Below are positions 1 to 64,000 of a stretch of 64,000 nucleotides of DNA, one piece after another (the stretch's first letter is position 1; each line of letters opens with the position of its first letter). This DNA is from an uncultured Gammaproteobacteria bacterium (GTDB lineage Bacteria; Pseudomonadota; Gammaproteobacteria; Steroidobacterales; Rariloculaceae): assembly GCA_963714705.1 (NCBI GenBank), contig CAVQPJ010000013.1:962512-1026511 (forward strand), read 5' to 3'. The position numbers and the translations under genes are program-made. The notes beneath the pieces are model-generated. The model searched no databases and was not told where the DNA came from. It saw nothing but the letters and a program-made list of their open reading frames with translations.

Positions 1-197
1 TCGCCGACGCTTCGCAACAGATTCCGCACCGCATCGGCCGACTCGGGTGTTTCGATGCGAGCGACGCGCGTCTCGTTGAGCTTCGAGTGCACGTCGTTGA
101 CGACGGCCGTGTCCGGTTCCCGTTGCGCGATCAGCCGGCGATACGGCAACACGGCCGCGAGCCCGGCCAACCGGAGGAAGTCTTTGCGTGTTAGCAG
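1..197 (-). CDS. FAD-binding oxidoreductase-like protein, N-terminal fragment running off the window (Tat-like leader)
   Basis: Minus-strand translation of 197..1 reads LLTRKDFLRLAGLAAVLPYRRLIAQREPDTAVVNDVHSKLNETRVARIETPESADAVRNLLRSVG. It has a Tat-like RKDFLRLAG leader, then a VVNDVHSxLN segment typical of PCMH-type FAD-binding proteins. An in-frame TGA at 210..212 leaves only a CTG as a possible start, so the start is unresolved. Confidence 0.35.
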   Translation of the reverse strand, partial: MLTRKDFLRLAGLAAVLPYRRLIAQREPDTAVVNDVHSKLNETRVARIETPESADAVRNLLRSVG

Positions 198-229
198 CGT
201 AAAGAACCGTCAGCCAATGGTTGCCGTTG

Positions 230-1300
230 TTACTGCACGCGCTTGAAGATCCAAGCGCCCGAAACCTGAACCTCGCGGACCTCGGTCGCCATCCCGCCGG
301 CCTCGCGCGTGAACACGTACGGCTGGCCCCACTGGCAGGTGGGGCATACGAACGTGGTCTCGGACTGCGGAACGAGCTGATTCTTTTCGCCGCCATTCCG
401 ACTCAACGACAGCGCGCCGCCTTCGAGCGTGACTTCGACCCTGGTCGGGTTATTGAGCCAAATACCCTCATACCTTCCAATGTATTTGCCGAGGATCTCC
501 GGAGCGACTTCGACCGCCGTTGCGTGACCGTCTGCAGTCTTGTCGCCGACCCAATGCTTGACGCCTCCTTCGGAGGCTTCGTTGCATACGAGCTCCAGCA
601 TCTCGTCGTCCGCCGCGTATTCCAGATTGACGACTACCTGCAGCGGTGAGTCGAACGTGCCGGGATCGTCGTACGTGACGTCCACCTGCATGTGGCCGAA
701 GTCCAGGCGACGGTAGCGCTCCGTGATGCGGAGGCGCTCCGTGTGCACTAACCCTTCGGCGTGCAGCCAAGTTCTGTCGTTGAAGCCGTTGCTCTCGACG
801 ACGAGCGTGTCGCCGTCCCAACGGCCGACGGAGTAGCCCTGCCAGATCGGCAGCGGATCCGGCTCGAGCGCTCGGCCGTCCATGAAGATCTGACGATACG
901 TCGTGTCAGGGTTCAGAATCGCGACCACCGTCGGGCTCTGCACGATCCTTCGCATGTTACCGCCACCGCCACCCGCACCCGCGATGTAGCTCGGCCCCTG
1001 CGGCAGGCACCGCATGTGAGGGCCGTCTCTGTAATAGTTGCTTTCGTGCTCGGCCATCGCAGCGCGCGCCCACGCCTGGACTTTGCTCTCGTCGCGCAAG
1101 TCACCACGCGTTCCGGCGCCGCGCCATAACCCGGTCAGCTCGGGACGGCCATCGGCCGTGCGCGGCGCGGGCGCGGAAAGATCCGGCTTGCCGTCGGCCG
1201 TGCGAGGGACGCCGGGCGTAGCGAGTGTCAGCCACTGTGCGGCCACTGTTGTGGCTGAAATTGCTGACACCAACAGGACCAACGTCGCGATTGGTTTCAT
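230..1300 (-). CDS. Secreted L-type partner protein (uncharacterised GxW(E/D)GDxLVV family), paralog 1, with an extra ~110-aa C-terminal domain
   Basis: ORF 230..1399. ATG at 1300 gives signal peptide MKPIATLVLLVSAISATTVAAQ. Motifs PELTGLW, MRCLPQGP, YRQIFMDGR, GRWDGDTLVVESNGF, ERYRR and ELVCNE are shared with 5376..6119, 36684..37499, 55883..56688 and the C-halves of 8652..9836 and 57199..58326. Confidence 0.8.
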   Translation of the reverse strand: MKPIATLVLLVSAISATTVAAQWLTLATPGVPRTADGKPDLSAPAPRTADGRPELTGLWRGAGTRGDLRDESKVQAWARAAMAEHESNYYRDGPHMRCLPQGPSYIAGAGGGGGNMRRIVQSPTVVAILNPDTTYRQIFMDGRALEPDPLPIWQGYSVGRWDGDTLVVESNGFNDRTWLHAEGLVHTERLRITERYRRLDFGHMQVDVTYDDPGTFDSPLQVVVNLEYAADDEMLELVCNEASEGGVKHWVGDKTADGHATAVEVAPEILGKYIGRYEGIWLNNPTRVEVTLEGGALSLSRNGGEKNQLVPQSETTFVCPTCQWGQPYVFTREAGGMATEVREVQVSGAWIFKRVQ

Positions 1301-1397
1301 GCTGCCCGCCGAAAGGTTGGTGCTAGCATTGAAGCCATCGTAGCCGATCTCTAACACCGGTATCGACAGCCGGTCTAGATTTGTGAGGAGCCCGGAC

Positions 1398-1796
1398 ATG
1401 AGAGTTGTGCCGCTGGTTGTCGTTGGCGTCGCGTGGCTTCTCGCGGCCTCACCTGCCGCCTCACATCACTCGTTTGCCGCGGAGTTCGACGTCAACCGGC
1501 CCGTCAAGTTGACGGGCACCGTCACGAAAATCGAATGGACGAATCCGCACGCGTGGCTCTTCATCGACGCCAAGAACGACAACGGCAGCGTCCAGAGCTG
1601 GGCGATCGAGCTCGTCGGTATCAACGATTTGCTCCGGCTCGGCTGGGGACGCGACAAAGTGAAAAATGGCGACGTCATCAACGTCGACGGATTCGGCGCG
1701 AAAAACGGAATGAGTATCGCAAACGCGGCCTCGGTCACTTTGGCCAGCTCAGGCGAGCTGCTTTGGGCCAGCGTCGCCAGGAAAGAAGCCAACTAG
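1398..1796 (+). CDS. Small secreted S-type protein (DUF6152-like), predicted mature N-terminus HHSF, paralog 1
   Basis: ATG 1398 is preceded by GAGGAG (1385..1390). The signal peptide ends AAS, followed by HHSFAAEFD, LTGTVTKIEWTNPHAW. Divergently arranged with the L-type gene 230..1300. Confidence 0.85.
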   Translation: MRVVPLVVVGVAWLLAASPAASHHSFAAEFDVNRPVKLTGTVTKIEWTNPHAWLFIDAKNDNGSVQSWAIELVGINDLLRLGWGRDKVKNGDVINVDGFGAKNGMSIANAASVTLASSGELLWASVARKEAN

Positions 1797-1826
1797 CCGC
1801 AACCAGCCCTCTCGGGTTGTAAGCGG

Positions 1827-2951
1827 TTGGCATCATCACGTATGCGCACTACCGAAGTCGCGCGAGGTTCTCGCGGCTCGATTTTTCCGCCGCGTCCCCG
1901 CGGCATGAAAGGACGCAGCGCCGAGCTGAAGACGCTCGCACGTACGATCGTTGCGACACGGCCCACGCGTGTCGCATTGATCGGCCCGGGCGGCAGCGGC
2001 AAGTCGATGTTGGCGACGGCGCTCGGTCACCGTTTGCACACCGCGTTCGGCGGCCGCGTCGACTGGTTCCGCTCCGCGAGCTGGGGCTTCTATACCTTGA
2101 GCGAGATGCTGGCGCTGCGCTTTGGCACCGGCCGCGGCGAAGGCCGCGTGCAGCGCTTGCAGGAATTCCTCGCGCACGGCCCGCAGCGGCTGATCGTGCT
2201 CGACAACCACGAAAACGACACTGCCGTGGAGCGCTTGTTCCGGACGTTCTCCGATACTCAGGCAACCTTCGTCATCACCGCTCGCCGCTGCCTGCTCGCG
2301 GGCGTGTTCACCTTTCCCGTCGTTGCACCGCTCGTCACCTCCGGCACGAGTGCGTTTCCGCGCGTGGCCGCGCTTACCCGCCTGTTGCGCTGGAACCCGC
2401 TGGCGCTCGACATCGCCGACGGCATCGTAAAGTCGCGCGCTGCGAGCGCGAAAGCGCTCGGCCAGTTCTTGCGCGACGCCGGAGTGACGCAAGTGCGCAC
2501 GCTGGAGCACGAGGACGACTTACCGGAGATCGCGCTGCTGATCGATTGGGCTTGGCCGCGCTTGAGCGTCGCGGCGCGCCGCGCGCTCGCCGTGCTCGCG
2601 CACGTCGAGGGCGACCATGTGGACGCGGTGTCGCTGGCCAAGCTTGCGCGAACCACGAAGCTCGGGCCGGCGGTCGGCGAGCTCGAGCGCTGGCATTTGG
2701 TGCTGCAGCCGGTCCGTGAACGTTATGCGTTGCACGCGGTGGTTCGACACGCTGTCGCGCGCCGTACCCAGCCCGATGCCGACCGCGTCTTTACGCACTA
2801 CGTGACGATGCTCGAGAAGCACCCGGAGCGGCTGGAGCTCGAGCAATCTCACCTATTCGCCGCGATGGAGCACGCCTCGCGTAAGAACGACATGATGGCG
2901 CTGCTGCGGATCGAGGCGCTCGCGCGCGTGCTCAGCGATGCGGCGACCTAA
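1827..2951 (+). CDS. Minimal NB-ARC/STAND-type P-loop NTPase (no recognisable effector or repeat sensor domain)
   Basis: Walker A GPGGSGKS, Walker B LIVLDNHEN, RNBS-B-like FVITAR, GLPL-like WNPLALDIA, then a helical/winged-helix-like tail. The start could also be ATG 1842 or 1905. Confidence 0.6.
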   Translation: MASSRMRTTEVARGSRGSIFPPRPRGMKGRSAELKTLARTIVATRPTRVALIGPGGSGKSMLATALGHRLHTAFGGRVDWFRSASWGFYTLSEMLALRFGTGRGEGRVQRLQEFLAHGPQRLIVLDNHENDTAVERLFRTFSDTQATFVITARRCLLAGVFTFPVVAPLVTSGTSAFPRVAALTRLLRWNPLALDIADGIVKSRAASAKALGQFLRDAGVTQVRTLEHEDDLPEIALLIDWAWPRLSVAARRALAVLAHVEGDHVDAVSLAKLARTTKLGPAVGELERWHLVLQPVRERYALHAVVRHAVARRTQPDADRVFTHYVTMLEKHPERLELEQSHLFAAMEHASRKNDMMALLRIEALARVLSDAAT

Positions 2952-2994
2952 GTACCTCGACCTCGACCGCCGTCTCGCGGAGACCATCAGAAAT

Positions 2995-3071
2995 TGGCGC
3001 GCCCGGAGAGACTCGAACTCCCGACCCTCAGGTTCGAAGCCTGATGCTCTATCCAACTGAGCTACGGGCGC
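2995..3071 (-). tRNA. tRNA-Arg (anticodon UCG)
   Basis: The reverse complement folds as a cloverleaf: acceptor GCGCCCG/CGGGCGC, D-stem GCTC/GAGC, anticodon stem TCAGG/CCTGA with loop CTTCGAA (anticodon TCG), T-arm GGGAG-TTCGAGT-CTCTC, discriminator G, encoded CCA. 77 nt. Confidence 0.95.
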
Positions 3072-3249
3072 CTGGCCGGGATTGTAATGGAGTGCACCCG
3101 CTCCATGTCACGACACCGGGTTTCGACCGCCCCGGCGCGAGACGGCCCGGGGGCTTGCGAGACATTTCTGACCAGATCAGCCGGATTTCGGCGTTGCGCG
3201 CGATCAAACCGGGCGCGCAGAATCAAACCACCTGCTTCTCGGGTGAACA

Positions 3250-3783
3250 ATGAACGCGACCGCCGCGAGACCGAAGACCTACCGCGTGACGCGGGCGGAG
3301 CTGCGCCGGCGCTGGCAGCAGCTGGCCCTCGATCCGCTCGTGGCTGCGCTCCCGTTCAAAGTCGAGCTCAACGAGAAGGGCGTAATCGAAGTGAGTCCGC
3401 CGACGACTCGTCACGCTTTCCTTCAGTTTTTTGTCGCTCGCGAGCTGGATCGGCAGCGGCCTGAAGGCACGACGTTGACGGAGTGTCCGATCGAAACGGA
3501 CATCGGCATGCGGATTCCCGACGTCGTCTGGGCTTCAGCCGAGTTCATGGCAAGTCACCGAGGCGAGAACGAGTTTCGCGTCGCACCAGATCTCTGTGTC
3601 GAGGTGCTGTCGCCGAGGAATACGCAGGCCGAGATGGCGGAGAAAATCGCGGCCTATCTCACCGCCGGCGCGCGGGAAGTCTGGCTCGTCGGCGACGACG
3701 GCGTGCCTGAAGTCCACACGAGCGCCGGCCGCGCACCTGCGAGCACGATCGGCTTCGAGCTGCCGCGGCCGCCTACGACTTGA
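3250..3783 (+). CDS. Uma2-family (DUF820) putative endonuclease
   Basis: 177 aa. PD-(D/E)xK-like core IPDVVW...APDLCVEVLSPRN...EMAEKIAAYLTAGAREVWLV is typical of the Uma2 family. Confidence 0.8.
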   Translation: MNATAARPKTYRVTRAELRRRWQQLALDPLVAALPFKVELNEKGVIEVSPPTTRHAFLQFFVARELDRQRPEGTTLTECPIETDIGMRIPDVVWASAEFMASHRGENEFRVAPDLCVEVLSPRNTQAEMAEKIAAYLTAGAREVWLVGDDGVPEVHTSAGRAPASTIGFELPRPPTT

Positions 3784-3840
3784 CGCGTAAGTGAGAGCTG
3801 CTAGACCACGTTAGCTGCCGGCGCGCGGTCGAGCCGTTGG

Positions 3841-4407
3841 TCATCGCCTTCCCTGTCTTTTGAACTCGCCCTGGCCGACCGCAGCCCACCTGCTGACGTC
3901 CTCCCCTGGATCCGAGCGCCGGTCGTTCCCCACCCACGACCACTGGACCAACAGCGAGTCCTGACCGATTCGCGCGATGTTGAACACATAAACATGAGTG
4001 CAACAACTATTGGTGATGTGGGTGTAAACGACTAAGCCGTCTCCTCCGAGTTGATTTGACACCCAAGAGAATTCTTGCCGTCGCCATGCCGTAGCCTGCC
4101 GACTTCGTGGATTTCGTGGTTGAGGAACATAAACGGCTATCCCCCACGCTCGGGAGATGTCGATGAGAAACTCTCGTGGTTCACTCCATGACTCCAGCCT
4201 CAACTCTTGGATAACGTCGCCAGAGAGGCCGTACAGTTCGACAGGCGCTATCGTGCCCCTCCACTCGCCCGCGTAAGGCGATACTTCCTGCTGCGCCCGG
4301 GCAATCGGTAACAGATAGGCCAGCGCGACAAGTAGCAACGCCGCTCGAAGAACGCTTCTATCGAACAGCGTCGTCCTGGCGCTCACTTTCGTTCTCTTGC
4401 AGCTCAC
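3841..4407 (-). CDS. Hypothetical secreted protein (low-GC islet)
   Basis: 188-aa ORF with hydrophobic leader LLLVALAYLLPIARAQQ. Atypical codons (AGA, ATA, TTA, AGT) and locally reduced GC. It overlaps the upstream ORF by up to 50 nt, so the start is uncertain. Confidence 0.5.
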   Translation of the reverse strand: MSCKRTKVSARTTLFDRSVLRAALLLVALAYLLPIARAQQEVSPYAGEWRGTIAPVELYGLSGDVIQELRLESWSEPREFLIDISRAWGIAVYVPQPRNPRSRQATAWRRQEFSWVSNQLGGDGLVVYTHITNSCCTHVYVFNIARIGQDSLLVQWSWVGNDRRSDPGEDVSRWAAVGQGEFKRQGRR

Positions 4408-4849
4408 CGACCGCTTGCATCGCGAAAGCCTGCGCGGTTTCGTCGGCTACGCGGAGCGGCCTGATGGAGCGGGTTATGGCGACCAGGATCGATGTGTTGT
4501 CTCTCTTCGTGACATTGAGCGCCCAAGTCTCCGCTGCGCGCTCAGAAAGCGCATCGGCAATGACCATGGCGCTCGGGCCGCTGCGCACGACACGCCGCAC
4601 GCGTAGCTCGTGCCATTCCGATAAGAGAGCGAAAACCCTGGCGGCGTCGGCCGAGACTTCGATTCGCAGCTCGAATTCGTCACCGGCAGCGAACCGGCCA
4701 AGTGGATCTTCGTAGTTGGTTCCGATGACTACTACTGACCCTTCCCATGCGCCGTCCACCTCGCCTAGCGAGGGAGGCTGCGCCCACGTTGCGGCTCCGT
4801 AGAGCAGACAGATACTGGCTCCGAGCAGCGCTGGCACAGCGTTAGTCAC
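4358..4849 (-). CDS. Hypothetical secreted protein (low-GC islet)
   Basis: 163-aa ORF with signal peptide MTNAVPALLGASICLLYGAATWAQ. No family recognised. GC is lower than in the flanks. Confidence 0.55.
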   Translation of the reverse strand: MTNAVPALLGASICLLYGAATWAQPPSLGEVDGAWEGSVVVIGTNYEDPLGRFAAGDEFELRIEVSADAARVFALLSEWHELRVRRVVRSGPSAMVIADALSERAAETWALNVTKRDNTSILVAITRSIRPLRVADETAQAFAMQAVGELQENESERQDDAVR

Positions 4850-4943
4850 GATCTTCCTCGAACCGACTCGCAGCGGCCGGAAGTCGAATTGGGCGCATGC
4901 GCGCGATCTTAGTAGAGCGCGCGCGGAATCCCTAGTCCGCTGG

Positions 4944-5375
4944 CTAGCCGCCCGTGCCGCCGAAGTTCACGACCTGGGTGCCGTCCGGAAACGTCGCGCG
5001 CTGCAGCGTGCCGCCGGGCTCGCCGCTCTTCAGCGGCCAGACGACGACTTTGACCTTGTCGCCGGGCTCGAAGGTGTTCTTCGTCCAGCCGCGGCGGCCC
5101 AAATAGTTCGGGCTCATGCCTTCGAGGCCCCAGCGCGTCTTGCTGCCGTCGGCGTTCGTGACGTTGATCCACAAGAAGGTGTGCGGGTTCGTCCACTGGA
5201 ACTCGATGACTTCGCCTTCGAGGTCCTTGTTCGTCTGCGTGTCGAACACGCTGAACGAGTGATGCGCCTCGGCGCGCGACGTCCACGCTGCGAGCGTGAG
5301 GATGCCGACGACGCTGCCGAGCACCATGGTTACGTGCCGCAGGGAGCGAGCGCGATTCGTGGTTCTGCGCATCAT
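4944..5375 (-). CDS. Small secreted S-type protein (DUF6152-like), paralog 2
   Basis: Signal peptide ends SRAEA, followed by HHSFSVFD, EGEVIEFQWTNPHTFL. Its start codon directly abuts the TAA stop (5376..5378) of the upstream L-type gene. Confidence 0.85.
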   Translation of the reverse strand: MMRRTTNRARSLRHVTMVLGSVVGILTLAAWTSRAEAHHSFSVFDTQTNKDLEGEVIEFQWTNPHTFLWINVTNADGSKTRWGLEGMSPNYLGRRGWTKNTFEPGDKVKVVVWPLKSGEPGGTLQRATFPDGTQVVNFGGTGG

Positions 5376-6119
5376 TTACTTCTCCTCGAAGCTCAAGTCG
5401 ATGCCGGACTTGCCGTCGTCGGTCGTGAAGTTTCTGTTGTTCTGCTGGCACACGTACTCGGCGAGCGTCCAGTCGCGGTGACGGCCGTAGGCGGCCGTGC
5501 GCGTGAACGGCTTCGTGAGCGCTTCAGGGTCGGAGATCGTCGTCACGACTTCCAAGCGATCGGGCTCCGCCAAGCGGAACCGCTCGACGATGCGCATCTT
5601 CTCGCTGTGGCGCTGGCCTTGGTTGCCGAGTGACGTGTCCGTCGTGAACCCGACGGTGTCGACGACGAGCGTGTCGCCTTCCCAATGGCCGGTGGAGTGG
5701 CCGTTGAACGTGAGATCGGGATCCTCGGGATGCGGGCGGCTGTCCGTGAAGATCTGCCGCCACTGCGCATACGCCTCGATGAGGATCGTGACTTTGCCCG
5801 GCGTGAACAGAATCTCGATCGGATACGGCTGCGTCATGATCGCCGGCATGCCGTTCGGCACGCAGTTCGCCGTGGGACCGTCCTCGATCTCGCCGCGCTG
5901 CGTGGCCGCCTGAAACTCCGCGAGCTTCGCGGCGTACTCCGGCGTGAACGCCGGCGGCTCGCCGCCGCCGCGCGGCCCGCCGCCGCGCGTGACTTCCCAT
6001 AAGCCGCTGAAGTCCGGCAGCTTTGCTATGTTTTCCCAGGTGTCGCCTTGCGGCCCCGACTTTTGCGCCGCGAGCGGCGCTGCAGCGAAAACCGCGATGA
6101 ACCAAACGTGGCGTAGCAT
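5376..6119 (-). CDS. Secreted L-type partner protein, paralog 2
   Basis: ATG at 6119 gives signal peptide MLRHVWFIAVFAAAPLAAQ. Motifs PDFSGLW, ANCVPNGMP, WRQIFTDSR, GHWEGDTLVVDTVGF, ERFRL, EYVCQQNN. Confidence 0.85.
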   Translation of the reverse strand: MLRHVWFIAVFAAAPLAAQKSGPQGDTWENIAKLPDFSGLWEVTRGGGPRGGGEPPAFTPEYAAKLAEFQAATQRGEIEDGPTANCVPNGMPAIMTQPYPIEILFTPGKVTILIEAYAQWRQIFTDSRPHPEDPDLTFNGHSTGHWEGDTLVVDTVGFTTDTSLGNQGQRHSEKMRIVERFRLAEPDRLEVVTTISDPEALTKPFTRTAAYGRHRDWTLAEYVCQQNNRNFTTDDGKSGIDLSFEEK

Positions 6120-6188
6120 GATTCCCCCCTTCCCTGCCGTATACACTAGCAGCCCCGAGCTACCGCAGGCAGGACGATCTTCGAGAAC

Positions 6189-6864
6189 ATGCTCGAGCAC
6201 GCAGAACCCGCGCCGGCGCTGTCGTGGCTCGATGGCGCGCTGACTCAGTTCGCCGCCGACAACGCCGATCTCAGTCGCGCGCACGCGCGCGCTGCTCGAC
6301 TCCCTCATCGCGGAGCCGAAGCGCCACGCGCGCATGCTCAACACGCTGTCACTGCTCGAGCACATGGGCAGCCACAAGATCATGGCCACGCAACACTCGG
6401 CGGCCATCGATCAAGCGACGCTGAAGCACGTCGCCGAGGAAGCGCACCACGCGTTCTTCATGAAACGGCAGGCCGAGAAGACGGCCGAGCGTGCGCTCGA
6501 GTACGTCGCCGACGATCTGCTCGCGCCCTCTTCCGCCCGGATGTATTTCCAACGGCTCGAAGGGGCGACGGTGCACGCGCTTGGGCCAACGCGCAGCGCG
6601 CGCGCGGCCTACCTTTATATGTCGATGATCGTCGAGTTCCGCGCCTTGTGGTTCTACGGGTTGTACGAGGAAGCGCTGAAGCGAGCGCGGCATGCGCTGT
6701 CGTTGAAACGCGTGCTCGGCGAAGAGCAAGCGCACCTGGGCGACATGGCCGAGCGGCTCGAAGCCGGCGACGAGCTCGACGACGAGCGTGCAGCGCAAGT
6801 GCTTGCTGTGGAGCGCCGCCTATACGAGCGCCTGCTCGGCGCGATCGAGCGGGCGACCGCATGA
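6189..6864 (+). pseudogene. Ferritin-like diiron-carboxylate protein with one apparent frameshift near 6290
   Basis: The N-terminal ~33 codons are in the frame of ATG 6189 (GC3-rich). The rest is in the frame of 6334..6864. The join lies in the alternating GC run 6276..6292. The motif pattern E..EEAHH and E..EEQAH (E-x~28-ExxH twice) is the diiron four-helix-bundle signature. Confidence 0.6.
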
Positions 6865-7586
6865 TGCGCGTCCTCCGAGCGACAGTCTTCTGCGCGCTCG
6901 CAGCGCTCGCAGTGCAGTCGACTCGAGCGGAAGTCACCGAGCGCATCATGCGCGTGGCCGGCACGACGGTGAGCTACAAGCTCGTGCTGCCGAACGACTA
7001 CGACGCGGCCAAGGCCTACCCTGCGATTCTCGTCTTCGGCGGCGGCCCGCAAACGATGAGCACGATCGACGGCGCGCTCGCGCGTAACTTCCAGGCCGAG
7101 GCCGAGGAGCGCGGCTACATCGTGATCGGCCCCGCGGCCCCCGACGGCGACCTCTTCTTCTACGACGGTGACCGGATCTTCCCCGACTTCTTGGACAACA
7201 TCCTCGCGATCCACAAGATCGAAGCCGGCAAGTTCCACGTCGCGGGGCCGTCGAACGGAGGCATCGCCGCGATGCACGTCGCAGCCAAGTTTCCGCAGTA
7301 TTTTCTCTCGGCGACGGCGTTCCCCGGTTACTTGTGGCAACCGAGCCCGGCGAAGCTGCGCGCGCTCGAGGGCATCTGCGCCTATTTCTACATCGGCGAG
7401 AACGACGAGTACCGCTGGCACGGCGAGATGGAGAAGGAAGCGGAGGATCTCCGCGCCCGCGGCAGCGTCGCGCAGTACACGGTGGAAAAGGGTCAGCCGC
7501 ACCGGCTCGAGACGCTCGCCGGCGCGGGTGCGAGCCGGTTGTTCGACGGCTTCGAGACGGCGAGAAAAGGATGTCGGCGCCAGTGA
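6861..7586 (+). CDS. Secreted alpha/beta-hydrolase (esterase-like)
   Basis: The ATG at 6861 overlaps the upstream stop (ATGA). Signal peptide MMRVLRATVFCALAALAVQSTRAE. Nucleophile elbow GPSNGG. This is the 3' part of the composite ORF 6189..7586. Confidence 0.75.
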   Translation: MMRVLRATVFCALAALAVQSTRAEVTERIMRVAGTTVSYKLVLPNDYDAAKAYPAILVFGGGPQTMSTIDGALARNFQAEAEERGYIVIGPAAPDGDLFFYDGDRIFPDFLDNILAIHKIEAGKFHVAGPSNGGIAAMHVAAKFPQYFLSATAFPGYLWQPSPAKLRALEGICAYFYIGENDEYRWHGEMEKEAEDLRARGSVAQYTVEKGQPHRLETLAGAGASRLFDGFETARKGCRRQ

Positions 7587-8590
7587 ATCGCTTGCAAGCG
7601 CGGAGCTCGACGTGTGCGGCCGCGCTCGCCGTCGTCGCGCTCGCGTTCGCTTCCACGGCGAGCGCGCAAGAGCCGCAGCCGCGAATCACGCTGATCGAGC
7701 TCACGCCGCACCTTGCCGTGAACGACGCCGCGGAGCTCATCGAGGCGAAGAGCTACGCCCGCGCCGTCGAGATCCTCGACGGCTTCATCGCAAACCATCC
7801 CGAGCCCGTGCCCGAGGCGTTCTATCTGCTCGGCCTCGCTCATTACCAGCTCGGCAACTATGCGGAAGCACGCCTGCCCGCCGAGCGCGCGGCGACGCTG
7901 GCGCCCGACGCGCCCGTTAGCTGGCTCGAGCTCGTCGCCGACGTGCTGAAGCGCAGCGAGAATCATCGCGCGGCGATCCCTTGGTGGCAGAAGCTCATCG
8001 AGAGAACGCCGGGCAACAAGATCTATTGGCTCGAGCTGTCGGTCGCGTACGAGAAGGTCGGCGACCTCGACCACGCGCTCGCAACGATGCGGCTCGCACA
8101 GAACGTCGAGCTCTTGAGCGACGATGCGGATTTCCGGCGCCTCTCCGACTTGCTGATCAACAGAGGGTTGCCGCAGCAAAGCGCCGAGGTGCTCGAGCAA
8201 GCGCTCTCGCAGCAGGTCGTGCGCGGCGACGAGGCCGCCTACACGAAGCTCGGCACGGCGTGGTTCAACGCCGGCGAGCCCGACAAAGCCGTTGCTCCGC
8301 TCGAGAATGCCGCGCGCGCTGCCAGCACCGGGGACGCCTACGTGCGCCTCGCCATCGTGCACGTCGCACGCGAGGACTGGCCCGCCGCGGTTGCAGCACT
8401 GCATGCCGGCATGGGCCGCGGCTCGTTGACGGACGAGGGCCAAGCGAACCTGCTGATGGGCGTCGCGCTGTATCGGCAGCAGCAGTTCGACGAAGCGCGA
8501 ACGTGGTTCGAGCAAGCCGCCGAAGTGCCGCGTCACCGCCCGATGGCGGAGGACTACCTGCGCGCCATCGACGCGGCCACGGCCGACTAA
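7571..8590 (+). CDS. Secreted TPR-repeat protein
   Basis: ATG 7571 lies within ORF 7334..8590. Signal peptide ...ALAFASTASAQE. Repeated TPR-like helices (AFYLLGLAHYQLGNYAEA, WLELSVAYEKVGDLDHA, LLMGVALYRQQQFDEA). Confidence 0.75.
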   Translation: MSAPVNRLQARSSTCAAALAVVALAFASTASAQEPQPRITLIELTPHLAVNDAAELIEAKSYARAVEILDGFIANHPEPVPEAFYLLGLAHYQLGNYAEARLPAERAATLAPDAPVSWLELVADVLKRSENHRAAIPWWQKLIERTPGNKIYWLELSVAYEKVGDLDHALATMRLAQNVELLSDDADFRRLSDLLINRGLPQQSAEVLEQALSQQVVRGDEAAYTKLGTAWFNAGEPDKAVAPLENAARAASTGDAYVRLAIVHVAREDWPAAVAALHAGMGRGSLTDEGQANLLMGVALYRQQQFDEARTWFEQAAEVPRHRPMAEDYLRAIDAATAD

Positions 8591-8651
8591 AGATTGCGGA
8601 CGCGTATCGGCGGGGGTAACGTACCTCGGCGTCCCCCGACTGGTACCGATC

Positions 8652-9836
8652 ATGCTCTCGCGTTCACGCGCGTCGCTCCTGACGGGCCTTGGCTGCCTCT
8701 ACCTTTGGGGCAGCGCCGACGCTCACCACTCGTTCGGCACGTTCGACCTCAACCGCAACGTCGAGATCGTCGGCACCATCGCCGGCATCGACTTCGTGAA
8801 TCCGCATGCATGGTTGCGCGTAAACGCGCCGAATGCCGACGGCGCGACCATCGAGTATCGATGTGAGATGCGCGGCGCCACCGTGTTGCGCCGTTCCGGC
8901 TGGACGCCCGACCTGTTCGTTGTCGGCGCGCCGATCACCGTTCAGGGCGCACCCGATCGCGTGAACCCGCTCGCCTGCTACGTCAACACGCTCGTGTTGG
9001 CCGACGGCAAGACGCTCGATCGCTACACACAGCAGGGCGGAGCCGCTGCGCCCGCGGCTCCCGCGGCAACGTTCGCGCGCATGGCGAGCGGCGTGCCGAA
9101 TCTTGCAGGCGATTGGGCCGTCGAGCAGCAGCTCATGACCGATCCGCGCGGCCGCCTAGGCACACTGGTACCCGCGAGCGTCGCGGACCAGTTCGAGCCC
9201 GGTGCGGTCCCGCAGCTCGGCTTGGCGATGCCGGGTTCCGAGGGATTCGGCCCGCTGGCGATCGTCGCGATGTTCTATCGCTTGAGCGTCGGCGCCATCG
9301 CCCCGGAGGTGCTCCCATGGCTCGACCAGCCCATCAGGCTGACCGAACGCGGCATCGCGGCGGTGCCTCCGGCTGACCAGCTTCCGCAATTTCAATGCCT
9401 GCCGACCAGCATCATTTTCAATTGGTACATCGAGACACTCGTCAATCGAATCACCCAGAACGACGACGTCGTGACGATCGAATACGGCCAGCCGGGCCTC
9501 GCGCGCACGGTCCATTTGAACGCTGCTCATCCGCCGACGATCGAACCGAGCCGGGCAGGCCACTCGATCGGCCGCTGGGAAGGTGACGTGCTCGTCGTCG
9601 ACACCGTGGGATTCTTGCCGGGCATGCTCGGGCTCGAGATCGCGCATGGCGAAGACCTGCACGTCGTCGAGCGCTTCGCTTTGAACGCGGCGGGCACCGT
9701 GTTGACTCGCGAGTACACGGCCACCGATCCCGATCACTTCATCGGCGATTACCGAGGTACCGACGTCACGCCGCGCAGCCCGCTGCCGTTCGTCGAGGAC
9801 ACCTGTAACGCCGAGATCAACCCGGTGGTGCTCTAG
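8652..9836 (+). CDS. S-L fusion protein: DUF6152-like domain, Ala/Pro linker, then L-type domain in one intact polypeptide
   Basis: Signal peptide ends GSADA, followed by HHSFGTFD...IDFVNPHAWL (S part). Linker QQGGAAAPAAPAAT. Then VPNLAGDW, FQCLPTS, GRWEGDVLVVDTVGF, ERFAL, EDTCNAE (L part). The 394-aa ORF is uninterrupted. Confidence 0.85.
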   Translation: MLSRSRASLLTGLGCLYLWGSADAHHSFGTFDLNRNVEIVGTIAGIDFVNPHAWLRVNAPNADGATIEYRCEMRGATVLRRSGWTPDLFVVGAPITVQGAPDRVNPLACYVNTLVLADGKTLDRYTQQGGAAAPAAPAATFARMASGVPNLAGDWAVEQQLMTDPRGRLGTLVPASVADQFEPGAVPQLGLAMPGSEGFGPLAIVAMFYRLSVGAIAPEVLPWLDQPIRLTERGIAAVPPADQLPQFQCLPTSIIFNWYIETLVNRITQNDDVVTIEYGQPGLARTVHLNAAHPPTIEPSRAGHSIGRWEGDVLVVDTVGFLPGMLGLEIAHGEDLHVVERFALNAAGTVLTREYTATDPDHFIGDYRGTDVTPRSPLPFVEDTCNAEINPVVL

Positions 9837-9843
9837 GACTTCG

Positions 9844-10263
9844 ATGCTGCTCCGACCTCGCCGACTGCTGATTGCCGTGCCGCTCGCCGAGCTACTCGCC
9901 GTTGCGGGAATGATGGCAGCCACGATCATCACGTTCGCAACGTTCGACGCTACGGTGAGGGCGCGCATATTCGAGATGCAGCGCGTCGCTGTCTGGGCTG
10001 GCCCCGCGGCCGGTTTTGTTTTCTGCTTCCTCGGGGGTTGGTGGGTCGCACGCGGTGTCGGCGCCGGACACGAGCGCAACGGCGTCGCTCTCGGCGTCGC
10101 CGTCGCACTTATCGAGCTCGTGTTCTTGGTCCTGAGCGGAGCGCCATTCGGCACGCTGTTCGTGTCCGCAATCGCAGCGCGCATCGCCGGCGGCTACTGC
10201 GGCGGCCGATTCGCCAAGCGCCGCGCCTCACACCTCCCCGGCGCCCACGTGGCCGCGCTATGA
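9844..10263 (+). CDS. Hypothetical integral membrane protein
   Basis: 139 aa with four hydrophobic segments. Starts 8 nt after the fusion gene stop. Confidence 0.5.
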   Translation: MLLRPRRLLIAVPLAELLAVAGMMAATIITFATFDATVRARIFEMQRVAVWAGPAAGFVFCFLGGWWVARGVGAGHERNGVALGVAVALIELVFLVLSGAPFGTLFVSAIAARIAGGYCGGRFAKRRASHLPGAHVAAL

Positions 10264-10311
10264 GAGCTGCGCGCGCCGCAGCACGGCGCGCGCAGGCGCA
10301 ATCGAAGCGCC

Positions 10312-11295
10312 TTACTGGCGCTCGCTCACGTAGATGTCGCTCGGGACACCGACGCTGCTGCGGCCGAAGTACAACCGCTCGCCGTCGGCGGAGATCGTCG
10401 AGCGTTGCTCGTCGCTCGCGGTGTTGACGTTGCTGCCGAGGTTGCGCGGCAGCGTCCACGCCTGCGGCAGGAACCAGGCCAGCGCGGTGTAGACGTCCTG
10501 CGCGCCGAACGCGGGTTGCGCGCTCGACGGACCCCACGTCGCCCGATTCGAGCTGAACACGATCTCGAAAGCCCCGTCCCGGCGCAAGCGAACGGTCGGC
10601 ATGAGATCGGCGTCGGCGGTGCTCAGGCGCTCGACGATGCGGCCGGGGCCGAATTGCCCGTTGGCGCCGAGCTTGCTGACGTAGATATCGTGATTGCCGC
10701 TCGTGGCGGTGCTCGAATAGAACAAGAACGTGCCGTACCAGGTCTCCACGAGCGATGGACTTCGCTCTGCACCCGCGAAGTTCGGTCCGTTCGGCGCGCA
10801 GCCGAGATTGACCGGCGCACTCCAGCCGCCGGCCGGGCTCTGGCGCGTGAGATACATGTCGCCGCCGCCGCAAGGAGCGACGTTGTTCGCATCGGGCGTC
10901 GTACGCTCGCTGACGAACATCAGCCCGCGTCCGGCGAGCGGCGTCGGACAGAAGTCGGCGGCCGGAGAGTTCACGAAGAACTGGGTGGCCGCGGGATCCA
11001 CGGGCCCGTCGATATTCCTCGCCGTGCCCCAGGGAGCGCCGACGCTCTGCCGGTCCACGGACCATACGTCGTTCGCGCCGTAGCCGCCCGCGCGGTTGGA
11101 CGCGAACATCAGGCTCAACCCATCCGGGGTCTCGATCGGGCAGCCCTCGCCGGCGCCAGCCGTATTGATACTCACGGCAGTCGCCAAGCTCCACTCGCTG
11201 CCGAGCCCATTCTCCGCGCCGGCGAAGGCGGGAAGAGAAAGGGCGGCGAGCGCCGGCCCGACACTGATGTAACGCCAAGATGTTCTGCGGCTCAT
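10312..11295 (-). CDS. Secreted TolB-like beta-propeller (PD40/WD40-like repeat) protein
   Basis: Signal peptide ...LSLPAFAGAE. Repeated PD40-like units (SLMFASNRAGGYGANDVW, ERSPSLVE...HDIYVS, STISADGERLYFGRSS...SDIYVSE). Confidence 0.65.
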   Translation of the reverse strand: MSRRTSWRYISVGPALAALSLPAFAGAENGLGSEWSLATAVSINTAGAGEGCPIETPDGLSLMFASNRAGGYGANDVWSVDRQSVGAPWGTARNIDGPVDPAATQFFVNSPAADFCPTPLAGRGLMFVSERTTPDANNVAPCGGGDMYLTRQSPAGGWSAPVNLGCAPNGPNFAGAERSPSLVETWYGTFLFYSSTATSGNHDIYVSKLGANGQFGPGRIVERLSTADADLMPTVRLRRDGAFEIVFSSNRATWGPSSAQPAFGAQDVYTALAWFLPQAWTLPRNLGSNVNTASDEQRSTISADGERLYFGRSSVGVPSDIYVSERQ

Positions 11296-11436
11296 TCGTT
11301 TGCTCCTTATGTCACCTGCACGACGTACCCACGTCGGCGGACGCGCTGGCCCGTGCGCCGGGGTGCGTTGTAGAGTGGCTCGGGTGTGACCCTAAGTCGG
11401 GGCAATACCAGGGCAGAATAGAGGCGAAGTATCCCG

Positions 11437-12096
11437 ATGCCCGCGTTTGGCGCGTTCGATTTCGATCCGGCGGCACGTCGACTCGCACGCAACGGCGAGG
11501 AGATTCACCTAAGGCCGAAGGCGTTCTCGCTGCTCGAGCTCCTGCTCGAAGCCGCGCCGCGTATCGTGCCCAAGCGCGAAATTCACGATCGCATTTGGCC
11601 GAGGGGCGTCGTGTCGGACGCAACGCTCGTCGCGCTCGTGAAGGACTTGCGGCGTGCCCTCGACGACCGAGACGCCGACGCGCCCATCATTCGAACCGTC
11701 CATCGCGTCGGGTATGCGCTGAACATCCAAGTCAGAAAGCCGCCCGCGCGCCGCGGCGCGCATTGGCTCGTCGCGACCGCGCGCGAGCGTTTTGCGCTCG
11801 CGCACGGCGACAACGTGATCGGCCGCGATCCGCAGGCCAACGTCTGGCTCGACTATGCAACCGTCTCGCGCCGCCACGCTCGAATTCACGTGGCAGACGA
11901 GGGCGCCTTTCTCGAGGACCTCGGCAGCAAGAACGGCACGAGCGTCGCCGGCAATCGAGTCGTCGAGCGCGTAGCGCTGCGCAACGGTGACCTCATCGCA
12001 TTCGGCAGAGTCATCGTCACGTACCGGCAATCCGGCGCGGGCTTGGCGACCGTCACGGAAGTGAGCCGGCTGACCGCAGCTCGTCCCGGCACTTGA
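11437..12096 (+). CDS. Transcriptional regulator with OmpR/PhoB-type winged helix plus C-terminal FHA domain
   Basis: Trans_reg_C-like segment LRPKAFSLLELLL...IIRTVHRVGYAL, followed by an FHA signature NVIGRDPQANVWLDYATVSRRHARI...GSKNGTSVAGNRV. No receiver domain. Confidence 0.85.
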   Translation: MPAFGAFDFDPAARRLARNGEEIHLRPKAFSLLELLLEAAPRIVPKREIHDRIWPRGVVSDATLVALVKDLRRALDDRDADAPIIRTVHRVGYALNIQVRKPPARRGAHWLVATARERFALAHGDNVIGRDPQANVWLDYATVSRRHARIHVADEGAFLEDLGSKNGTSVAGNRVVERVALRNGDLIAFGRVIVTYRQSGAGLATVTEVSRLTAARPGT

Positions 12097-12132
12097 GCGC
12101 AAGATCGCCGCGCCTGCGCGCATCGGCCACTA

Positions 12133-13530
12133 CTAGAGCGTCACCGCAGGCGCCGCTTCCCAGCCGCCGCCGAGCGCCTTGTAGATCAGCACGACTGAAG
12201 CGTTGAGATCGCTCTCCGCGCCCGCGACTGCATCCTCGGCCTCCAGCAGCGTGCGTTCGGCGTCGAGCAGCCGCAGGAAATCGAGCGCGCCCTCGCGATA
12301 CTGGATGCGCGCGAGCTCGGCCGCCGTCCGCGACGCCGTCGCTTGCTCGACGACGGACTCGAGGCGTTGCCGATGCGTGCCGTACGTGACGAACGCGTTC
12401 TCGGTCTCCTCGAGCGCGCGCAGCACCGCGAGCTCGTAGCCCGCGAGCGCACCGGCCGTGCGCGCTTCGGCCACGGCGACGCGCGCCCATGTGCCGCGAT
12501 CGAACCCGGCCCACGACAGCACGGGCGTGACGCGCCACGCGCGGCTCTCCGATTCGCCGAGGCTGTCGGCATCGCCGGCGACGAAGCCGATGAACCCGCT
12601 CAGCGTCAGGCGCGGAAAGAGATCGGCCTTCGCGACGCCGATGCGCGCGGTTGCGGCCGCGAGCTCGCGCTCGGCGGCACGGATGTCGGGCCGGCGCTGC
12701 AACAGCGCGGCCGGCGAATCGACGGCGATCGTCGTCAGGTGCGGCGCGATCTCGCGGAAGCCGAGCTCGGCGGCGAGTGCGCCGGGCCTCTCGCCGAGCA
12801 GCACGGCTAACCGATTCGCCGCGATCGCCTCGGCGGCGACGAGCGGCGGAATCGTCGCTTCCGTCGCGGCGAGCCGCGCGGCGGCGCTCGCGACGTCGAG
12901 CTCGCTGCCGCGGCCGAGCTCGAGCCGCACGCGTGTGAGGTCGAGCGTCTCCTGTTGATAGCCCAGGTTCGTTTGCGCGACCCGCAACCTCTTCTGCGCA
13001 CCGCGCAGCTCGACGTAGTTGCGCGCGACCTCGGCCGCAATGAGGACCTGCGCGTCGCGCAGGTCGGCGACGGCGGCGTCGGTTTCGGCGCCCGCGGCCT
13101 GGACGCCGCGGCGCACACGCCCGAACAAATCTAGCTCCCAGAGCGTCGCGAAGCCCGCGTCGTAGCTATCGATCTCGACGCGCTCGTCCGTGAAGCCTGG
13201 CTGCTGTTGGTTGCTCTTGGAGCGCGCCGCTTCGGCCGAGACGCCGGGCCAACGGTCCCGCCGCGCGGCACCGAAGTACGCACGCGCCTCGTCGACGCGC
13301 GTAAGCGCAATCTTCAGGTCCAGATCGTCGGTTAGCGCGCGCTCGATCAAGCCGTCGAGCACGGGATCTTGGAATTGCTCCCACCACGCGGCCTCGAACG
13401 GCTGCTCGGCGACACCGGCCGGTTGCGCCGCGACGAAGGGCGTCGCCGCGGTTTCAGGGGTTTGGTAGTCGGGGCCCACGGCGCAAGCCGCGAGCAGCGC
13501 TGCGACACTGGCCAACAATGCATTTCTCAT
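12133..13530 (-). CDS. RND efflux outer-membrane factor lipoprotein (NodT/OprM family)
   Basis: Lipobox LLAACAVGPDYQTPE and the two-repeat OMF architecture. Downstream of the RND pump. Confidence 0.9.
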   Translation of the reverse strand: MRNALLASVAALLAACAVGPDYQTPETAATPFVAAQPAGVAEQPFEAAWWEQFQDPVLDGLIERALTDDLDLKIALTRVDEARAYFGAARRDRWPGVSAEAARSKSNQQQPGFTDERVEIDSYDAGFATLWELDLFGRVRRGVQAAGAETDAAVADLRDAQVLIAAEVARNYVELRGAQKRLRVAQTNLGYQQETLDLTRVRLELGRGSELDVASAAARLAATEATIPPLVAAEAIAANRLAVLLGERPGALAAELGFREIAPHLTTIAVDSPAALLQRRPDIRAAERELAAATARIGVAKADLFPRLTLSGFIGFVAGDADSLGESESRAWRVTPVLSWAGFDRGTWARVAVAEARTAGALAGYELAVLRALEETENAFVTYGTHRQRLESVVEQATASRTAAELARIQYREGALDFLRLLDAERTLLEAEDAVAGAESDLNASVVLIYKALGGGWEAAPAVTL

Positions 13531-13540
13531 GAGTCTCTCC

Positions 13541-16500
13541 CTACGGAATCAACGCGGCGGCGACGGCGTTCATGTCGCTGATGGAGCCGCGCTCGGTACC
13601 CGAGCGTGCACCGGCCGCAAGCCGCTGCACGACCCAATAGAACACGGGGGTCAGCACGAGGCCGAAGATCGTGACGCCGATCATGCCGGCGAACACGGCC
13701 ACGCCCATCGCGCTACGCATCTCGGCACCCGCGCCGCTCGCGAGCACGAGCGGAACGACGCCGGCCGTGAACGCGATCGAAGTCATGAGGATCGGCCGCA
13801 ACCGCAACCGCGCGGCATCGATGATCGCCTCCCAGGTGCTCGCGCCCTGTTGCTCGCGCGCACGCGCGAACTCGACGATCAGGATCGCGTTCTTGGCCGC
13901 GAGCCCGACGAGAACGATGAGGCCGATTTGCGTGAAGATGTTGTTGTCGCCGCCGACGAGCCAGACGCCGGCCATAGCCGAGAGCAACGTCATCGGCACG
14001 ATGAGGATCACGACAAGCGGCAGCGTCAGGCTCTCGTACAGAGCCGCGAGCACGAGGAACACGAGCAGGACGGAAATCGGGAACACCCACAGTCCGGCGT
14101 TGCCGGCGAGCTGCTGCTGATACGTGAGCTCGGTCCACTCGGCGTGCATACCGTTCGGCAGCGACACTTCCGCGAGACCCGCGATCAACGCCTCCGCTTC
14201 GCCGGACGAGTAGCCCGGCGCCGGGCCGCCGTTGATCTCGGCGGATGGATAGCCGTTGTAGTGCATGACGCGGTCGGGACCGGCCGACTGCTCGAGCGAC
14301 ACGAACGAGCCGAGCGGCACCATGGCGCCCTGCGCATTCCGCACCTTGAGCTGGCGGATGTCCTCGGGCTCGAGCCGGAACGGCATGTCGGCTTGCGCGT
14401 TGACTTGGTACGTGCGGCCGAAGCGATTGAAGTCGTTGACGTACAGCGAGCCCAAGTACACCTGCATCGTGTCGAAGATCTCGTTGAGCGGGACGCCTTG
14501 CGCCATCGCCTTGTCGCGGTCGACGTCGGCGCGCACCTGGGGCACGTTGACCTGATAGCTCGAGAACAAGCCCGTCAAGCCGGGCGTCTGCCAACCGGCG
14601 CCGACGATCTTCTGCGTCTCCTCGTACAACGCCTGAATTCCTAGGCCCGCGCGGTCCTCGATCTGCAGCTTGAAGCCGCCGATCGTGCCCAAGCCCTGAA
14701 TGGGGGGCGGCGGAAAGATCGCGATGTACGCGTCTTGGATTGTCGCGAACTTCTGATTCAGCGCGGCCGCGATTTCGTTCGCGGAACGCGTCTTCTCGAA
14801 GCTCGGGTCTTCGAAGTCACGCAGCGCGACGAACGCAATGCCGACGTTCGGCGCGTTGACGAAGCCGTTCACGGACAGGCCCGGGAATGCGACCGAGTGC
14901 GCGACGCCGGGCTCGGCCAGCATGATGTCCGTCATGCGGCGGATGACCTCCTCCGTCCTATCGAGCGTCGCGGCTTCGGGCAACTGCGCGAAAGCGACGA
15001 GGTACTCCTTGTCCTGCTGCGGGATGAAGCCTTCGGGCACGCTCTTGAAGCCGAGCCAGGCCACGCCGACGAGCGCGACGTATGCGACCGTGGCCGCGCC
15101 CGCGCGCTTCAGCGTCTTACCGGTGAGCCCGACGTAATGCACGGACAGCCACTCGAAGAAGCGGTTGAACGGCCCGATCGCCCAGCCGAACACGAAGTCG
15201 ATGCCGCGCTGGAAACGATCCGGCGCCTCGCCGTGCGGCTTCAACAGCAGTGCGGCGAGCGCCGGCGATAGCGTCAACGAGTTGATCGCGGAGATGACCG
15301 TAGAGATCGCAATCGTCAGCGCGAACTGCTCGTAGAACTGGCCGCTCAAGCCCGTGATGAACGCCGTCGGCACGAACACCGCGATCAGCACCGCCGAGAT
15401 CGCGATAATGGGGCTCGTGACCTCGCTCATCGCCTGCTTCGCGGCGTCGATGGGGTTGAGGCCCTTCGCGATGTTGCGCTCGACGTTTTCGACGACGACG
15501 ATCGCGTCGTCGACGACGATCCCGATCGCGAGCACGAGGCCGAACAGCGACAACGCGTTCAGCGAGAAGCCCAAGAGATGCATGGCGGCCAGAGTGCCGA
15601 CGAGGGACACGGGCACAGCCGCAAGCGGGATGATCGACGCGCGCCACGTGCGTAAGAAAAGCACGACGACGAGCACGACGAGCAGCAGCGCCTCGACGAG
15701 CGTCTCGACGACGGCGCCGATCGACTCGCGCACGAACACCGTTGGGTCGTAGACGATGCGGTAATCGACGCCCTCGGGGAAGTCCTGCTTGAGCTCCTCC
15801 ATCTTGGCGCGAACCTTGTTCGAAATCTCGATCGCGTTGCTGCTGCCCGGCTGCTGATACACGGGGATCGCAACGGCCGGCTCGTTGTCGAGCAGCGAGC
15901 GCAATGCGTACGTGCTCGCACCGAGCTCGACGCGCGCGACGTCCTTCAGGCGCGTGATCTGACCGCGGTCGCCGGTCTTGACGACGATGTCCTCGAACTC
16001 TTCCTCGGTGACGAGGCGCCCCTGCGTGTCGACGAGGAGCTGGAACTGCGCCGCGCTCGGGGCGGGCGGGGCGCCGAGCTGGCCGGCCGCGACCTGCACG
16101 TTCTGCGCGCGGATCGCGCGCACGACATCGGTAGCCGTGAGATTCAGCGCGGCCACTTTCTCCGGGTCGAGCCACACGCGCATCGAATACTCGCCGGCGC
16201 CGAACACCTGCGCGTCGCCGACGCCCTCGATGCGCTTCAGCTCGTCGCGTACACGCAAAGTGGCGTAGTTCGAGAGATACAGCATGTCGTAGCGGTTGTC
16301 GGGCGAGACCAGGTGCACGAGGAGCGTGAAGTCCGGCAGTGACTTTTCGGTCACGACGCCGAGCCGCTGCGTGACCTCGGGCAGCTTGGGCAGCGCTTGC
16401 GCGACACGGTTCTGCACGAGCACTTGAGCTTGGTCGAGATCCGTGCCGAGCTCGAACGTGACGTTCAGCGTCATGAGCCCGTCGGCCGTGGACTGCGACG

Positions 16501-16741
16501 ACGTGTAGAGCATGTCCTCGACGCCGTTGATCGCCTGCTCGAGCGGCGACGCAACCGTTTCCGCGATGACTTGCGGGTTCGCGCCGGGGTACATCGCGCG
16601 CACGACAACCGTCGGCGGGACGACTTCGGGGTATTCGCTGATCGGCAGGAGGCGTAGCGACAGCGCGCCCGCGATAAAAATGATCGCCGACAAAACGCCG
16701 GCGAAAATGGGCCGCTGAATGAAGAATTGTGAGAATCGCAT
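13541..16741 (-). CDS. RND efflux transporter permease (AcrB/MexF-like, HAE1)
   Basis: 1066 aa. N-terminus MRFSQFFIQRPIFA. 12-TM two-loop architecture with typical AcrB motifs. Confidence 0.95.
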   Translation of the reverse strand: MRFSQFFIQRPIFAGVLSAIIFIAGALSLRLLPISEYPEVVPPTVVVRAMYPGANPQVIAETVASPLEQAINGVEDMLYTSSQSTADGLMTLNVTFELGTDLDQAQVLVQNRVAQALPKLPEVTQRLGVVTEKSLPDFTLLVHLVSPDNRYDMLYLSNYATLRVRDELKRIEGVGDAQVFGAGEYSMRVWLDPEKVAALNLTATDVVRAIRAQNVQVAAGQLGAPPAPSAAQFQLLVDTQGRLVTEEEFEDIVVKTGDRGQITRLKDVARVELGASTYALRSLLDNEPAVAIPVYQQPGSSNAIEISNKVRAKMEELKQDFPEGVDYRIVYDPTVFVRESIGAVVETLVEALLLVVLVVVLFLRTWRASIIPLAAVPVSLVGTLAAMHLLGFSLNALSLFGLVLAIGIVVDDAIVVVENVERNIAKGLNPIDAAKQAMSEVTSPIIAISAVLIAVFVPTAFITGLSGQFYEQFALTIAISTVISAINSLTLSPALAALLLKPHGEAPDRFQRGIDFVFGWAIGPFNRFFEWLSVHYVGLTGKTLKRAGAATVAYVALVGVAWLGFKSVPEGFIPQQDKEYLVAFAQLPEAATLDRTEEVIRRMTDIMLAEPGVAHSVAFPGLSVNGFVNAPNVGIAFVALRDFEDPSFEKTRSANEIAAALNQKFATIQDAYIAIFPPPPIQGLGTIGGFKLQIEDRAGLGIQALYEETQKIVGAGWQTPGLTGLFSSYQVNVPQVRADVDRDKAMAQGVPLNEIFDTMQVYLGSLYVNDFNRFGRTYQVNAQADMPFRLEPEDIRQLKVRNAQGAMVPLGSFVSLEQSAGPDRVMHYNGYPSAEINGGPAPGYSSGEAEALIAGLAEVSLPNGMHAEWTELTYQQQLAGNAGLWVFPISVLLVFLVLAALYESLTLPLVVILIVPMTLLSAMAGVWLVGGDNNIFTQIGLIVLVGLAAKNAILIVEFARAREQQGASTWEAIIDAARLRLRPILMTSIAFTAGVVPLVLASGAGAEMRSAMGVAVFAGMIGVTIFGLVLTPVFYWVVQRLAAGARSGTERGSISDMNAVAAALIP

Positions 16742-16752
16742 GGCTCTCTCCG

Positions 16753-17964
16753 CTAGAAAGCCGCGTTCGCGGCGGCGGCTTCGTCAGCCACCAGCTGCGC
16801 GAGCGCGGGAAGATCGTGGCCCATCGCGACGCGTGTTTCCGCAACGGTCGCACCGGGGCGGACGCGCTGGAGTCCGTTGACGATGACGACGTCCCCGCTC
16901 ACGAGGCCGTTCTCGACGACGCGCAAGCCGTCGAAGAGCCGGCCTGTCTCGACGGACCGATACTGGACGACGCCCTGCTCGTCGACGACGAACACGAACC
17001 GCTTGTTGAGATCAGTGCCAATCGCACGATCGTCGACGAGCGCCGCGCTGTAGCGGCTCGGGCTCACGAGCTTCATGCGCGCGAACAGGCCCGGTGTGAA
17101 TAGCCCATCGCGGTTGTCGAGCACTGCGCGCGCCCGGATCGTGCCGTGATTCGGGTCGACCTGGTTGTCGACGAAGTCGAGCAGCGCCGCGTGCGGATAG
17201 CCTTCCTCGTTGATCAGGCCGACCTGCACGACGCTGTGCTCGGTCGCGTTCGGCTGCTGCACGTGCTCGAGATACGTGTGCTCGTCGACGTCGAAGTACG
17301 CGTAGACGGTGTCGTCCGAGACAACCGTGGTGAGCACGACCGAGGCGTCGACCAAGTTTCCGGCCGTGACGATTGCGCGCGAGACGCGGCCGGCGATCGG
17401 CGCCGTCACGCGCGTGAACGACAAGTTGAGCTGGGCCGACTCGAGCGCCGCGCTGATCGACGCGACCTGCGCCGCGGCGACGGTCGCGTCGGCGGCAACC
17501 TGCTCGACCTCTTCCTGCGAAGTCGCGTTGCGCGCGAGCAGCCGCTGCGCGCGATCGCGATACGACTCGGCGAGCTTGAGCTGCGCGAGCGCGCGCTCGC
17601 GCTCGGCCGCGAGCCGGCTGACTTCCGCCTTGAACGGCCGCGGATCGATCTGATACAAGAGGTCGCCTGCCGCTACACGCCCGCCTTCCGAGAAATGCGC
17701 GGACTCCACGTAGCCGCCGACACGGGCCCGAATCGCGACGCTCTCGACGGCTTCGAGCCGGCCCGTGAAGTCGGCGGAGTCGTTGAGCTCGTGGATGGCG
17801 ACTTCGGCTGTCGTGACTTGCGGCGCCGGCGGAGCCGGTGGGGGGTTACCGGCTTCGCCGACGGCGCAACCCACGAGCGCAAACGGCAAAACGAGTGAGA
17901 CGAGACGCAGAACCCGGAGACTCTGAACCCTGTGCGGCACCATACGGAAATCCTTCTCAGTCAA
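16753..17964 (-). CDS. RND efflux periplasmic adaptor (membrane fusion protein)
   Basis: Lipobox-like LVGCAV plus HlyD/MFP barrel-sandwich and coiled-coil segments. First gene of the efflux operon. Confidence 0.9.
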   Translation of the reverse strand: MTEKDFRMVPHRVQSLRVLRLVSLVLPFALVGCAVGEAGNPPPAPPAPQVTTAEVAIHELNDSADFTGRLEAVESVAIRARVGGYVESAHFSEGGRVAAGDLLYQIDPRPFKAEVSRLAAERERALAQLKLAESYRDRAQRLLARNATSQEEVEQVAADATVAAAQVASISAALESAQLNLSFTRVTAPIAGRVSRAIVTAGNLVDASVVLTTVVSDDTVYAYFDVDEHTYLEHVQQPNATEHSVVQVGLINEEGYPHAALLDFVDNQVDPNHGTIRARAVLDNRDGLFTPGLFARMKLVSPSRYSAALVDDRAIGTDLNKRFVFVVDEQGVVQYRSVETGRLFDGLRVVENGLVSGDVVIVNGLQRVRPGATVAETRVAMGHDLPALAQLVADEAAAANAAF

Positions 17965-18032
17965 ATGGTTATTCGTCGTGTGACTGAACCGGCTTGGTCC
18001 ACTCGAGGGGCTCGCTTCGGTCCGCCTCGGGT

Positions 18033-18085
18033 GTTACTATACCGTTCAGTAACGTCATGGGCCGGTACGATACTTACCGGTAAGT
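18033..18085. promoter_or_regulatory. Candidate TetR operator pair in the divergent efflux/tetR intergenic region
   Basis: Perfect 14-bp palindrome ACTTACCGGTAAGT (18072..18085) lies 3 nt before the TetR ATG. A related imperfect inverted repeat GTTACTATACCGTTCAGTAAC lies at 18033..18053. Confidence 0.5.
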
Positions 18086-18088
18086 AAC

Positions 18089-18736
18089 ATGTCAACACCC
18101 GAGTTGAAAGTTCCCGAGTCGTCGTCGCCGTTCACGGCGTTGGCTCACTGCGATGCAGGTGCTTGCGCACGGGACCGGCTCTTCAGCGCCGCCATCAATC
18201 TCTTCTATCGAAACGGCATTCGCGCCGTCAGCGTCGACGCCATCGCCGCCGAAGCGGGCACGACGAAGGTCACCTTCTATCGAGTGTTCGAGTCGAAGGA
18301 CGACCTCATCGTGCAAGTGCTCGAGGAGCAGTCACGTCGTTTCTGGGAGTGGTGGGATGGAATCGTCGCCGAGCATCCCGGAGAGCCGCGCAAGCAGATC
18401 GAGGAGCTCATCGCCCGATTTCGCGACGAGATCATTGGCGACGACGAGTGCCGCGGCTGCGCCGTCGCGAACGCAGCCGTCGAGATCGTCGATGAAGATC
18501 ATCCGGCGAGAGCCGTGATCAAGAAGCACAAGCTCGAGATCGCGCAGCGTCTACGCGATCTCTGCCGCCAGATGGACGCGCGCCAACCCGACGTGCTTGG
18601 CGACGCACTGAGCCTGTTGTACAGCGGCGCGTTTGCAGCGCGGCTCTCTTACGACGGCCGCGAGCAGATCACGGCCGTATCCGCCGCCGCTGCCGCCCTG
18701 CTCGACTCTGCACTCGGCGTACCGCCGAAGGCCTAA
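18089..18736 (+). CDS. TetR-family transcriptional regulator
   Basis: N-terminal HTH AAINLFYRNGIRAVSVDAIAAEAGTTKVTFYRVFESKDDL. Divergent from the efflux operon. Confidence 0.9.
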   Translation: MSTPELKVPESSSPFTALAHCDAGACARDRLFSAAINLFYRNGIRAVSVDAIAAEAGTTKVTFYRVFESKDDLIVQVLEEQSRRFWEWWDGIVAEHPGEPRKQIEELIARFRDEIIGDDECRGCAVANAAVEIVDEDHPARAVIKKHKLEIAQRLRDLCRQMDARQPDVLGDALSLLYSGAFAARLSYDGREQITAVSAAAAALLDSALGVPPKA

Positions 18737-18742
18737 CGCCGC

Positions 18743-21529
18743 TCAACCGTTCGAGGCGAAGACCTCGTTGAGCAGCCGAGTCGCTTCCTGCTTCGAGAGC
18801 CACTCGCCGAACGCCGGGCCAAGAAGCGGCCGGCAGAAGAGGAACCCTTGCCCGACATCGCACCGCAGCTTCGCGAGTAGCCGGCGCTGAATTTCCGATT
18901 CGATGCCCTCGGCAATGACCTCTTTCCGCAACGAGTGGGCGATGCCGAGGACGGCTTTGACGATGGACAGGGATTTCTCGTCGGGTAGGCCTTCGATGAA
19001 CGTCCGGTCGATCTTGACGCGGTCGAAGCTCAGCTCCTTGAGATAGCCGAGCGATGAATAGCCGGTGCCGAAATCGTCGATCGCCGTGCCGATACCGCGG
19101 CTTGCGAGATCACGCAATACTCGATCGGCACGCTCGAAGTCGGTCACGAGGCTCGCCTCGGTCAGCTCGATCTCCAGGCAATGACCCGAGAGCTTCGACG
19201 ACTGCAAGCATTCGTCGACGAGCTCGACGAAGCCCTTGTCGAACAGCTGCCGTGTCGCGACGTTGATGGCCACACGACGAATCGACAGGCCCTGGTGTTT
19301 CCAGCGCGACAGCTCCTCGAGCGCCGTTTGCAGCGTCCATCTGCCGATCGATTCCAGCAGCCCCGTCTCCTCGAGCACGGGGAGCACGATCGTGGGGGAG
19401 ATCAGCCCGCGCGTCGGGTGCCGCCAGCGCAGCAGCGCTTCCGCGCACACGACCTCGCCTGTCGCGAGGTCGACCTGCGGCTGGTAAACGAGGAACAGCT
19501 CTCGGTTGGCGAGCGCGCTGCGCAAATCGCTTTGCAGCATCCGGCGGTCGTTGATGCGCTCGTCCATCTCCTTGGCGAAGAACACGTACCGCGCGCGACC
19601 GCCTTCCTTGGCGCTGTACATCGCGGTATCGGCCTTCCGCAACAACTCTTCGGCGGTGCCGCCGTCGTCGGGGAACATCGTTACGCCGACGCTGGCGCCG
19701 ATGAGGCACTGCTCGCCGTTGACGAGGAACGGCCACTTCAGGGCCTCCATGATGTTACCGACGAGCACTTCAACCTCGAGCGGCCCGTGGACGCTCGGCA
19801 GGATGACGACATACTCGTCTCCGCCGAGCCTCGCGACCGTATCCGTCGCGCGTACCGCCGAGCGCAGCCGCACCGATGTCTCGCGCAAGAGTTGGTCGCC
19901 GGCCGCATGGCCAAGCGAGTCGTTGACGTGTTTGAAGCCGTCGAGGTCGATGAAGAGCACCGCGAGCTTCTGCTCTTGGCGCCGAGCGACGGCGAGAGCT
20001 TGGCCCAAGCGGTCGTGGCAGAGCTGTCTATTCGGCAGCCCCGTGAGCGCGTCGAAATGCGCCCTGCGGAATAGTTGCTGCTCACGCTCGGCGGCGGAAG
20101 TCGCGACCGCGATGCGGTTCGCGAGCTCGCGCAGCGAATCCAGCTCGGCGTCCGCGGTGACCGCGCCTGATTGGAACGTCGCCAGCAGGACTCCTCGCAG
20201 TTGCTCGCCGTGGACGAGCGGCTTCACGAACACGCGACAGCGGTCGTCGGCCAGGGCAAAGGCGGGTAAACGGCTACGAATGCCCGCACCGCTTTCGAGG
20301 CTGCCGCGGTCGCGCTGGCGGAGCCAACGGCGCAGCTCCTGCGATATCGGGCATCGCACCGGCGAGCGCGCATCCGTGCCCGCGGGGGCGGTTCGACGGT
20401 ACAAGCGCGCCAAGTCCGGATTGTCGGGATCGATGAGCAATACCGCGATGTCGCATCCGTGCACAATCGTCGTAACCCGCGCCAAGACCGCGTCGAGGAT
20501 CGCTTCCGTTTGCCCCGAGGAGAGAATCAGCCCGTCGATGTCCCGCAGCGCGGTCAGGGTGTCGAACTGCCGACCCAGTTGCTCCGCCATGGCGTTCATG
20601 GCGTTGCCGAGCTCGCGGAATTCGTCGTCGCCGTGCAAGTCGAACCGCGTCGCAAACTCGCGAGCCGCGATCTTGCGCGTGCCCGCCACGAGCCTGCTCA
20701 GAGGGCGAAGAATGCTTCGGCTCTGCACGATCGCGAGCAGCAGGATCACAAAGCAGCTGATCACGACAGCGCGAGAGTAGACGGTGCTGAGCGCCGCCAG
20801 GGACTCGACCGCAGTCGGCGCAGGGCGGCTCGCGACGATGGACCAAGGAGCCGCCGCGAATCGCGATGGCAACGGAAGCTGCGAGTAAACCGCCGCGATT
20901 GGCACGTCCCCGTCGTGCCAGGCGGCAGTGCCGCTCGATGCCGCAGCGCGCGAGGCAGCCAACGAGCGGCGCGCGCTGTCCGACAAACGCCCGGTACAGT
21001 ACAGGGGCTCCGCTAGATCTGGCGCAAATACACAAAGGCTCGTGCGGCTCGGCAGCAAGCCCTCCGTTTTCCAGAGGTAGTCGGGAGCCACACTGCCCAC
21101 GGACAATCCACTCGCGCTCGCACGGGCCATGAGGATCCGGTCGCCGCCCGGACGGCGTTCGACCAGCAATCGGGTGCCACCGGGCGCCACGATGCCGATC
21201 TCGGGCGCGTCGGTCAGCTCCCCTTCGACGACTTGCGTGCCCTGCTCTGTTCGAAGCAGGGCGGCGTCGAACGCTATCGCGTCGAACGGGGTCTCTGCGG
21301 ACAACGCAGACAGCATGTTCTCGGCGACGCGAAGACGTTCGACGAGCCGCTCGCCGAAATCGTGGCTCGCTTGTTGCAGCTCGCTTTCCGAGCGGACTTG
21401 AAGAGTCCTGTGCGCCTCGACGACCGTGAAGACAGCGGAGGTGCCGATCGGAACGAGGCTCGCCAGCGCAAACGACATGAAGAGCCGGCGCGCGACCCGG
21501 TTACCGAACAGTTTCCCCTTAAACGCCAT
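18743..21529 (-). CDS. Membrane-bound sensor with HAMP-GAF-GGDEF-EAL domains (c-di-GMP turnover)
   Basis: 928 aa with two TM segments flanking a periplasmic domain. GGDEF (RLGGDEYVVIL) and EAL (EIELTE, DDFGTGYSSL) motifs. Confidence 0.9.
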   Translation of the reverse strand: MAFKGKLFGNRVARRLFMSFALASLVPIGTSAVFTVVEAHRTLQVRSESELQQASHDFGERLVERLRVAENMLSALSAETPFDAIAFDAALLRTEQGTQVVEGELTDAPEIGIVAPGGTRLLVERRPGGDRILMARASASGLSVGSVAPDYLWKTEGLLPSRTSLCVFAPDLAEPLYCTGRLSDSARRSLAASRAAASSGTAAWHDGDVPIAAVYSQLPLPSRFAAAPWSIVASRPAPTAVESLAALSTVYSRAVVISCFVILLLAIVQSRSILRPLSRLVAGTRKIAAREFATRFDLHGDDEFRELGNAMNAMAEQLGRQFDTLTALRDIDGLILSSGQTEAILDAVLARVTTIVHGCDIAVLLIDPDNPDLARLYRRTAPAGTDARSPVRCPISQELRRWLRQRDRGSLESGAGIRSRLPAFALADDRCRVFVKPLVHGEQLRGVLLATFQSGAVTADAELDSLRELANRIAVATSAAEREQQLFRRAHFDALTGLPNRQLCHDRLGQALAVARRQEQKLAVLFIDLDGFKHVNDSLGHAAGDQLLRETSVRLRSAVRATDTVARLGGDEYVVILPSVHGPLEVEVLVGNIMEALKWPFLVNGEQCLIGASVGVTMFPDDGGTAEELLRKADTAMYSAKEGGRARYVFFAKEMDERINDRRMLQSDLRSALANRELFLVYQPQVDLATGEVVCAEALLRWRHPTRGLISPTIVLPVLEETGLLESIGRWTLQTALEELSRWKHQGLSIRRVAINVATRQLFDKGFVELVDECLQSSKLSGHCLEIELTEASLVTDFERADRVLRDLASRGIGTAIDDFGTGYSSLGYLKELSFDRVKIDRTFIEGLPDEKSLSIVKAVLGIAHSLRKEVIAEGIESEIQRRLLAKLRCDVGQGFLFCRPLLGPAFGEWLSKQEATRLLNEVFASNG

Positions 21530-21674
21530 CGCCCCACCGGTGAGTCGCGGGAGATGCTGCGACAGACACCGTGACGCTACTCGCTGTGCGGGGGCGCCGC
21601 TGTGGCGGCTTTCACGGCTTAGCGCACGTCTCCTTGATTATGGAAAAACGTTCGCGCCATCGGGTCCCCTGCGA

Positions 21675-23948
21675 TCAAAATCTGAAGGTATAGCTCGCCT
21701 TCGCGACGACGTCGGCCGCGAGCGAGTGGAAGCGATTGTCCTCGTCGAAGTCCTGCAGGTTGTGGTTGACGACGAAGTAGAGCTCGCGGCCCGCCTCGGG
21801 AATCCAGTTCAGGCGCAGATTGAGCCCGACGACCTCGCTGACGTTGTCGTATTGAATCAGGTTCGTCCACGACAGGCGCGACGAGAACACGATGTCGAAG
21901 TTCGTGTTCACGATGCGCGTCGTGAACTTGCCGTTCTCGACGGGCAGGTCGATCTCCTGGATGTTGAAGCCGACCCCTGTGCGAAAACGTGGGCTGGGTG
22001 CCCACGTGAAGTTGCCGAACGTACGCGCACGTGTGCCGTTGTAGAAACCGCCGTCGGTCCGCGCGAGGCGGCCCGAGAGCCGCCGGTGCGCCGAGAAGCC
22101 CCACTCGAGGCCGTGGTCGTCGAATGAGTACTCGCCTACGGGCAAGATCGTGCCCGGCCGAATCTCGAACGGCACCTCGAGCACTTCCGTCTCGAAGTTC
22201 GAGCGGATGAAGAGCATGTCGTTCGTGCGGTTGTGCATCTGGACCGGCGTGAGCCCGATCTGCTGCGACTGCAAGCGGCCGTTCAGACCTTCGATGCGCT
22301 GCCCGTCGAGATTGAAGAACAGCGATTGCCAGTACCCGGTCGAGGGCCGGTGCGTGTACGCGATCTGGCCCGAGTAGTCGCGGACGTCCGTGCGGCTCGT
22401 GAAACCGAGCGCCGGATAGAAATTGGCTTCGACGCGCCGCGTCGAGAACGCGCCGCGGAACTTGTTGTTGCTCGGCACCGAGACGCCGAAACCGGCCGCC
22501 GAGTCGGCGCCGCCGACATCGAGCTGATCCGGCGCCTCGTCGGGAAACCACTGCGTATCCGTCGATTGATACCACACGCCCGCCTCGATCGTGCGGCCGC
22601 CCGGCAGCCGCGAGTTGCGGTACAGCGCGTCGAAGCCCGCGAGGGAGTTGTTGCGCGAGCTCAGCGGATCGCCGTCGGTGAACACGGCGCCGAGCGTGGA
22701 CTCGCTGCCGATCCCGGCCTTCGCGCGCACGACGGACAGCGTGGTGTCGTCAACGCCCGCGAGGGGGTTCTCGTCCTGGCGGATCGACAAGGCTCCGACC
22801 TCGAAGCGGCCGGCGCGGCCGCTGATCTTGCCGCCGTAGTTGAGATCGACGGGCTCGCCGAGCTCGCCAAGGCCGATGCGCCGCGAGAAGAACGGCCGCG
22901 CGTTCTGCCGCTCGGCATTACTGATGCTGCCCGTGCCGTCCGACGCGCCGATGCGGCCGAACTCGAAGATGTCGGCCTCGCGCAGGAAAAAGTCGCGCTT
23001 CTCGGGGAAGAACAAACCGAAGCGCGTGAGGTTGACCTGGCGGTCGTCGACCTCGGTCGCCGAGAAGTCCGTGTTGAACGTCAACGCCGCGTTCATCTGC
23101 GGCGTCAGCTTGTAGAACAGATCGAGCGACGGCTCGAAGTCGTTCTCGGACGTGTCGAGCTCGGGCTCCACGGCCGGTGTCGCGGGATTGTCGTTGCGCA
23201 GCACGCGCCGGTTCGTCAGGCTCGCCGACGGCACGACGTCGAGGCCGATGCCTTGATCGAGCCCCGAGAGCCCCGTCATGAGCCCCGCACTGCTCGGGTC
23301 CCAGCGCCGGTTGCGCGAGACCCACGCCATGTCCTCGTTGCGCGTCTCGAGGCTGCGCGTGAAATTCAGGCCCCACGTGTCGCTGTTCGGATCGAACGAC
23401 AGCGACTTGAACGGGATCTCGTACTCGGCTGTCCAGCCGCCGTCGAAGCGCTGCGCCGCGGCGTCCCAGATGCTGTCCCAGTCGCTGTAGTACTCCGAGA
23501 CGTTGCGATAGAGGCCGTCAAAGCGCACGCCGTGCGCGTTCAAGCCGAAGAAGTACCCGCCGCGCTGCGTGTTGAACGGGTCGAGCGTCACGAACAGCGT
23601 GTCTTCCTGCGTGATCGAGGCGCCCTGGCGCATGATGTTCGCCGTGATCTCGCCGGGCGGCGTGTAGATGCGCGCGGCCACGTACAGCGCATCGTCGTCG
23701 TAGAGCAGGTAGATCTCGGTGCGTTCCGACGGCTCCGCGTACTCGACGGGGTTCACTTGGTGGAAGTTGTCGATGCGCGCCGCGGTGGCCCACGCAGCAT
23801 CGTCGAGCGCGCCGTCGATGACGGGGCGCGCGGTCGTGCGCGCGACCTGCACGCTCTTCTGCCCGGGATCTTGCAGCGGCGCCGCATTCTGAGCGGACGC
23901 CCAACCGGCGCACAACAGCACGCAGAATGCCCACGGTGTGACCCGCAT
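21675..23948 (-). CDS. Outer-membrane protein with N-terminal CBM9-like domain and DUF5916-type beta-barrel
   Basis: Signal peptide ...CAGWASAQ. IDGALDDAAWATAARIDNFHQ and LYVAARIY are typical of CBM9/DUF5916 proteins. C-terminal ASYTFRF is an OMP terminal-Phe signature. Confidence 0.7.
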   Translation of the reverse strand: MRVTPWAFCVLLCAGWASAQNAAPLQDPGQKSVQVARTTARPVIDGALDDAAWATAARIDNFHQVNPVEYAEPSERTEIYLLYDDDALYVAARIYTPPGEITANIMRQGASITQEDTLFVTLDPFNTQRGGYFFGLNAHGVRFDGLYRNVSEYYSDWDSIWDAAAQRFDGGWTAEYEIPFKSLSFDPNSDTWGLNFTRSLETRNEDMAWVSRNRRWDPSSAGLMTGLSGLDQGIGLDVVPSASLTNRRVLRNDNPATPAVEPELDTSENDFEPSLDLFYKLTPQMNAALTFNTDFSATEVDDRQVNLTRFGLFFPEKRDFFLREADIFEFGRIGASDGTGSISNAERQNARPFFSRRIGLGELGEPVDLNYGGKISGRAGRFEVGALSIRQDENPLAGVDDTTLSVVRAKAGIGSESTLGAVFTDGDPLSSRNNSLAGFDALYRNSRLPGGRTIEAGVWYQSTDTQWFPDEAPDQLDVGGADSAAGFGVSVPSNNKFRGAFSTRRVEANFYPALGFTSRTDVRDYSGQIAYTHRPSTGYWQSLFFNLDGQRIEGLNGRLQSQQIGLTPVQMHNRTNDMLFIRSNFETEVLEVPFEIRPGTILPVGEYSFDDHGLEWGFSAHRRLSGRLARTDGGFYNGTRARTFGNFTWAPSPRFRTGVGFNIQEIDLPVENGKFTTRIVNTNFDIVFSSRLSWTNLIQYDNVSEVVGLNLRLNWIPEAGRELYFVVNHNLQDFDEDNRFHSLAADVVAKASYTFRF

Positions 23949-24037
23949 TTATTTCTGATCGCCCACTCAGGAAAGCGCGAACGATAACCGAAACACGCTA
24001 TCAAGGGCGGGGATGCCGACCGCAGCGCGCTTGAGTT

Positions 24038-24538
24038 TTGCCAAGCGTTGCGCACGCGGTCCGAGGGAGGTACAAAAGCCAACCCCTGTTCGAAACGGTG
24101 GCCCGAGTGTTGGCACAAGAGCTGTTGATCCGAATGTGCTGTGCGCGCGCGGCGCTCGAGGATCTCGACGCCGAGGTCACCGTGGCGGCGCTCGCGAAGA
24201 TCAGCGGTTTGTCGCGCTCGCAGTTCATCGCGCGATATCGCGCCGCGTTCGGCGTCACGCCGCATCAGACGCGCATTCGCGCGCGCCTCGATCGCGCGAA
24301 GTGGCTGCTGGCGACGAGCGCTCTCACGGTGACCGAAATCTGCATGGCCGTCGGCTTCTCGAGCCTGGGCAGCTTCAGTCATCTGTTCCGAATTCGCTGC
24401 GGCGAGTCGCCCGTGCGCTTCAAGCAGCGCATGGCAACTCTCGGCGAGTCATCGCTGGTGCCGCACTGTCTCCCGCTCATGATCGAGGCCTGGACGAATC
24501 GTACTTTTCGAGAAGCCGGCAAGACGACGAAAAGATAG
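24038..24538 (+). CDS. AraC-family transcriptional regulator (short form)
   Basis: Two HTH units: VAALAKISGLSRSQFIARYRAAFGVTPHQ and VTEICMAVGFSSLGSFSHLFRIRCGESP. Start uncertain. Confidence 0.8.
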   Translation: MPSVAHAVRGRYKSQPLFETVARVLAQELLIRMCCARAALEDLDAEVTVAALAKISGLSRSQFIARYRAAFGVTPHQTRIRARLDRAKWLLATSALTVTEICMAVGFSSLGSFSHLFRIRCGESPVRFKQRMATLGESSLVPHCLPLMIEAWTNRTFREAGKTTKR

Positions 24539-24571
24539 AGTCCGTGCGCTAGGCCAAACACGGGGATTCCA

Positions 24572-24964
24572 ATGCTGCGAATCAAGCTCTGCTCGATTTT
24601 CGTCGACGATCAAACGAAAGCGCTGCGCTTCTATACGGACGTGCTCGGCTTCGTGAAGCTGCACGACATCCCGATGGGGGAGTTCCGTTGGTTGACGGTT
24701 CGCGCCGCCGACGGCAGCGAGACCGAGCTGGTTCTGGAACCGAACGCCAATCCTATTGCTCGGACCTACCAGCAGGCGCTGCTCGAGCAGGGAATCCCGG
24801 CGACCTCGTTCGAGGTCGACGATCTCAAAGCGGAGTTCGACCGGCTGCGAGCCCGCGGCGTCGAGTTCACGACTCCGCCGACCCAAGCGGGTCCCGTGTC
24901 GCGCGCCGTTCTGCTCGACACCTGCGGCAACCTGATTCAGCTCCACCAACCGCCGCGCCGCTAG
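24572..24964 (+). CDS. VOC-family (glyoxalase/bleomycin-resistance fold) protein
   Basis: 130 aa. FVDDQTKALRFYTDVLGF...FEVDDL...GVEF...GNLIQLHQ. Confidence 0.8.
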   Translation: MLRIKLCSIFVDDQTKALRFYTDVLGFVKLHDIPMGEFRWLTVRAADGSETELVLEPNANPIARTYQQALLEQGIPATSFEVDDLKAEFDRLRARGVEFTTPPTQAGPVSRAVLLDTCGNLIQLHQPPRR

Positions 24965-25061
24965 CGATAACGCTGCAACTCGCTCTCGACATAAGTGCGC
25001 GACTGGACGTCGGCCGCGCCACCGTCTTATCGTCGTCATCCTAAGAACGAGAACTCGACCT

Positions 25062-28000
25062 TTGACCGCGAAGCTCCTTCTTGCATCGGCGTTCCTCGCA
25101 CTCGTCGCGGTCACCTTGACCGCATGCGGCGGTGGCGGCGGCGGAACCGATCCCGCGCCGGCCGCGCAGCCGCCGCCGGTGCAGGGGCCGCCGGGGCCGA
25201 TGACGCCGATCGTCGCGCCGTCGTATCCGGCTCTCGAGCTCACGACCGCGAACGCGCCCGAAGCCGTCGCAATCGCGCTGCGTGTAATCGAGGAGGCGCC
25301 GGGCGTGGCGACCTTTGCCGTATTCGCGACCGAGGTGTTGACGCAGACCGGGCCCCGGACCTTCGGGCCTTGCCCGACGCCGCGCATCGGGACATCGCAG
25401 TTCGTTCACTACGACGTCGAACCCGATCGGGCGATCGGCCGCGGCGACATCTTGACCGCCGAGTTCGTGCCCTGCACCGGAACGTCCGGCAAATTGGTGA
25501 TTCGCCCTACACTCGTCGACGCGGCCGCGCAGCGTTTCGAAGCGCGCGTCGAGTTCAGCAACGAACCCACGGTGACGGGCGACTACGCAGCGGGCAGCTT
25601 CGATCTCGTCACCACTTTTGCCGGAGCTCCCCGCGTGCAAACGCTCTCGGGCTTGACCATCGTCCGCAGGGAGAACGGCGAAGCCACTTACGTCACGGGC
25701 GGGCGCATCGAGGTCGCGGCCACCGTTGCGCCGCAATATTCGTTCAGCTACGCCGCGACGGTGTCGAGCGGACGCTTGGCTCGCACTTACGGACTCACGA
25801 CGCCGGTTGCGTTGCGCGGCGCCTACAGCGCGCCGCCGAGCGAAGGGGAGATCGTCGTCGAAGGCTCGCCGACCCGCGTCCGCATCACACCGGCAACGGA
25901 TCCGGCCGAACGAGACGACATGACGAGCCTCGCAGTCGACGTCGCGGGCTCCGGACAGTACGGCGCGGCGACGCCGTTACCTTGGGCGCGGTTGCTCGGA
26001 ATCGGCAACCTGTTCCGCTGGCACCCGAACACGCGGCCACGAATCACGCGGCTCGAGATCACTCCGTCGAACCCGAACCGGCTCGACACGCTCGTACCCT
26101 CGTACGACGCGATCGATCACGACGGCGACGCACTGCACCTTTTCGGGCTCTGGAGCATCAACGGCGTCCGGTTGCCGCAGCCGTCACCGACGCTACCGCC
26201 CGGGAGCTTCGTCAGGGGCGACCTCATCGAGTTGCTGATTCAAGCGCAAGACAACGCGGGCGGCGTCGGCCGGCGCTCGATCACGTTCACGATCGCCAAT
26301 GCTCCGCCGAGCGCCACGGCGGCGATCACGCCGACGGCGCCGCTGTCGGTGCAAGATCTCGCAGTGTCGTCGACGGCCACGGATCCCGACGGCGATCCGC
26401 TGACCACGACATACGCATGGCGCATCGGCGGCGCGCCGTTGGCAGGCCAAACCAACCCGACGTTGAGCCACACCGCGCACGCCAAGAACAACGTCGTCAC
26501 CGGCGTTGTCGCCGTCAACGACGGCTTCACGACGGCGACGGCCGAGGCGTCGGTCACGATCCTCGACACGCCGGGCTTTGTGAACGTGCCGTCCCCGCCG
26601 ACGGGCGTCAACTACGACAGCCCCATCTCGTTCACGGCCGTCGCGAGCGACTATGATGGCGACGACACGAGCACGAAGGACTTTCGCATCGTTTACGGCC
26701 CGGCCGGCATGGCGGTGCACCCAGACACCGGGGTCGTGAGCTGGACGCCCCGCGGCCCGATGTTCGAGCGCACACTGCGCGTGAACTATGGCGTCACCAT
26801 CGACGAACCTGGCGCCGGCGTCGCGACCGGCAGCTTTGTTGTCACCGATCCGAACCACGTGCCGCCGCTCGCACGCGGCGGCGTCAGCCAGCCAACGAGC
26901 ATGCATGTCGGCGACTTCGATGGGGACGGCGACCTCGAGACGCTCGTCGCGAACTCCGGCGGCGGCGTCTATGAGCTGCAAAAAGCCGCCGGGGCCGGCT
27001 ATCGCCAGACGTGGGCCGACTTCACCAGCGCAGGCGGCAATATCACGACCGACATCGCCGCCGAGGACATCGACGGCGACGATCAAGCTGAAATTTTTCT
27101 CGCCTCCTACAGCCGCACGGTCGTGCAATACGCAGGAGCCGACCGAAGGCTCGCCCGCCGCGCGGAGCTGCCCGTGCCGCCAACGTATGTGTGCATGGAC
27201 TTCGAAGTCGCCGACCTCGACGGCGACGGCGACAGTGAGGTCATTTGCCTCGCGGTCGATTCGAACATGTTCCCTCTCGACGCGATCGGCGTGATCGTCG
27301 TGCTCGCGGCCGACACTCTCGACGTCATCGCGCAACTTGCTCCCGATGTCTATGGGTATCACTTGGCCGTCGCTAACGTCGACAACGACGCGGCGCTCGA
27401 GATCGTGACGGGCTCCGGCCACGTGTTCGACGGCGTGGCCGCACTCGCCTCGAGCTCTGTGCCTCAGTGGCGGCATACGCGAAGCTTTGGTTGGCCGATC
27501 GCCGCCGGCGACGTCGACGGCGACGGGATCGCGGAGATCATCGGCATCGACGGCGTCGAAGGTATACCCGGCCTCAACGGCACCGTCAGAGCGTTCGACG
27601 CACGCCTGCAACAAAGGCGCCAACGCTGGAGCTTCCTGAGCCCGAATCCCGGCTCGCTGCACGTAGCTGATGTCACCGGCGACTCGATCGCCGAGATCCT
27701 CGTCGGCCACGGCTTGATCGGCGACGTAGCCGTCTATCGGCAAACGAACCCCACGACGACGAGCAAGATGTTCACCGTCAACTTCGGCGACAACTCGTCG
27801 ATCTACGTCATCGCCACAGGCAACCTCGACGGCGACGCCGACGTCGAGATCTTCATCAGCGGCGGTAACGACCCGTGGTTCGCCATCGCGGGCGGCAACC
27901 CTACGCCGCAGATCGAATGGACGCCCACCGTCTCGCAGCAACCCTTCGGCTTCCTCGGCGGCGAAAGGCTCGGCGCCGAGCTCGCGTTCCTTGCCGCGAC

Positions 28001-28898
28001 GCCGGACGGCGACATGCGCTTCGTGCAGTTCGACACGGCCGACGGCGACCTCGCGTTGAGCGGCGGGCTGGGCGCCTACAGCGACTTCGACGCGGCGTTC
28101 GCCGTCGTCGACTACGACGACGACGGGGCTCGCGAAGCGCTGCTCGCAGCGGAAGACGAAAACAACGTGCAGACTCGCGCGATCGCGTACGACCTCGCCG
28201 CGAATGCCGTCGAGTGGAGCGCTACGGGCGCAATCAGCGAGGGCGGGCCCACGGACATCGCTTACGCCGACTTCACGGGCGACGGGCGCGACGAGCTCGT
28301 CGTGTTGACGGACACAGGCGGGCTGCGCGTCTACGAAGTTGGTACGAGCGCTCCGCTCTACGAGCGCCCCGGCGCGGTCGCCGGGTCCGCGGACGTTGCG
28401 GTCGTGAACCTCGACGGCATCGGCATGCCCGAGATCGTCGCCACGATGGACAACCGCGTCGTCGTGTTCTCGCGCAACTCGACCGGCTTCGCGATCACAG
28501 CCACGTCGGCGCGCTTCGCCGGCCTCATGGCGATGGAGATCACGGACATCGACGGCGACGATGCGACCGACATCTTCGTGCTCTACGGAACCGAGTCGAG
28601 CCGCTTGGCGCGCCTCGACCGCTTCTTGCTCTTGCGAGGCGACGCGACGCTCGGCCAGTGGGCAACCGACATGACGACGGAGCGCTCGAGCTTCGCGCGC
28701 AAGAACCTCGTGTTCTGGCGCTCGACCTTCACGTCCGACCTGTTCGCCGCGGACCCGATCTCGGGAGCGGAAGTCTGGCGCGCACCCCAGTTCAATGGCT
28801 TCATCGGGCCCGATAGCGTTCGCTACCACGATCTCGCGGGCAATGGCAACTGGTCGATCTCCGTCGGCGCCGGCCCCGGCGTGACGCTGACGCGCTGA
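25062..28898 (+). CDS. Giant lipoprotein with cadherin/Ig-like modules and about 11 FG-GAP (VCBS-like) repeats
   Basis: Lipobox LTACGGGGGG. DxDGD-containing modules (ATDPDGDPLTTTYAW; DYDGDDTS...GVVSWTP). Repeated FG-GAP calcium-loop motifs (DFDGDGDLE, DIDGDDQAEI, DLDGDGDSEV, DVDGDGIAEI, NLDGDADVEI, DFTGDGRDEL, DIDGDDATDI). Confidence 0.75.
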   Translation: MTAKLLLASAFLALVAVTLTACGGGGGGTDPAPAAQPPPVQGPPGPMTPIVAPSYPALELTTANAPEAVAIALRVIEEAPGVATFAVFATEVLTQTGPRTFGPCPTPRIGTSQFVHYDVEPDRAIGRGDILTAEFVPCTGTSGKLVIRPTLVDAAAQRFEARVEFSNEPTVTGDYAAGSFDLVTTFAGAPRVQTLSGLTIVRRENGEATYVTGGRIEVAATVAPQYSFSYAATVSSGRLARTYGLTTPVALRGAYSAPPSEGEIVVEGSPTRVRITPATDPAERDDMTSLAVDVAGSGQYGAATPLPWARLLGIGNLFRWHPNTRPRITRLEITPSNPNRLDTLVPSYDAIDHDGDALHLFGLWSINGVRLPQPSPTLPPGSFVRGDLIELLIQAQDNAGGVGRRSITFTIANAPPSATAAITPTAPLSVQDLAVSSTATDPDGDPLTTTYAWRIGGAPLAGQTNPTLSHTAHAKNNVVTGVVAVNDGFTTATAEASVTILDTPGFVNVPSPPTGVNYDSPISFTAVASDYDGDDTSTKDFRIVYGPAGMAVHPDTGVVSWTPRGPMFERTLRVNYGVTIDEPGAGVATGSFVVTDPNHVPPLARGGVSQPTSMHVGDFDGDGDLETLVANSGGGVYELQKAAGAGYRQTWADFTSAGGNITTDIAAEDIDGDDQAEIFLASYSRTVVQYAGADRRLARRAELPVPPTYVCMDFEVADLDGDGDSEVICLAVDSNMFPLDAIGVIVVLAADTLDVIAQLAPDVYGYHLAVANVDNDAALEIVTGSGHVFDGVAALASSSVPQWRHTRSFGWPIAAGDVDGDGIAEIIGIDGVEGIPGLNGTVRAFDARLQQRRQRWSFLSPNPGSLHVADVTGDSIAEILVGHGLIGDVAVYRQTNPTTTSKMFTVNFGDNSSIYVIATGNLDGDADVEIFISGGNDPWFAIAGGNPTPQIEWTPTVSQQPFGFLGGERLGAELAFLAATPDGDMRFVQFDTADGDLALSGGLGAYSDFDAAFAVVDYDDDGAREALLAAEDENNVQTRAIAYDLAANAVEWSATGAISEGGPTDIAYADFTGDGRDELVVLTDTGGLRVYEVGTSAPLYERPGAVAGSADVAVVNLDGIGMPEIVATMDNRVVVFSRNSTGFAITATSARFAGLMAMEITDIDGDDATDIFVLYGTESSRLARLDRFLLLRGDATLGQWATDMTTERSSFARKNLVFWRSTFTSDLFAADPISGAEVWRAPQFNGFIGPDSVRYHDLAGNGNWSISVGAGPGVTLTR

Positions 28899-30586
28899 TG
28901 CTCTAGAACGTTCTCGGGCCGCGACAGCGCGCCGCGGTACCGAACGATGAGCCCCGTCAGCGGATGACGGATCTCGACGTGGAAGCGAAAGCGCCCGGCT
29001 TCGACGGCTTCATGGGCGTTCATGCGCGGGCAGAGCCACAGCGGCAGCGGAATCCCGAGCACGCTCCAACGCCGGAGCACGAGCGACAAGCGGCCGCCTT
29101 CGACGACGAGCGCCATCGCGAACGTCAACGGACCGAAGCGCTCGCAGAGAAGCTGTGCGTCGCGGCCCTGCCCCGCGAGCTGATCGCTCGAGAACGTGCG
29201 GTCGCCGAATGAGCGCGTCCACGTCTCGACATCGTCGGCGACCGTGAATCGAACCGTGACCGGCGTTTCCTTTGCGGTGACGGGAAAACCCATCACGGCC
29301 GCGACGAGACGCGCGATGAAGCCCGTGCCACGCTCGACGTCCGCAGTGCCGCGCGCCACGAGACTGCTGCGCAGGTCGTGCATGTCGCGAATCTGCGTAG
29401 GCAGGTCGCGCACGGCGGCACCGAGCAGCCGCTCGTACAACGGCCCGGCGACGGCGTCGTCCCGCGCTCCCGTATGGATGCGCCGCCGAGCGAACAGCCG
29501 CTCGTAGTCGGCGAGCTCGACCTCGCGAATGGCGGCGCGCGCTCCTGGCGGCGGTACGCGGCCGTCGAGCAGCGCGCGAACGACGGCCTCGACGGCCATC
29601 GCAGGAATCATCGGACCGTCGTCGCCTTCCGCGGTGAGGTGCCACGACCGCGCGACCGTGCCGCCGGTGGCGTCTCTGCCGCGTACGGCCACGAACATGC
29701 CGCCGCGCTGCTCGCCCCAGCGAACGACGTTCGTCGCGTAGTGCATCAACGGCGCGAGCGGCGACAGCGAGCGAACGAAACCCAAGCGAACGAGGTGAGC
29801 GCACGCGATCAGCGCGCGATGCAGAATCTCGGGAACGGGAGCGGCTCCCATCCAAACACTCTCGACCTCGGGCCAGAGCTCGGCGAGCACGCGCAGGTCC
29901 GGCACGTCGACGAGCGAGAACAGCCTGTTGCAAACCGGCACGCGACCGGGCGGCGCGATCGTGAACCGCATCTGCTCCGCGAACGCGACGCCGTGGCTCG
30001 CGACACCATCCCTACGCAGCGGCACGCGTTGCCCCGCGTAGCTCGCGATCGCGCGAATGACGTTCTCGCCGACGGCACCGAACGGCAAAGGCGCGATGCC
30101 GGCGCGGATCGTGTCGACACGCTGCAGGCCCTTCGCGAGGCGCCTGACCACGGCCGCCGTCAGCACCGGGAAGCTCGACGCTCCCGCGAGACAGAACACG
30201 CCGGCCGCGCGCGCCTGCGCGTCCAAGACGCCGATGCCTGCGACGAAGTCCGAGCCGTCCGCGAGATCGAGATAATGAATGCGCGCGGCGATGCACGCCT
30301 CGACGAGGCCGTAGCGCGTGTCGCCGTAGCCCTGAAACGGTCCGCTCGCGTCGACGACGACGGCCGGCGCGAGCGCCGCAAGCTGGGCCGCGACGTTCGC
30401 GTTGCGATCGAACGCGGCGGGCTCGAGGCGGGCGCGCAGCCGGCGCGCGCGAACGAAGTCCTCGGCGCGCGGCAGCGAGCGGCCCGCGACGATCAGCGTC
30501 AAGCGAGGCTCGTCCTCGAGCAACGCGACGATTCGGCCACCGAAGACCCCGTAACCGCCGACGACGAGAACGCGTAGCTCGCTCAT
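28823..30586 (-). CDS. Saccharopine-dehydrogenase-like NAD(P)-binding domain fused to DUF4166
   Basis: Rossmann N-terminus LRVLVVGGYGVFGGRIV. The C-terminal ~200 aa (ETWTRSFGDRTFSS...RFRFHVEIRHPLTGLIVRYRG) resembles DUF4166. The 3' end overlaps the convergent gene by 76 nt. Confidence 0.65.
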   Translation of the reverse strand: MSELRVLVVGGYGVFGGRIVALLEDEPRLTLIVAGRSLPRAEDFVRARRLRARLEPAAFDRNANVAAQLAALAPAVVVDASGPFQGYGDTRYGLVEACIAARIHYLDLADGSDFVAGIGVLDAQARAAGVFCLAGASSFPVLTAAVVRRLAKGLQRVDTIRAGIAPLPFGAVGENVIRAIASYAGQRVPLRRDGVASHGVAFAEQMRFTIAPPGRVPVCNRLFSLVDVPDLRVLAELWPEVESVWMGAAPVPEILHRALIACAHLVRLGFVRSLSPLAPLMHYATNVVRWGEQRGGMFVAVRGRDATGGTVARSWHLTAEGDDGPMIPAMAVEAVVRALLDGRVPPPGARAAIREVELADYERLFARRRIHTGARDDAVAGPLYERLLGAAVRDLPTQIRDMHDLRSSLVARGTADVERGTGFIARLVAAVMGFPVTAKETPVTVRFTVADDVETWTRSFGDRTFSSDQLAGQGRDAQLLCERFGPLTFAMALVVEGGRLSLVLRRWSVLGIPLPLWLCPRMNAHEAVEAGRFRFHVEIRHPLTGLIVRYRGALSRPENVLEHQRVSVTPGPAPTEIDQLPLPARSW

Positions 30587-30602
30587 CCGGGCGCGTTGCC
30601 CG

Positions 30603-31835
30603 TCAATCGGCCCACGGCAACCCGCCGAAGAACGCGCTGAGCGCCGTGAAACGCTCGCCGAGCCAGTGCCACGCCGTGTGTCCGACGATGACGGCGATCA
30701 CGATGCCGCCGACGCGCGCGTCGACGTAACGGAACAGCAGATTCAGCCCCGGCACGAGCAGCACGAGCACGAGCAGCTGGCCGAGCTCGATGCCGACGTT
30801 GAACGCGAGCAGCGACGTCAGCACGTGGTCGCCCGCGAACTGTAACGTGTTCTGGAGCGCGAACGAGAAGCCGAAGCCGTGCACGAGCCCGAAGCCGAAG
30901 GCGATGGGCCAACGCGAGCGCGGATTCGGCCAGACGACGTTCTCCACGCACATATAGAAGATCGACAGCGCGATCAGCGTCTCGACGAGCGGCGGGAACC
31001 ACAGCCCCGTGGGCGCCGCGCCGTACGCGGATGCGATCAACGTCACGGAATGCCCCGCCGTGAACGCCGTGACGATCCAGACGAGCGCACGCAGCTGCCG
31101 CCGAAACGGCACGATGAGGCACAGCAGGAACAGAAGATGATCCGCGCCGTCGAGAATGTGCTCGAAGCCCTGCACGAGGAACCTGAGCAGCGACTGGTGC
31201 CAGCGCGGATCGAGCGCGACGACGCCGGCGTCGCCTTCGATCTGGAACACGCGCTCGACGCCGCTCGCACCGAAAAAGCGCACGGCGTTCACGACCCGCA
31301 TGCCGAGCCGCTCGGTGCGCAGGCGAATCGAGAACAACGAGGTCGGCGACTCGATCGGCGCTTCGAACTGCACGTCGAGCAGCGCTTGCTGCCACGGCAG
31401 CTCTAGCCCAAGCGGCAGGGGCGCAGCGGCGAGATGCGCGCGCGCGGAATCGTACTCGGCGAACGACCGGTCGCTCGGGATCGAGGCTCGGACGGCGACG
31501 ATATCGAGCCGTGGCACGCGCCGCTCGCCTTCGTAGAGCTCGATATTGTCGGCGAGCCAGAGACGCGCGGCGTCTCGAAGCTGCGCATCCGCACGCGGCA
31601 CATCGAGGTACCCCGGGCCGAACGTCGGGAACGTGATGTCCTGCATTGCCTCGAGGGGCGCGCGCACGAGCAGGTGGACGCGGTCGCCTTCGGGCCGCAC
31701 GAGCATGCGGACCGTGACGTCGCTCGGAACCTCGTGAGCGTGCGCGGCCGGCAGCAACGATGCGGCGAGCAAAACAACGCAGATAACCAGCCGCCGCACC
31801 CGCCAGACCTCGCTTCGCTCTATAGGTGGCGCCAA
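30603..31835 (-). CDS. HupE/UreJ-family membrane protein with ~190-aa N-terminal periplasmic extension
   Basis: Signal peptide ends AAHA, followed by HEVPSD. The C-terminal membrane domain has the GFEHILDGADHLLFLL motif typical of HupE/UreJ_2. Confidence 0.75.
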   Translation of the reverse strand: MAPPIERSEVWRVRRLVICVVLLAASLLPAAHAHEVPSDVTVRMLVRPEGDRVHLLVRAPLEAMQDITFPTFGPGYLDVPRADAQLRDAARLWLADNIELYEGERRVPRLDIVAVRASIPSDRSFAEYDSARAHLAAAPLPLGLELPWQQALLDVQFEAPIESPTSLFSIRLRTERLGMRVVNAVRFFGASGVERVFQIEGDAGVVALDPRWHQSLLRFLVQGFEHILDGADHLLFLLCLIVPFRRQLRALVWIVTAFTAGHSVTLIASAYGAAPTGLWFPPLVETLIALSIFYMCVENVVWPNPRSRWPIAFGFGLVHGFGFSFALQNTLQFAGDHVLTSLLAFNVGIELGQLLVLVLLVPGLNLLFRYVDARVGGIVIAVIVGHTAWHWLGERFTALSAFFGGLPWAD

Positions 31836-31900
31836 TTTCCGCTATTATCCGAGTGAAGAACAAGCCCTGACTCACGGGCACCGCAGACGAATGGGGCGCG

Positions 31901-31940
31901 GGCATGGATGCCCGCGGTAGAACAACGCAGGGAGCAGTTG
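31901..31940. repeat. 40-bp intergenic repeat, copy A (core inverted repeat GGCAT-GG-ATGCC)
   Basis: GGCATGGATGCCCGCGGTAGAACAACGCAGGGAGCAGTTG matches 61190..61229 at 38/40 positions. Lies in the divergent promoter region 11 nt upstream of ATG 31952. Confidence 0.8.
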
Positions 31941-31951
31941 TCGGAGGAACC

Positions 31952-33172
31952 ATGACTCGTCGAGCCGGAACTCTTGTCGTCCTTTCGATCGGCGCATTGC
32001 TCGCCGCCTGCAACAACGCCGCGCCGCCCGGCGTGAACGCCGCGACGACCGCCGCGGCAAGCGCGATTGGCGCCGCTCCCGCGGCCGAATTCGGCGCCGC
32101 GGGCGTCGCGCCGCGGTTCGAGGTCGATCCGTTTTGGCCGAAGCCGCTGCCGAGCCACTGGGTGCTCGGCTCGACGATCGGCGTCTCGGTCGACTCGCGC
32201 GATCACGTCTGGATCATCCACCGCCAGCAATCGCTGAACGCCGAAACCGAAGCGAGCGCGGGCAAGAACGCGCCATCGGGCGCGTGCTGCATGCCGGCTC
32301 CCAACGTCATCGAGCTCGACGCGGCAGGCAACGTGGCGAGCTCGTGGGGAGGCCCGGGCGTAGGTTACGACTGGCCGACCTCGAACCACGGCATCACCGT
32401 CGATCACATGGACAACGTCTGGATCGGCGGCAATGACGTCAAAGACGCGCACGTCTTGAAGTTCTCGCGGAGTGGGCAGTTTCTGCTGCAGCTCGGCAAG
32501 CCCGAGCAGAACCAAGGCAGCAACGACGCCGTGAATTTCTGGCGCGTCGCGAAAATTTCGATCGACGCCGAGGCCAACGAGGCGTACGTCGCCGACGGTT
32601 ATGGCAACAAGCGCGTAGTCGTGATCGATATGAACACGGGCGAGCGCAAGCGCTACTGGGGCGCGTACGGCAACCGGCCCGACGACACGGATCTCGGCTT
32701 GTACGATCCGGCCGCGCCGCCGGCGCAGCAGTTTCGGAATCCCGTGCACTGCGCGGAGCCCTCGCGCGACGGCTTCGTCTACGTCTGCGACCGCGTCAAC
32801 AATCGCATCCAGGTGTTCCGCAAGGACGGCACGTATGTCAGCGAGCTCCGCGTCGCGCCCGAGACGCGCGGCGCCGGCGCCGTGTGGGACATCGCGTTCT
32901 CGCACGACCCGGGGCAGTCCTACATCTACCTCGCCGACGGCTTGAACGAGCGCGTCTACATCATCCACCGCGAGTCGATGCAGATCCTGACGAGCTTCGG
33001 CGACGGCGGCCGGCAACCGGGCCAGTTCTTCGGCGTGCACAGCATCGCCGTCGACTCGCAGGGCAACATCTACACGACGGAGACCTACGAAGGTAAGCGC
33101 GTGCAGAAGTTCGTGTTCCGCGGCCTCGCCTCGATCCCCGGCGAGTCGCAGGGCGCTCTTTGGCCGAACTGA
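31952..33172 (+). CDS. NHL-repeat six-bladed beta-propeller lipoprotein
   Basis: ATG 31952 is preceded by GGAGGA. Lipobox LLAACNN. Repeated NHL-like blades (VDSRDHVWI, ITVDHMDNVWIG, AYVADGYGNKRVVVI, VYVCDRVNNRIQVF, IYLADGLNERVYI, IAVDSQGNIYT). Confidence 0.7.
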   Translation: MTRRAGTLVVLSIGALLAACNNAAPPGVNAATTAAASAIGAAPAAEFGAAGVAPRFEVDPFWPKPLPSHWVLGSTIGVSVDSRDHVWIIHRQQSLNAETEASAGKNAPSGACCMPAPNVIELDAAGNVASSWGGPGVGYDWPTSNHGITVDHMDNVWIGGNDVKDAHVLKFSRSGQFLLQLGKPEQNQGSNDAVNFWRVAKISIDAEANEAYVADGYGNKRVVVIDMNTGERKRYWGAYGNRPDDTDLGLYDPAAPPAQQFRNPVHCAEPSRDGFVYVCDRVNNRIQVFRKDGTYVSELRVAPETRGAGAVWDIAFSHDPGQSYIYLADGLNERVYIIHRESMQILTSFGDGGRQPGQFFGVHSIAVDSQGNIYTTETYEGKRVQKFVFRGLASIPGESQGALWPN

Positions 33173-33238
33173 CGCCGATGAGAACCGCGACGCTGCTGCT
33201 CGCGATCCGCTGAGCGACCGCCGCCCTTCGGCGCTTTC

Positions 33239-33727
33239 TCAGTGCTGGCGCGCGAGGATGTCGGTAAAGAACCGCTTCAACGGCGGTGCCATGTTGCGCG
33301 GGATGTCCTCGCCCCACGCTCCACCGTCGATCTTGGCGCCGGTCGGGCGCGCGCGAGCATCGACGGCGAAGAACACCGGAATGGCCGGATGGTCGAAGCC
33401 GGCGGATTTGAGCTCGCCTCCCCAGGCGTCGGAGTCGACTTGAATGAGGTAGGTGCCCGCGAACGCGTCGCGCATCAGAGGATCACCCAGCGACGCTCGC
33501 AGCGCTTTGCAGGGCCCGCACCACTCGGCCGTGATCTGCACGAACGGCACCCTGCCGAGCTCCGCGGCTGCGGCCACCTCGTGCTGTAGCAACGCTTCGA
33601 GCGCGCCCGCTCCGGGCTCCAGCACGACGACTTTGACGGGCTCGGCGGCCATGGCGCCTAGCGATAGCAGAACGTTCGCCATGAACACCGCTAGAAGGGA
33701 CGGGATCGAGATACGACAAGCACGCAT
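33239..33727 (-). CDS. Secreted thioredoxin-family protein
   Basis: Signal peptide ...LSLGAMAAEP. Active-site motif WCGPC. Confidence 0.8.
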   Translation of the reverse strand: MRACRISIPSLLAVFMANVLLSLGAMAAEPVKVVVLEPGAGALEALLQHEVAAAAELGRVPFVQITAEWCGPCKALRASLGDPLMRDAFAGTYLIQVDSDAWGGELKSAGFDHPAIPVFFAVDARARPTGAKIDGGAWGEDIPRNMAPPLKRFFTDILARQH

Positions 33728-33828
33728 CTGTACGCCTCCGTTGGTCCGTCACGCCGTAGGATCTTCGCACGCCGCGCCGATTTAACGGTAGCCCGCGGCG
33801 GCCCGCTGCTACACTTTGCGGCCGTAGG

Positions 33829-36211
33829 ATGGCCGAACAAACGAAACCCCTCGCGCTGCTGCGTCTCGCCATCTGGGCGTTGTTCGTCGCGGCGTTCGCG
33901 TTCCTCTATTACCGCTACTCGTCGCTCTGGGGCACCGAGCTCACGCTGCTCGCCGCGTCATCGGTCTGGCTCGCGTATGGCCTCTATCTGGTGCTCGGCG
34001 CGCTGCGCGGCTTCGCGTTGATTCCTGTCACGAACCTCGTCGTGCTTGCGGTCCCGCTCTTCGCGCCGGTGCCGCTGCTGGTGTTGACGCTCGTCGGCAT
34101 TACAATCTCCTCCGCCAGCATCTACGCGTTTGCCGGATCGCTGAAGCTCGGCGAGCACCTCGAGCGCAAGCACGCGCGGCACATGCAGCGGCTGCAAACC
34201 GCGCTGCACCGCAACCCGACCTCGATCGTCACGGCCTGGAGCTTCCTGCCGATCGTGCCGACAGATCTCATCTGCTACGTCTGTGGCGTCATGAAGATCT
34301 CGTTCCCGCGCTTCATGTTCGGCGTGCTCGTCGGCGAAGGCGCGATCTGCGCGGTCTACATTTTTGCCGGCACGACCTTGCTCGATCTCGGCAAGCGCGT
34401 ATTCGGCGCCGACGTCGCCGAAGCACAAGTCGCCGCGCAACCTGCGGGCGCCGCGGTCTATGCCGAGCACTGCGCGCTCTGCCACGAGCAGGTCAACGAG
34501 CGCATTCCGCATCGCACGGCGCTACAACAGCTGCCGGCCGAGCGCATCGTGCGCGCGCTCGATGCCGGCGCGATGCTCGCGATCGCGATGACGATGAATC
34601 GCGACGAGCGGCTCGCCGTGGCCGAGTATCTCGGCACCGACGCCGCCGAGACGGCGCCGTCTTCGGCCGCTTATTGCACCGAGCGCGCGGTGACGCTGGG
34701 CACGTCGCCGCGCACGAGCTGGAACGGTTGGAGCCCGACGCCCGACAACGCGCGCTACCAAAGCGCCGAGCGCGCAGGCCTGCGCGCCGAGCAAGTACCG
34801 AACCTGCGGCTCGAATGGGCGTACGGTTTCGCCGGCGACGTCTCGGCGTTCGCGGCGCCGACGATCGTCGACGGCCACATCTTCGTCGGCAGCGCCGGCG
34901 GGCTCGTGCAAGCGCTCGCGGCGGACAGCGGCTGCCTGAAGTGGACGTTCCAAGCGACGGGCCCCGTACGCGCGGCGCCGCTTGCCGCGGCGCGCGACGG
35001 ACGCCAGGTGCTGTTGTTCGGCGACCTCACGGGCTGGTTCTACGCCCTCGACGCAGCGACGGGCGATCTCGTCTGGAAGACGCAAATCGAGACGCACGAC
35101 TCGACGCGGCTCACGGCGCGCCGCGGCCGTGCACGACGGCGTCGCGTACGTGCCCGTGTCGTCGTGGGAAGAGTCGCGCGCCGGCGATCCCGACTACGCG
35201 TGCTGCACGTTCCGCGGCAGCATCGTCGCGCTGCGCGTGCGCGACGGCGCCCAGCTCTGGAAGACCTACCTGACCGACGCGCCGCGCGAGCTCGGCAAGA
35301 ACGGCCGCGGCGCACCGCTCTACGGACCTTCGGGCGCCGCCGTCTGGTCGACGCCGACCGTCGACGCGGCGCGCGGCCTGCTTTACGTCACGACGGGCGA
35401 CAACTACACGGAGCCCGCGACGCCGACGAGCGATGCCGTCGTGGCGCTCGCGCTCGCCGACGGCCGTATCGCGTGGATCGAAACAGATCACGGCCGAAGC
35501 GACGCCTACAACGGCTCGTGCACGCGCGATCACCGCTCGAACTGCCCGTTCGATGTCGGGCCGGATTACGACTTCGGCTCGTCCGCGATTCTGCTGCACG
35601 GCAGGCGCAGCGGCTGCTCGCCGGACAGAAGTCCGGCATCGTCTACGCGCTCGACGCGACGAAGCAAGGCGAAATCCTCTGGCAGACACGCGTCGGCGAA
35701 GGCGGCACGAACGGCGGCGTGCAGTGGGGCATGGCCACCGACGGCGAATACGTCTACGCGACGACATCCGACGTCGGCCGCACGCGCTGGGCCGGCGATC
35801 CGTTCGACACGCGCCGCTACGTTCTCGATCCGAAGCGCGGCGGCGGCCTGACGGCGCTGCGCGTCGCGGACGGCAGCCGCGCTTGGCACGCGTCCGCGGC
35901 GCCCTGCCCCGACGGCGCACCGGCCGGCTGCAGCCCCGCGCAGCCGGGCGCCGTCACGCTGATTCCCGGCGTCGTGTTCGCAACGTCGAACGACGGCCAC
36001 GTGCGCGCGCACGCGACGGCCGACGGCCGGGTGCTGTGGGACTTCGACACGGTGCGCGAGTTCGACACCGTCAACGGCGTGCCGGCGCGCGGCGGCTCGC
36101 TCGACGGCCAGGGCGTCGTCGTCGCCGACGGCCTCGTGCTCATCGCGCTCCGGCTATCCGCGCAACGGCGGCATGCCGGGCAACGTGCTGCTCGCGTTTC
36201 GCGCCGACTGA
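33829..36211 (+). pseudogene. VTT/DedA-like membrane domain, cytochrome c, then PQQ-type beta-propeller dehydrogenase (PVA-dehydrogenase-like), with three frameshifts
   Basis: N-terminal ~190 aa are a polytopic membrane domain. Then haem motif CALCH and propeller blades (VDGHIFVGSAGGLVQALAADSGCLKW, WFYALDAATGDLVWK). The frame changes near 35119, 35605 and 36148. The corrected C-terminus SGYPRNGGMPGNVLLAFRAD stops at 36209..36211. Confidence 0.7.
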
Positions 36212-36291
36212 ACCTCCCTTTCCAACGCTGGCTCGTTGGGCCAAACTCCTTGGCGCCGCGACGTTCGACTCGCGGAGCTGGAGACTCCCGT

Positions 36292-36687
36292 ATGAGAAGC
36301 GCAACGCTGATTTGCCTGGTCAGCTTGTCGACCACGCCCGCCGCACTCGCGCACCATTCCTTCTCCGCCGAGTTCGACGCGAACAAGCCGGTCCAAATGA
36401 CGGGCACCGTCACGAGCGTCGAGTGGCGAAATCCGCACGTGTGGTTCTACGTCGACGTCAAGGACGAGGGCGGCGCCGTATCGAACTGGGGCTTCGAGCT
36501 TGCGAGCCCGAATCTGCTGTTGCGCAACGGCTGGACGCCCTCGGCGATGAAGGTGGGCGACGTCGTGTCGGTCGCGGCGTATCGAGCGAAGAACGGTATG
36601 AACCTCGCGAATGCGCACGGCGTGACGCTGGCCGCGACGGGCAAGACGCTGTTCACGGGCTCGAGCAGCGCGAGTAGAGCGCAGTGA
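36292..36687 (+). CDS. Small secreted S-type protein (DUF6152-like), paralog 4
   Basis: ATG 36292 with its own signal peptide ...TTPAALA, followed by HHSFSAEFD, MTGTVTSVEWRNPHVWF. Listed only as the tail of the 952-aa composite ORF. Confidence 0.85.
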   Translation: MRSATLICLVSLSTTPAALAHHSFSAEFDANKPVQMTGTVTSVEWRNPHVWFYVDVKDEGGAVSNWGFELASPNLLLRNGWTPSAMKVGDVVSVAAYRAKNGMNLANAHGVTLAATGKTLFTGSSSASRAQ

Positions 36688-37499
36688 GCGCCGCGCTGAG
36701 GCTGTTCGCCATCGCCGCGGCGGCGCTGGCCGTGCACTCGGCCGAGGGCCAGTGGGCGCGTGTGCCGAACCCGTCGCTGCCGCGTGGCGCCGACGGCGCC
36801 GTCGACCTCGATGGCGCGGCACCCCGTGCGAGGCGAAGGCCGGACCTCTCCGGCGTCTGGCTCGCCGACGCCGAGCCGCTGCCGAAGGAGGCGGGCTTGT
36901 CGATTGAAGGCGACATGCCGTTTGCGCGTCACTTCGTCAACGTGACGGCGGATATTCCTCCCGACCCGCCGCTGCTTCAGCCGTGGGCCGCCGAGCTGTT
37001 TCAGAAGCGCCTCGAGAGCGGCGGCGTCGACGATCCCGTTGCGCACTGCAAGCCGAGCGGTCTGCCGATCATGAACGCGGTGCCGTTGCCGCTGAAGATC
37101 ATCCAGACGCCGAGCGTCGTGATCGTCTTCTACGAAGAGAACGCCGTGTTTCGCCAGATCTTCCTCGACGGCCGAAAGCCCGTCGAAGGTGCCGTGCCGC
37201 GCTACATGGGCTACTCGACGGGCCGCTGGGACGGCGACGCGCTCGTCGTCGACACGGTCGGCTTTAGCGACCACCACTGGCTCGATGCGATGGGGCATCC
37301 GCTCACCACTCAACTGCGTCTGACCGAGCGGTTCCGCAGGCCGACCGCCGGTCATCTCGAGATCGACGTGACCGTCGACGATCCCGGCGCATACACGCGG
37401 CCGTTCAGCTACACCATCAAATCCACGTTGCTACCCGACGAGGATCTGCTCGAGTACTTCTGCACCGACAACGAGAAGGACGCGCAGCACTACCAGTAG
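36684..37499 (+). CDS. Secreted L-type partner protein, paralog 4
   Basis: The GTG start overlaps the S4 stop by 4 nt. Signal peptide ...AALAVHSAEGQ. Motifs PDLSGVW, AHCKPSGLP, FRQIFLDGR, GRWDGDALVVDTVGF, ERFRR, EYFCTDNE. Confidence 0.85.
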   Translation: MSAALRLFAIAAAALAVHSAEGQWARVPNPSLPRGADGAVDLDGAAPRARRRPDLSGVWLADAEPLPKEAGLSIEGDMPFARHFVNVTADIPPDPPLLQPWAAELFQKRLESGGVDDPVAHCKPSGLPIMNAVPLPLKIIQTPSVVIVFYEENAVFRQIFLDGRKPVEGAVPRYMGYSTGRWDGDALVVDTVGFSDHHWLDAMGHPLTTQLRLTERFRRPTAGHLEIDVTVDDPGAYTRPFSYTIKSTLLPDEDLLEYFCTDNEKDAQHYQ

Positions 37500-37511
37500 C
37501 GCCCCTCGCCG

Positions 37512-37744
37512 TCACTCTTGAGCAATCGGCTTCCAATGCTCCGATTCTTTGGCCTTTCTCCTGGCGTCTGCCGAGGCGAACAACCCGATATGGCCGCATC
37601 CTAAGCACACGGTTGGGCGAATTTTCGCCCCCGAGAAAAGGTTCGGGGCCAGCTTTGGCAGAACCTCCTCACCACACCCCGAGTAGCGGTAGTACTTCCT
37701 GCATTCATAGAGCTCTTTCGAGCCGCATACTGGGCAACCTTTCA
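37512..37744 (-). CDS. Small zinc-ribbon protein (CxxC...CxxC)
   Basis: GTG at 37744 is preceded by AAGGAG at a 7-nt spacing. 77 aa with CPVC and CLGC pairs. The Arg/Trp-rich upstream part of ORF 37512..37898 is an out-of-frame shadow of the neighbouring Gly-rich tail. Confidence 0.6.
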
Positions 37745-37768
37745 CAGGGTTTCTCCTTGATTCGTGGT

Positions 37769-38620
37769 CTAGCCGCCTCCGCCACAGCCGCCGCCCCCGC
37801 AGCCGGCGCCACCGCCACCGCCACCTCCGCACCCAGCGCCGCCGTCGCCCGCGCCACCGTCGGCTCCGCCGTCGCCGCTCTTTCCCGAAGATCCGCACCC
37901 GGCGACACCACCCGCCACGGCACCGTCGCTCGCGCGCCGCTTGCCCGCGGCGCCGCGAGGCTTGCGACGGCGACTCCGCGCGGCGGCAACGATGAGCGCA
38001 ACCAGGAGCGCCGCCCCGAGCGCGAAGGCGAAGCCGAGCTCCGGGATCCCTTCAGCCGCGCTTTCCGCCTGTGCGACGGCGTGGGCGACGGCGAGCACTC
38101 CGCCGCCGGCCAGCGATGCCAGCGCACCGCGCTTCAGCACCGCTCGATCGAGGGTCAGGACGTCGCAGCGATTGATGCGCACGAAGTCATTACGCTCGTG
38201 GAACCGTTCGCTCGCTGCAGGCCAGACGTCGTTCGGCGGCTCGCCGAAGTAGCGGCGATACGACGCGAGCGTGGCCTCGTACCAGTCGTGGAACTTGCGA
38301 CCTTCGGCCGAACCGCCCTGCGTCGGACCGTGATGCAACGGCCGCTCGAGCTTGTCGCGGCACAGCGTGTCCCAGTAGTGCCGCGAGTAGGTCAGGTGCA
38401 GGTGCCAGACCTGATCGATGTCGTCGGACGGCGTCACGGGATGGCCTGCGTGGACGGCGAGAAAGCAGAACTTGCGGTATTCCTCGATCGCCTCCGCGGC
38501 GAAGGCGGGCGACCAACCGTTGTCGCGCGCCAGCCGCGCCGAGAACGGAAAAGCCGTATCGGCGGCGTCGAATTCGAGGCCCGAAAGCCGGGTCCAGGTC
38601 GTAAGCTCTTGTATGTTCAT
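37769..38620 (-). CDS. GRDP-like (DUF1399-type) domain protein with TM helix and C-terminal Gly/Cys-rich tail (TIGR04222-like)
   Basis: N-terminal domain VWHLHLTYSRHYW...LHHGPTQGG...FGEPPNDVWP. One TM (LGFAFALGAALLVALIVAAA). Tail GGAGCGGGGGGGAGCGGGGCGGGG. Confidence 0.65.
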   Translation of the reverse strand: MNIQELTTWTRLSGLEFDAADTAFPFSARLARDNGWSPAFAAEAIEEYRKFCFLAVHAGHPVTPSDDIDQVWHLHLTYSRHYWDTLCRDKLERPLHHGPTQGGSAEGRKFHDWYEATLASYRRYFGEPPNDVWPAASERFHERNDFVRINRCDVLTLDRAVLKRGALASLAGGGVLAVAHAVAQAESAAEGIPELGFAFALGAALLVALIVAAARSRRRKPRGAAGKRRASDGAVAGGVAGCGSSGKSGDGGADGGAGDGGAGCGGGGGGGAGCGGGGCGGGG

Positions 38621-38723
38621 CTTTTAACTCACTAATTTCACATGCCACTTGTTACATGAAATATAATACAGGTAATTGTATTCCTGTACAAGTAGTCGTG
38701 AAATGGCCGTATCATGCCGGTCC

Positions 38724-39035
38724 ATGGCCGAACCAGCACAAGACGAGTCGCCGTCCCGGCGGCCGCAATGGACGATCTTCAGCAACCACGCGCACGTGCT
38801 CGTCTGCATCGTGCGCAACCCCGAGGAGCGCGTGCGCGAGATCGCGCGCAAAGTCGGCATCACGGAGCGTGCCGTGCAGCGAATCATCGGGGAGCTCGAG
38901 GAAGCCGGCGTGATTACGCGCGAGCGCCTGGGGCGCACGAACCGCTACAGCCTGTCGCTGGACCGGCCGCTACGACATCCGCTCGAGGCAAACACGACGA
39001 TCGCAGAGGTCATCCGTGTCATCGAGAGCGCGTGA
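38724..39035 (+). CDS. Winged-helix (MarR/ArsR-like) DNA-binding protein
   Basis: ATG 38724. HTH VREIARKVGITERAVQRIIGELEEAGVITRER. Divergent from 37769..38620 across an AT-rich spacer carrying three TGAAAT/ATTTCA motifs (38635, 38657, 38699). Confidence 0.7.
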   Translation: MAEPAQDESPSRRPQWTIFSNHAHVLVCIVRNPEERVREIARKVGITERAVQRIIGELEEAGVITRERLGRTNRYSLSLDRPLRHPLEANTTIAEVIRVIESA

Positions 39036-39038
39036 GCG

Positions 39039-40328
39039 TCAGCCGGTTGTGGCGTGCTGTTGCTCTGCCGGCGGGTCGAACTCGTGGATGAGGTCGCCGA
39101 TCAGGTTTTGCAGGATTCGGAAGCTCTCGTCGGCCGACAGCTTCTCGTTGATCAGCAGCGAGAACGCGCGGTCTCTCAAGGTTCGCAGCTCGGCAATGCC
39201 AATCCTTCGCTGCTGCGCGTCCTGCTCCTGCAAGAGCTTCGCGCGAATGGCCAACGCCTCGGCATAAAACCGATCGATTCGGCTCTTACGCCGACCGCGC
39301 AGATACCGCAGCAGCGCCACGAAAGCGGTGGCCAGCGCGGCCACGATCGTGACCGCCACTTCGAAAATTCCTGAGGCGCGCTCGGCGAATCCGGGGTCGT
39401 TGCGCGCGCGAAACGCTAGTGCGCCGGCGTGAACGGGGAACGTGACGTCGGAAATGTCGAAAATCTCGAGCTCGTCGATTGCGAGATCGGGCCGTTGCGC
39501 GACGAGCAGCGGTCCCATCTCCTGCACCGCTTGGAGTGCATCGTAGACGACGACGCGGGGTGTGCCGGCTCGCGTCACGAGCAGCGTATCGACCGCCACC
39601 GTCGCGATCGCCGTGGGCGTAAGGGACCCATACGTCCCTTCCGGAATCACGAACGGCCGCAGAAAAGGCGCCACGAGGCTCAGGCCATCGGCCGCGGAAC
39701 CGTTGCCGACATCCTCGGCGCGACCGAGGCTGAGCAGCTCGTAGCCGCTCAAATCCGGCACATCGCGCGGCGAAATCGGCGAAAACACGAAAACGATGTC
39801 GGGATTGCTGTCGGGTGAGTCGACGTAGGAGAACTCGATCCCGGCCCACGCGTACATCGACGCCATTTGATTCAGCAGTTGCCGCGCCGCCGCTTGCTCG
39901 CTACCGGCAAATACGGTGGCGCCGCTCAATGCCTGGCGGAGCGTCTGCCCTCGCTTCTCGGGCCGCACGCCGATGTGCAGCACGCTCGGATAGAGCGGAG
40001 CGACGGTGCGCACCGCCGGGTGGCGATAGCTCGCGCTGTTCTCGACGATCGCGAGGTCCGCCGTGCCGGCGTCCAGCGCGGACAGGGCTGCCTCGGCATC
40101 CGCAACGTTGGCGCCCTGTGTCAGACGAACGCGCGTCGCCACCTCGTTGCTCGCGCTCGCAAGCAGTGCCGCGACTTCCTCGTTGGCGTCCGGAGGGCCG
40201 CTGACGATCCGCAGTGTGACCGGCGACTCCGAGCAGCCGGCGAGCGCCAGGCCCAACATCAACAGCGTCGCCGGGGCCCACGTGCCCGAGCCGGGTAGCG
40301 ACATGCGAGCTTCGTCTGTTGCCGTCAT
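39039..40328 (-). CDS. TAXI-type (NMT1_3-like) solute-binding lipoprotein with C-terminal TM helix and coiled-coil tail
   Basis: The ATG at 40328 overlaps the upstream stop (ATGA). Lipobox LALAGCS. IPEGTYGSL and TFPVHAGALAFRARNDP resemble TAXI receptors. C-terminal TM VAVTIVAALATAFVALL, then a helical tail. Confidence 0.6.
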   Translation of the reverse strand: MTATDEARMSLPGSGTWAPATLLMLGLALAGCSESPVTLRIVSGPPDANEEVAALLASASNEVATRVRLTQGANVADAEAALSALDAGTADLAIVENSASYRHPAVRTVAPLYPSVLHIGVRPEKRGQTLRQALSGATVFAGSEQAAARQLLNQMASMYAWAGIEFSYVDSPDSNPDIVFVFSPISPRDVPDLSGYELLSLGRAEDVGNGSAADGLSLVAPFLRPFVIPEGTYGSLTPTAIATVAVDTLLVTRAGTPRVVVYDALQAVQEMGPLLVAQRPDLAIDELEIFDISDVTFPVHAGALAFRARNDPGFAERASGIFEVAVTIVAALATAFVALLRYLRGRRKSRIDRFYAEALAIRAKLLQEQDAQQRRIGIAELRTLRDRAFSLLINEKLSADESFRILQNLIGDLIHEFDPPAEQQHATTG

Positions 40329-41104
40329 TGCATGCTCTCGCGCAGCTCCGCGAGCGCCTCGTCGGCCGAGTCGGTGCGAATTAGACCGAGCCGCGGGAAC
40401 TCCAGGTCGATGATCACATAAACCGTCAACGACACGATTACCGCAAACGTCACCGTATGCAGCCAGCTTCGAGGGGAATTCGGCGACGTGCCGTAGCCGA
40501 CGAGGAGCGCGCATACGAGGCTCAGCCCGCCAAGGACCAGGAACACGATCAGCGGCGGGTGGTTTTTTGTCGCCATCTCGCGCGTGGCCGTGATGTCTAT
40601 CATCTCGTTCAGCGAACCGAGCAGCAGCGACGTCGACACGTTGGGCATATTCTGGCTTTGAAGGGCGGCCAACGTCACGTTCCAGATCTCGCCCTGCAAG
40701 CTCGCGCCCTCGGCGAGCTTTGTCTCGGTGGCAGCGACGTCCCCGTCCTGCCGATAGGTTGCGTAGCGGATCTCGACGTACCTGCGAAACAGATCGCGCA
40801 GCCCCGGTTGCGCGTCGTTCGGCAGGAGATCGAGCCGCAAGTAGGCGGTTCCGATCGCGTTCGCTTCGTCGGAAATCAAGTGGCGGCGATCCTCGAACCG
40901 CGACGCGGCGCCGGAGAAGGTGAAAGCGATCAGCAGGCCGAACAGCGCAAACATCGCGGCCTCCGTCGAGCCGCCGCCCTGCGCCAACCCGGCGGGGTTG
41001 CGCGCGAGCCTCGCCATGCCTAGCCGGCGGCCGACTTCGGCGGCAACCAATATCAGAACGAACAGCCCCACGCCGGCAACCAGAGCGACCAACATGAAAT
41101 TCAC
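40325..41104 (-). CDS. DUF4239 (bestrophin-like) membrane protein
   Basis: 259 aa. FALFGLLIAFTFSGAASRFEDRRHLISDEANAIGTAYLRLDLLP is typical of DUF4239. Four TM segments. Confidence 0.65.
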   Translation of the reverse strand: MNFMLVALVAGVGLFVLILVAAEVGRRLGMARLARNPAGLAQGGGSTEAAMFALFGLLIAFTFSGAASRFEDRRHLISDEANAIGTAYLRLDLLPNDAQPGLRDLFRRYVEIRYATYRQDGDVAATETKLAEGASLQGEIWNVTLAALQSQNMPNVSTSLLLGSLNEMIDITATREMATKNHPPLIVFLVLGGLSLVCALLVGYGTSPNSPRSWLHTVTFAVIVSLTVYVIIDLEFPRLGLIRTDSADEALAELRESMQ

Positions 41105-41306
41105 GATCGAATCTCCGTCTGACGATTGCGCCCACGCCGCCGCTTCCCGACGGCGGGCGGTGCACAGTTCACCTTGCCGCCAAACGCATTGCCCATAGGA
41201 CTATGGTCCGTGACCCGCCCGATGGCGCATCATTGAGAATCTTGGGTGCGTGTCATAGTGCACCGAGAGCTTACTAGTCACACGGTAATCGGAGAGGCAA
41301 ATAGTC

Positions 41307-41912
41307 ATGAACGCTAAGTCGTTGGCCGCCGCGTTGGTGTTGAGCACGCTTGCGCTGTCGGCGCACGCGCAGAAGCCGCGCATTCAGTGGAACAACCAAT
41401 ATGATTTCGCCGCGGTCAAGACCTTCGGGTGGCAAGACACGCCGGAGACGTCGCTCGAAGGGCAAAACCCCTTCATGCACTCGTTGATCAAGAACACGAT
41501 CGAGGCCGAGCTCGCGGAGTCCGGGCTGACGGAAGTGGACGCGAACCCCGACGTCTACGTGAACTACCACGCCTCGACTGCGACCGAGGTCCAGCTCCGA
41601 TCGGACTCCTACGGGTACGGATTCGGCGCGTATGGCATGGGCACGTGGGGGGGGTACTACGGCATGTCCGCGGGGCCGGTGTCGACGACGACGCGCGTCG
41701 TCGAATACGAGAAAGGCACGCTCGTCGTCGACATCTGGGACGTTGCGAAAAAGGAGCTCGTGTGGCGCGGCGAGGTCACCGACACCTTGCCCGACAATCC
41801 GCAGAAGGCCGAGAAATTGGTCGTCAGGGCGATCGGCAAGATGGCTGATCAAGGGCGCAAGCTCTGGGCGAGCGAGCTGAAGCGGCGCGAACGAGCGGCC
41901 GGCGAAGGCTGA
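41307..41912 (+). CDS. DUF4136-like secreted protein
   Basis: Signal peptide ...LALSAHAQ. YDFAAVKTFGW...VVDIWDVAKKELVWRG pattern. Confidence 0.6.
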   Translation: MNAKSLAAALVLSTLALSAHAQKPRIQWNNQYDFAAVKTFGWQDTPETSLEGQNPFMHSLIKNTIEAELAESGLTEVDANPDVYVNYHASTATEVQLRSDSYGYGFGAYGMGTWGGYYGMSAGPVSTTTRVVEYEKGTLVVDIWDVAKKELVWRGEVTDTLPDNPQKAEKLVVRAIGKMADQGRKLWASELKRRERAAGEG

Positions 41913-41915
41913 CGG

Positions 41916-42923
41916 ATGCACCAGCGACTTTCCTTTCGACTGGGCATCCCTCTACTGCTCCTGTGCGCGTGTCCGGCCCTGCTGCCGGGCCGCGCGCAAG
42001 CGGCCGGCGAAATCTATTGGTTCAGCCTGCTCAGCGAGGACGTCAACGCCGCGGCAGCGTTCTATTCGGAGCTCTTCGGCTGGGAGATCGTGCCGGGCCC
42101 GACGGGCGGGCTCATGGCGCTGCGCGACGGGCAGCCGTTCGCGGGGATGAACTCCATCGAGAACCGGATTCCGGATGCCTCTGAGTCGCTGTGGCTGGCC
42201 GCGATTGCCGTAACCGATCCGCCTAAATCGGTGGCCGCCGCCAAGCGGCTCGGGGGGACGATTCACCAGGACGTCACGGAGCTCGAGGGCTGGGGCACCT
42301 ACGCGGTGATCCAGGATCCGCAGGGCGCGCCTTTGATGATCGTGGACCCGGCTCGGTCGCTCGGTGGACGGCAGGGCTATAGCGGCTGGCGCTGGGCCGA
42401 GCTCTGGACACACGATCCTGGCGCGGCCGCGACCTTCTATCGCGAAGTGATCGGTTACCAGGTCGAGAACGTGCCTGTCGGCGACGGCATCTACACCGCG
42501 CTGCGCGGGTCGGGCACGCGCAATGCCGGGCTCGTCAAGCTCGAACGCACCGACATTGCCTCGCGCTGGGCGCCGTACATCGGCGTCACCGATTTGCGCG
42601 GCATCCTCGTGCGGGTCTGGCAGGCACGCGGCCAAGTCCTGCGCGAGCCCTCCGAGGTCGATATCGCGATCGCCGGCGCAAACCGCGTCGCGCTCGTCGC
42701 GGACCCGAGCGGCGCCGTCGTTTTTCTCTACCAGCTCGACGAGCAGGCTACAGCCGATCCTCTCGTGGCCGCCGACGCGCGGCGCGCGACGCCCGTGAGG
42801 GCCCCGACGGGCGGCGGCGGAAACCCGAACATCCATGTCTCCGTCATGGTCGGCTACGGCTTCGGCCCGGGCTGGGGCAGCGCGTATCCCGACTTCATGC
42901 GGACCAGGGTCGGCCCCTACTGA
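41916..42923 (+). CDS. Secreted tandem-VOC (two glyoxalase-fold domains) protein
   Basis: Signal peptide ...PGRAQAAGE. Two repeats of the pattern AAAFYSELFGWEI...GTYAVIQDPQGAPLMI and AATFYREVIGYQV...RVALVADPSGAVVFL. Confidence 0.65.
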   Translation: MHQRLSFRLGIPLLLLCACPALLPGRAQAAGEIYWFSLLSEDVNAAAAFYSELFGWEIVPGPTGGLMALRDGQPFAGMNSIENRIPDASESLWLAAIAVTDPPKSVAAAKRLGGTIHQDVTELEGWGTYAVIQDPQGAPLMIVDPARSLGGRQGYSGWRWAELWTHDPGAAATFYREVIGYQVENVPVGDGIYTALRGSGTRNAGLVKLERTDIASRWAPYIGVTDLRGILVRVWQARGQVLREPSEVDIAIAGANRVALVADPSGAVVFLYQLDEQATADPLVAADARRATPVRAPTGGGGNPNIHVSVMVGYGFGPGWGSAYPDFMRTRVGPY

Positions 42924-42934
42924 GGGGCGGCAAC

Positions 42935-43879
42935 ATGTTGAGCGGCGCCCGGTTACCTAGAACAGCCTGCATGGCTTTGCTAGTCGCCGCCGGCGCGTGT
43001 CTCGCGTCCTGCGGCGACCGCCAAGGCGAGCCAAGCGCGGAGCAGTCCGCGACCGGCTCCGCGGCGGCGCCGCGCTCGGATCACAAGAACACCGAGTACT
43101 CGATCGGCGGCCGGACGATCTGGCTCGTCGACGGTGTCGCCGAAGCCGCCGCAGCGCCAGGCTCGGCGGCGAGAGTCGTCACCCGCTATTTCGGCAATGA
43201 GGTGCGGGGCGACTTGAACGCCGACGGCCGCGAGGACGTCGCGTTCCTACTTACGCAGGAGACGGGGGGTAGCGGCACCTACTTCTACGCCGTCGCGGCC
43301 CTGAACTTGGAACGCGGTTTCGTGGGATCGGAGGGAACCCTGCTCGGCGATCGCATCGCGCCGCAGACGGCGGCGCTGCGGGCCGACGGCGTCATCGTCG
43401 TGACTTACGCGGACCGCGGGCCGAGCGAGAGCTTCACGACCCCGCCGTCGGTCGGCAAGACCATTTGGCTCAAGCTCGATCCCACGAGACTGCAGCTCGG
43501 AGAGCTCGTGCAAGATTTCGAAGGCGAAGCCGACCCGGACTCGATGGAGCTCGGCATGAAAACGTGGGTGTGGGTGCGAGCCGTGGACGGCGGCAACGAA
43601 ATCGTGCCGCGGCAGACGGAAGCCTTCACCGTGACCTTTGCGGGAGACGGCACGTTCTCCGCCACGACCGATTGCAACCGCGTGAGAGGCGGTTACACAG
43701 CGCAAGGGAGCGAGCTCACGTTCGCCGACAACATGGCCGCGACGAGGATGTTCTGCGCCGATTCCCAAGAAACCGTCTTCACGCAGCTCCTCACGAAAAC
43801 GGCGAGCTACGCCTTCACCTCGCGCGGGGAGCTCGTGCTGCAGCTCGCCGGCGACGCGGGCTCGGTGACCTTCCGCTGA
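42935..43879 (+). CDS. Lipoprotein with C-terminal META (HslJ-like) domain
   Basis: Lipobox GACLASCG. C-terminal FTVTFAGDGTFSATTDCNRVRGGYTAQGSELTFADNMAATRMFC...GELVLQL. Confidence 0.6.
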   Translation: MLSGARLPRTACMALLVAAGACLASCGDRQGEPSAEQSATGSAAAPRSDHKNTEYSIGGRTIWLVDGVAEAAAAPGSAARVVTRYFGNEVRGDLNADGREDVAFLLTQETGGSGTYFYAVAALNLERGFVGSEGTLLGDRIAPQTAALRADGVIVVTYADRGPSESFTTPPSVGKTIWLKLDPTRLQLGELVQDFEGEADPDSMELGMKTWVWVRAVDGGNEIVPRQTEAFTVTFAGDGTFSATTDCNRVRGGYTAQGSELTFADNMAATRMFCADSQETVFTQLLTKTASYAFTSRGELVLQLAGDAGSVTFR

Positions 43880-43880
43880 T

Positions 43881-44765
43881 CTACGCTCCGGCCGCACCCG
43901 GTGCGCGGCGTGACAGCACCTGCCGCAACGACTGCGGTGGCCGGTCGACGAGCTTCTCCACGTGATCAGTGCACGCACTCATGTAGCCCTCGCGGATCGA
44001 GCGCCCGAACGACGCGACGAGCTCGGCGCCGTAGCGCAGGTGGTCGTCGGCCGCGCCGGTCCCAACCATCGCGCCGATGAGCTCGGCGTCGCTGACCCGG
44101 CGCTCGACGACCGGCCGCCCGCCGAGTTCGCCGTACAACACCGCGAGGTCGGCGGCCGAATACGCCTGCGGGCCCGTGACGTCATAGCAAGCACCGGAAT
44201 GACCGCCGGCTGCGAGCACGGCGGCGGCCACGGCCGCACAATCCTCGCGCGCCACGTACGCGACCTTGCCACCGCCGCGGTTGTGGACGAGAACGCCCGA
44301 GGCGATCGCTTGCGCGGCCTCCGGTGCTTGGTAGTCGGCATACAGACTGTTGCGCAGAATCGTCCAGCCGAGGCCGCTCTGCGCGAGCGCTTGCTCAGTC
44401 GCGTAGTGGCTTGGCGCTACGACGGCAGGGTTCGGCGGCTCGGGCTTCAAGCCGGACGTGTACACGACGTGGCGAACGCCGGCGGCTTTCGCCGCGTCGA
44501 TCGCGGCTTGGTGCTGCGCCGTGCGATGACCGAGATCCGTCGCACTCACGAGCAATAGCCGCTCGCCGCCTGCGAACGCCGAGCGCAACGTGTGCGGCGC
44601 CGCGAAGTCGGCGCCGCGAACGGCAACACCGCGCGCAGCGAAGGCCGCGAGTGCAGCCGGCGTGCGCGTCGTCAGGATCAGGTCCTGCGGCGCGACATTC
44701 ACGAGCACACGCTCCGCGACGAGCCGCGCGAGCTGGCCCGACGCGCCGGTGATGACGAGCTTCAT
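43881..44765 (-). CDS. NmrA-like/atypical SDR NAD(P)H-binding oxidoreductase
   Basis: MKLVITGASGQLARLV Rossmann motif. 294 aa. Confidence 0.75.
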   Translation of the reverse strand: MKLVITGASGQLARLVAERVLVNVAPQDLILTTRTPAALAAFAARGVAVRGADFAAPHTLRSAFAGGERLLLVSATDLGHRTAQHQAAIDAAKAAGVRHVVYTSGLKPEPPNPAVVAPSHYATEQALAQSGLGWTILRNSLYADYQAPEAAQAIASGVLVHNRGGGKVAYVAREDCAAVAAAVLAAGGHSGACYDVTGPQAYSAADLAVLYGELGGRPVVERRVSDAELIGAMVGTGAADDHLRYGAELVASFGRSIREGYMSACTDHVEKLVDRPPQSLRQVLSRRAPGAAGA

Positions 44766-44810
44766 CGCGGCTCTGCTTTGCTCCGGCGCCTGCTTGACGT
44801 AACGCCTCCG

Positions 44811-45188
44811 CTATATTCGATGGCTGAGAATCGTGCGGCCGACAGCACTCGAGATCCGCTCGAGATCGTCCGCATCGCTCGTGACGACGAGGTCCGCACG
44901 AGCGAGCGCTCCGGCGACGACAATTGCGTCGACGATGTCGCGAGTACCGGAGCGCGCGCAGACGATGCCGGCCGCGCGCGCACGCGGCTCGTCGAGATCC
45001 TCGATACGGCAGCCGCGCAACAGGCGAGACAGCGCGGCTTGAGGTCCGCCGCGCCACGCCTGGGCGAGCACGGCCGCCGGCACGACAGGCCGCTCGCCGC
45101 GCAGAAGCGAGCGCGCGTGAAGGCTCCAAATCTCGTGCCGATTGGCCTCGGCGGCGAGCAGAGCACCGGTGTCGTACGTCGTGCCCAT
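44811..45188 (-). CDS. PIN-domain toxin (VapC-like)
   Basis: The ATG at 45188 overlaps the antitoxin stop (ATGA). TYDTGALLAAE...DAIVVAGA...VVTSDADDL carries the acidic PIN residues. Confidence 0.7.
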   Translation of the reverse strand: MGTTYDTGALLAAEANRHEIWSLHARSLLRGERPVVPAAVLAQAWRGGPQAALSRLLRGCRIEDLDEPRARAAGIVCARSGTRDIVDAIVVAGALARADLVVTSDADDLERISSAVGRTILSHRI

Positions 45189-45445
45189 CAGGGGGCCGGC
45201 GGGGGCTTGCGGGCTGCATCGAGAATGGCGTCCGCTGCCGCCAGCTCGTCCGCGCTGAGCGGGCCGTGCTCGGCCTCCCATTCGGCCACCGCCGCCAGTC
45301 CGTCCTCAACGGCCAGCGTGTTTTCGACGGCGCGATTCAGCCATGCCGACAGGCTCAAACCCTGCCGTTCGGCGCTCGCCGCGGCGGCCGCGGCCACGCG
45401 CTCGTCGAGCGCAATGCTGAGCTTCTTTACTGCCATCGCCGACAT
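45188..45445 (-). CDS. Antitoxin (ribbon-helix-helix/CopG-like, VapB-like)
   Basis: 85 aa. KKLSIALDERVAAAAAASAERQGLSLSAWLNRAVE. Translationally coupled to the PIN gene. Confidence 0.7.
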   Translation of the reverse strand: MSAMAVKKLSIALDERVAAAAAASAERQGLSLSAWLNRAVENTLAVEDGLAAVAEWEAEHGPLSADELAAADAILDAARKPPPAP

Positions 45446-45556
45446 GGTAACACCGCGTTCCTACCGTGACCAAAAACCCGTAGGGTACGCGCCTCCGGCC
45501 ATCCGCCGCCGCAATTGAATCTGCTGCGATTGTTCAGATTAAGCAGGGAAGAAAAC

Positions 45557-45627
45557 GACGGCTGCGCCCCCACAGTACCGACCTGGGAGGGAGGTGGCCG
45601 GTGTGCTTCACCACGGGCGCAGCCGTC
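45557..45627 (-). terminator. Large-loop hairpin followed by a U-tract (candidate terminator or structured RNA)
   Basis: Perfect 13-bp stem GACGGCTGCGCCC (45557..45569) / GGGCGCAGCCGTC (45615..45627) with a 45-nt internally pairing loop. On the minus strand the 3' arm is followed by GTTTTCTT. Confidence 0.35.
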
Positions 45628-45782
45628 CATCCCTAGAGAGCAGGTTCCGTGCCAACGGGTTACAGCGTGCGGAATGCCTTGGTGCCGCGCGGAAAATCAG
45701 GCCGATGAGCCCCTACGCACGCGTGGTCGTTTGCGCCACTAGTTCGTCGCAAACGCCACAAGAGTGTCCCGATTCCGCAAAC

Positions 45783-46361
45783 TCAGTCTTGCGAACCTTT
45801 CGGCGGAGCGCCTTGACCGGCGAGGCCGGGCACCATGTTGAACATGCCGTCCATGCCGACCCCGGAGGCAATCCTGCCGAGCTGCTCCGGCTTGATGTCG
45901 CCGGCGACGTTGATGAAAACGGCTTCGTCGCCGCCGCCGGTATCGACGACCATCAGCGTGATGCCCGCGATGTTGCCGGAGTTGGCGCCGCCCGTGGCCG
46001 GCTTCATGAAGATGCGCACTCGCTCGCCGTTCTCGTTCACGCGGATCACCGAGCTCCAACCGGCGCTCTCGAGCGTTCGCGACGTGTCGTCGACGAACTT
46101 CAGCAGCTCGGCCTCCGAATCGCCGATGCCCTCGTAGACACGCACGCGCACGTTGGTGACGCCTTCGAGACCGGTCGTATCTTGCACTGACCCTTTGGCC
46201 GCTTCGCCGAAAAAACGCATCATGTCGGGGCCGAGATCGATCTCGACGGTCGGCTCGGAATCGAGCCCCGGAATGTCGTCGAACGAAAAGTAGCCTTGCG
46301 CGTTCGCGCCGCTGCCGAATGCGAGCAATCCGCTGAAGAACAACGCCGATCTGATTTTCAT
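45783..46361 (-). CDS. DUF4252-like secreted protein
   Basis: Signal peptide ...LAFGSGANAQ. Last gene of the ECF sigma/anti-sigma operon. GGAGG lies 8 nt upstream of the ATG. Confidence 0.55.
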   Translation of the reverse strand: MKIRSALFFSGLLAFGSGANAQGYFSFDDIPGLDSEPTVEIDLGPDMMRFFGEAAKGSVQDTTGLEGVTNVRVRVYEGIGDSEAELLKFVDDTSRTLESAGWSSVIRVNENGERVRIFMKPATGGANSGNIAGITLMVVDTGGGDEAVFINVAGDIKPEQLGRIASGVGMDGMFNMVPGLAGQGAPPKGSQD

Positions 46362-46365
46362 GGTC

Positions 46366-46884
46366 TTAGCCTCCGGTTTCGTCGGTATCTCGAGCGAGCG
46401 CGTCGCGGCTCACGGCGAGCGCATCGCGCAAGCCGGTGCCGACGGCACTCGTGACGTGTCCTTGGGTGACGCGCGCGCTCTTCTGCAAGTAGCGCATCGC
46501 GAGTCTCGAGATCCTGGGCCGCCGCGACGGCGCGCGGATCGACGGGCGCTGGCGGCTCTGGCACTAGCCACAGGGCAACGGCGACGACGGCCACCGCAGC
46601 CGCAGCACTCGCGAGCGCCGGCGCGAAGAACGAGGGCCGGGCGCGCGGCGAGCGGCCGGGAATCGCGAGCAAGCGCCGCCGCAGCCCGGGCGGCATCGCC
46701 GCCGGCGGCGACGCGCGCAACGCGCGATGCACGGCGACGGCACGCTCGGCCGCTGCCGCAAGACGCGCGATCCGCCGCGATCGCAGCTGCCATGCGCGTC
46801 TCGGCTCTCGCCGGCCAGGCTGCCGTCGGCCCACGCTTCGAGCTGGGTCCACGCCCACTCTTCGCTCAAATCTCGTTGCGTCAT
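46366..46884 (-). pseudogene. Anti-sigma factor (single-pass membrane), at least three frameshifts
   Basis: The ATG at 46884 overlaps the sigma stop (ATGA). Fragments across three frames: MTQRDLSEEWAWTQLEAWADGSLAGESR / MAAAIAAD / RIARLAAAAERAVAVHRAL...GLRRRLLAIP...TM AAAAVAVVAVALWL / ...AMRYLQKSARVTQGH...DETGG, with stop at 46366. Confidence 0.6.
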
Positions 46885-47440
46885 GACGCACGCTCCAATT
46901 GCTCGCGCAGCTTCCGCCGCGCGCGGTGCAAGTACACCTTGACTTGATTCGCGTTGAGGTCGAGCACGCGCGCGCAGGTCGCGCCATCGAGCCCTTGCAC
47001 GTCGAACATCACGAGCAGGCTGCGCTGCGGCTCCGGCAACGTGTCGACGAGCTTCCGCAATTCGCCGGCCGAGCTCGTGCTGCTCGTAGTGCCACGCCGG
47101 ATCGCGGCCGTCGCTGACCTCCGGCAACTCTGCCGGATCGAAGTTGACGACCCGGCCGGACCTGCGGAAGCGGCTCATGCACGCGTTGCGCGCGACACGC
47201 AGCAACCATTCGCGTGGCCGCTCGACGTCCGGCTCCGTGTTGCCAGTAGCTCAAGAAAACCTCCTGCGTCACGTCCTCGGCCTCGCTCGAATCGCGCAGC
47301 AGCGCCGCGGCGACGCGGTAGACGGCGCGGTCGTGCATGAGCACCGCGAGTCGAAACCTCCAAGGCGACATCACGCCGCCCGGTTCGGACGGATCTGCGT
47401 CTGCCAACGGTTCCCGTTGTGGAATCGCTTGCGGCGCCAT
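46881..47440 (-). pseudogene. ECF-type sigma-70 factor, two frameshifts
   Basis: Region 2 (AEDVTQEVFLSYWQHG, WLLRVARNACMSRFR) and region 4 (LPEPQRSLLVMFDVQGLDGATCARVLDLNANQVKVYLHRARRKLRE) are recovered from three frames. Confidence 0.7.
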
Positions 47441-47513
47441 ACCCTTTGCCGTTGAACCACGCCCTCAAGACGGGCTGAACTCAACGAAGGTTACACCGCA
47501 AAGGATTGCTTCG

Positions 47514-49630
47514 ATGCACCGCTCCTCCGCTCTGGCCCTCACCTTGCTGGCGCTCGCGGGCAACGCCGCCGCCTCCCACGACGAAAGCGTCGGCGCCCGG
47601 TTCGTGCAGCCCGGCGGCGTCGACGCCGGCAACTGCCTCGACCACCACGCGCCGTGCGTCTCGATGCAGTACGCGCTGGCGCAAGCCGAACCGGGCAACA
47701 CGCTCAAGGTCGGGGCCGGCATCTTCGACTTGCGCGGCGTCGACCCCGAGACGTTCTTGCACGGTCCGGTCCATGCGCTCGGGCGGCTACGGCGATGCCG
47801 ATCACTACTACGAGTCGCGGCCGCTGCAGGTGCAGTCGATCGTCACGGGCGTCGACTCGCGGTATCGCAGTGCGCTCGCCGTGCGGGGCTTCTACTGGGC
47901 CGAGAGCGTAGCCGCGGCGCAGCGCAACGAGTTCTCGTTCGCGGGCGGCGCCCCGCTCCAGCAGGCGCAGGCCGCCGCCGTCGCGTGCGTCGCAGGGCGT
48001 GCGCAGGACCGTTTCCCGTGCCGCAACCTCGACTTCGAGTCGCAGATTCCGCTCGCGCAGTTCTCGAGCCGGCCCGTCTCGGCTGCGAACGTCTGGGGCT
48101 TCGTCGATCTCAACGACAACCGCGAGTACGCCGTCTTGGGACTGCGCAACGGGACGGCGATCGTCGAGGTCACGGACCCCGCCGAATCCGCGCGAGGTCG
48201 TGACGATTACCGGCAACTCCTCGCCGTGGCGCGAGGTCAAGGTCTATCAGGTCTTCGACGCCGGCGCGAATCGCTGGCGCGCGTACGCCTACGTGGCGAC
48301 GGAGGCCGCCAACAGCGGGATCCAAATCATCGACATGTCGGGGCTGCCGCAGACGGCGGGGCTCGCGGCCGACGAACCTCGACACGAGCTCGCAGCACAC
48401 GCTGTACGTCTCGAACATCGACTACGCGACGAATGCGGCGCTGCCGGGCCTGACGCCGATGCTGTTCGTTGCCGGCAGTAATCTGAGCCGGCGGCTCGTG
48501 GCGCGCTTATAGCCTCGCGAATCCAACGCTTCCCGCAGCTCGTCAGCTCGGCGCCGTCCGGCGGCTACATGCACGACTCGACGAGCTTCGTCGTCACGGA
48601 CGCGCGCGTGGCGCAATGCGCGCCGGGGCACAATCCCTGCGAGGTCCTCGTCGATTTCAACGTCGATCAAGTCGCAGCTCTGGGACGTCACGAACAAGAC
48701 GCAGCCCGTGCTGCTCGGCACCGGCACCAATCCGAACAACCGCTACATCCACTCCGGGCTGGCCGACCGCCAATGCCACGCACTTGATCTTTCACGACGA
48801 GCTCGAGGAGATTCAGCTCGGGCTCCCGACGCGGATCTACACGCTCGACCTCGCGAATCTACGCGCGCCGACGGTCCAAGTCAGCCATACGGGTCTGACG
48901 ACGACGACGGACCACAACGGCTATGTTCGCGGCACTACTACTACGTCTCGCATTACCGGCGCGGCGTCGTCGTCTACGACGCCGCCAATCCCGAACGCGC
49001 TCGTCGAGGTCGCGCACTTCGACAACTACCTTGCGCCGAGCGCGAACAGCGCAGGCACCGACGGCACCTGGGGCGTGTATCCGTTCCTGCCGTCGGGCAA
49101 CCTGCTCGTCAGCGACATCGAGAACGGCCTGTTCGTGCTGCGCGACCAGACGCGCAGCCTCGACTCGAACGCCGGCCGGCTCGGCTTCGGCGAAATCGCG
49201 GCGTCGGCCGGCGAAAGCGCCGGCGCGATCAACGTTCGCGTGCAACGAACGCTCGGGCGCTCAGGCAGTGTCAGCGTGCAGTACGCGACGAGCGCCGGCT
49301 CCGCGACGGAAGGCGCCGACTACACGGCCGCGAGCGGCACGCTGACGCTGGCCTGCGGGCGACCTCGCCGACAAAGTCATTGCGATCCCCGTGACGAACG
49401 ACACGAGCGTCGAGAACGCGGAGACTCTGACGCTGACGCTGTCGGCTCTGACGGGTGGCGCGACGCTCGACGGCTCGAGCAACGCTGACGATCACGTCAA
49501 CGACAACGATACGGCCGCGCCCCCGAGCAGCGGCGGTGGCGGCTCGTCGGACCTTGCGCTGCTCGCCCTGCTCGCAGGCGTCCTGCTCGCCCGCTGCCGT
49601 GCGCCCCGGCGCCGCCCGACTCTTCGTTAG
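47514..49630 (+). pseudogene. Choice-of-anchor-B-like beta-propeller protein with Calx-beta domain and GlyGly-CTERM-like tail, at least seven frameshifts
   Basis: Signal peptide MHRSSALALTLLALAGNAAA. FPCRNLDFES...ANVWGFVDLNDNREYAVLG...VEVTDP...WREVKVYQ...YAYVATEAANSGIQIIDMS. Calx-beta SVQYATSAGSATEGADYTAASGTLT. Tail SSGGGGSSDLALLALLAGVLLARCRAPRRR. Confidence 0.6.
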
Positions 49631-50929
49631 GCCAGCGCCTGCAGCGGCGCGCGCTCCGCGCTCGGGCGAATGTGCACGTCGCGCTGCGGGTACGGCACGC
49701 GGACACCGTGCTCCTTGAAGCGGTCCCAGATCTGGAGCAGCACGTCGCTCTTGACGTTCTGCACGCCGTTCTGCGCGTCGCCGATCCAAAAGCGCAGCTG
49801 CAGCTTCAGCGAGCTCTCGCCGAACTCGATGAACAGGCACTTCGGCGCCGGATCCGGCAGCACACGCTCCGTCGAGCGAGCCGCCTCCTCGCACAGCGCA
49901 ATGACGCTTCGCACGTCGGACTCGTGATGCACGCCGACGTCGAGCTTGAGCCGCGTCCTGCGCTGCGTGTGTGTCCAGTTCTCCACGGGCTGGGAAATCA
50001 GCGTCTCGTTCGGGATCAGGTGCTCGACGCCGTCGCGCGTGACGACCGATACGTAGCGCCCTCCGAGCGCCGTGACCCAGCCGTAGGTCCCGGCAACCGA
50101 GATGATGTCGCCGGGCTTGATCGATTTGTCGAGGAGCAAGATGACACCGCTGATCAAGTTGCTGACGATCTTCTGCAAGCCGAAACCGAGGGCGACGACG
50201 CCCAAACCGCCCAACACGGCGAGGCCGGTGAGGTCGATGCCGACGGCGTTGATCGCGAACAGCACGGCCAGCGACACGAGCACGATCTTCAGCGACTTCG
50301 TGAACAGCACCTGCACCGTCGGCGACAACGTCTGACTCGTGCGGATGCGCGACTCGAGCAGAGCTCGCCAGGTATAACGCCACGGACAGCAGCACGGCGA
50401 GCGCGATCGTCGACCTGATGACGTCGTACAGCGAAATCGTCACCTGGCCAATCGTGATAGCCGCCGCGTCGAGCACGCTGATCGTCGGCTCGAGAAGGTC
50501 GAGAATGCTGAGCGCGGCGATCGACCACGCGGCCCACGAGATCAACTTGGCCCAGCTGCGATGGCGCACGAACTGCGAGGCGAGGTGAATCGCGATCCAG
50601 GCGGCCAGCAGCGTGACGCCTGTTCGCAGCAACGCATTGGGTCGCTCGCTGAGGCCGAGCACCGTCATCGCGAGCCACAAGAGCGCGAGCCAGACGGCGG
50701 ACAGGGCCATGGATTCGGCGATGACGACGCCTCGGCCAACGTGGCGATGCTCGCGGTAGCGGGCGAACCAAGGAGTCAGGCGTTTCGCGAGCAGCATTGC
50801 GAGCAGCAACGTCAGGAGGACAAGACCGGCTTGCACTGCGTTGCCGAGCACGAACACGTTCGTGAGCAGCCAACCGTAGACGGCATTCCAAATCGCCAGC
50901 AGGCGTTCTGCCGAGAGTAACTCTTCCAT
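49627..50929 (-). pseudogene. MscS-family mechanosensitive channel, one frameshift near 50335
   Basis: ATG 50929 is preceded by GGAGG. Multi-TM N-terminus in the frame of ORF 49271..51271. Channel core LQKIVSNLISGVILLLDKSIKPGDIISVAGTYGWVTALGGRYVSVVTRDGVEHLIPNE in ORF 49627..50328. Confidence 0.75.
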
Positions 50930-51040
50930 ATCCGTAACCTCCGCAGGTTGAGGCCAAACCTTGAGTCTAACGAACCATGGCCAAGCGCCGAACAAGAAGA
51001 TCGTCGCCGCACCGAGGACGCCGATATACTCCCGGCCCCA

Positions 51041-52326
51041 ATGACGAAGGCCCGCGTGCTGTTCGCGAGCTTGATCGGCACGACGATCGAGTTCTTCGAT
51101 TTCTACATCTACGGCACGGCCGCCGTGCTCGTGTTCCCGCAGCTGTTCTTCCCGGCCGGCGATCCCGACGACCGCGACGCTGCAGTCGCTCGCGACCTTC
51201 GCGCTCGCGTTCTTCGCGCGGCCCGTCGGCTCGGCGCTGTTCGGCCACTTCGGCGACCGCATCGGGCGCAAGGCGACGCTCGTCGCGGCCTTGCTGACGA
51301 TGGGCCTGTCGACGGTCGCGATCGGCCTGCTGCCGACCTACGCCGCCATCGGCGTCGCGGCGCCCGCGCTGCTGGCGCTGTGCCGGTTCGGCCAGGGCCT
51401 CGGGCTCGGCGGCGAATGGGGCGGCGCCGTGCTGCTCGCGACCGAGAACGCGCCGCGCGGCAAGGAGAGCTGGTACGGCATGTTCCCGCAGCTCGGCGCG
51501 CCGCTCGGGTTCTTCTGCTCGACCGGCATCTTCCTCGTGCTGACCGAGGTGATGACGTACGACGATTTCCTCGCCTGGGGCTGGCGCATCCCGTTCCTCG
51601 CGAGCGCCGTGCTCGTCGGCGTCGGCCTCTGGGTGCGCCTGACGCTGACGGAGACGCCGGCGTTCCAGCGCGCGATCGAGCGCGCCGAGCGCGTGCGCGT
51701 GCCGATCCTGGTCGTGTGCGCGCGAGCACACGCGCACGCTGGTGCTCGCGACGCTCGCGGCCGTCACGACGTTCGTCGTGTTCTACCTGATGACGGTGTT
51801 CACGCTGAGCTGGGGCACCGACGAAGCTCGGCTTCCCGCGGCAGGACTTCCTGCTGCTGCAGATGATCGGCGTGCTGTTCTTCGCGCTGACGATTCCGCT
51901 GACGGCGGTCGGCCGCCGATCGCGTCGGCCGCTGGCCGATCCTGATCGGCGTCGAGCGTCGTGGCGATCGTCTTCGGCTTGACGTTCGCGCCGCTGTTCT
52001 CGAGCCGACGACGCGGTGACGGTCACGGTGTTCCTGTCGCTCGGGCTCGGCGCTGATGGGCTGCACGTACGGCGCGCTCGGCTCGGCGCTCGCGGAGCTG
52101 TTTCCGACGGCCGTGCGCTACACCGGCGCGTCGTTGACGTTCAACCTCGCGGGAATCCTCGGCGGCTCGCTCGCGCCGTACATCGCGACGTACCTGGCCG
52201 ACTCGTACGGCATCGCGCTACGTCGGCTACTACTTGTCGGCGGCAGCCGCCGTGACGCTCGCGGCGCAGCTCCTGCTCAACCGCCGGCCGCGGCCTCGCC
52301 CCGCCATAGAGCGCAGCGCCGCCTGA
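51041..52326 (+). pseudogene. MFS transporter of the metabolite:H+ symporter (MHS) family, at least six frameshifts
   Basis: TIEFFDFYIYGTAAVLVFPQLFFP, FGHFGDRIGRK, GQGLGLGGEWGGAVLLATENAP and LAELFPTAVRYTGASLTFNLAGILGGSLAPYI are recovered from all three frames. Confidence 0.75.
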
Positions 52327-52922
52327 GCTCCTCCCGTTCGGCCTCGCCGAGCACACGCGGCTCGACGAGTCGGCTTGCCCGTCGCTGCGTCGCGCAACGC
52401 CGAGCGCTTGTGATCGCCGCGCAAGCGCCAGCGCAGCACCTTCGCGAGCACGCGCGCGATCATGACGAGCTCCGGCAAGCCGTCCTTCGGAACCGCGGCG
52501 CGGCCGCCCTTCGCGCTCTTCGCGAAGCCGCGGCCGCGAATCGGACCGAGCGCCGCCGACGGCGCATCGATGAAGGCTTTGATGACGCCGATGAACGGCA
52601 TTGCGCTGGTGGCCATCGTGTTGCCGATCGGCGTGCGGCAGCAGCTCGCGTACCAGCGGATCATTCCTTTCGCGGACAGCCGCACGACCGCGACCTTGTC
52701 GGCTCCGGCCGTGAGACCGACGTTCGCTTGCGACATCTGCGTGATCTCGGTGCCGCCGTGCGCGTCGAGCACGTCGTCGGCGCGGCCGAGGAAATGCGCG
52801 AACGCTTGGCAGTCGTCGCAATAGCAGAAGCAGCGGTTGACGGTGCTCGGTGTCACATCGCGCGCGACGCCGCGCACGGCGCCGCAGCGGCAACGCAGCG
52901 CGAGATCGGTGATCTCTGCCAT
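52277..52922 (-). pseudogene. Cys-rich GFA/CENP-V-like (DUF6151-like) protein, one frameshift near 52380
   Basis: LRCRCGAVRG...NRCFCYCDDCQAFAHFLG...IRWYASCCRTPIGN. The corrected tail RLVEPRVLGEAEREELRRRCALWRGEAAAGG stops at 52277..52279. Confidence 0.5.
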
Positions 52923-52936
52923 AGGCAAAAGCGCAA

Positions 52937-52980
52937 AAGGGGACGGATCTATTTTCGCGAGAAAATAAATCCGTCCCCTT
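52937..52980 (-). terminator. Rho-independent terminator (AT-rich near-perfect hairpin)
   Basis: AAGGGGACGGAT-cT-ATTTTC-GCGA-GAAAAT-Aa-ATCCGTCCCCTT. 19 bp pair around a GCGA tetraloop. On the minus strand it is followed by TTGCGCTTTTG. Sits at the 3' end of the amidohydrolase gene. Confidence 0.7.
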
Positions 52981-54634
52981 GCGTTCGCCCGCGGCGTAGA
53001 CGACGTCGCCGCCGAGCAGCGTCAACACCGACTCGATGTTGCCGACCTCGTCGAGCGGCACCGTGAGGTAGTCGCGCGGACAGCACGGCGAGGTCCGCGA
53101 GCTTGCCGGTCTCGAGCGAGCCGCGCACGTCGTCGTCGAACGAGAACCAGGCGCTGCCGAGCGTGTAGAAGCGAAGCGCCGTCGAGCCGATCGGGCGTCT
53201 CTTCGGGCCCGCGGATCGGCGTGCCGGCCACGCGTCTTGCCGTCGAGGAACCACTGCAGCGACGTGAACGGGTTGTACGACGCGACGCGGTGCGCGTCGG
53301 TGCCGCCGCCGATCGCAACGCCCGAGCCGATGGCCCGTGACGACGGGCGGAATGCGCCGCGCCGCGTCGGCGCCTTGCCGGCGCACGAGGTCCTCGCCGC
53401 CGAAGTACATCGCGTCCTGCACGGTCCAGCCGACGCCGAGCGCGGCCATGCGGCTGCAGCGTCGCCTCCGACGCATCGTTCAAGTGCGCGATCGACCAGC
53501 GCAGCGGCGCGATCGGGACTTCGCGGTTCACGCGCTCGAAGATCTCGAGCAGGTGCGGCGACGGTGTTGTCGGGCCCCCAGTGCATCGTGATCGCCATGC
53601 CGCGCTCGGCGGCCCAGCGCACGATCTCGTAGTAGCGCTCCTTGTGCTCGGCCGTCGGCTCGGGATTGTTGTTCATCGCATACGTGATGCGCTCGCCGAG
53701 GCCGTTGAAGTGCAGGCGGTCGTCGCCGAAGCCCATCGGCAAGCAGCGCCGTGAGGCCCTGGAGCTCGGCGAGCTCGCCGCCCGCCGTCTGGCCGTTCAA
53801 GCTGTAGGCGACGCGGACCGTGAGCTCGCCGCGCCGCCAGACGTCGAACAGCGCCTGATAGTCGGGCGGGAAACAGATTGTTGCCGCCGGGATCGACGAC
53901 GCCCGTGAGCCCGAGCCGATTCAGCTCGCGGAAGAACTCGCGCGTGCCCTGCGACTTGCTCGGCGAACGTCGGCTTCGGCAGCCGATCGAACAGCGCGAT
54001 GATCGCGCCCTGCCCGCCGCTGATCGCGCCGGTGAGCCGCTCGCCGTCGCGCACGAGCGTGCCGCCCGCCGGCAGATCGGCGTCGCTCGCGGATGCCGAG
54101 CTTCGCGAATCCGTCGTCGGTCATGACGACCCAGCCGTAGCCGAGCTGCACGTAGACGGGATTGTTCGGCGCCGCCGCTTCGAGCTCGGCCTGCGTCGGC
54201 CGGCGGCGCTCGGCGAACTGCAGCTCGTTCCAGCCGCCGGCGACGATCAGCCAGCTGCCCGGCGGCCGGCGCTGCCGCGGCTGCGCTGATGCGCGCCAGC
54301 GCTTCCGTCAAGCGACCGCGCGCCGATCCAGTTGACCTCGGTGCTGAAGCGAGAGCGCCGCGCGCACGGCGTGCAGATGCGAGTCGATGAGCCCCGGAAT
54401 GACCGTGCGGCCGCCGAGCTCGACGACGCGCGTCGCGGGACCCGCGAGGCGGCGCATCTCGGCCGTGCTGCCGAGTGCCAGGATCTTGCCGTCGCGAATC
54501 GCGAGCGCCTCGCGCACCGACGCGTCGGCGTCGACGGTGACGACCTTGCCGTCGAGCAGCACGAGGTCGGGCGGCTGCGCCGCGCCGCGGCGCGAGCGAC
54601 GCCGCAAACAGCACGAGGACGAACGGGCGCGCAT
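52949..54634 (-). pseudogene. Secreted amidohydrolase (YtcJ-like metal-dependent hydrolase), at least ten frameshifts
   Basis: DLVLLDGKVVTVD...VIPGLIDSHLHAV, MAITMHWGPD, WSIAHLNDAS, GGGTDAHRVASYNPF and GKLADLAVLSRDYLTVPLDEVGNIESVLTLLGGDVVYAAGE are scattered over three frames. The exact stop is uncertain. Confidence 0.7.
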
Positions 54635-54641
54635 AGTCGGT

Positions 54642-55260
54642 TCATTCGTGTTCTCCGCCGGCGCGGCCGCCGTGCCGCGCCAGCCGCCGCGTGAGGTGCA
54701 GCTTCACCTCGGGCCACTCGCTCGCGAGGATGCTGTACATCACGACGTCGCGCGCGGAGCCGTCGCGGCGCGTTCCGAAATGCCGGACGACGCCGTCTTT
54801 CTTCGCACCGAGCGCTTCGATCGCGCGCTGCGAGGCGAAGTTGAACTTGTCGGTGCGAAGGCCGACGACCTTGCAGCCGAGCGTCTCGAACGCGTGCGTC
54901 AGGAGCAGCAGCTTGCAGCTCGTGTTGACGTGGCTGCGCTGCCAGCTCTTCGCGTACCAGGTGTAGCCGATCTCGACGCGGTCGATGTCGGCGACGATGT
55001 CGTGGAAGCGCGTGCTGCCGACGATCGCGCCAGTCGCAAGATTGCGCACGGCCCACGGCAGCATGCGGCCTTCGCCCTGCCGCGCGAGCGCGGTCTCGAT
55101 GTACGCCTTCGTCTCCGCGGGCGCCGGCACGGCCGTGAACCAGAGCTCCCACAGCGCGCCGTCGGCAGCGGCCGCCGCGAGGTCGCTGCTCGTGGCGCAG
55201 CCCGAGCGGCTCGAGCCGCACGCCGTGACCTTCGAGCTCGACAGGCGAAACGGTGATCAT
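54642..55260 (-). pseudogene. GNAT-family N-acetyltransferase (RimJ/RimL-like), one frameshift near 55190
   Basis: MITVSPVELEGHGVRLEPLGLRHEQ in one frame. ETKAYIETALARQ...IGYTWYAKSWQRSHVNTSCKLLLLTHAFETLG...RAIEALGAKKDGVVR in another. Confidence 0.75.
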
Positions 55261-55284
55261 GGCGTCAGCGCGACGGCGACGTGC

Positions 55285-55837
55285 TCACGGCCAGAGCCAA
55301 CCGAACGCGCCGCCCGTCAGCAACGCGTAGACGAGACCGTCGATCGTCGTGCGGACGGTGGAACCGAGACTGCGCGAGTACCAGATCCAGCTCTGCCACA
55401 GCGCGAGCGCGTAGCCCGCGAAGGCGACCGTGCTCGTGACGCGGAACACCGTCATGTACGGCGCACCCGCCGGCAGCGTCAGCGACGGCGACATAGGCCG
55501 CGAACACGGCGATGACGATCGAATAGATGAACCACTTGACGAGGTTGCGCCCGATCGAGGTGTTCACGAGTATCGTCAGCGCGAAGCTCGGCCCGCGCGC
55601 CTGCTTCGCCTTGAACTCCGGCGAGCTCATGTGCGCCATGCTGTCCGGGATCGGCGCGGCGTAGTCGCCGGGCGCCAGGTTGAACGGCCGCAGCGCGTCC
55701 ATGACGGCGTCCTCGGCAGCAAATTTCTTGAAGTCCTTGGAGTGCCAGCGAAGCGCCATGTGGATCACCGAGCTCGCGACGAACACGAGCACGGCGGAGA
55801 GCAGGATCGGCAACCACAAGTCGACGAGCGAGACCAT
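55285..55837 (-). pseudogene. Hypothetical integral membrane protein, one frameshift near 55495
   Basis: N-terminal part from ORF 55265..55837 (MVSLVDLWLPILLSAVLVFVASS...). C-terminal TM-rich part from ORF 55285..55494 (...[13 protein letters not shown]...GGAFGWLWP). Confidence 0.5.
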
Positions 55838-55882
55838 GACGACCCCCCGGTCAGCGCGGCGCGCGGCGAAGCGGCGCGGAAC

Positions 55883-56688
55883 TTATGGAACGATCGGGCT
55901 CGTGCGGTCGATGCTCGAGCGCTCGCCGCCGACCATGAGCTCGACGGCGTAGTTCGCCTGCTGGCACGAGTACTCGAACAGCTCGACGCCGCGGTCGAAC
56001 CCCAACTCGAAACCACCGGTCCAGCTCGCCGTATACGCGCCCGGATCGTCCACCGTGATCTGGTAGGTGATCGTCTCGGCGTCCTTGCGCGTGAACCGCT
56101 CGATCGTGTGCAGCTGCGTCGTGTGCGGCATGCCGCGGCGGTCGAGCCAGAAGCTCTCGTTGAAGCCCGTGCTGTCGATGACGAGCGTGTCGCCTTCCCA
56201 CTTGCCGATCGCGTGGCCGTAGTAGCTCGGCTCGAGATCCTTGGGATGCGAGCGGCCGTCCATGTAGACCGTGCGAAACGTGTGCGGACCGCCGATATCG
56301 AAGATGTAGAGGCGCTTCAGCTCGGGCATCTCGACGAACTCGACGCCGTACGGCGTCTGGAACTGCCGCGCGGTGCCGCTCGCTTTGCAGCGCGTGTGCG
56401 GCTCGAGCTCGTGGATCTGCCGTGCGTCGTAGAGCGCCTTCGCCCACGGCTGAAACGGCGTCTGGTCGGCCGGATTGATCGGGTCCGTGATGCCGAACAT
56501 GCGGCGTCCACACGCCCTTCTCTGTCGGGCGTCGCGCCCCAGAGGATCGCGCGGCCGTCGGCGTCGCGCGGCGCGGGACCCGGCGGCGGCGCGTTCGCGT
56601 TGCGGCCGCGGCGTTGCGCGCGCGCGCGGGATCCGACGATCACGAGCGCCGCCAACAACAAGGCGGACGCGAGCACAGTCAGCTTCAT
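55883..56688 (-). pseudogene. Secreted L-type partner protein, paralog 5, frameshift(s) near 56510
   Basis: ATG 56688 is preceded by GGAGAG. Signal peptide MKLTVLASALLLAALVIVGSRARAQ (ORF 56317..56688). Then FQPWAKALY, TRCKASG, FRTVYMDGR, GKWEGDTLVIDSTGF, ERFTR, EYSCQQAN (ORF 55883..56908). Confidence 0.75.
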
Positions 56689-56733
56689 GAGCGTCTCTCC
56701 GCGGTCGGGCGGGGCCGGGCCCGCCGCCTGCGA

Positions 56734-57156
56734 TCAATTGGTTGCCGTTGTCTGGCGGCTGCTCGAGTCGGCGTCGAGCGTCTGGCCGGGCCGGCCGCCC
56801 GTCGCCGTCAGCGTCACGGTGCGCGCGTTCATGCGGTTCTCGCCGTTGCGCGCCATGAAGCCGTCGACGCTGACCGACTCGCCGATCTTCAGCGTCTCGC
56901 GGCGCCAACCGCTGCGCTGCAGGCCGTGCGGCGGGCCCATCTCGGCGCCCCAGTTCGTGACTTCACCCGTCGCCTCGTCCTTCACGTTGATGTAGAACCA
57001 GACGTGCGGGTTGGTCCACTCGACCTTCGTGACGATGCCGGTGAGCTTGACGGGCTTCGCGGCATCGAATTCGGCCGAGAACGAATGGTGCGCGAACGCA
57101 GCTCCCGAGAGGAGCATGCCGGCGACGATCGAAGCGGCCACTGTGCGAATGTTCAT
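56734..57156 (-). CDS. Small secreted S-type protein (DUF6152-like), paralog 5
   Basis: ATG 57156 is preceded by GGAGGA. Signal peptide ends GAAFA, followed by HHSFSAEFD, LTGIVTKVEWTNPHVWF. Intact. Confidence 0.85.
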   Translation of the reverse strand: MNIRTVAASIVAGMLLSGAAFAHHSFSAEFDAAKPVKLTGIVTKVEWTNPHVWFYINVKDEATGEVTNWGAEMGPPHGLQRSGWRRETLKIGESVSVDGFMARNGENRMNARTVTLTATGGRPGQTLDADSSSRQTTATN

Positions 57157-57198
57157 GTTGCGATCCTCCGAATCAAAGCTGCGGCGAACGAGCGCCGC

Positions 57199-58326
57199 TT
57201 ACGAGCGATTGTCTTGACAGAAATAGACGGGCAACTCCTCGCCCCCGACCCACTTGAGCTCCCAGCCGCTCGACCACGGCTGCGTGTACGCGCCCGGGTC
57301 GTCGACCGTGACCTCATATCGTAGCGTGTTGTAGTCGGTGCGCGTGAAGCGCTCGACGAGCGAGAGCTGGTCGGTGTGCGGCAAGCCGCCGTTCGTGAAC
57401 CAGAAGTCCTCGTTGAAGCCCGTCGTCGCGACGACGAACGTATCGCCTTCCCAATGCGCGACGGCGCGGCCGTAGTAGAGCGGATTGTCGTCGTCGCCCT
57501 GGACCTGGCCCTGCTGATCGCGGCCATCCATATAGATGATGCGGTAGTTGCGGTTGCCGCCGCCGATCAGCACGAAGATGCGCTGGCGCGCCGCGTCTTG
57601 CGACGAACTGCACGCCGTAAGGCGTCTGAAACTGGCGCACGGCGCCGGGATTCTTGCAGTTCAGGAAGCCCGGGTCGTCGGCGAGGTGCCGCTGCTGGCG
57701 GTGCTGGTAGAGACCAAGCGCCCACGGTTGAAACGGCGCGACGCGCGGCGCGTCGGCGATCCGTGCGAGCACGCCGTCGGCGTCCATGCGCACGTTGGCG
57801 CCGGCCTGCTGCAGCACGGTGCTCGTCGGATAGGCCCAGTACCCGCCGCTGCCGTCGACTGACGCCGAGCAGCGGCTTGCCGTCGGAGCCGCGCGGCGCA
57901 GGCTGTCGCTGCGAGCGCGCGACGGTCGGCGCGCTGTCCGTCGACGTTGTAGACCTGCCGATTCGTCGCCGTCGCGATGACGGTTTCGCCCCAGACCTGG
58001 CGCGAGCCGTCGCGCGCAGGCGGGCCGCTGACGTCTGATGGCATCGCCGGGCTGCAACGTGTCGTGCTTCCAGCCGCTGCGCAGCAGCAGCACGGTGCTC
58101 TCGAGCTCGACGGCCCAGTTCTCGATGGCTGCCGTCGTCGCGCGTGACGTTGGCGAACACGTGCACGTGCGGATTGCGCCAATCGACGCTCGTCACGATG
58201 CCGCGCAGCTCCGGTGCTCTTCGTGTCGTCGAACTTCGCGACGATCGCGTGATGCGCGGCGGCGAGCGACGCCGCGAACGCAGCGCCCAGTCCGACGCAC
58301 CAACCGGCGACGGAACGCGACTTCAT
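57199..58326 (-). pseudogene. Second S-L fusion (DUF6152-like domain plus L-type domain), at least five frameshifts
   Basis: The ATG at 58326 overlaps the upstream stop (ATGA). Signal peptide ends SLAAA, followed by HHAIVAKFD...VTSVDWRNPHVHVF...LLRSGWKHDTLQPGDAI. There is no second signal peptide. Then PRGSDGKPLL, FQPWALGLY, LNCKNPG, YRIIYMDGR, AHWEGDTFVVATTGF, ERFTR, VYFCQDN. Confidence 0.65.
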
Positions 58327-58725
58327 TGCCGGCTCGCCGTGAACGTGCCGCGGCCTTTGTTGCTCGACCACGTGCCGTTGATCGAGCGATTCGGCAGCTC
58401 GAGGTTCTCGAGCTTGCCTTCGATGACGTAGCGCACGGCGCTGCCGTCCTTGTCCTTGCCTTCGGCCTCGAGCTTGACGACCCAGCCGTTCGGCTCGAGC
58501 GACGCGCGCGCTGAGCGGCATGTTGTCGGTGCCGGGGTTGATCATGCCCGTGATGGCTTTGCCGTCCCAATCGAGGATCAGCAGGATGTTGTCGCCGTGA
58601 ACGGTGTTGCCCTGCCACTCGCCGAGCCACGAGCCCTTGAGCGGGTGACCTTCCTGCGCGCCGCTCGACGCGAGCACGCCGAGCGCCAACATCGCCGCCG
58701 CCATCGTTATTAGTCTTTTCATCAT
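58323..58725 (-). pseudogene. Small hypothetical secreted protein, one frameshift in the CG run 58503..58511
   Basis: Signal peptide MMKRLITMAAAMLALGVLASSGAQE. GSWLGEWQGNTVHGDNILLILDWDGKAITGMINPG. The corrected tail SLEPNGWVVKLEAEGKDKDGSAVRYVIEGKLENLELPNRSINGTWSSNKGRGTFTASRQ ends in an ATGA overlap with the next gene. Confidence 0.6.
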
Positions 58726-58798
58726 CTCTCTCTCGATCCGAATCCCATCAAGTCTACGCCGCGCCGCGCGGCGCCTGAATAAAGAATTGTCGGTCGGA

Positions 58799-59261
58799 TC
58801 AGCCGCAGCTCACGAGGCCGACGGCCAAGCTCGCGTTCTCGAGGCGGTCGTTGCAGCCGGGACGGGGGTCGCCCGGACTGGCAACGGTAATGTTGCGGCA
58901 ATTGCGGCGGACCGCCTTGCCGCTCGCCTCACGCGTTTCGAGGACGGTCGTCGTCACGGGGCAAATGGCCGGCACGCGCGTCGCGCAATCGAGGTCGGGC
59001 GCGAGCGCGCAAGCGAAGAGGAACACGCGCCGCCCATCGCGCTGCTCGTAACCCCAGAACACGAGCTCGGTGCCGACGCGGCCGTTCTCGCCCGTAGCCG
59101 TGGCGCCCTCGAGCGCCGGGAAAATCTCGGCCGGCGGCCGATCGAACACCGTCTCCGGGCCCTGCCGGACGTTCATTTGCCGCTCGGGAATCTGCTGCTT
59201 GGGCCGCGGCGCCGAGCGCGCAGCCCAGCGTTACAGCGAGCGATCGCGAGCCTTGTTCCAT
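58799..59261 (-). pseudogene. Hypothetical secreted Cys-rich protein, one frameshift near 59200
   Basis: Signal-peptide-like MEQGSRSLAVTLGCALGAA in ORF 58929..59261. Body with 7 Cys in ORF 58799..59176. Confidence 0.45.
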
Positions 59262-59320
59262 CGATAAAGCCTATGCTCGGGCGCGCTCGCGCTGCAACCG
59301 GCGGGATTGTGAGCCGCGGC

Positions 59321-60455
59321 TCAGTAACCGAGTCGAACGACGCCCTGCGCCATTCCTTGCACGGTTCCGGCCGTCAGCCATTCGAGCGACGCGCGGAACA
59401 ACAGCAGATGGTTCGTCTCCCACATCGCGTTATGTGAGGAACAACCCAAGTCGAGCAGCACCTTGTTCTCGGCGCCGAGATCGGCGAAGTACTCGCTGGA
59501 CGCGCTCGGGCACGACCTGCTTGTCGTGAATGCCGGCGATCATCAACGTCGGCGTTTGCATGCGCTCGACGGCCGGCTTGCCGAAGCCCCACACGGTCGT
59601 GTTCGGCGCTCGCCGCACGCCTTGTCCCCACGACGCGCCGACGGGATCGGACTCGAGCATCGCGCGCCACACGGCGGCGGCGACGGCAGGCTCGTATTGA
59701 TTCGGGCAACCGACCTGGCGTTCCCAGTTCGCGGTGAAGTCGGCATGCGACTGCGCGTTGAACGCGGCGCCCGCGCGCGGGGCTCGGCTGCGGCGGCTGC
59801 TGACCCGCATCGCGCGAATACGCCGGCGCGAGCAGCACGAGCTTCGCCACCTTGTCCGGGTTGCGCGACGCGTAGCCGCCGGCGCGCGGACCGCCGAGCG
59901 ACCAGCCGACGAGACTCACGCGCGGCACGTCGCGCAGCGAGCGGATGTACTCGACGACGGCGTCGATGTCGTCCCAGTCCGACGCGATCGTCGTGAGCTG
60001 CTGCTGCGTGCGTGGCGTTGCAAGGCGTGCGGCCGAGCGCCGTCTGCTGCTCCGCCGAAAGATTGCAGGCGTCGTTCATGACGTTCGGCCGCGTCGAGCG
60101 CCCGTAGCCCGTCATGTCCATCGAGAACACGTCGAAGCCGGCGGCCGCGAGAAACGCCATCCAGCTGTAATCGGCGTGCGGCACGTCGAACGCAACCTCG
60201 GCCGGCGTGCCGGCGCCGTGCACGAACAGCACGACGCGATCGTCGCGCGGCGCGCCGCGCTGGATCGTCGCGGGCTTCACGCGCTCGCGGACGTAGAGTC
60301 TGCGCCGTTTGGCCTTCGATCGAAGGCACGATCGAGCGATTCGGAACGTAGTGATCGACGGTCAGAACGTGCTGACTGTCCTCGCCGGCCGTCGGCTGCG
60401 CGTTGGCGAGCCCGGCTGCGAGCGCCGCAAAGAACGCGATCGCGATCGTGCGCAC
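59321..60455 (-). pseudogene. Secreted alpha/beta-hydrolase, at least four frameshifts
   Basis: GTG 60455 after GGGGGGA. Signal peptide VRTIAIAFFAALAAGLANAQ. VVLFVHGAGTPAEVAFD, FDVFSMDMTGYGRS, nucleophile elbow GWSLGG, MIAGIHDKQV and the corrected tail ...HNAMWETNHLLLFRASLEWL lie in different frames. Confidence 0.65.
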
Positions 60456-60524
60456 GTGTAGTCCCCCCTCGAGAATGCCACCCAATGAATTTGGAAGTAT
60501 CGTCGCAGGTTTGGCTGACAGCGC

Positions 60525-61134
60525 CTAGCGTTGCGGCGGCGCTGCGGCGATCATCAGGCGCGCCAGCGCGGCGTCCTCGTCGCGGCCCGAGCGCGGTCAG
60601 CTGCGCGATGACTGCGTCACGGTCGGCCGCCGAGCGGTTCTGGCTCAGCTTGAACTTGCCTTCGAGCCGCCCGACGCGGATATCGATGCCGACGATGCCG
60701 GCCAGCCGGCGCACGTCGTAGTCGGGAACCCACGGCGCTGAGCGATTTCGCTCGTACTTCGCGGCGAGCGCCTCGACGTGCTTGCGCGTCCGCTCGGCGT
60801 CGTCGACGGTGACGGCCTCGCCATGCGCGTGCACGACCGCGTAGTTCCACGTCGGCACGCCGCCGCGCTCCACGTACCAGGTCGGCGACACATAGCCGTG
60901 CGGTCCCGCGAAGATCGCGAGCACCTGCGGCGAGCGCGCGATCTCCTGCCACTGCGGGTTCGCGCGCGCGACGTGGCAGTGCAGCACGCCCGCGTCACGG
61001 TCGGGCAGGAACGGCAGGTGGCTGAGCGTAGGGCGGCCGTCGGCGACCGTCAGCAGCGTGCCGAACGCGTGCTCGTCGATGAAGTCCCAGAGGGTGCGCG
61101 GATCCTGCTGCTCGAAGTGCTTCGGGATGTACAT
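60525..61134 (-). pseudogene. paiB: PaiB-family FMN-binding protein, one frameshift near 60595
   Basis: MYIPKHFEQQDPRTLWDFIDEHAFGTLL...GKFKLSQNRSAADRDAVIAQL. The corrected tail RSGRDEDAALARLMIAAAPPQR stops at 60525..60527. Confidence 0.75.
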
Positions 61135-61153
61135 GGACTTTCGATCATACGAG

Positions 61154-61229
61154 GGCATGGATGCCCGAGGTAGAGCAATGCAGGACGCGGGCAGGGATGC
61201 CCGCGGTAGAGCAACGCAGGGAGCAGTTG
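61154..61229. repeat. Two tandem copies (B1 61154..61185, B2 61190..61229) of the 40-bp intergenic repeat seen at 31901..31940
   Basis: B2 GGCAGGGATGCCCGCGGTAGAGCAACGCAGGGAGCAGTTG matches copy A at 38/40 positions. B1 GGCATGGATGCCCGAGGTAGAGCAATGCAGGA matches at 28/32. Lies in the divergent promoter region between paiB and the DUF945 gene. Confidence 0.8.
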
Positions 61230-61339
61230 CCGAGCAATTGCCGAACGCCGCGCCCGCGAGTCGCGTCATTGACCGGCGTGGCGCCGTCCGAGATGATCCG
61301 CGACGCGGAAGCGCCCCGCCGACAATTGCCGAGGTTCCC

Positions 61340-62743
61340 ATGAACAAAGTCGCCATCGTCGCGGCCGCCTTGGCTCGTGATCGTGCTGCTCGCCCTGCCC
61401 GGCGTCGTCGGCTCGATCACCGAAGCGCGTGTGCGCGAGCGCGTCGCCGCCATCGATGCCAGCCCCAACGCGGACGCCGCGCTCACGTCGTTCGACCGCG
61501 GGTGGTTTCGCAGCACCGCACGAATCGAGCTCAAGGTCGCACCCGACAACGTCGCGCAGCTCGCGAGCGCCGCCGGCACGCCCCTCGGCGCCTTCGGCAC
61601 GTTGCCGATCGTCGTCGAGTTCGCGCATGGGCCGGTCGCAATGCTCGACGGCGTGTACTTCGGCTGGTCGAAGATGGTCGCCGGCCCGACGTCGAAGCAC
61701 CGGCCGTCGCCGAGCTGACGCAGACGCTCGGCGTCCCGTATATCTTCGAGTTTCGCGGCGCGACACCCTATCTCGGCGGCCTTCACTTCGACGCCGACGC
61801 GCCGCCGTTCACGCTTGCCGATCGACGAGGCGCTGCTGACGTTCTCCGGCGGGACGCTCTCCGGCTCGCTTCGCCGGGCGGCAGCTCGACGCCGACGCGC
61901 AGATCGGCTCGCTCGACTTCACGTCGCCGACGGGGACGTTCGCCGTGCGCGGGCTCCAGGCGAGCGCGGACAACGAGCTGCGTTCCGAGTACGTGATGCC
62001 CGGCGAGACGTCGTTCTCCATCGCGAGCATCTCGATCGCGTATCCGGCGCAAAACGCGACGCCGATGTTCGAGGTCGCGAACTTGAAGGTGGCAAGCGAC
62101 ATCGACATCGATGCGGCCGGCGAGCTGCTCGAGATGCGCGTCACCTACGACGTCGACTACGGTGCGCGTCGAGCAGAACGAGGTGACGGCGGGCTCGCTG
62201 GCCCTCAGCGTGCGCAACCTCGACGTCGCCGCCGTCGAGGCCTACAGCGCGGCGGCCGCCGACGCGGCCAGCGGACGATCCGCAACGCTCGCGGCCACGT
62301 TCGGGCCGCACCTCGAGCGGGCGCTCAGAGCCGGCCCGAGCCTGACGCTCGACCCGATCCGCTTCCGCTACGACGGCGAGCCGTTCGACGGCCGCATCGA
62401 GGTCACGACGAATCCGGAGCGCCTGCCGCCGGCCGGCACGTTGAGCCTCGACAATCCGCTGCTGATGCTGGGCCTCGTCGACACGAAGGCCGACGTGCGG
62501 CTGTCGAAGACGCTGGCGGGCCAACTCGCGACGCTCGGCGCGCGCATGCAGCTCGGCAGCGACCCCACGATCCCACCGGACCAGCTCGACTACATGGCCG
62601 AAGCGCAGTCGGGCCTCATGCTGACGATGCTCGTGGGCCAAGGCGTGCTGATCGAGGACGGCGAGGGCTATCGCACGGCCGTCGATTACACCGACGGCAG
62701 CATGACGCTGAACGGCAACCCGCTGCCGTTCGGGCTTCAGTAG
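61340..62743 (+). pseudogene. YdgA/DUF945-family protein, at least five frameshifts
   Basis: ATG 61340 after GAGG. N-terminal anchor MNKVAIVAAALA..VIVLLALPGVVG. FDRGWFRSTARIELKV, VEFAHGPV and the C-terminus YRTAVDYTDGSMTLNGNPLPFGLQ resemble E. coli YdgA. Confidence 0.6.
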
Positions 62744-62744
62744 C

Positions 62745-63297
62745 TCAATTCTCGGTCCCGGGCGGCTCGGCCACCGCCTCTTCGGGCGGCGAACCTTCTC
62801 CGGCGGCTTCGACCCTCGGCGGGCTCGACCTCGTCGTCTCGTTCGATCTCGACGGCTCGTTTCGATGGCGCTTTGCCCCGCCTCGCCCTTCTCGCGAAGC
62901 TCGAGCTCCTCGACCTCGGCCGGCGACAGCGGCACGAACTCGCCGAGCCGGCACGTGAACCCCGGGCGAAAACCGCCGCCGAGATCCTCGAGCACCGTGA
63001 TCTGGTCGATGCTGCACAGCCGGCTGCTGTGCGTCTGCGTATGCGATCCGGTTCTCGCGCTCCAGACCGGGGCATTTGCGCGGCAAATGGTTGCGATAGA
63101 CCTTGCTGCCGCGCATGTAGAAGATGATGTTCTGGTCGTCGATCGCGTCGGTCTGGTCGATGCTCTGAGTGATGAGGCAATCTCGCGGCGTCCGGTCGAA
63201 CGCCGCCATCGTCTTGGCCGTCCGCGGTCGCGGCGCGGCGAGCAACGGCAACAACGCGGCGGTCAGGCGGAAACCCGCTAGCGAAGCGCGAGTCCAT
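62745..63297 (-). pseudogene. DUF6491-like secreted protein, at least three frameshifts
   Basis: DCLITQSIDQTDAIDDQNIIFYMRGSKVYRNHLPRKCPGLERENRIAY, then SRLCSIDQITVLEDLGGGFRPGFTCRLGEFVPLS in another frame. Confidence 0.5.
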
Positions 63298-63473
63298 GGC
63301 AGTACCTCCTGCGTTCGCTTACACTATTCCTTCTTATAGCGCAGCCACGGGCGGGCGAGAAGAAGGCTGCCCTACCGTGCGGGCACGCGGCCCAACTGTG
63401 ACCACGCTCACGGCTAGCGAACCCGCGCCGCGCCTAGAGTTCCAGCCGTCTTGCGTCGGCTCGGCAAGGACGC

Positions 63474-64000
63474 ATGGCCTCCCTCAGCAAGACTGCTTCT
63501 CCCGCGCCCGCGACGCCATCGCCTGCGGCGGCGCCCAGCTCGCCGGCCGAGCACATCTACATCGGCTCGGAGGATTTGAGCGCCGATCCGGCAATCGCCG
63601 CGCGTACGCTGCGCGAGACCGTCGTCCTGCGCAACCCGATTCGCCATACCGGGGCCGAGCTCACGCTGTACGACGAGGGCTACCTCAAGGTCACCGAGGT
63701 CGCGAAGGGCACCGCCGACGCGCCGTTCTTTCTCGATCTGCGTTTCGTCGATCCCGTGCCGAAGATCGAGCGCGTGATTGCCGTGCGTTGGCTCACCGCC
63801 GCACTCGGCTGCGGCGCCGCTGACGGCGTTGGCCGCCTTCTTGCTGCGTTTCGACGCGTTCCACACCGTAGCCATGGTGGCGCTCGGCGTCGCGGTGCTT
63901 GCGACTGCCGCGACGCTCTACGTCGGCGTCTATTCGAGCCACGAGAACATCGAGTTCTGCACGCTTGCACGGGCGTGCGTCCGTGCTGCGAGCTCGTCGC
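63474..64000 (+). CDS. Hypothetical membrane protein, 5' part running off the window (probable frameshift near 63830)
   Basis: The ATG 63474 frame is open to the window end: MASLSKTASPAPATPSPAAAP...LTLYDEGYLKVTEVAKGTADAPFFLDLRFVDP. A hydrophobic continuation LTALAAFLLRFDAFHTVAMVALGVAVLATAATLYVGVY lies in a shifted frame. Confidence 0.4.
   Translation, partial: MASLSKTASPAPATPSPAAAPSSPAEHIYIGSEDLSADPAIAARTLRETVVLRNPIRHTGAELTLYDEGYLKVTEVAKGTADAPFFLDLRFVDPVPKIERVIAVRWLTAALGCGAADGVGRLLAAFRRVPHRSHGGARRRGACDCRDALRRRLFEPREHRVLHACTGVRPCCELV

Follow-up and report, generated by a model that had tools for sequence, protein, structure and literature searches.

Why do the genes of this 64,000-nt window (the whole stretch of DNA analysed here) suddenly lose their reading frames near 46.4 kb: are they decaying, or is the sequence itself at fault? 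A frame track obtained by Viterbi decoding of codon usage records about 55–60 same-strand frame changes across 46.4–64 kb and only a handful over 1–46.4 kb. With the exception of one group, the upstream changes coincide with normal gene junctions or low-complexity tails; candidate frameshifts at 6848, 37973 and 45215 proved to be an ordinary ATGA junction between genes, a Gly-rich tail and the VapB-VapC junction, respectively. The switch to frequent frame changes is real and far above chance, and an abrupt passage from intact to frameshifted genes, which the original prediction had described, is borne out by both the frame track and alignments to relatives. Its placement of the onset at 46.37 kb is close, with the first detectable event at 46,501/2; its count of 50–60 shifts is too low, as reference alignments give about 80 events.

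The first 46 kb are indeed clean for the most part. The ORFs of 1278, 1066 and 928 aa listed earlier as intact are all found in the window, and between 37.5 and 44.8 kb it carries no frameshifting indel relative to its relatives, in line with the earlier view that the genes from 36.2 to 46.36 kb are intact. Rfam and tRNA scans detected a single tRNA-Arg, located in the clean part, and nothing else. What the original prediction missed is a short noisy tract (tract A, 35117–36148), in which pairwise alignment to the relative L084 and a multiple sequence alignment (MSA) identify seven extra bases, at about 35117, 35480, 35495-6, 35602, 35608 and 36147, and clustered, with groups of three inside 20 nt and of two inside 7 nt. 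All four places displayed in the MSA (35117, ~35480, ~35495 and ~35605) show gaps in ten of ten relatives, and ten relatives are counted in the event table for 36147. The affected gene encodes a DedA/VTT-cytochrome c-PQQ propeller fusion (33829–36206, plus strand), which is intact, at 791 aa, in L084, and the Pfam PQQ profile carries on in frame +1. Consequently, the frame-shifted gene reads through falsely into its neighbor, creating a 952-aa ORF at 33829–36687. The mismatch rate to L084 is the same inside tract A and does not change across its edge.

The second and much larger noisy tract (tract B, 46502 to at least the window end at 64000) sets in between ~46.0 and 46.5 kb, within a conserved operon for an ECF sigma factor, its anti-sigma factor and a DUF4252 protein. 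The last intact gene before it, on the minus strand at 45783–46361, encodes the 192-aa DUF4252 protein (recognized by Pfam), and conserved gene order in L082 and L083, as well as in a Logan contig from run ERR12036786, unites this gene in one operon with two broken ones: the anti-sigma factor gene (46366–46884, minus strand; three inserted bases, at 46501/2, 46768 and about 46799–46801) and the ECF sigma-70 factor gene (46881–47345, minus strand; two inserted bases, at 47067/8 and 47227/8). The noise boundary lies inside a conserved operon and is therefore not a biological junction. A chimera of two genomes fused at this point was rejected because the conserved operon spans the boundary in all three references; it is also disfavored by the unchanged substitution divergence across the tract A edge.

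The same operon bears directly on the idea that the roughly 80 small insertions are truly present in the organism and have only recently inactivated a 17.6-kb block together with part of the PQQ gene. The frameshifts are physically there in the given sequence, and a localized mutational event could in principle make localized tracts. Yet the Logan contig, which encodes exactly the 294-aa NmrA protein of the window and has the same VapB-PIN-DUF4252 order, carries, as compared at the protein level, an intact 153-aa ECF sigma factor (P0277) and an intact 171-aa anti-sigma factor. When two bases are removed from the window sigma gene, its product differs by 1 aa from P0277 and P0271. Besides ERR12036786, run ERR15459708 also contains genes identical to those in the window. 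The MEGAHIT contig L164, at 95% nucleotide identity, aligns with exactly four gaps, each a 1-nt insertion in the window, and is gapped at both sigma insertion sites. Close relatives from short-read assemblies likewise do not have the extra bases.

Events were called from nucleotide MSAs and alignments against 7–12 intact relatives, with L001–L004 and L081–L083 as references for the tract B blocks; tblastn searches with ORFs from relatives as queries and the uncorrected window as target gave shift counts blurred by gapped extension, and nucleotide MSAs were used instead. Tract B contains 72 single-base and 2 two-base insertions, all between 46,502 and 63,964, and 3–7 small deletions, of which three single-base ones (48937, 49495 and 61681) are well supported and up to four are uncertain. 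On the plus strand, a Calx-beta/choice-of-anchor-B-like secreted protein gene (47574–49522; Pfam Calx-beta on the orthologues) has about 13 insertions plus 2 deletions of one base each, where at least 7 shifts had been proposed; an MFS transporter gene (51039–52323), credited earlier with at least 6, has 8 insertions (51163, 51720, about 51818-24, 51911, 51948, about 52005-8, 52049 and 52218), with 7–8 of 8 relatives agreeing at each, and upon correction lies within a stop-free frame of 448 codons, stop to stop; and a DUF945 gene (61340–62740) has insertions at 61372, 61815, 61870 and 62159 and the single-base deletion at 61681.

The remaining genes are on the minus strand. An MscS-type mechanosensitive channel gene (49628–50930; Pfam on the orthologues) has at least one insertion (50361), and a DUF6151 gene (52304–52922) has one near its 3' end (52370). 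The YtcJ-like amidohydrolase gene (Amidohydro_3; 52969–54650), for which at least 10 shifts had been suggested, has 13 single-base insertions, each facing a gap in 8 of 8 aligned relatives. Single insertions interrupt genes for a GNAT acetyltransferase (54645–55260; at 55187), a 183-aa membrane protein (55288–55837; at 55487), a 132-aa protein (58326–58722; at 58511) and an FMN_bind_2 (PaiB-like) protein (60537–61134; near the 3' end, about 60597). A gene for a 268-aa protein (55886–56688) is hit at 56501 and 56524, two DUF6152 genes (140 and 373 aa; 56737–58326) at 57175, 57600, 57860, about 57940, 58034, 58129 and 58211, and an alpha/beta hydrolase gene (59324–60455) at 59497, 59770, 60002 and 60298. 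Finally, in a DUF6491 gene (62763–63297), insertions at 62812, 63037, 63208, 63233-4 and 63292 are accompanied by the loss of 2 nt at 62853.

The genes beneath the extra bases are ordinary and intact. All 19 reference-defined genes (19/19) become single-frame, stop-free and full-length once the extra bases are removed, with 78–96% identity to their references, and no in-frame stop is left in the corrected genes, as had been claimed. For the corrected amidohydrolase, more than 100 intact proteins align without gaps over 526–531 aa, at 93–94% identity; the best match in a search for a 100%-identical intact counterpart was 94%. Both this protein and the corrected PQQ protein are matched in one stretch, over nearly the whole query, by 80/80 genome and 80/80 metagenome loci, and the gene calls are whole in L081–L083. 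The comparison with orthologous loci of close relatives, proposed at the outset, thus finds intact orthologues and extra bases specific to the window. Searches for proteins identical to the 314-aa and the 192-aa gene products gave no match, and no assembly 100% identical at the DNA level over tract B was found.

Statistically, the insertions behave as noise and not as products of mutation and selection. They are spaced as in a Poisson process with about one event per 245 bp (CV 0.99; KS test for an exponential distribution, p = 0.44), and the identity of the extra bases is consistent with local composition (p = 0.48). Insertions are indifferent to coding context: in addition to this spacing, the 19 placeable events occupy the three codon slots in a 9:7:3 ratio, and four insertions are intergenic. 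By event count, insertions outnumber deletions roughly 10–25 to 1 (74 vs 3–7), and extra bases make up ~0.4–0.7% of positions in both noisy tracts. Private substitutions are rarer in the window (0.75%) than in any relative compared (2.1–4.3%); in the amidohydrolase alignment, the window has 2 and the relatives 6–35 each (n = 8).

These numbers argue strongly against real mutations. Nearly all events are +1 insertions, against the deletion bias of bacterial pseudogenes (PMC2817411, PMC6054270); they are random in codon position and also affect intergenic DNA; 13 of them fall in one 1.6-kb gene, far beyond what inactivation needs; and with no stop codons and no substitution excess, the signatures of purifying selection are intact. 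Recent inactivation is thus exceedingly improbable, and the very recent, indel-only inactivation block offered originally as an alternative is effectively excluded by the intact independent contig, the relatives and the substitution counts. That the extra bases are real, either in the DNA or in its raw signal, is highly improbable as well: the former could mean a localized burst of +1 insertions, e.g., through error-prone repair synthesis over two chromosome tracts, and the latter a tract-specific DNA modification that would make a single-molecule basecaller insert bases.

Could the cell nonetheless restore the frames at expression, by programmed ribosomal frameshifting or transcriptional slippage? 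Nothing beyond the protein-like corrected translations speaks for it, and with up to 13 sites per gene, in diverse contexts that share neither a slippery motif nor a homopolymer, missing from all orthologues and accompanied by insertions in intergenic DNA, the idea is practically inconceivable. In endosymbionts, homopolymer slippage does rescue frameshifted genes, but it requires a long poly(A) or poly(T) run at the shift site. The window resembles such systems in that genes with shifted frames may nonetheless yield functional proteins; unlike theirs, its insertion contexts are GC-rich and non-repetitive, with many sites per gene.

The extra bases are of non-biological origin, and the frame breaks are almost certainly faults of the sequence as assembled or deposited rather than mutations in the organism. 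The preference for indel errors over ancient decay expressed in the original prediction is supported by the restoration of the genes, the intact relatives and the lack of a substitution excess. Pseudogene decay during reductive genome evolution likewise leaves many neighboring genes with disrupted frames, but in natural decay deletions are favored, indels vary in size, nonsense mutations appear and constraint is relaxed (PMC2817411, PMC6054270). The window has hardly anything but +1 insertions, lacks stops and has fewer private substitutions than any other sequence compared: deletions do not exceed insertions and sizes are not mixed (74 insertions of 1–2 nt vs 3–7 deletions), and neither nonsense mutations nor relaxed constraint is seen in the corrected genes.

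Indels in long-read and hybrid assemblies are a closer parallel (Kastor, PMC12007338; Trycycler, PMC8442456). There, too, adjacent gene fragments lie in different frames, the frames are restored by removing indels seen against intact relatives, nonsense substitutions are lacking and the noise comes in patches on the contig. The errors are most likely those of a consensus built from one or very few single-molecule reads, or of stretches left unpolished, in which case the sharp onset of tract B would mark a read or coverage boundary. An unpolished long-read stretch is a plausible, though not proven, detailed cause; the specific source may be a few-read consensus, failed polishing or later corruption. 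As to size, tract B (at least 17.5 kb) is about one long-read length, and tract A, at 1 kb, is short for a long-read coverage gap.

The error profile fits this picture imperfectly: dominated by insertions, independent of homopolymers and free of mismatches, it is atypical for the commonest long-read artefacts. Errors in Nanopore and CCS assemblies are mostly homopolymer-associated, with deletions prevailing (PMC12007338). Unlike these published profiles, the window has 74 insertions against 3–7 deletions, no homopolymer link and no substitution component. Only 22 of 61 events lengthen a run (31 expected by chance), runs at insertion sites do not exceed 3 nt, and none of the six homopolymers of at least 5 nt carries an insertion; homopolymer-driven error was ruled out on the run-extension count and these untouched longer runs. 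Raw PacBio continuous long reads have stochastic, insertion-dominated errors, and the window profile would be closer to these.

An insertion-only pattern without added substitutions would also arise if a partial-order consensus kept both alleles of strain SNPs side by side, and patchiness would be possible in places where two strains are both present. Such collapsed polymorphism seemed consistent with the first three amidohydrolase sites. However, it predicts insertions adjoining third codon positions, while 9 of the 19 placeable ones lie between positions 1 and 2, and 36% of events merely duplicate the adjoining base. Allele doubling at synonymous sites was rejected on the codon-slot distribution, and collapsed strain polymorphism is very unlikely.

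The idealized randomness of the events, which are Poisson-spaced, independent of context and accompanied by hardly any deletions and by no substitutions, could instead reflect corruption after assembly, i.e., a software bug or the deliberate or accidental in-silico addition of random bases in two stretches of a contig that is correct elsewhere, and no common sequencing platform has been described with such a profile (PMC12007338). This is unlikely, though worth keeping in mind. The extra bases follow the GC-rich local composition, with a uniform 25% usage of each base rejected (p = 0.002); a few genuine single-base deletions are present; and the events in tract A are clustered. Moreover, GC content within the window is highest in the noisy tracts (tract A, 0.73; tract B, 0.685; clean sequence, 0.663), which suggests a physical or coverage-related cause.

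The matter is one of quality control alone, with no biological significance or novelty. The insertion-only, homopolymer-independent profile is worth reporting to the producers of the assembly because it indicates a specific consensus or polishing failure. Annotation of the contig as given would yield about 20 false pseudogenes together with the false 952-aa fusion ORF, and the catalogued insertion positions permit direct repair.

The window, at a G+C content of ~67%, is rich in long spurious ORFs, and its reading frames were therefore followed with a seven-state Viterbi track on a codon-usage model, for which long ORFs in the first 46 kb served as the training set. The predicted abrupt switch to pervasive frameshifts is evident: same-strand frame switches are few in 1-46.4 kb, and ~55-60 occur from 46.4 kb to the window end, with the coding strand direction unchanged and a protein-like translation in every frame segment. 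Three positions were considered as frameshifts and rejected: ~6848 is an ATGA stop/start overlap, ~37973 a glycine-rich tail, and ~45215 a VapB-VapC junction. The intact ORFs of 1278, 1066 and 928 aa named in the original prediction were found, and a Pfam scan of ten ORFs in 33.8-46.4 kb gave matches, mostly full-domain, for eight and none for two.

Relatives place the extra bases precisely. The frame-corrected amidohydrolase translation, used as the query against species-representative genomes, retrieved 80 loci, all of which match it in one stretch over nearly the entire query length. L001, a locus from a Gammaproteobacteria MAG, aligns collinearly from window position 64,000 down to 45,553 (84-88% nucleotide identity), and three additional relatives with whole gene calls (L081-L083) span 45.55-64 kb. 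In multiple alignments, the window is set apart from every relative by isolated one-base additions; the amidohydrolase, predicted to hold at least 10 shifts, has 13 extra-base columns, each gapped in 8/8 relatives. Tract B, which runs from 46,502 to the window end, contains 72 single-base and 2 two-base insertions (46,502 to 63,964), only three well-supported single-base deletions (48937, 49495, 61681) and a few uncertain small deletions in variable segments. The earlier estimate of ~50-60 shifts agrees with the frame track but is exceeded by the alignments, and the proposed comparison with orthologous loci found relatives free of the extra bases.

The events are spaced at a mean of 246 nt with a CV of 0.99 (exponential fit, KS p = 0.44). 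The inserted bases (C 23, G 22, T 11, A 5) fit the local composition (p = 0.48), and a uniform draw is rejected (p = 0.002). Insertions extend a run in 22 of 61 cases, vs 31 ± 4 expected if random; runs at insertion sites are ≤3 nt, and the six homopolymers of ≥5 nt in tract B are all spared. The 19 exactly placeable events fall between codon positions 1/2 (9), 2/3 (3) and 3/1 (7), and this spread, together with four intergenic events, indicates an inserting process blind to coding context.

Real recent gene inactivation is contradicted on several counts: bacterial pseudogenes have a deletion bias (PMC2817411, PMC6054270), intergenic DNA is also struck, and the genes show neither stops nor relaxed constraint. 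Private substitutions, counted at columns in which the remaining sequences are unanimous, are lowest in the window (0.75% vs 2.1-4.3% in six relatives); in the amidohydrolase the window has two, both at third positions, and eight relatives have 6-35. Across codon positions, the window's private changes (31:32:53) are spread a little more evenly than those of most relatives; misplaced gaps beside the 72 insertions can account for this, and in absolute number the changes are the fewest. Once extra bases are deleted and deletions padded, 19/19 reference genes align in one frame and, in line with the original observation, without stops; their best alignments span 58-100% of the reference protein (>85% in 17/19) at 78-96% identity. 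The corrected amidohydrolase aligns gap-free over 526-531 residues with more than 100 intact YtcJ-like proteins (93-94% identity).

Independent assemblies also carry intact genes, against real inactivation. Exact look-ups found the window's 335-aa, 162-aa and 294-aa proteins (41916-42923, 33239-33727 and 43881-44765, in the clean part) in Logan assemblies from two runs, ERR12036786 and ERR15459708, with no residue altered. A 4,603-nt ERR12036786 contig encodes the exact NmrA protein; PIN, VapB and DUF4252 (192 aa) genes come next, as in the window, and after them a 171-aa anti-sigma and a 153-aa ECF sigma whose single product holds both sigma domains. It is exactly collinear with window 43,881-46,361, past which the window exceeds it by the number of inserted bases. 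Its sigma protein, P0277, was recovered via its cluster; once the window loses a base at each of 47067/8 and 47227/8, it encodes a 153-aa product that is a single residue from both P0277 and P0271, the sigma protein of an 857-nt MEGAHIT contig (L164). At 95% identity, L164 aligns to the window with exactly four gaps, each a single-base insertion in the window (46801, 47067, 47227, 47472). The VapB-like antitoxin and PIN-domain toxin pair (44811-45500, -), between the NmrA and DUF4252 genes, is present in the ERR12036786 contig and absent from L081-L083.

The analysis shows a non-biological origin of the extra bases; the original preference for indel errors over decay is supported by the restored genes, the unrelaxed constraint and the intact independent contig, and there is no biological novelty. 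The first tract B event lies at 46,501/2. Compared with three to four relatives, the preceding 950 nt show no single-base indels, an event-free stretch with a probability of ~2% at the tract B rate, which puts the onset some hundreds of bases before 46.5 kb, consistent with the predicted 46,366 but not pinned to it. The onset sits within a conserved ECF sigma/anti-sigma/DUF4252 operon and hence marks no biological junction. The error-producing step was probably a consensus supported by a single-molecule read or very few of them, or else polishing that did not extend to these tracts. Such a cause would fit the sharp tract edges, the length of tract B (at least 17.5 kb) and the rise in GC (0.73 in tract A, 35,117-36,148, and 0.685 in tract B, the richest in the window, vs 0.663 in the clean sequence). 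Nanopore and CCS assembly errors are described as homopolymer-linked and deletion-rich (PMC12007338), whereas the window's profile is nearly insertion-only, homopolymer-independent and substitution-free; because of this mismatch, a software fault or later corruption is retained as an explanation, albeit an unlikely one.

The upstream part has a noisy tract too. A 952-aa ORF (33829-36687) links DedA/VTT, cytochrome c, PQQ and DUF6152 domains; at ~35,123-35,600 the protein-like frame is +1, and the Pfam PQQ profile carries on there. The corrected PQQ protein is matched in one stretch, over nearly its full length, by 80 metagenome loci. One of them, L084, carries the DedA-cytochrome c-PQQ gene whole, at 791 aa (9395-11770; 88-93% nucleotide identity to the window); against it and nine other relatives, tract A has seven extra bases, and the window-L084 mismatch rate is no higher within the tract than beside it. 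The window copy (33829-36206, +) is broken by inserted bases only. Outside tract A, no further coding sequence with a frameshifting indel was found in the 18.9 kb of upstream region covered by relatives. The practical yield is a list of repair positions and a warning of this second noisy tract at 35.1-36.15 kb.

The DedA/VTT membrane domain, cytochrome c domain and PQQ beta-propeller form a natural fusion protein, intact in L084; the one-stretch matches of the other 79 loci cover its cytochrome c-PQQ part. DUF6152-type paralogues at 578-1829, 5046-5924, 8652-9836, 36334-37472, 55961-57156 and 57202-58326 share 27-47% identity and an N-terminal AHHSFSAEFD motif, which suggests an expanded family in this lineage. 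The long-read MAG locus L001 lacks both the ECF sigma and anti-sigma genes, and its Calx-beta gene is missing the 5' half (window 46172-48052 vs L001 16400/16401); all three are common to the window, L081-L083 and another relative, L004, so that either L001 has undergone a deletion or it is misassembled. The 1278-aa gene (ORF 25062-28898) lies within a 4.8-kb segment (24123-28912) missing from L084, otherwise collinear and 92-93% identical on both flanks; the segment is a strain-specific insertion or deletion.

Follow-up and report, generated by a model that had tools for sequence, protein, structure and literature searches.

The locus lies within a 64,000-nucleotide stretch of DNA from an uncultured Gammaproteobacteria bacterium (GCA_963714705.1, CAVQPJ010000013.1:962512-1026511), the whole of which is referred to here as the window, and it comprises seven consecutive genes on the minus strand. 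The small protein encoded by the first gene is called P1, the stand-alone DUF6152 protein S, the exported protein encoded after it L, and the protein that joins the two S·L. From upstream to downstream, the features are as follows.

59290..60485 (approximate), minus strand: exported alpha/beta hydrolase upstream of P1, about 135 nt away, frameshifted
58323..58725, minus strand: P1, small Sec-exported protein, with one frameshifting insertion, at 58511
57199..58326, minus strand: S·L fusion, 372 aa in relatives (Pfam DUF6152; tblastn to L)
56734..57156, minus strand: S, stand-alone DUF6152 protein by Pfam, 140 aa (137 aa in relatives)
55883..56688, minus strand: L, exported, 266 aa in relatives (intact 266-aa ortholog in contig L092)
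55285..55837, minus strand: membrane protein, 183 aa (intact in L092), one insertion at 55486; outside the core
54642..55260, minus strand: GNAT acetyltransferase (Pfam Acetyltransf_3), one insertion at 55184; outside the core
52949..54634, minus strand: exported Amidohydro_3 hydrolase, 556 aa in contig L003, signal peptide …AHA↓QPPDL; outside the core
52937..52980, no strand assigned: inverted repeat, 19-bp stem with one mismatch, 6-nt loop and U-rich tail
52230..52928, minus strand: DUF6151 gene, the next gene downstream, 8 nt past the hairpin

The initial annotation had presented the seven genes as a tight tandem array, and their order, strand and spacing stand: ORF ends and junction sequences give successive gaps of 42, 45, 45, 24 and 7 nt, and the junction sequence (…CGGCAATGAAG…) places the stop codon of P1 across the start of the fusion in an ATGA overlap at 58323..58326. 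What had been missed are the frameshifts, and the reading frames are not intact in the sequence as given. Pfam assigns DUF6152 to S at 102.5 bits and to the N-terminal part of the fusion at 87.7 bits (gathering cut-off 27), and tblastn aligns the C-terminal part of the fusion with L at 49-54% identity. On stitched sequences, the GNAT protein matches Acetyltransf_3 at 71.2 bits (cut-off 25.4) and the hydrolase matches Amidohydro_3 at 256.2 bits (cut-off 29.7), while neither Pfam nor NCBIfam holds a model for the membrane protein. Sec-type signal peptides are predicted on all four core proteins, P1, S·L, S and L, and a signal peptide is predicted on the amidohydrolase; none is predicted on the GNAT protein, which would place it in a different compartment, the cytoplasm. 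P1 is about 130-132 aa long in relatives, with a mature protein that begins QEGHPLKGSW and ends SRQ before the stop codon, and no relative of it was found in Pfam, NCBIfam or the PDB. The fusion consists of a signal peptide, a DUF6152 OB-fold domain that starts AHH, a PRxPDGKP linker and an L barrel.

As written, S is the sole intact ORF among the seven genes, and about 29 single-base indels, nearly all of them insertions, break up the other six; the P1 interval, 58323..58725, spans 403 nt and is not divisible by 3. The indels were located against two metagenome contigs that carry intact genes, L003 (86% nucleotide identity) and L092 (93%), and they number one in P1, six in the fusion (near 58212, 58126, 58033, 57942, 57861 and 57599), five in L (56637, 56624, 56620, 56524 and 56501), one each in the membrane and GNAT genes, and 13 insertions with two deletions in the amidohydrolase, the stop codon of which, at 52949, is out of frame with the last conserved residues (…VVYAAGE), so that its 3' end is uncertain. 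With L092 as the reference, the insertions in the membrane and GNAT genes and in those of the cassette fall at the same sites, and the intact proteins of the relatives are 132, 372, 137, 266, 205 and 556 aa long.

Six broken genes out of seven are what a decaying pseudogene array with real frameshifts would present, and we regard such decay as extremely improbable. Over 13 kb of alignment with L003, the window carries 53 single-base insertions against 11 deletions, outside homopolymer runs, and both the bias and the random sequence context are unlike decay. The indel density is uniform, at roughly 2-11 per kb over 18.5 kb of unrelated genes, with insertions relative to L003 scattered throughout 45.5-64 kb, and the GC phase at third positions is steady from 1 to 45 kb and choppy beyond. 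No in-frame stops were seen within the stitched reading frames, and the changes relative to L092 lie overwhelmingly at third codon positions (4/0/21 substitutions at positions 1/2/3 in L, and 4/2/11 in the fusion). By these alignments, the frameshifts are insertion-biased sequence errors over 45.5-64 kb, not gene decay, and the locus is a true protein-coding region under purifying selection. Readings based on ORFs are unreliable in the last 18.5 kb of the window as a consequence of these insertion-type errors.

An inverted repeat is present at 52937..52980, where a strong terminator had been proposed, and it resembles an intrinsic terminator: the fold of a 66-nt stretch has an energy of -38.8 kcal/mol, UUUUGCGCUUUUG comes next, and the repeat occurs once in the window. 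It was not called in the consensus scan because its tail has four T residues and the scan demands five. The hairpin is absent from the syntenic contig L003, in which the DUF6151 gene starts 11 nt after the amidohydrolase. Within the gene run, the terminator scan gave no convincing internal terminator, a weak 6-bp hairpin occupies the gap between the fusion and S (57181..57198), and a sequence scan found no sigma-70-like sites. The tight spacing and the lack of a convincing internal terminator fit co-transcription of the run in this genome.

Comparison with other loci separates a conserved core from its neighbors. The fused S/L module and the split one, back to back, recur together with P1, and the unrelated small exported protein ahead of the fusion, with its stop overlapping the fusion start, is borne out as part of the arrangement. 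Gammaproteobacteria and Acidobacteriota together supplied 41 non-redundant loci with the order P1, S·L, S, L. Among loci found through L, 16 non-redundant examples have it (11 from Gammaproteobacteria and five from Acidobacteriota or Terriglobia), and among loci found through P1 the full order is present in 14 of the 15 that extend 3.2 kb or more downstream, and a part of it in 21 of the 22 that extend 1.2-3.2 kb. The ATGA overlap is retained in four of six annotated loci. Since the loci were gathered by similarity to L or P1, co-occurrence counts are biased to this subfamily, and gene calling on them was crude. The most persistent flanking gene is the alpha/beta hydrolase, found in 10 of 36 evaluable cassette loci. 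Of the seven genes, only P1, S·L, S and L are the conserved core, and this cassette is an uncharacterized exported protein set of soil Gammaproteobacteria and Acidobacteriota.

The three genes downstream of L do not share this conservation, and the functional link that had been drawn from the module to the amidohydrolase and the acetyltransferase fails on this point: in related genomes only P1, the fusion, S and L are kept, and the remaining neighbors vary and are not conserved outside the closest clade. Downstream sequence reaches 900 nt or more in 28 cassette loci; among these, the next gene encodes GNAT in one, the membrane protein in one, a PSCyt/PSD protein in three, an FAD oxidoreductase in one and ILVD in one, and in the other 21 none of the ten probe proteins comes next. 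The downstream genes are mosaic even among relatives at about 80-93% nucleotide identity. The membrane, GNAT and amidohydrolase genes all follow L in L103, but L003 has GNAT and the amidohydrolase without the membrane gene, GNAT comes immediately after L in L100 and the amidohydrolase does so in L001, both again without the membrane gene, and in L092 the membrane gene is present beyond an insert of about 1.85 kb, which is spanned by a reading frame on the opposite strand. Behind more distant cassettes lie PSCyt/PSD and DUF1552 genes, or FAD oxidoreductase and ILVD genes. A single functional operon of all seven genes, processing an amide or N-acetylated periplasmic substrate, would be in keeping with the gaps of 7-45 nt, the lack of a strong internal terminator, the signal peptide of the amidohydrolase, and the gene orders of L103 (L, membrane, GNAT, amidohydrolase) and L003 (GNAT-amidohydrolase). 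Given the single GNAT follower among evaluable loci, the loss of the membrane gene, GNAT or both in close relatives, the insert directly after L in L092, the lack of a signal peptide on the GNAT protein and the different followers of distant cassettes, we consider such an operon very unlikely, and the idea of amide or N-acetyl processing is not supported. The tight same-strand spacing of one genome had suggested a stronger functional link than comparative genomics bears out.

S and the fusion score far above the cut-off for Pfam DUF6152 (PF19649), and their homologs are annotated alike. A database and literature search found no function, structure or paper for DUF6152, and the catalogue entry differs from the present set in that L, P1 and the four-gene cassette belong to no described family. 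Another S-type module lies near 36.3 kb in the window (36292..36687; DUF6152 score 104.4 bits), after a reading frame that has matches to PQQ propellers and cytochrome c. The predicted signal peptidase site of S is AFA↓HHSF; a signal-peptide-like stretch precedes S in 87 of 89 copies, with Ala at position -1 in 85 of 89, and the predicted mature N terminus is HH in 90 of 94, with an NPH motif about 25 residues further on, also in 90 of 94. In an AF2 model, S is predicted to have an OB fold, a five-stranded barrel (strands 32-48, 53-61, 67-76, 95-103 and 109-117) with a helix (77-82) between strands 3 and 4, and Foldseek matched it, with probability 1.0 and E values of about 1e-3 to 1e-2, to OB-fold proteins such as SSB and PriB and to the LysRS N-domain. 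In a canonical OB fold, strand 1 separates the N terminus from the β1-β2 loop, one at each of its ends.

No model in Pfam or NCBIfam covers L, no PDB chain is similar to it in sequence, and its family comprises about 17,800 clusters (50% identity) across public genomic and metagenomic data. It is marked by a conserved Cys pair (C99 in 100% and C240 in 99% of the alignment), by PRxADG and WEGDTLV(V/I)D motifs, and by R137, D142, R144, E195, R199 and D213 at 90% or more; conservation in the alignment reveals no His cluster. The AF2 model of L (pLDDT 72.6) has eight main strands and an N-terminal helical extension, and that of a fusion ortholog, P0121, reaches pLDDT 83.8 and pTM 0.81. The best fold matches of L are weak, namely CRBP/FABP, the Tp0751 lipocalin and avidins (E about 1e-2, target TM 0.53-0.57), with no calycin match at E ≤ 1e-3; the modeled L is a β-barrel stapled by a disulfide. 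Of 97 S domains, 86 sit beside an L domain or are fused to one, and wherever the two share a reading frame S is N-terminal (22 of 22). L can evidently work without S, because 77 of 170 L domains lack an S in their vicinity, and a fusion of L to CarboxypepD_reg also exists (P0305).

One set of comparators for S is the exported histidine-brace copper proteins, which include LPMOs, CopC, PmoB and YcnI and in which the first residue of the mature protein is His. S resembles them in that its predicted cleavage would leave His as mature residue 1, and no S lies C-terminal to another domain, in keeping with a need for a free N-terminal amine. It has no sequence similarity to them, however, and in place of their immunoglobulin-like or cupredoxin-like β-sandwich it is modeled as an OB fold; no paper in the literature library searched joins "histidine brace" with "OB-fold". 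Small size, export and an OB fold are shared with CusF and the BOF family (YgiW and YdeI). CusF is a metallochaperone with a site inside its barrel that is formed by one His, two Met and one Trp, and no Met occurs among the invariant or near-invariant S positions in the fusion alignment. None of CusF, YgiW and YdeI is among the S fold matches listed, and, unlike S, these proteins are not known to be paired with a barrel protein. For L, the nearest fold matches, weak as they are, lie in the calycin superfamily (lipocalins, FABP/CRBP and avidins), of which ZinT and YceI are bacterial members. By analogy, the conserved arginines of L recall the carboxylate-binding arginines of FABPs, though L differs from calycins in its extra N-terminal helical region, its conserved disulfide pair and a PRxADGxP motif.

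The explanation that we favor overall, and hold to be moderately probable, is a coding four-gene exported cassette with frameshifts that arise from sequence error, together with a periplasmic role for S and L. In this proposal, S and L would form a periplasmic complex in which S supplies a metal center on its free N-terminal His, in the manner of a histidine brace, and L supplies a pocket of calycin type in which a small organic ligand would bind, with P1 as a third dedicated subunit. A metal center combined with a ligand pocket would mean that the cassette handles a small molecule in the periplasm, which it may bind, shuttle or oxidatively modify, and the amidohydrolase and GNAT would be recent neighbors outside the mechanism. 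The joint assignment of complex, metal center, pocket and P1 subunit is tentative and less likely than not to be right in full. Rather unlikely as a whole is the more specific version, in which DUF6152 would be a new class of exported metalloprotein, carrying a free N-terminal His-His on an OB fold as a histidine-brace-like center for copper or another metal, and acting with the calycin-like L and P1 on small organic molecules as a periplasmic enzyme or carrier that is cytochrome-wired through PSCyt/PSD in some lineages. If the inference holds, there is a large unstudied family set here, of which L is a major part with its thousands of clusters and no Pfam model; its partner S offers a directly testable feature in the near-invariant predicted mature His-His N terminus, and the cassette is compact, conserved across two phyla and open to heterologous expression.

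Two other readings start from neighboring genes. PSCyt/PSD and DUF1552 pairs, known from Planctomycetes and Verrucomicrobia, are recurrent neighbors, and S, L and P1 could act as accessory subunits in a periplasmic redox system centered on PSCyt/PSD and DUF1552 (HXXSHH), with S as its metal or electron-transfer module. At a distance of up to 8 kb, PSCyt/PSD is found at 15 of 86 loci and DUF1552 at 11 of 86 (raw counts), which makes them the commonest neighbors other than S, L and P1, tied with an acidobacterial outer-membrane barrel; they come directly after L in L007, L008 and L009, overlapping its end by 4 nt in L009, PQQ dehydrogenase genes are neighbors in seven loci, and the S at 36292..36687 in the window follows the PQQ-propeller/cytochrome-c reading frame. 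The window cassette and most other cassettes nevertheless have no such neighbor, and PSCyt/PSD and DUF1552 proteins are themselves without assigned function (PMC5615132), so we think the reading unlikely. Alternatively, L, with or without S, might capture substrates for TonB-dependent outer-membrane transport and pass small molecules to periplasmic enzymes. The modeled calycin-like barrel suits ligand binding, the CarboxypepD_reg-L fusion points in the same direction, and Amidohydro_2 and LigB aromatic ring-cleavage genes stand beside S/L/P1 in 5-6 loci. At 22 of 86 loci, a TonB-dependent receptor or an acidobacterial CarboxypepD_reg barrel lies no more than 8 kb away, a figure that may equal background; these lineages carry very many TonB-dependent receptors. 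The window cassette has no adjacent receptor, and a capture role of this kind seems quite unlikely.

The loci themselves come largely from uncultured soil Acidobacteriota and Gammaproteobacteria, and L is widespread in public genomes and metagenomes.

Three-frame translation of the minus strand at 52.9–58.7 kb recovers the seven proteins of the initial annotation in the order it gave, and its gene gaps of 42, 45, 45, 24 and 7 nt and its ATGA overlap at 58323..58326 are likewise correct. Six of the seven genes hop between frames in this translation. With the frames stitched, Pfam assigned four of the proteins, as follows:

56734..57156, minus strand: S, a DUF6152 protein (102.5 bits)
Minus strand, N-terminal third of the S·L fusion (S and L in one gene): DUF6152 (87.7 bits)
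Minus strand, sixth gene of the run: GNAT, Acetyltransf_3
Minus strand, seventh gene of the run: amidohydrolase, Amidohydro_3

No Pfam or NCBIfam model was found for the small exported protein P1, for L (the barrel protein paired with S) or for the membrane protein. An Rfam search of 52–60 kb gave no matches, and a sigma-70 promoter scan gave no sites, a result of low informative value at a genome G+C of 68%.

The frame hopping can be compared with two related metagenome loci. L003, a 514-kb contig syntenic with 45.5–64 kb of the window at ~86% nucleotide identity, encodes intact proteins of 132, 372, 137, 266, 205 and 556 aa. Relative to it the window carries 53 single-base insertions and 11 single-base deletions over 49–62 kb, all outside homopolymer runs, with one indel in P1, six in the fusion, five in L, one each in the membrane gene and GNAT, and 15 in the amidohydrolase. 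The L092 contig is 93% identical to the window and has L and the membrane gene both intact, and against it the insertions in the cassette genes, the membrane gene and GNAT fall at the same sites as against L003. Differences between the window and L092 at codon positions 1/2/3 number 4/0/21 in L and 4/2/11 in the fusion (frame-intact parts), and this bias indicates purifying selection rather than decay. Insertions relative to L003 are distributed across 45.5–64 kb at ~2–11 per kb, and the third-position GC phase, stable over 1–45 kb, where long ORFs are intact, is choppy and switches repeatedly afterwards. We conclude that the last ~18.5 kb of the window holds insertion-biased sequence errors; the assembly is apparently of low accuracy over window 45500–64000, and ORF-based findings there need to be re-read in light of the insertions.

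P1, the fusion, S and L form a conserved four-gene cassette, all products of which have predicted signal peptides and which, as far as literature and database searches show, has no earlier description as a unit; a literature search for Rariloculus returned no papers. Relatives of L number in the thousands; every one is annotated as hypothetical, most come from uncultured Gammaproteobacteria, and the top match shares 92% identity. All six annotated orthologous contexts contain a small protein, a ~372-aa DUF6152 fusion, a ~137-aa DUF6152 protein and L. When an L-anchored set of 80 species-representative genomes was scanned with profiles of S, L and P1, 16 non-redundant loci had the order P-S-L-S-L, 11 of them in Gammaproteobacteria (including Candidatus Rariloculus, Pseudomonadales and Pseudohongiellaceae) and five in Acidobacteriota or Terriglobia. 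In a metagenome contig scan anchored on P1, with seven close P1 sequences as query, 14 of the 15 loci that extend 3.2 kb or more downstream had the full order, and 21 of the 22 that extend 1.2–3.2 kb had part of it. The cassette loci total 41, in a set that was picked by similarity to L or P1 and on which gene calls are rough.

S and L are coupled through both adjacency and fusion: S is fused or adjacent to L in 86 of 97 S domains, and it comes first in all 22 cases in which the two share a reading frame. An HH start is found in 90 of 94 S domains, with NPH ~25 residues after it in 90 of 94, and a signal-peptide-like stretch precedes HH in 87 of 89 (Ala at −1 in 85), so that His-His is the predicted mature N-terminus; the S-first order is what one would expect if the N-terminal histidine has to be free. 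The model of the fusion ortholog P0121 (pLDDT 83.8, pTM 0.81) places this near-invariant predicted N-terminal His-His on an OB-fold, its S domain matching OB-fold proteins such as SSB, PriB and the LysRS N-domain. The fusion profile had no significant matches among PDB sequences. Histidine-brace proteins resemble S solely in the predicted mature N-terminal histidine; the fold of S differs, its metal is putative, and its conserved residues are not CusF-like. Literature searches returned no papers for DUF6152 or PF19649, and none combining "histidine brace" with "OB-fold".

The model of L (pLDDT 72.6) has eight main strands that form a barrel behind a helical region, and its best PDB matches, CRBP/FABP, the Tp0751 lipocalin and avidins, are weak (E ~1e-2), a weak resemblance to calycins. 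The cysteines C99 and C240 are all but invariant among 147 L domains, and L is modelled as a disulfide-stapled barrel; conservation reaches 90% or more at R137, D142, R144, E195, R199 and D213, and no conserved His cluster is found. The family is broad, with the L profile matching 17,776 clusters at 50% identity (1.84 billion searched), and S is absent from the vicinity of 77 of 170 L domains. The fused architectures of L (S-L, L-L, CarboxypepD_reg-L and L-DUF3471) give no clue to enzyme activity. P1 belongs to a family of its own, whose mature proteins invariably begin QEG(H)P…GxW; hhalign aligned only the P1 signal peptide with that of L, at a probability of 10%, and the P1 profile had no significant matches among PDB sequences. 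In the ortholog alignments A2 and A3, an invariant Gln stands right behind the predicted cleavage site (AxA, then Q) in cassette L and in P1, where S has His-His; this Gln could become an N-terminal pyroglutamate.

We group the cassette, as a putative member, with exported proteins whose folds bind small ligands or metals. In the mechanism that we propose, S would carry a metal at its N-terminal histidines and would dock on L, which would hold a small ligand, and the pair would bind, shuttle or oxidise a small molecule in the periplasm. Taken jointly, these steps are a tentative reading that we hold to be possible but doubtful, and that the cassette is a genuinely new metalloprotein system seems to us unlikelier still.

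The initial annotation had tied S/L functionally to the amidohydrolase and GNAT genes downstream. Close relatives differ in a mosaic fashion downstream of the cassette. The window order of membrane gene, GNAT and amidohydrolase recurs in L103, GNAT and the amidohydrolase flank the cassette in L003, GNAT follows L immediately in L100, and in L001 the amidohydrolase alone is directly 3′ of L. In L092, the closest relative, a ~1.85-kb insert (7835–9687) spanned by a long opposite-strand reading frame separates L from the membrane gene. In more distant annotated contexts the flanks are other genes: L004 has an FAD oxidoreductase and a dihydroxy-acid dehydratase, and L007, L008 and L009 have a PSCyt/PSD protein and DUF1552. 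In the 28 cassette loci with enough downstream sequence, PSCyt/PSD follows in three and GNAT, the membrane gene, an FAD oxidoreductase or ILVD in one each, and the other 21 have none of the probe proteins downstream. The upstream alpha/beta hydrolase is retained in 10 of 36 cassette loci. The amidohydrolase has a predicted signal peptide and GNAT has none. The functional link thus fails in the very comparison with relatives that had been proposed for it. The opposite-strand frame in the L092 insert includes a signal-peptide-like start (MKVNVRLIYISCILALV…).

The inverted repeat at 52937..52980, described as a terminator, is indeed present, with a 19-bp stem, a U-rich tail and a folding energy of −38.8 kcal/mol over 66 nt. 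A repeated mobile element was considered and rejected because the hairpin occurs only once in the window. The amidohydrolase stop at 52949 lies in a different frame from the last conserved residues, and that end of the gene is therefore uncertain. The hairpin overlaps this apparent gene end and is an insertion relative to L003 (13150–13176), where a DUF6151 gene starts 11 nt after the amidohydrolase.

The most frequent other neighbours, as raw counts over 86 loci, are PSCyt/PSD proteins (15), acidobacterial CarboxypepD_reg barrels (15), DUF1552 (11), ankyrin proteins (8), TonB-dependent receptors (7), PQQ dehydrogenases (7) and Amidohydro_2 with LigB (5–6), and none is universal. Enrichment of TonB-dependent receptors was not adopted as evidence because the counts are raw and have no background rate. 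Genes for a multi-domain PSCyt/PSD protein (DUF1585/1587/1588/1592/1595) and a DUF1552 (HXXSHH) protein directly follow the cassette at L007 8940–12823, L008 8813–12645 and L009 8813–12591, with a 4-nt overlap between cassette and pair in L009. Where the pair recurs near S/L in the 86 loci, an ankyrin-repeat protein often accompanies it. PSCyt/PSD proteins have no known function (PMC5615132), and the literature mentioning DUF1552, DUF1585, DUF1588 or DUF1592 assigns none. In L027, L035, L037 and L079, genes for Amidohydro_2 and a LigB-type ring-cleavage dioxygenase adjoin S, L and P1, joined in L027 and L037 by a TonB-dependent receptor, which hints at a link to aromatic-compound catabolism in some lineages.

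Finally, the window holds six S/L modules, four of them outside the cassette, (a) to (d), listed here with other genes:

230–1796: module (a), L on the minus strand with a ~100-aa C-terminal extension, and a divergent S at 1383..1796
1827–3783, plus strand: STAND/AAA NTPase-like gene, then a Uma2-family endonuclease gene
6407..4944, minus strand: module (b), L then S
8652..9836: module (c), intact 394-aa S·L fusion
12133–17964, minus strand: three adjacent large ORFs of 465, 1066 and 403 aa
30603–31835, minus strand: HupE/UreJ_2 membrane protein gene
36292..36687 and 36684..37499: module (d), S and L with a 4-nt overlap

Judged by their sizes and N-terminal sequences, the three large ORFs look like an RND efflux set. 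All S copies of the four extra modules start with AHHSF. On the plus strand, one stop-free frame spans 33829–36687, in which a protein that matches VTT, cytochrome-c and PQQ-propeller sequences continues without a break into S at 36292; separate genes in a common frame are more probable here than a single 952-aa protein.
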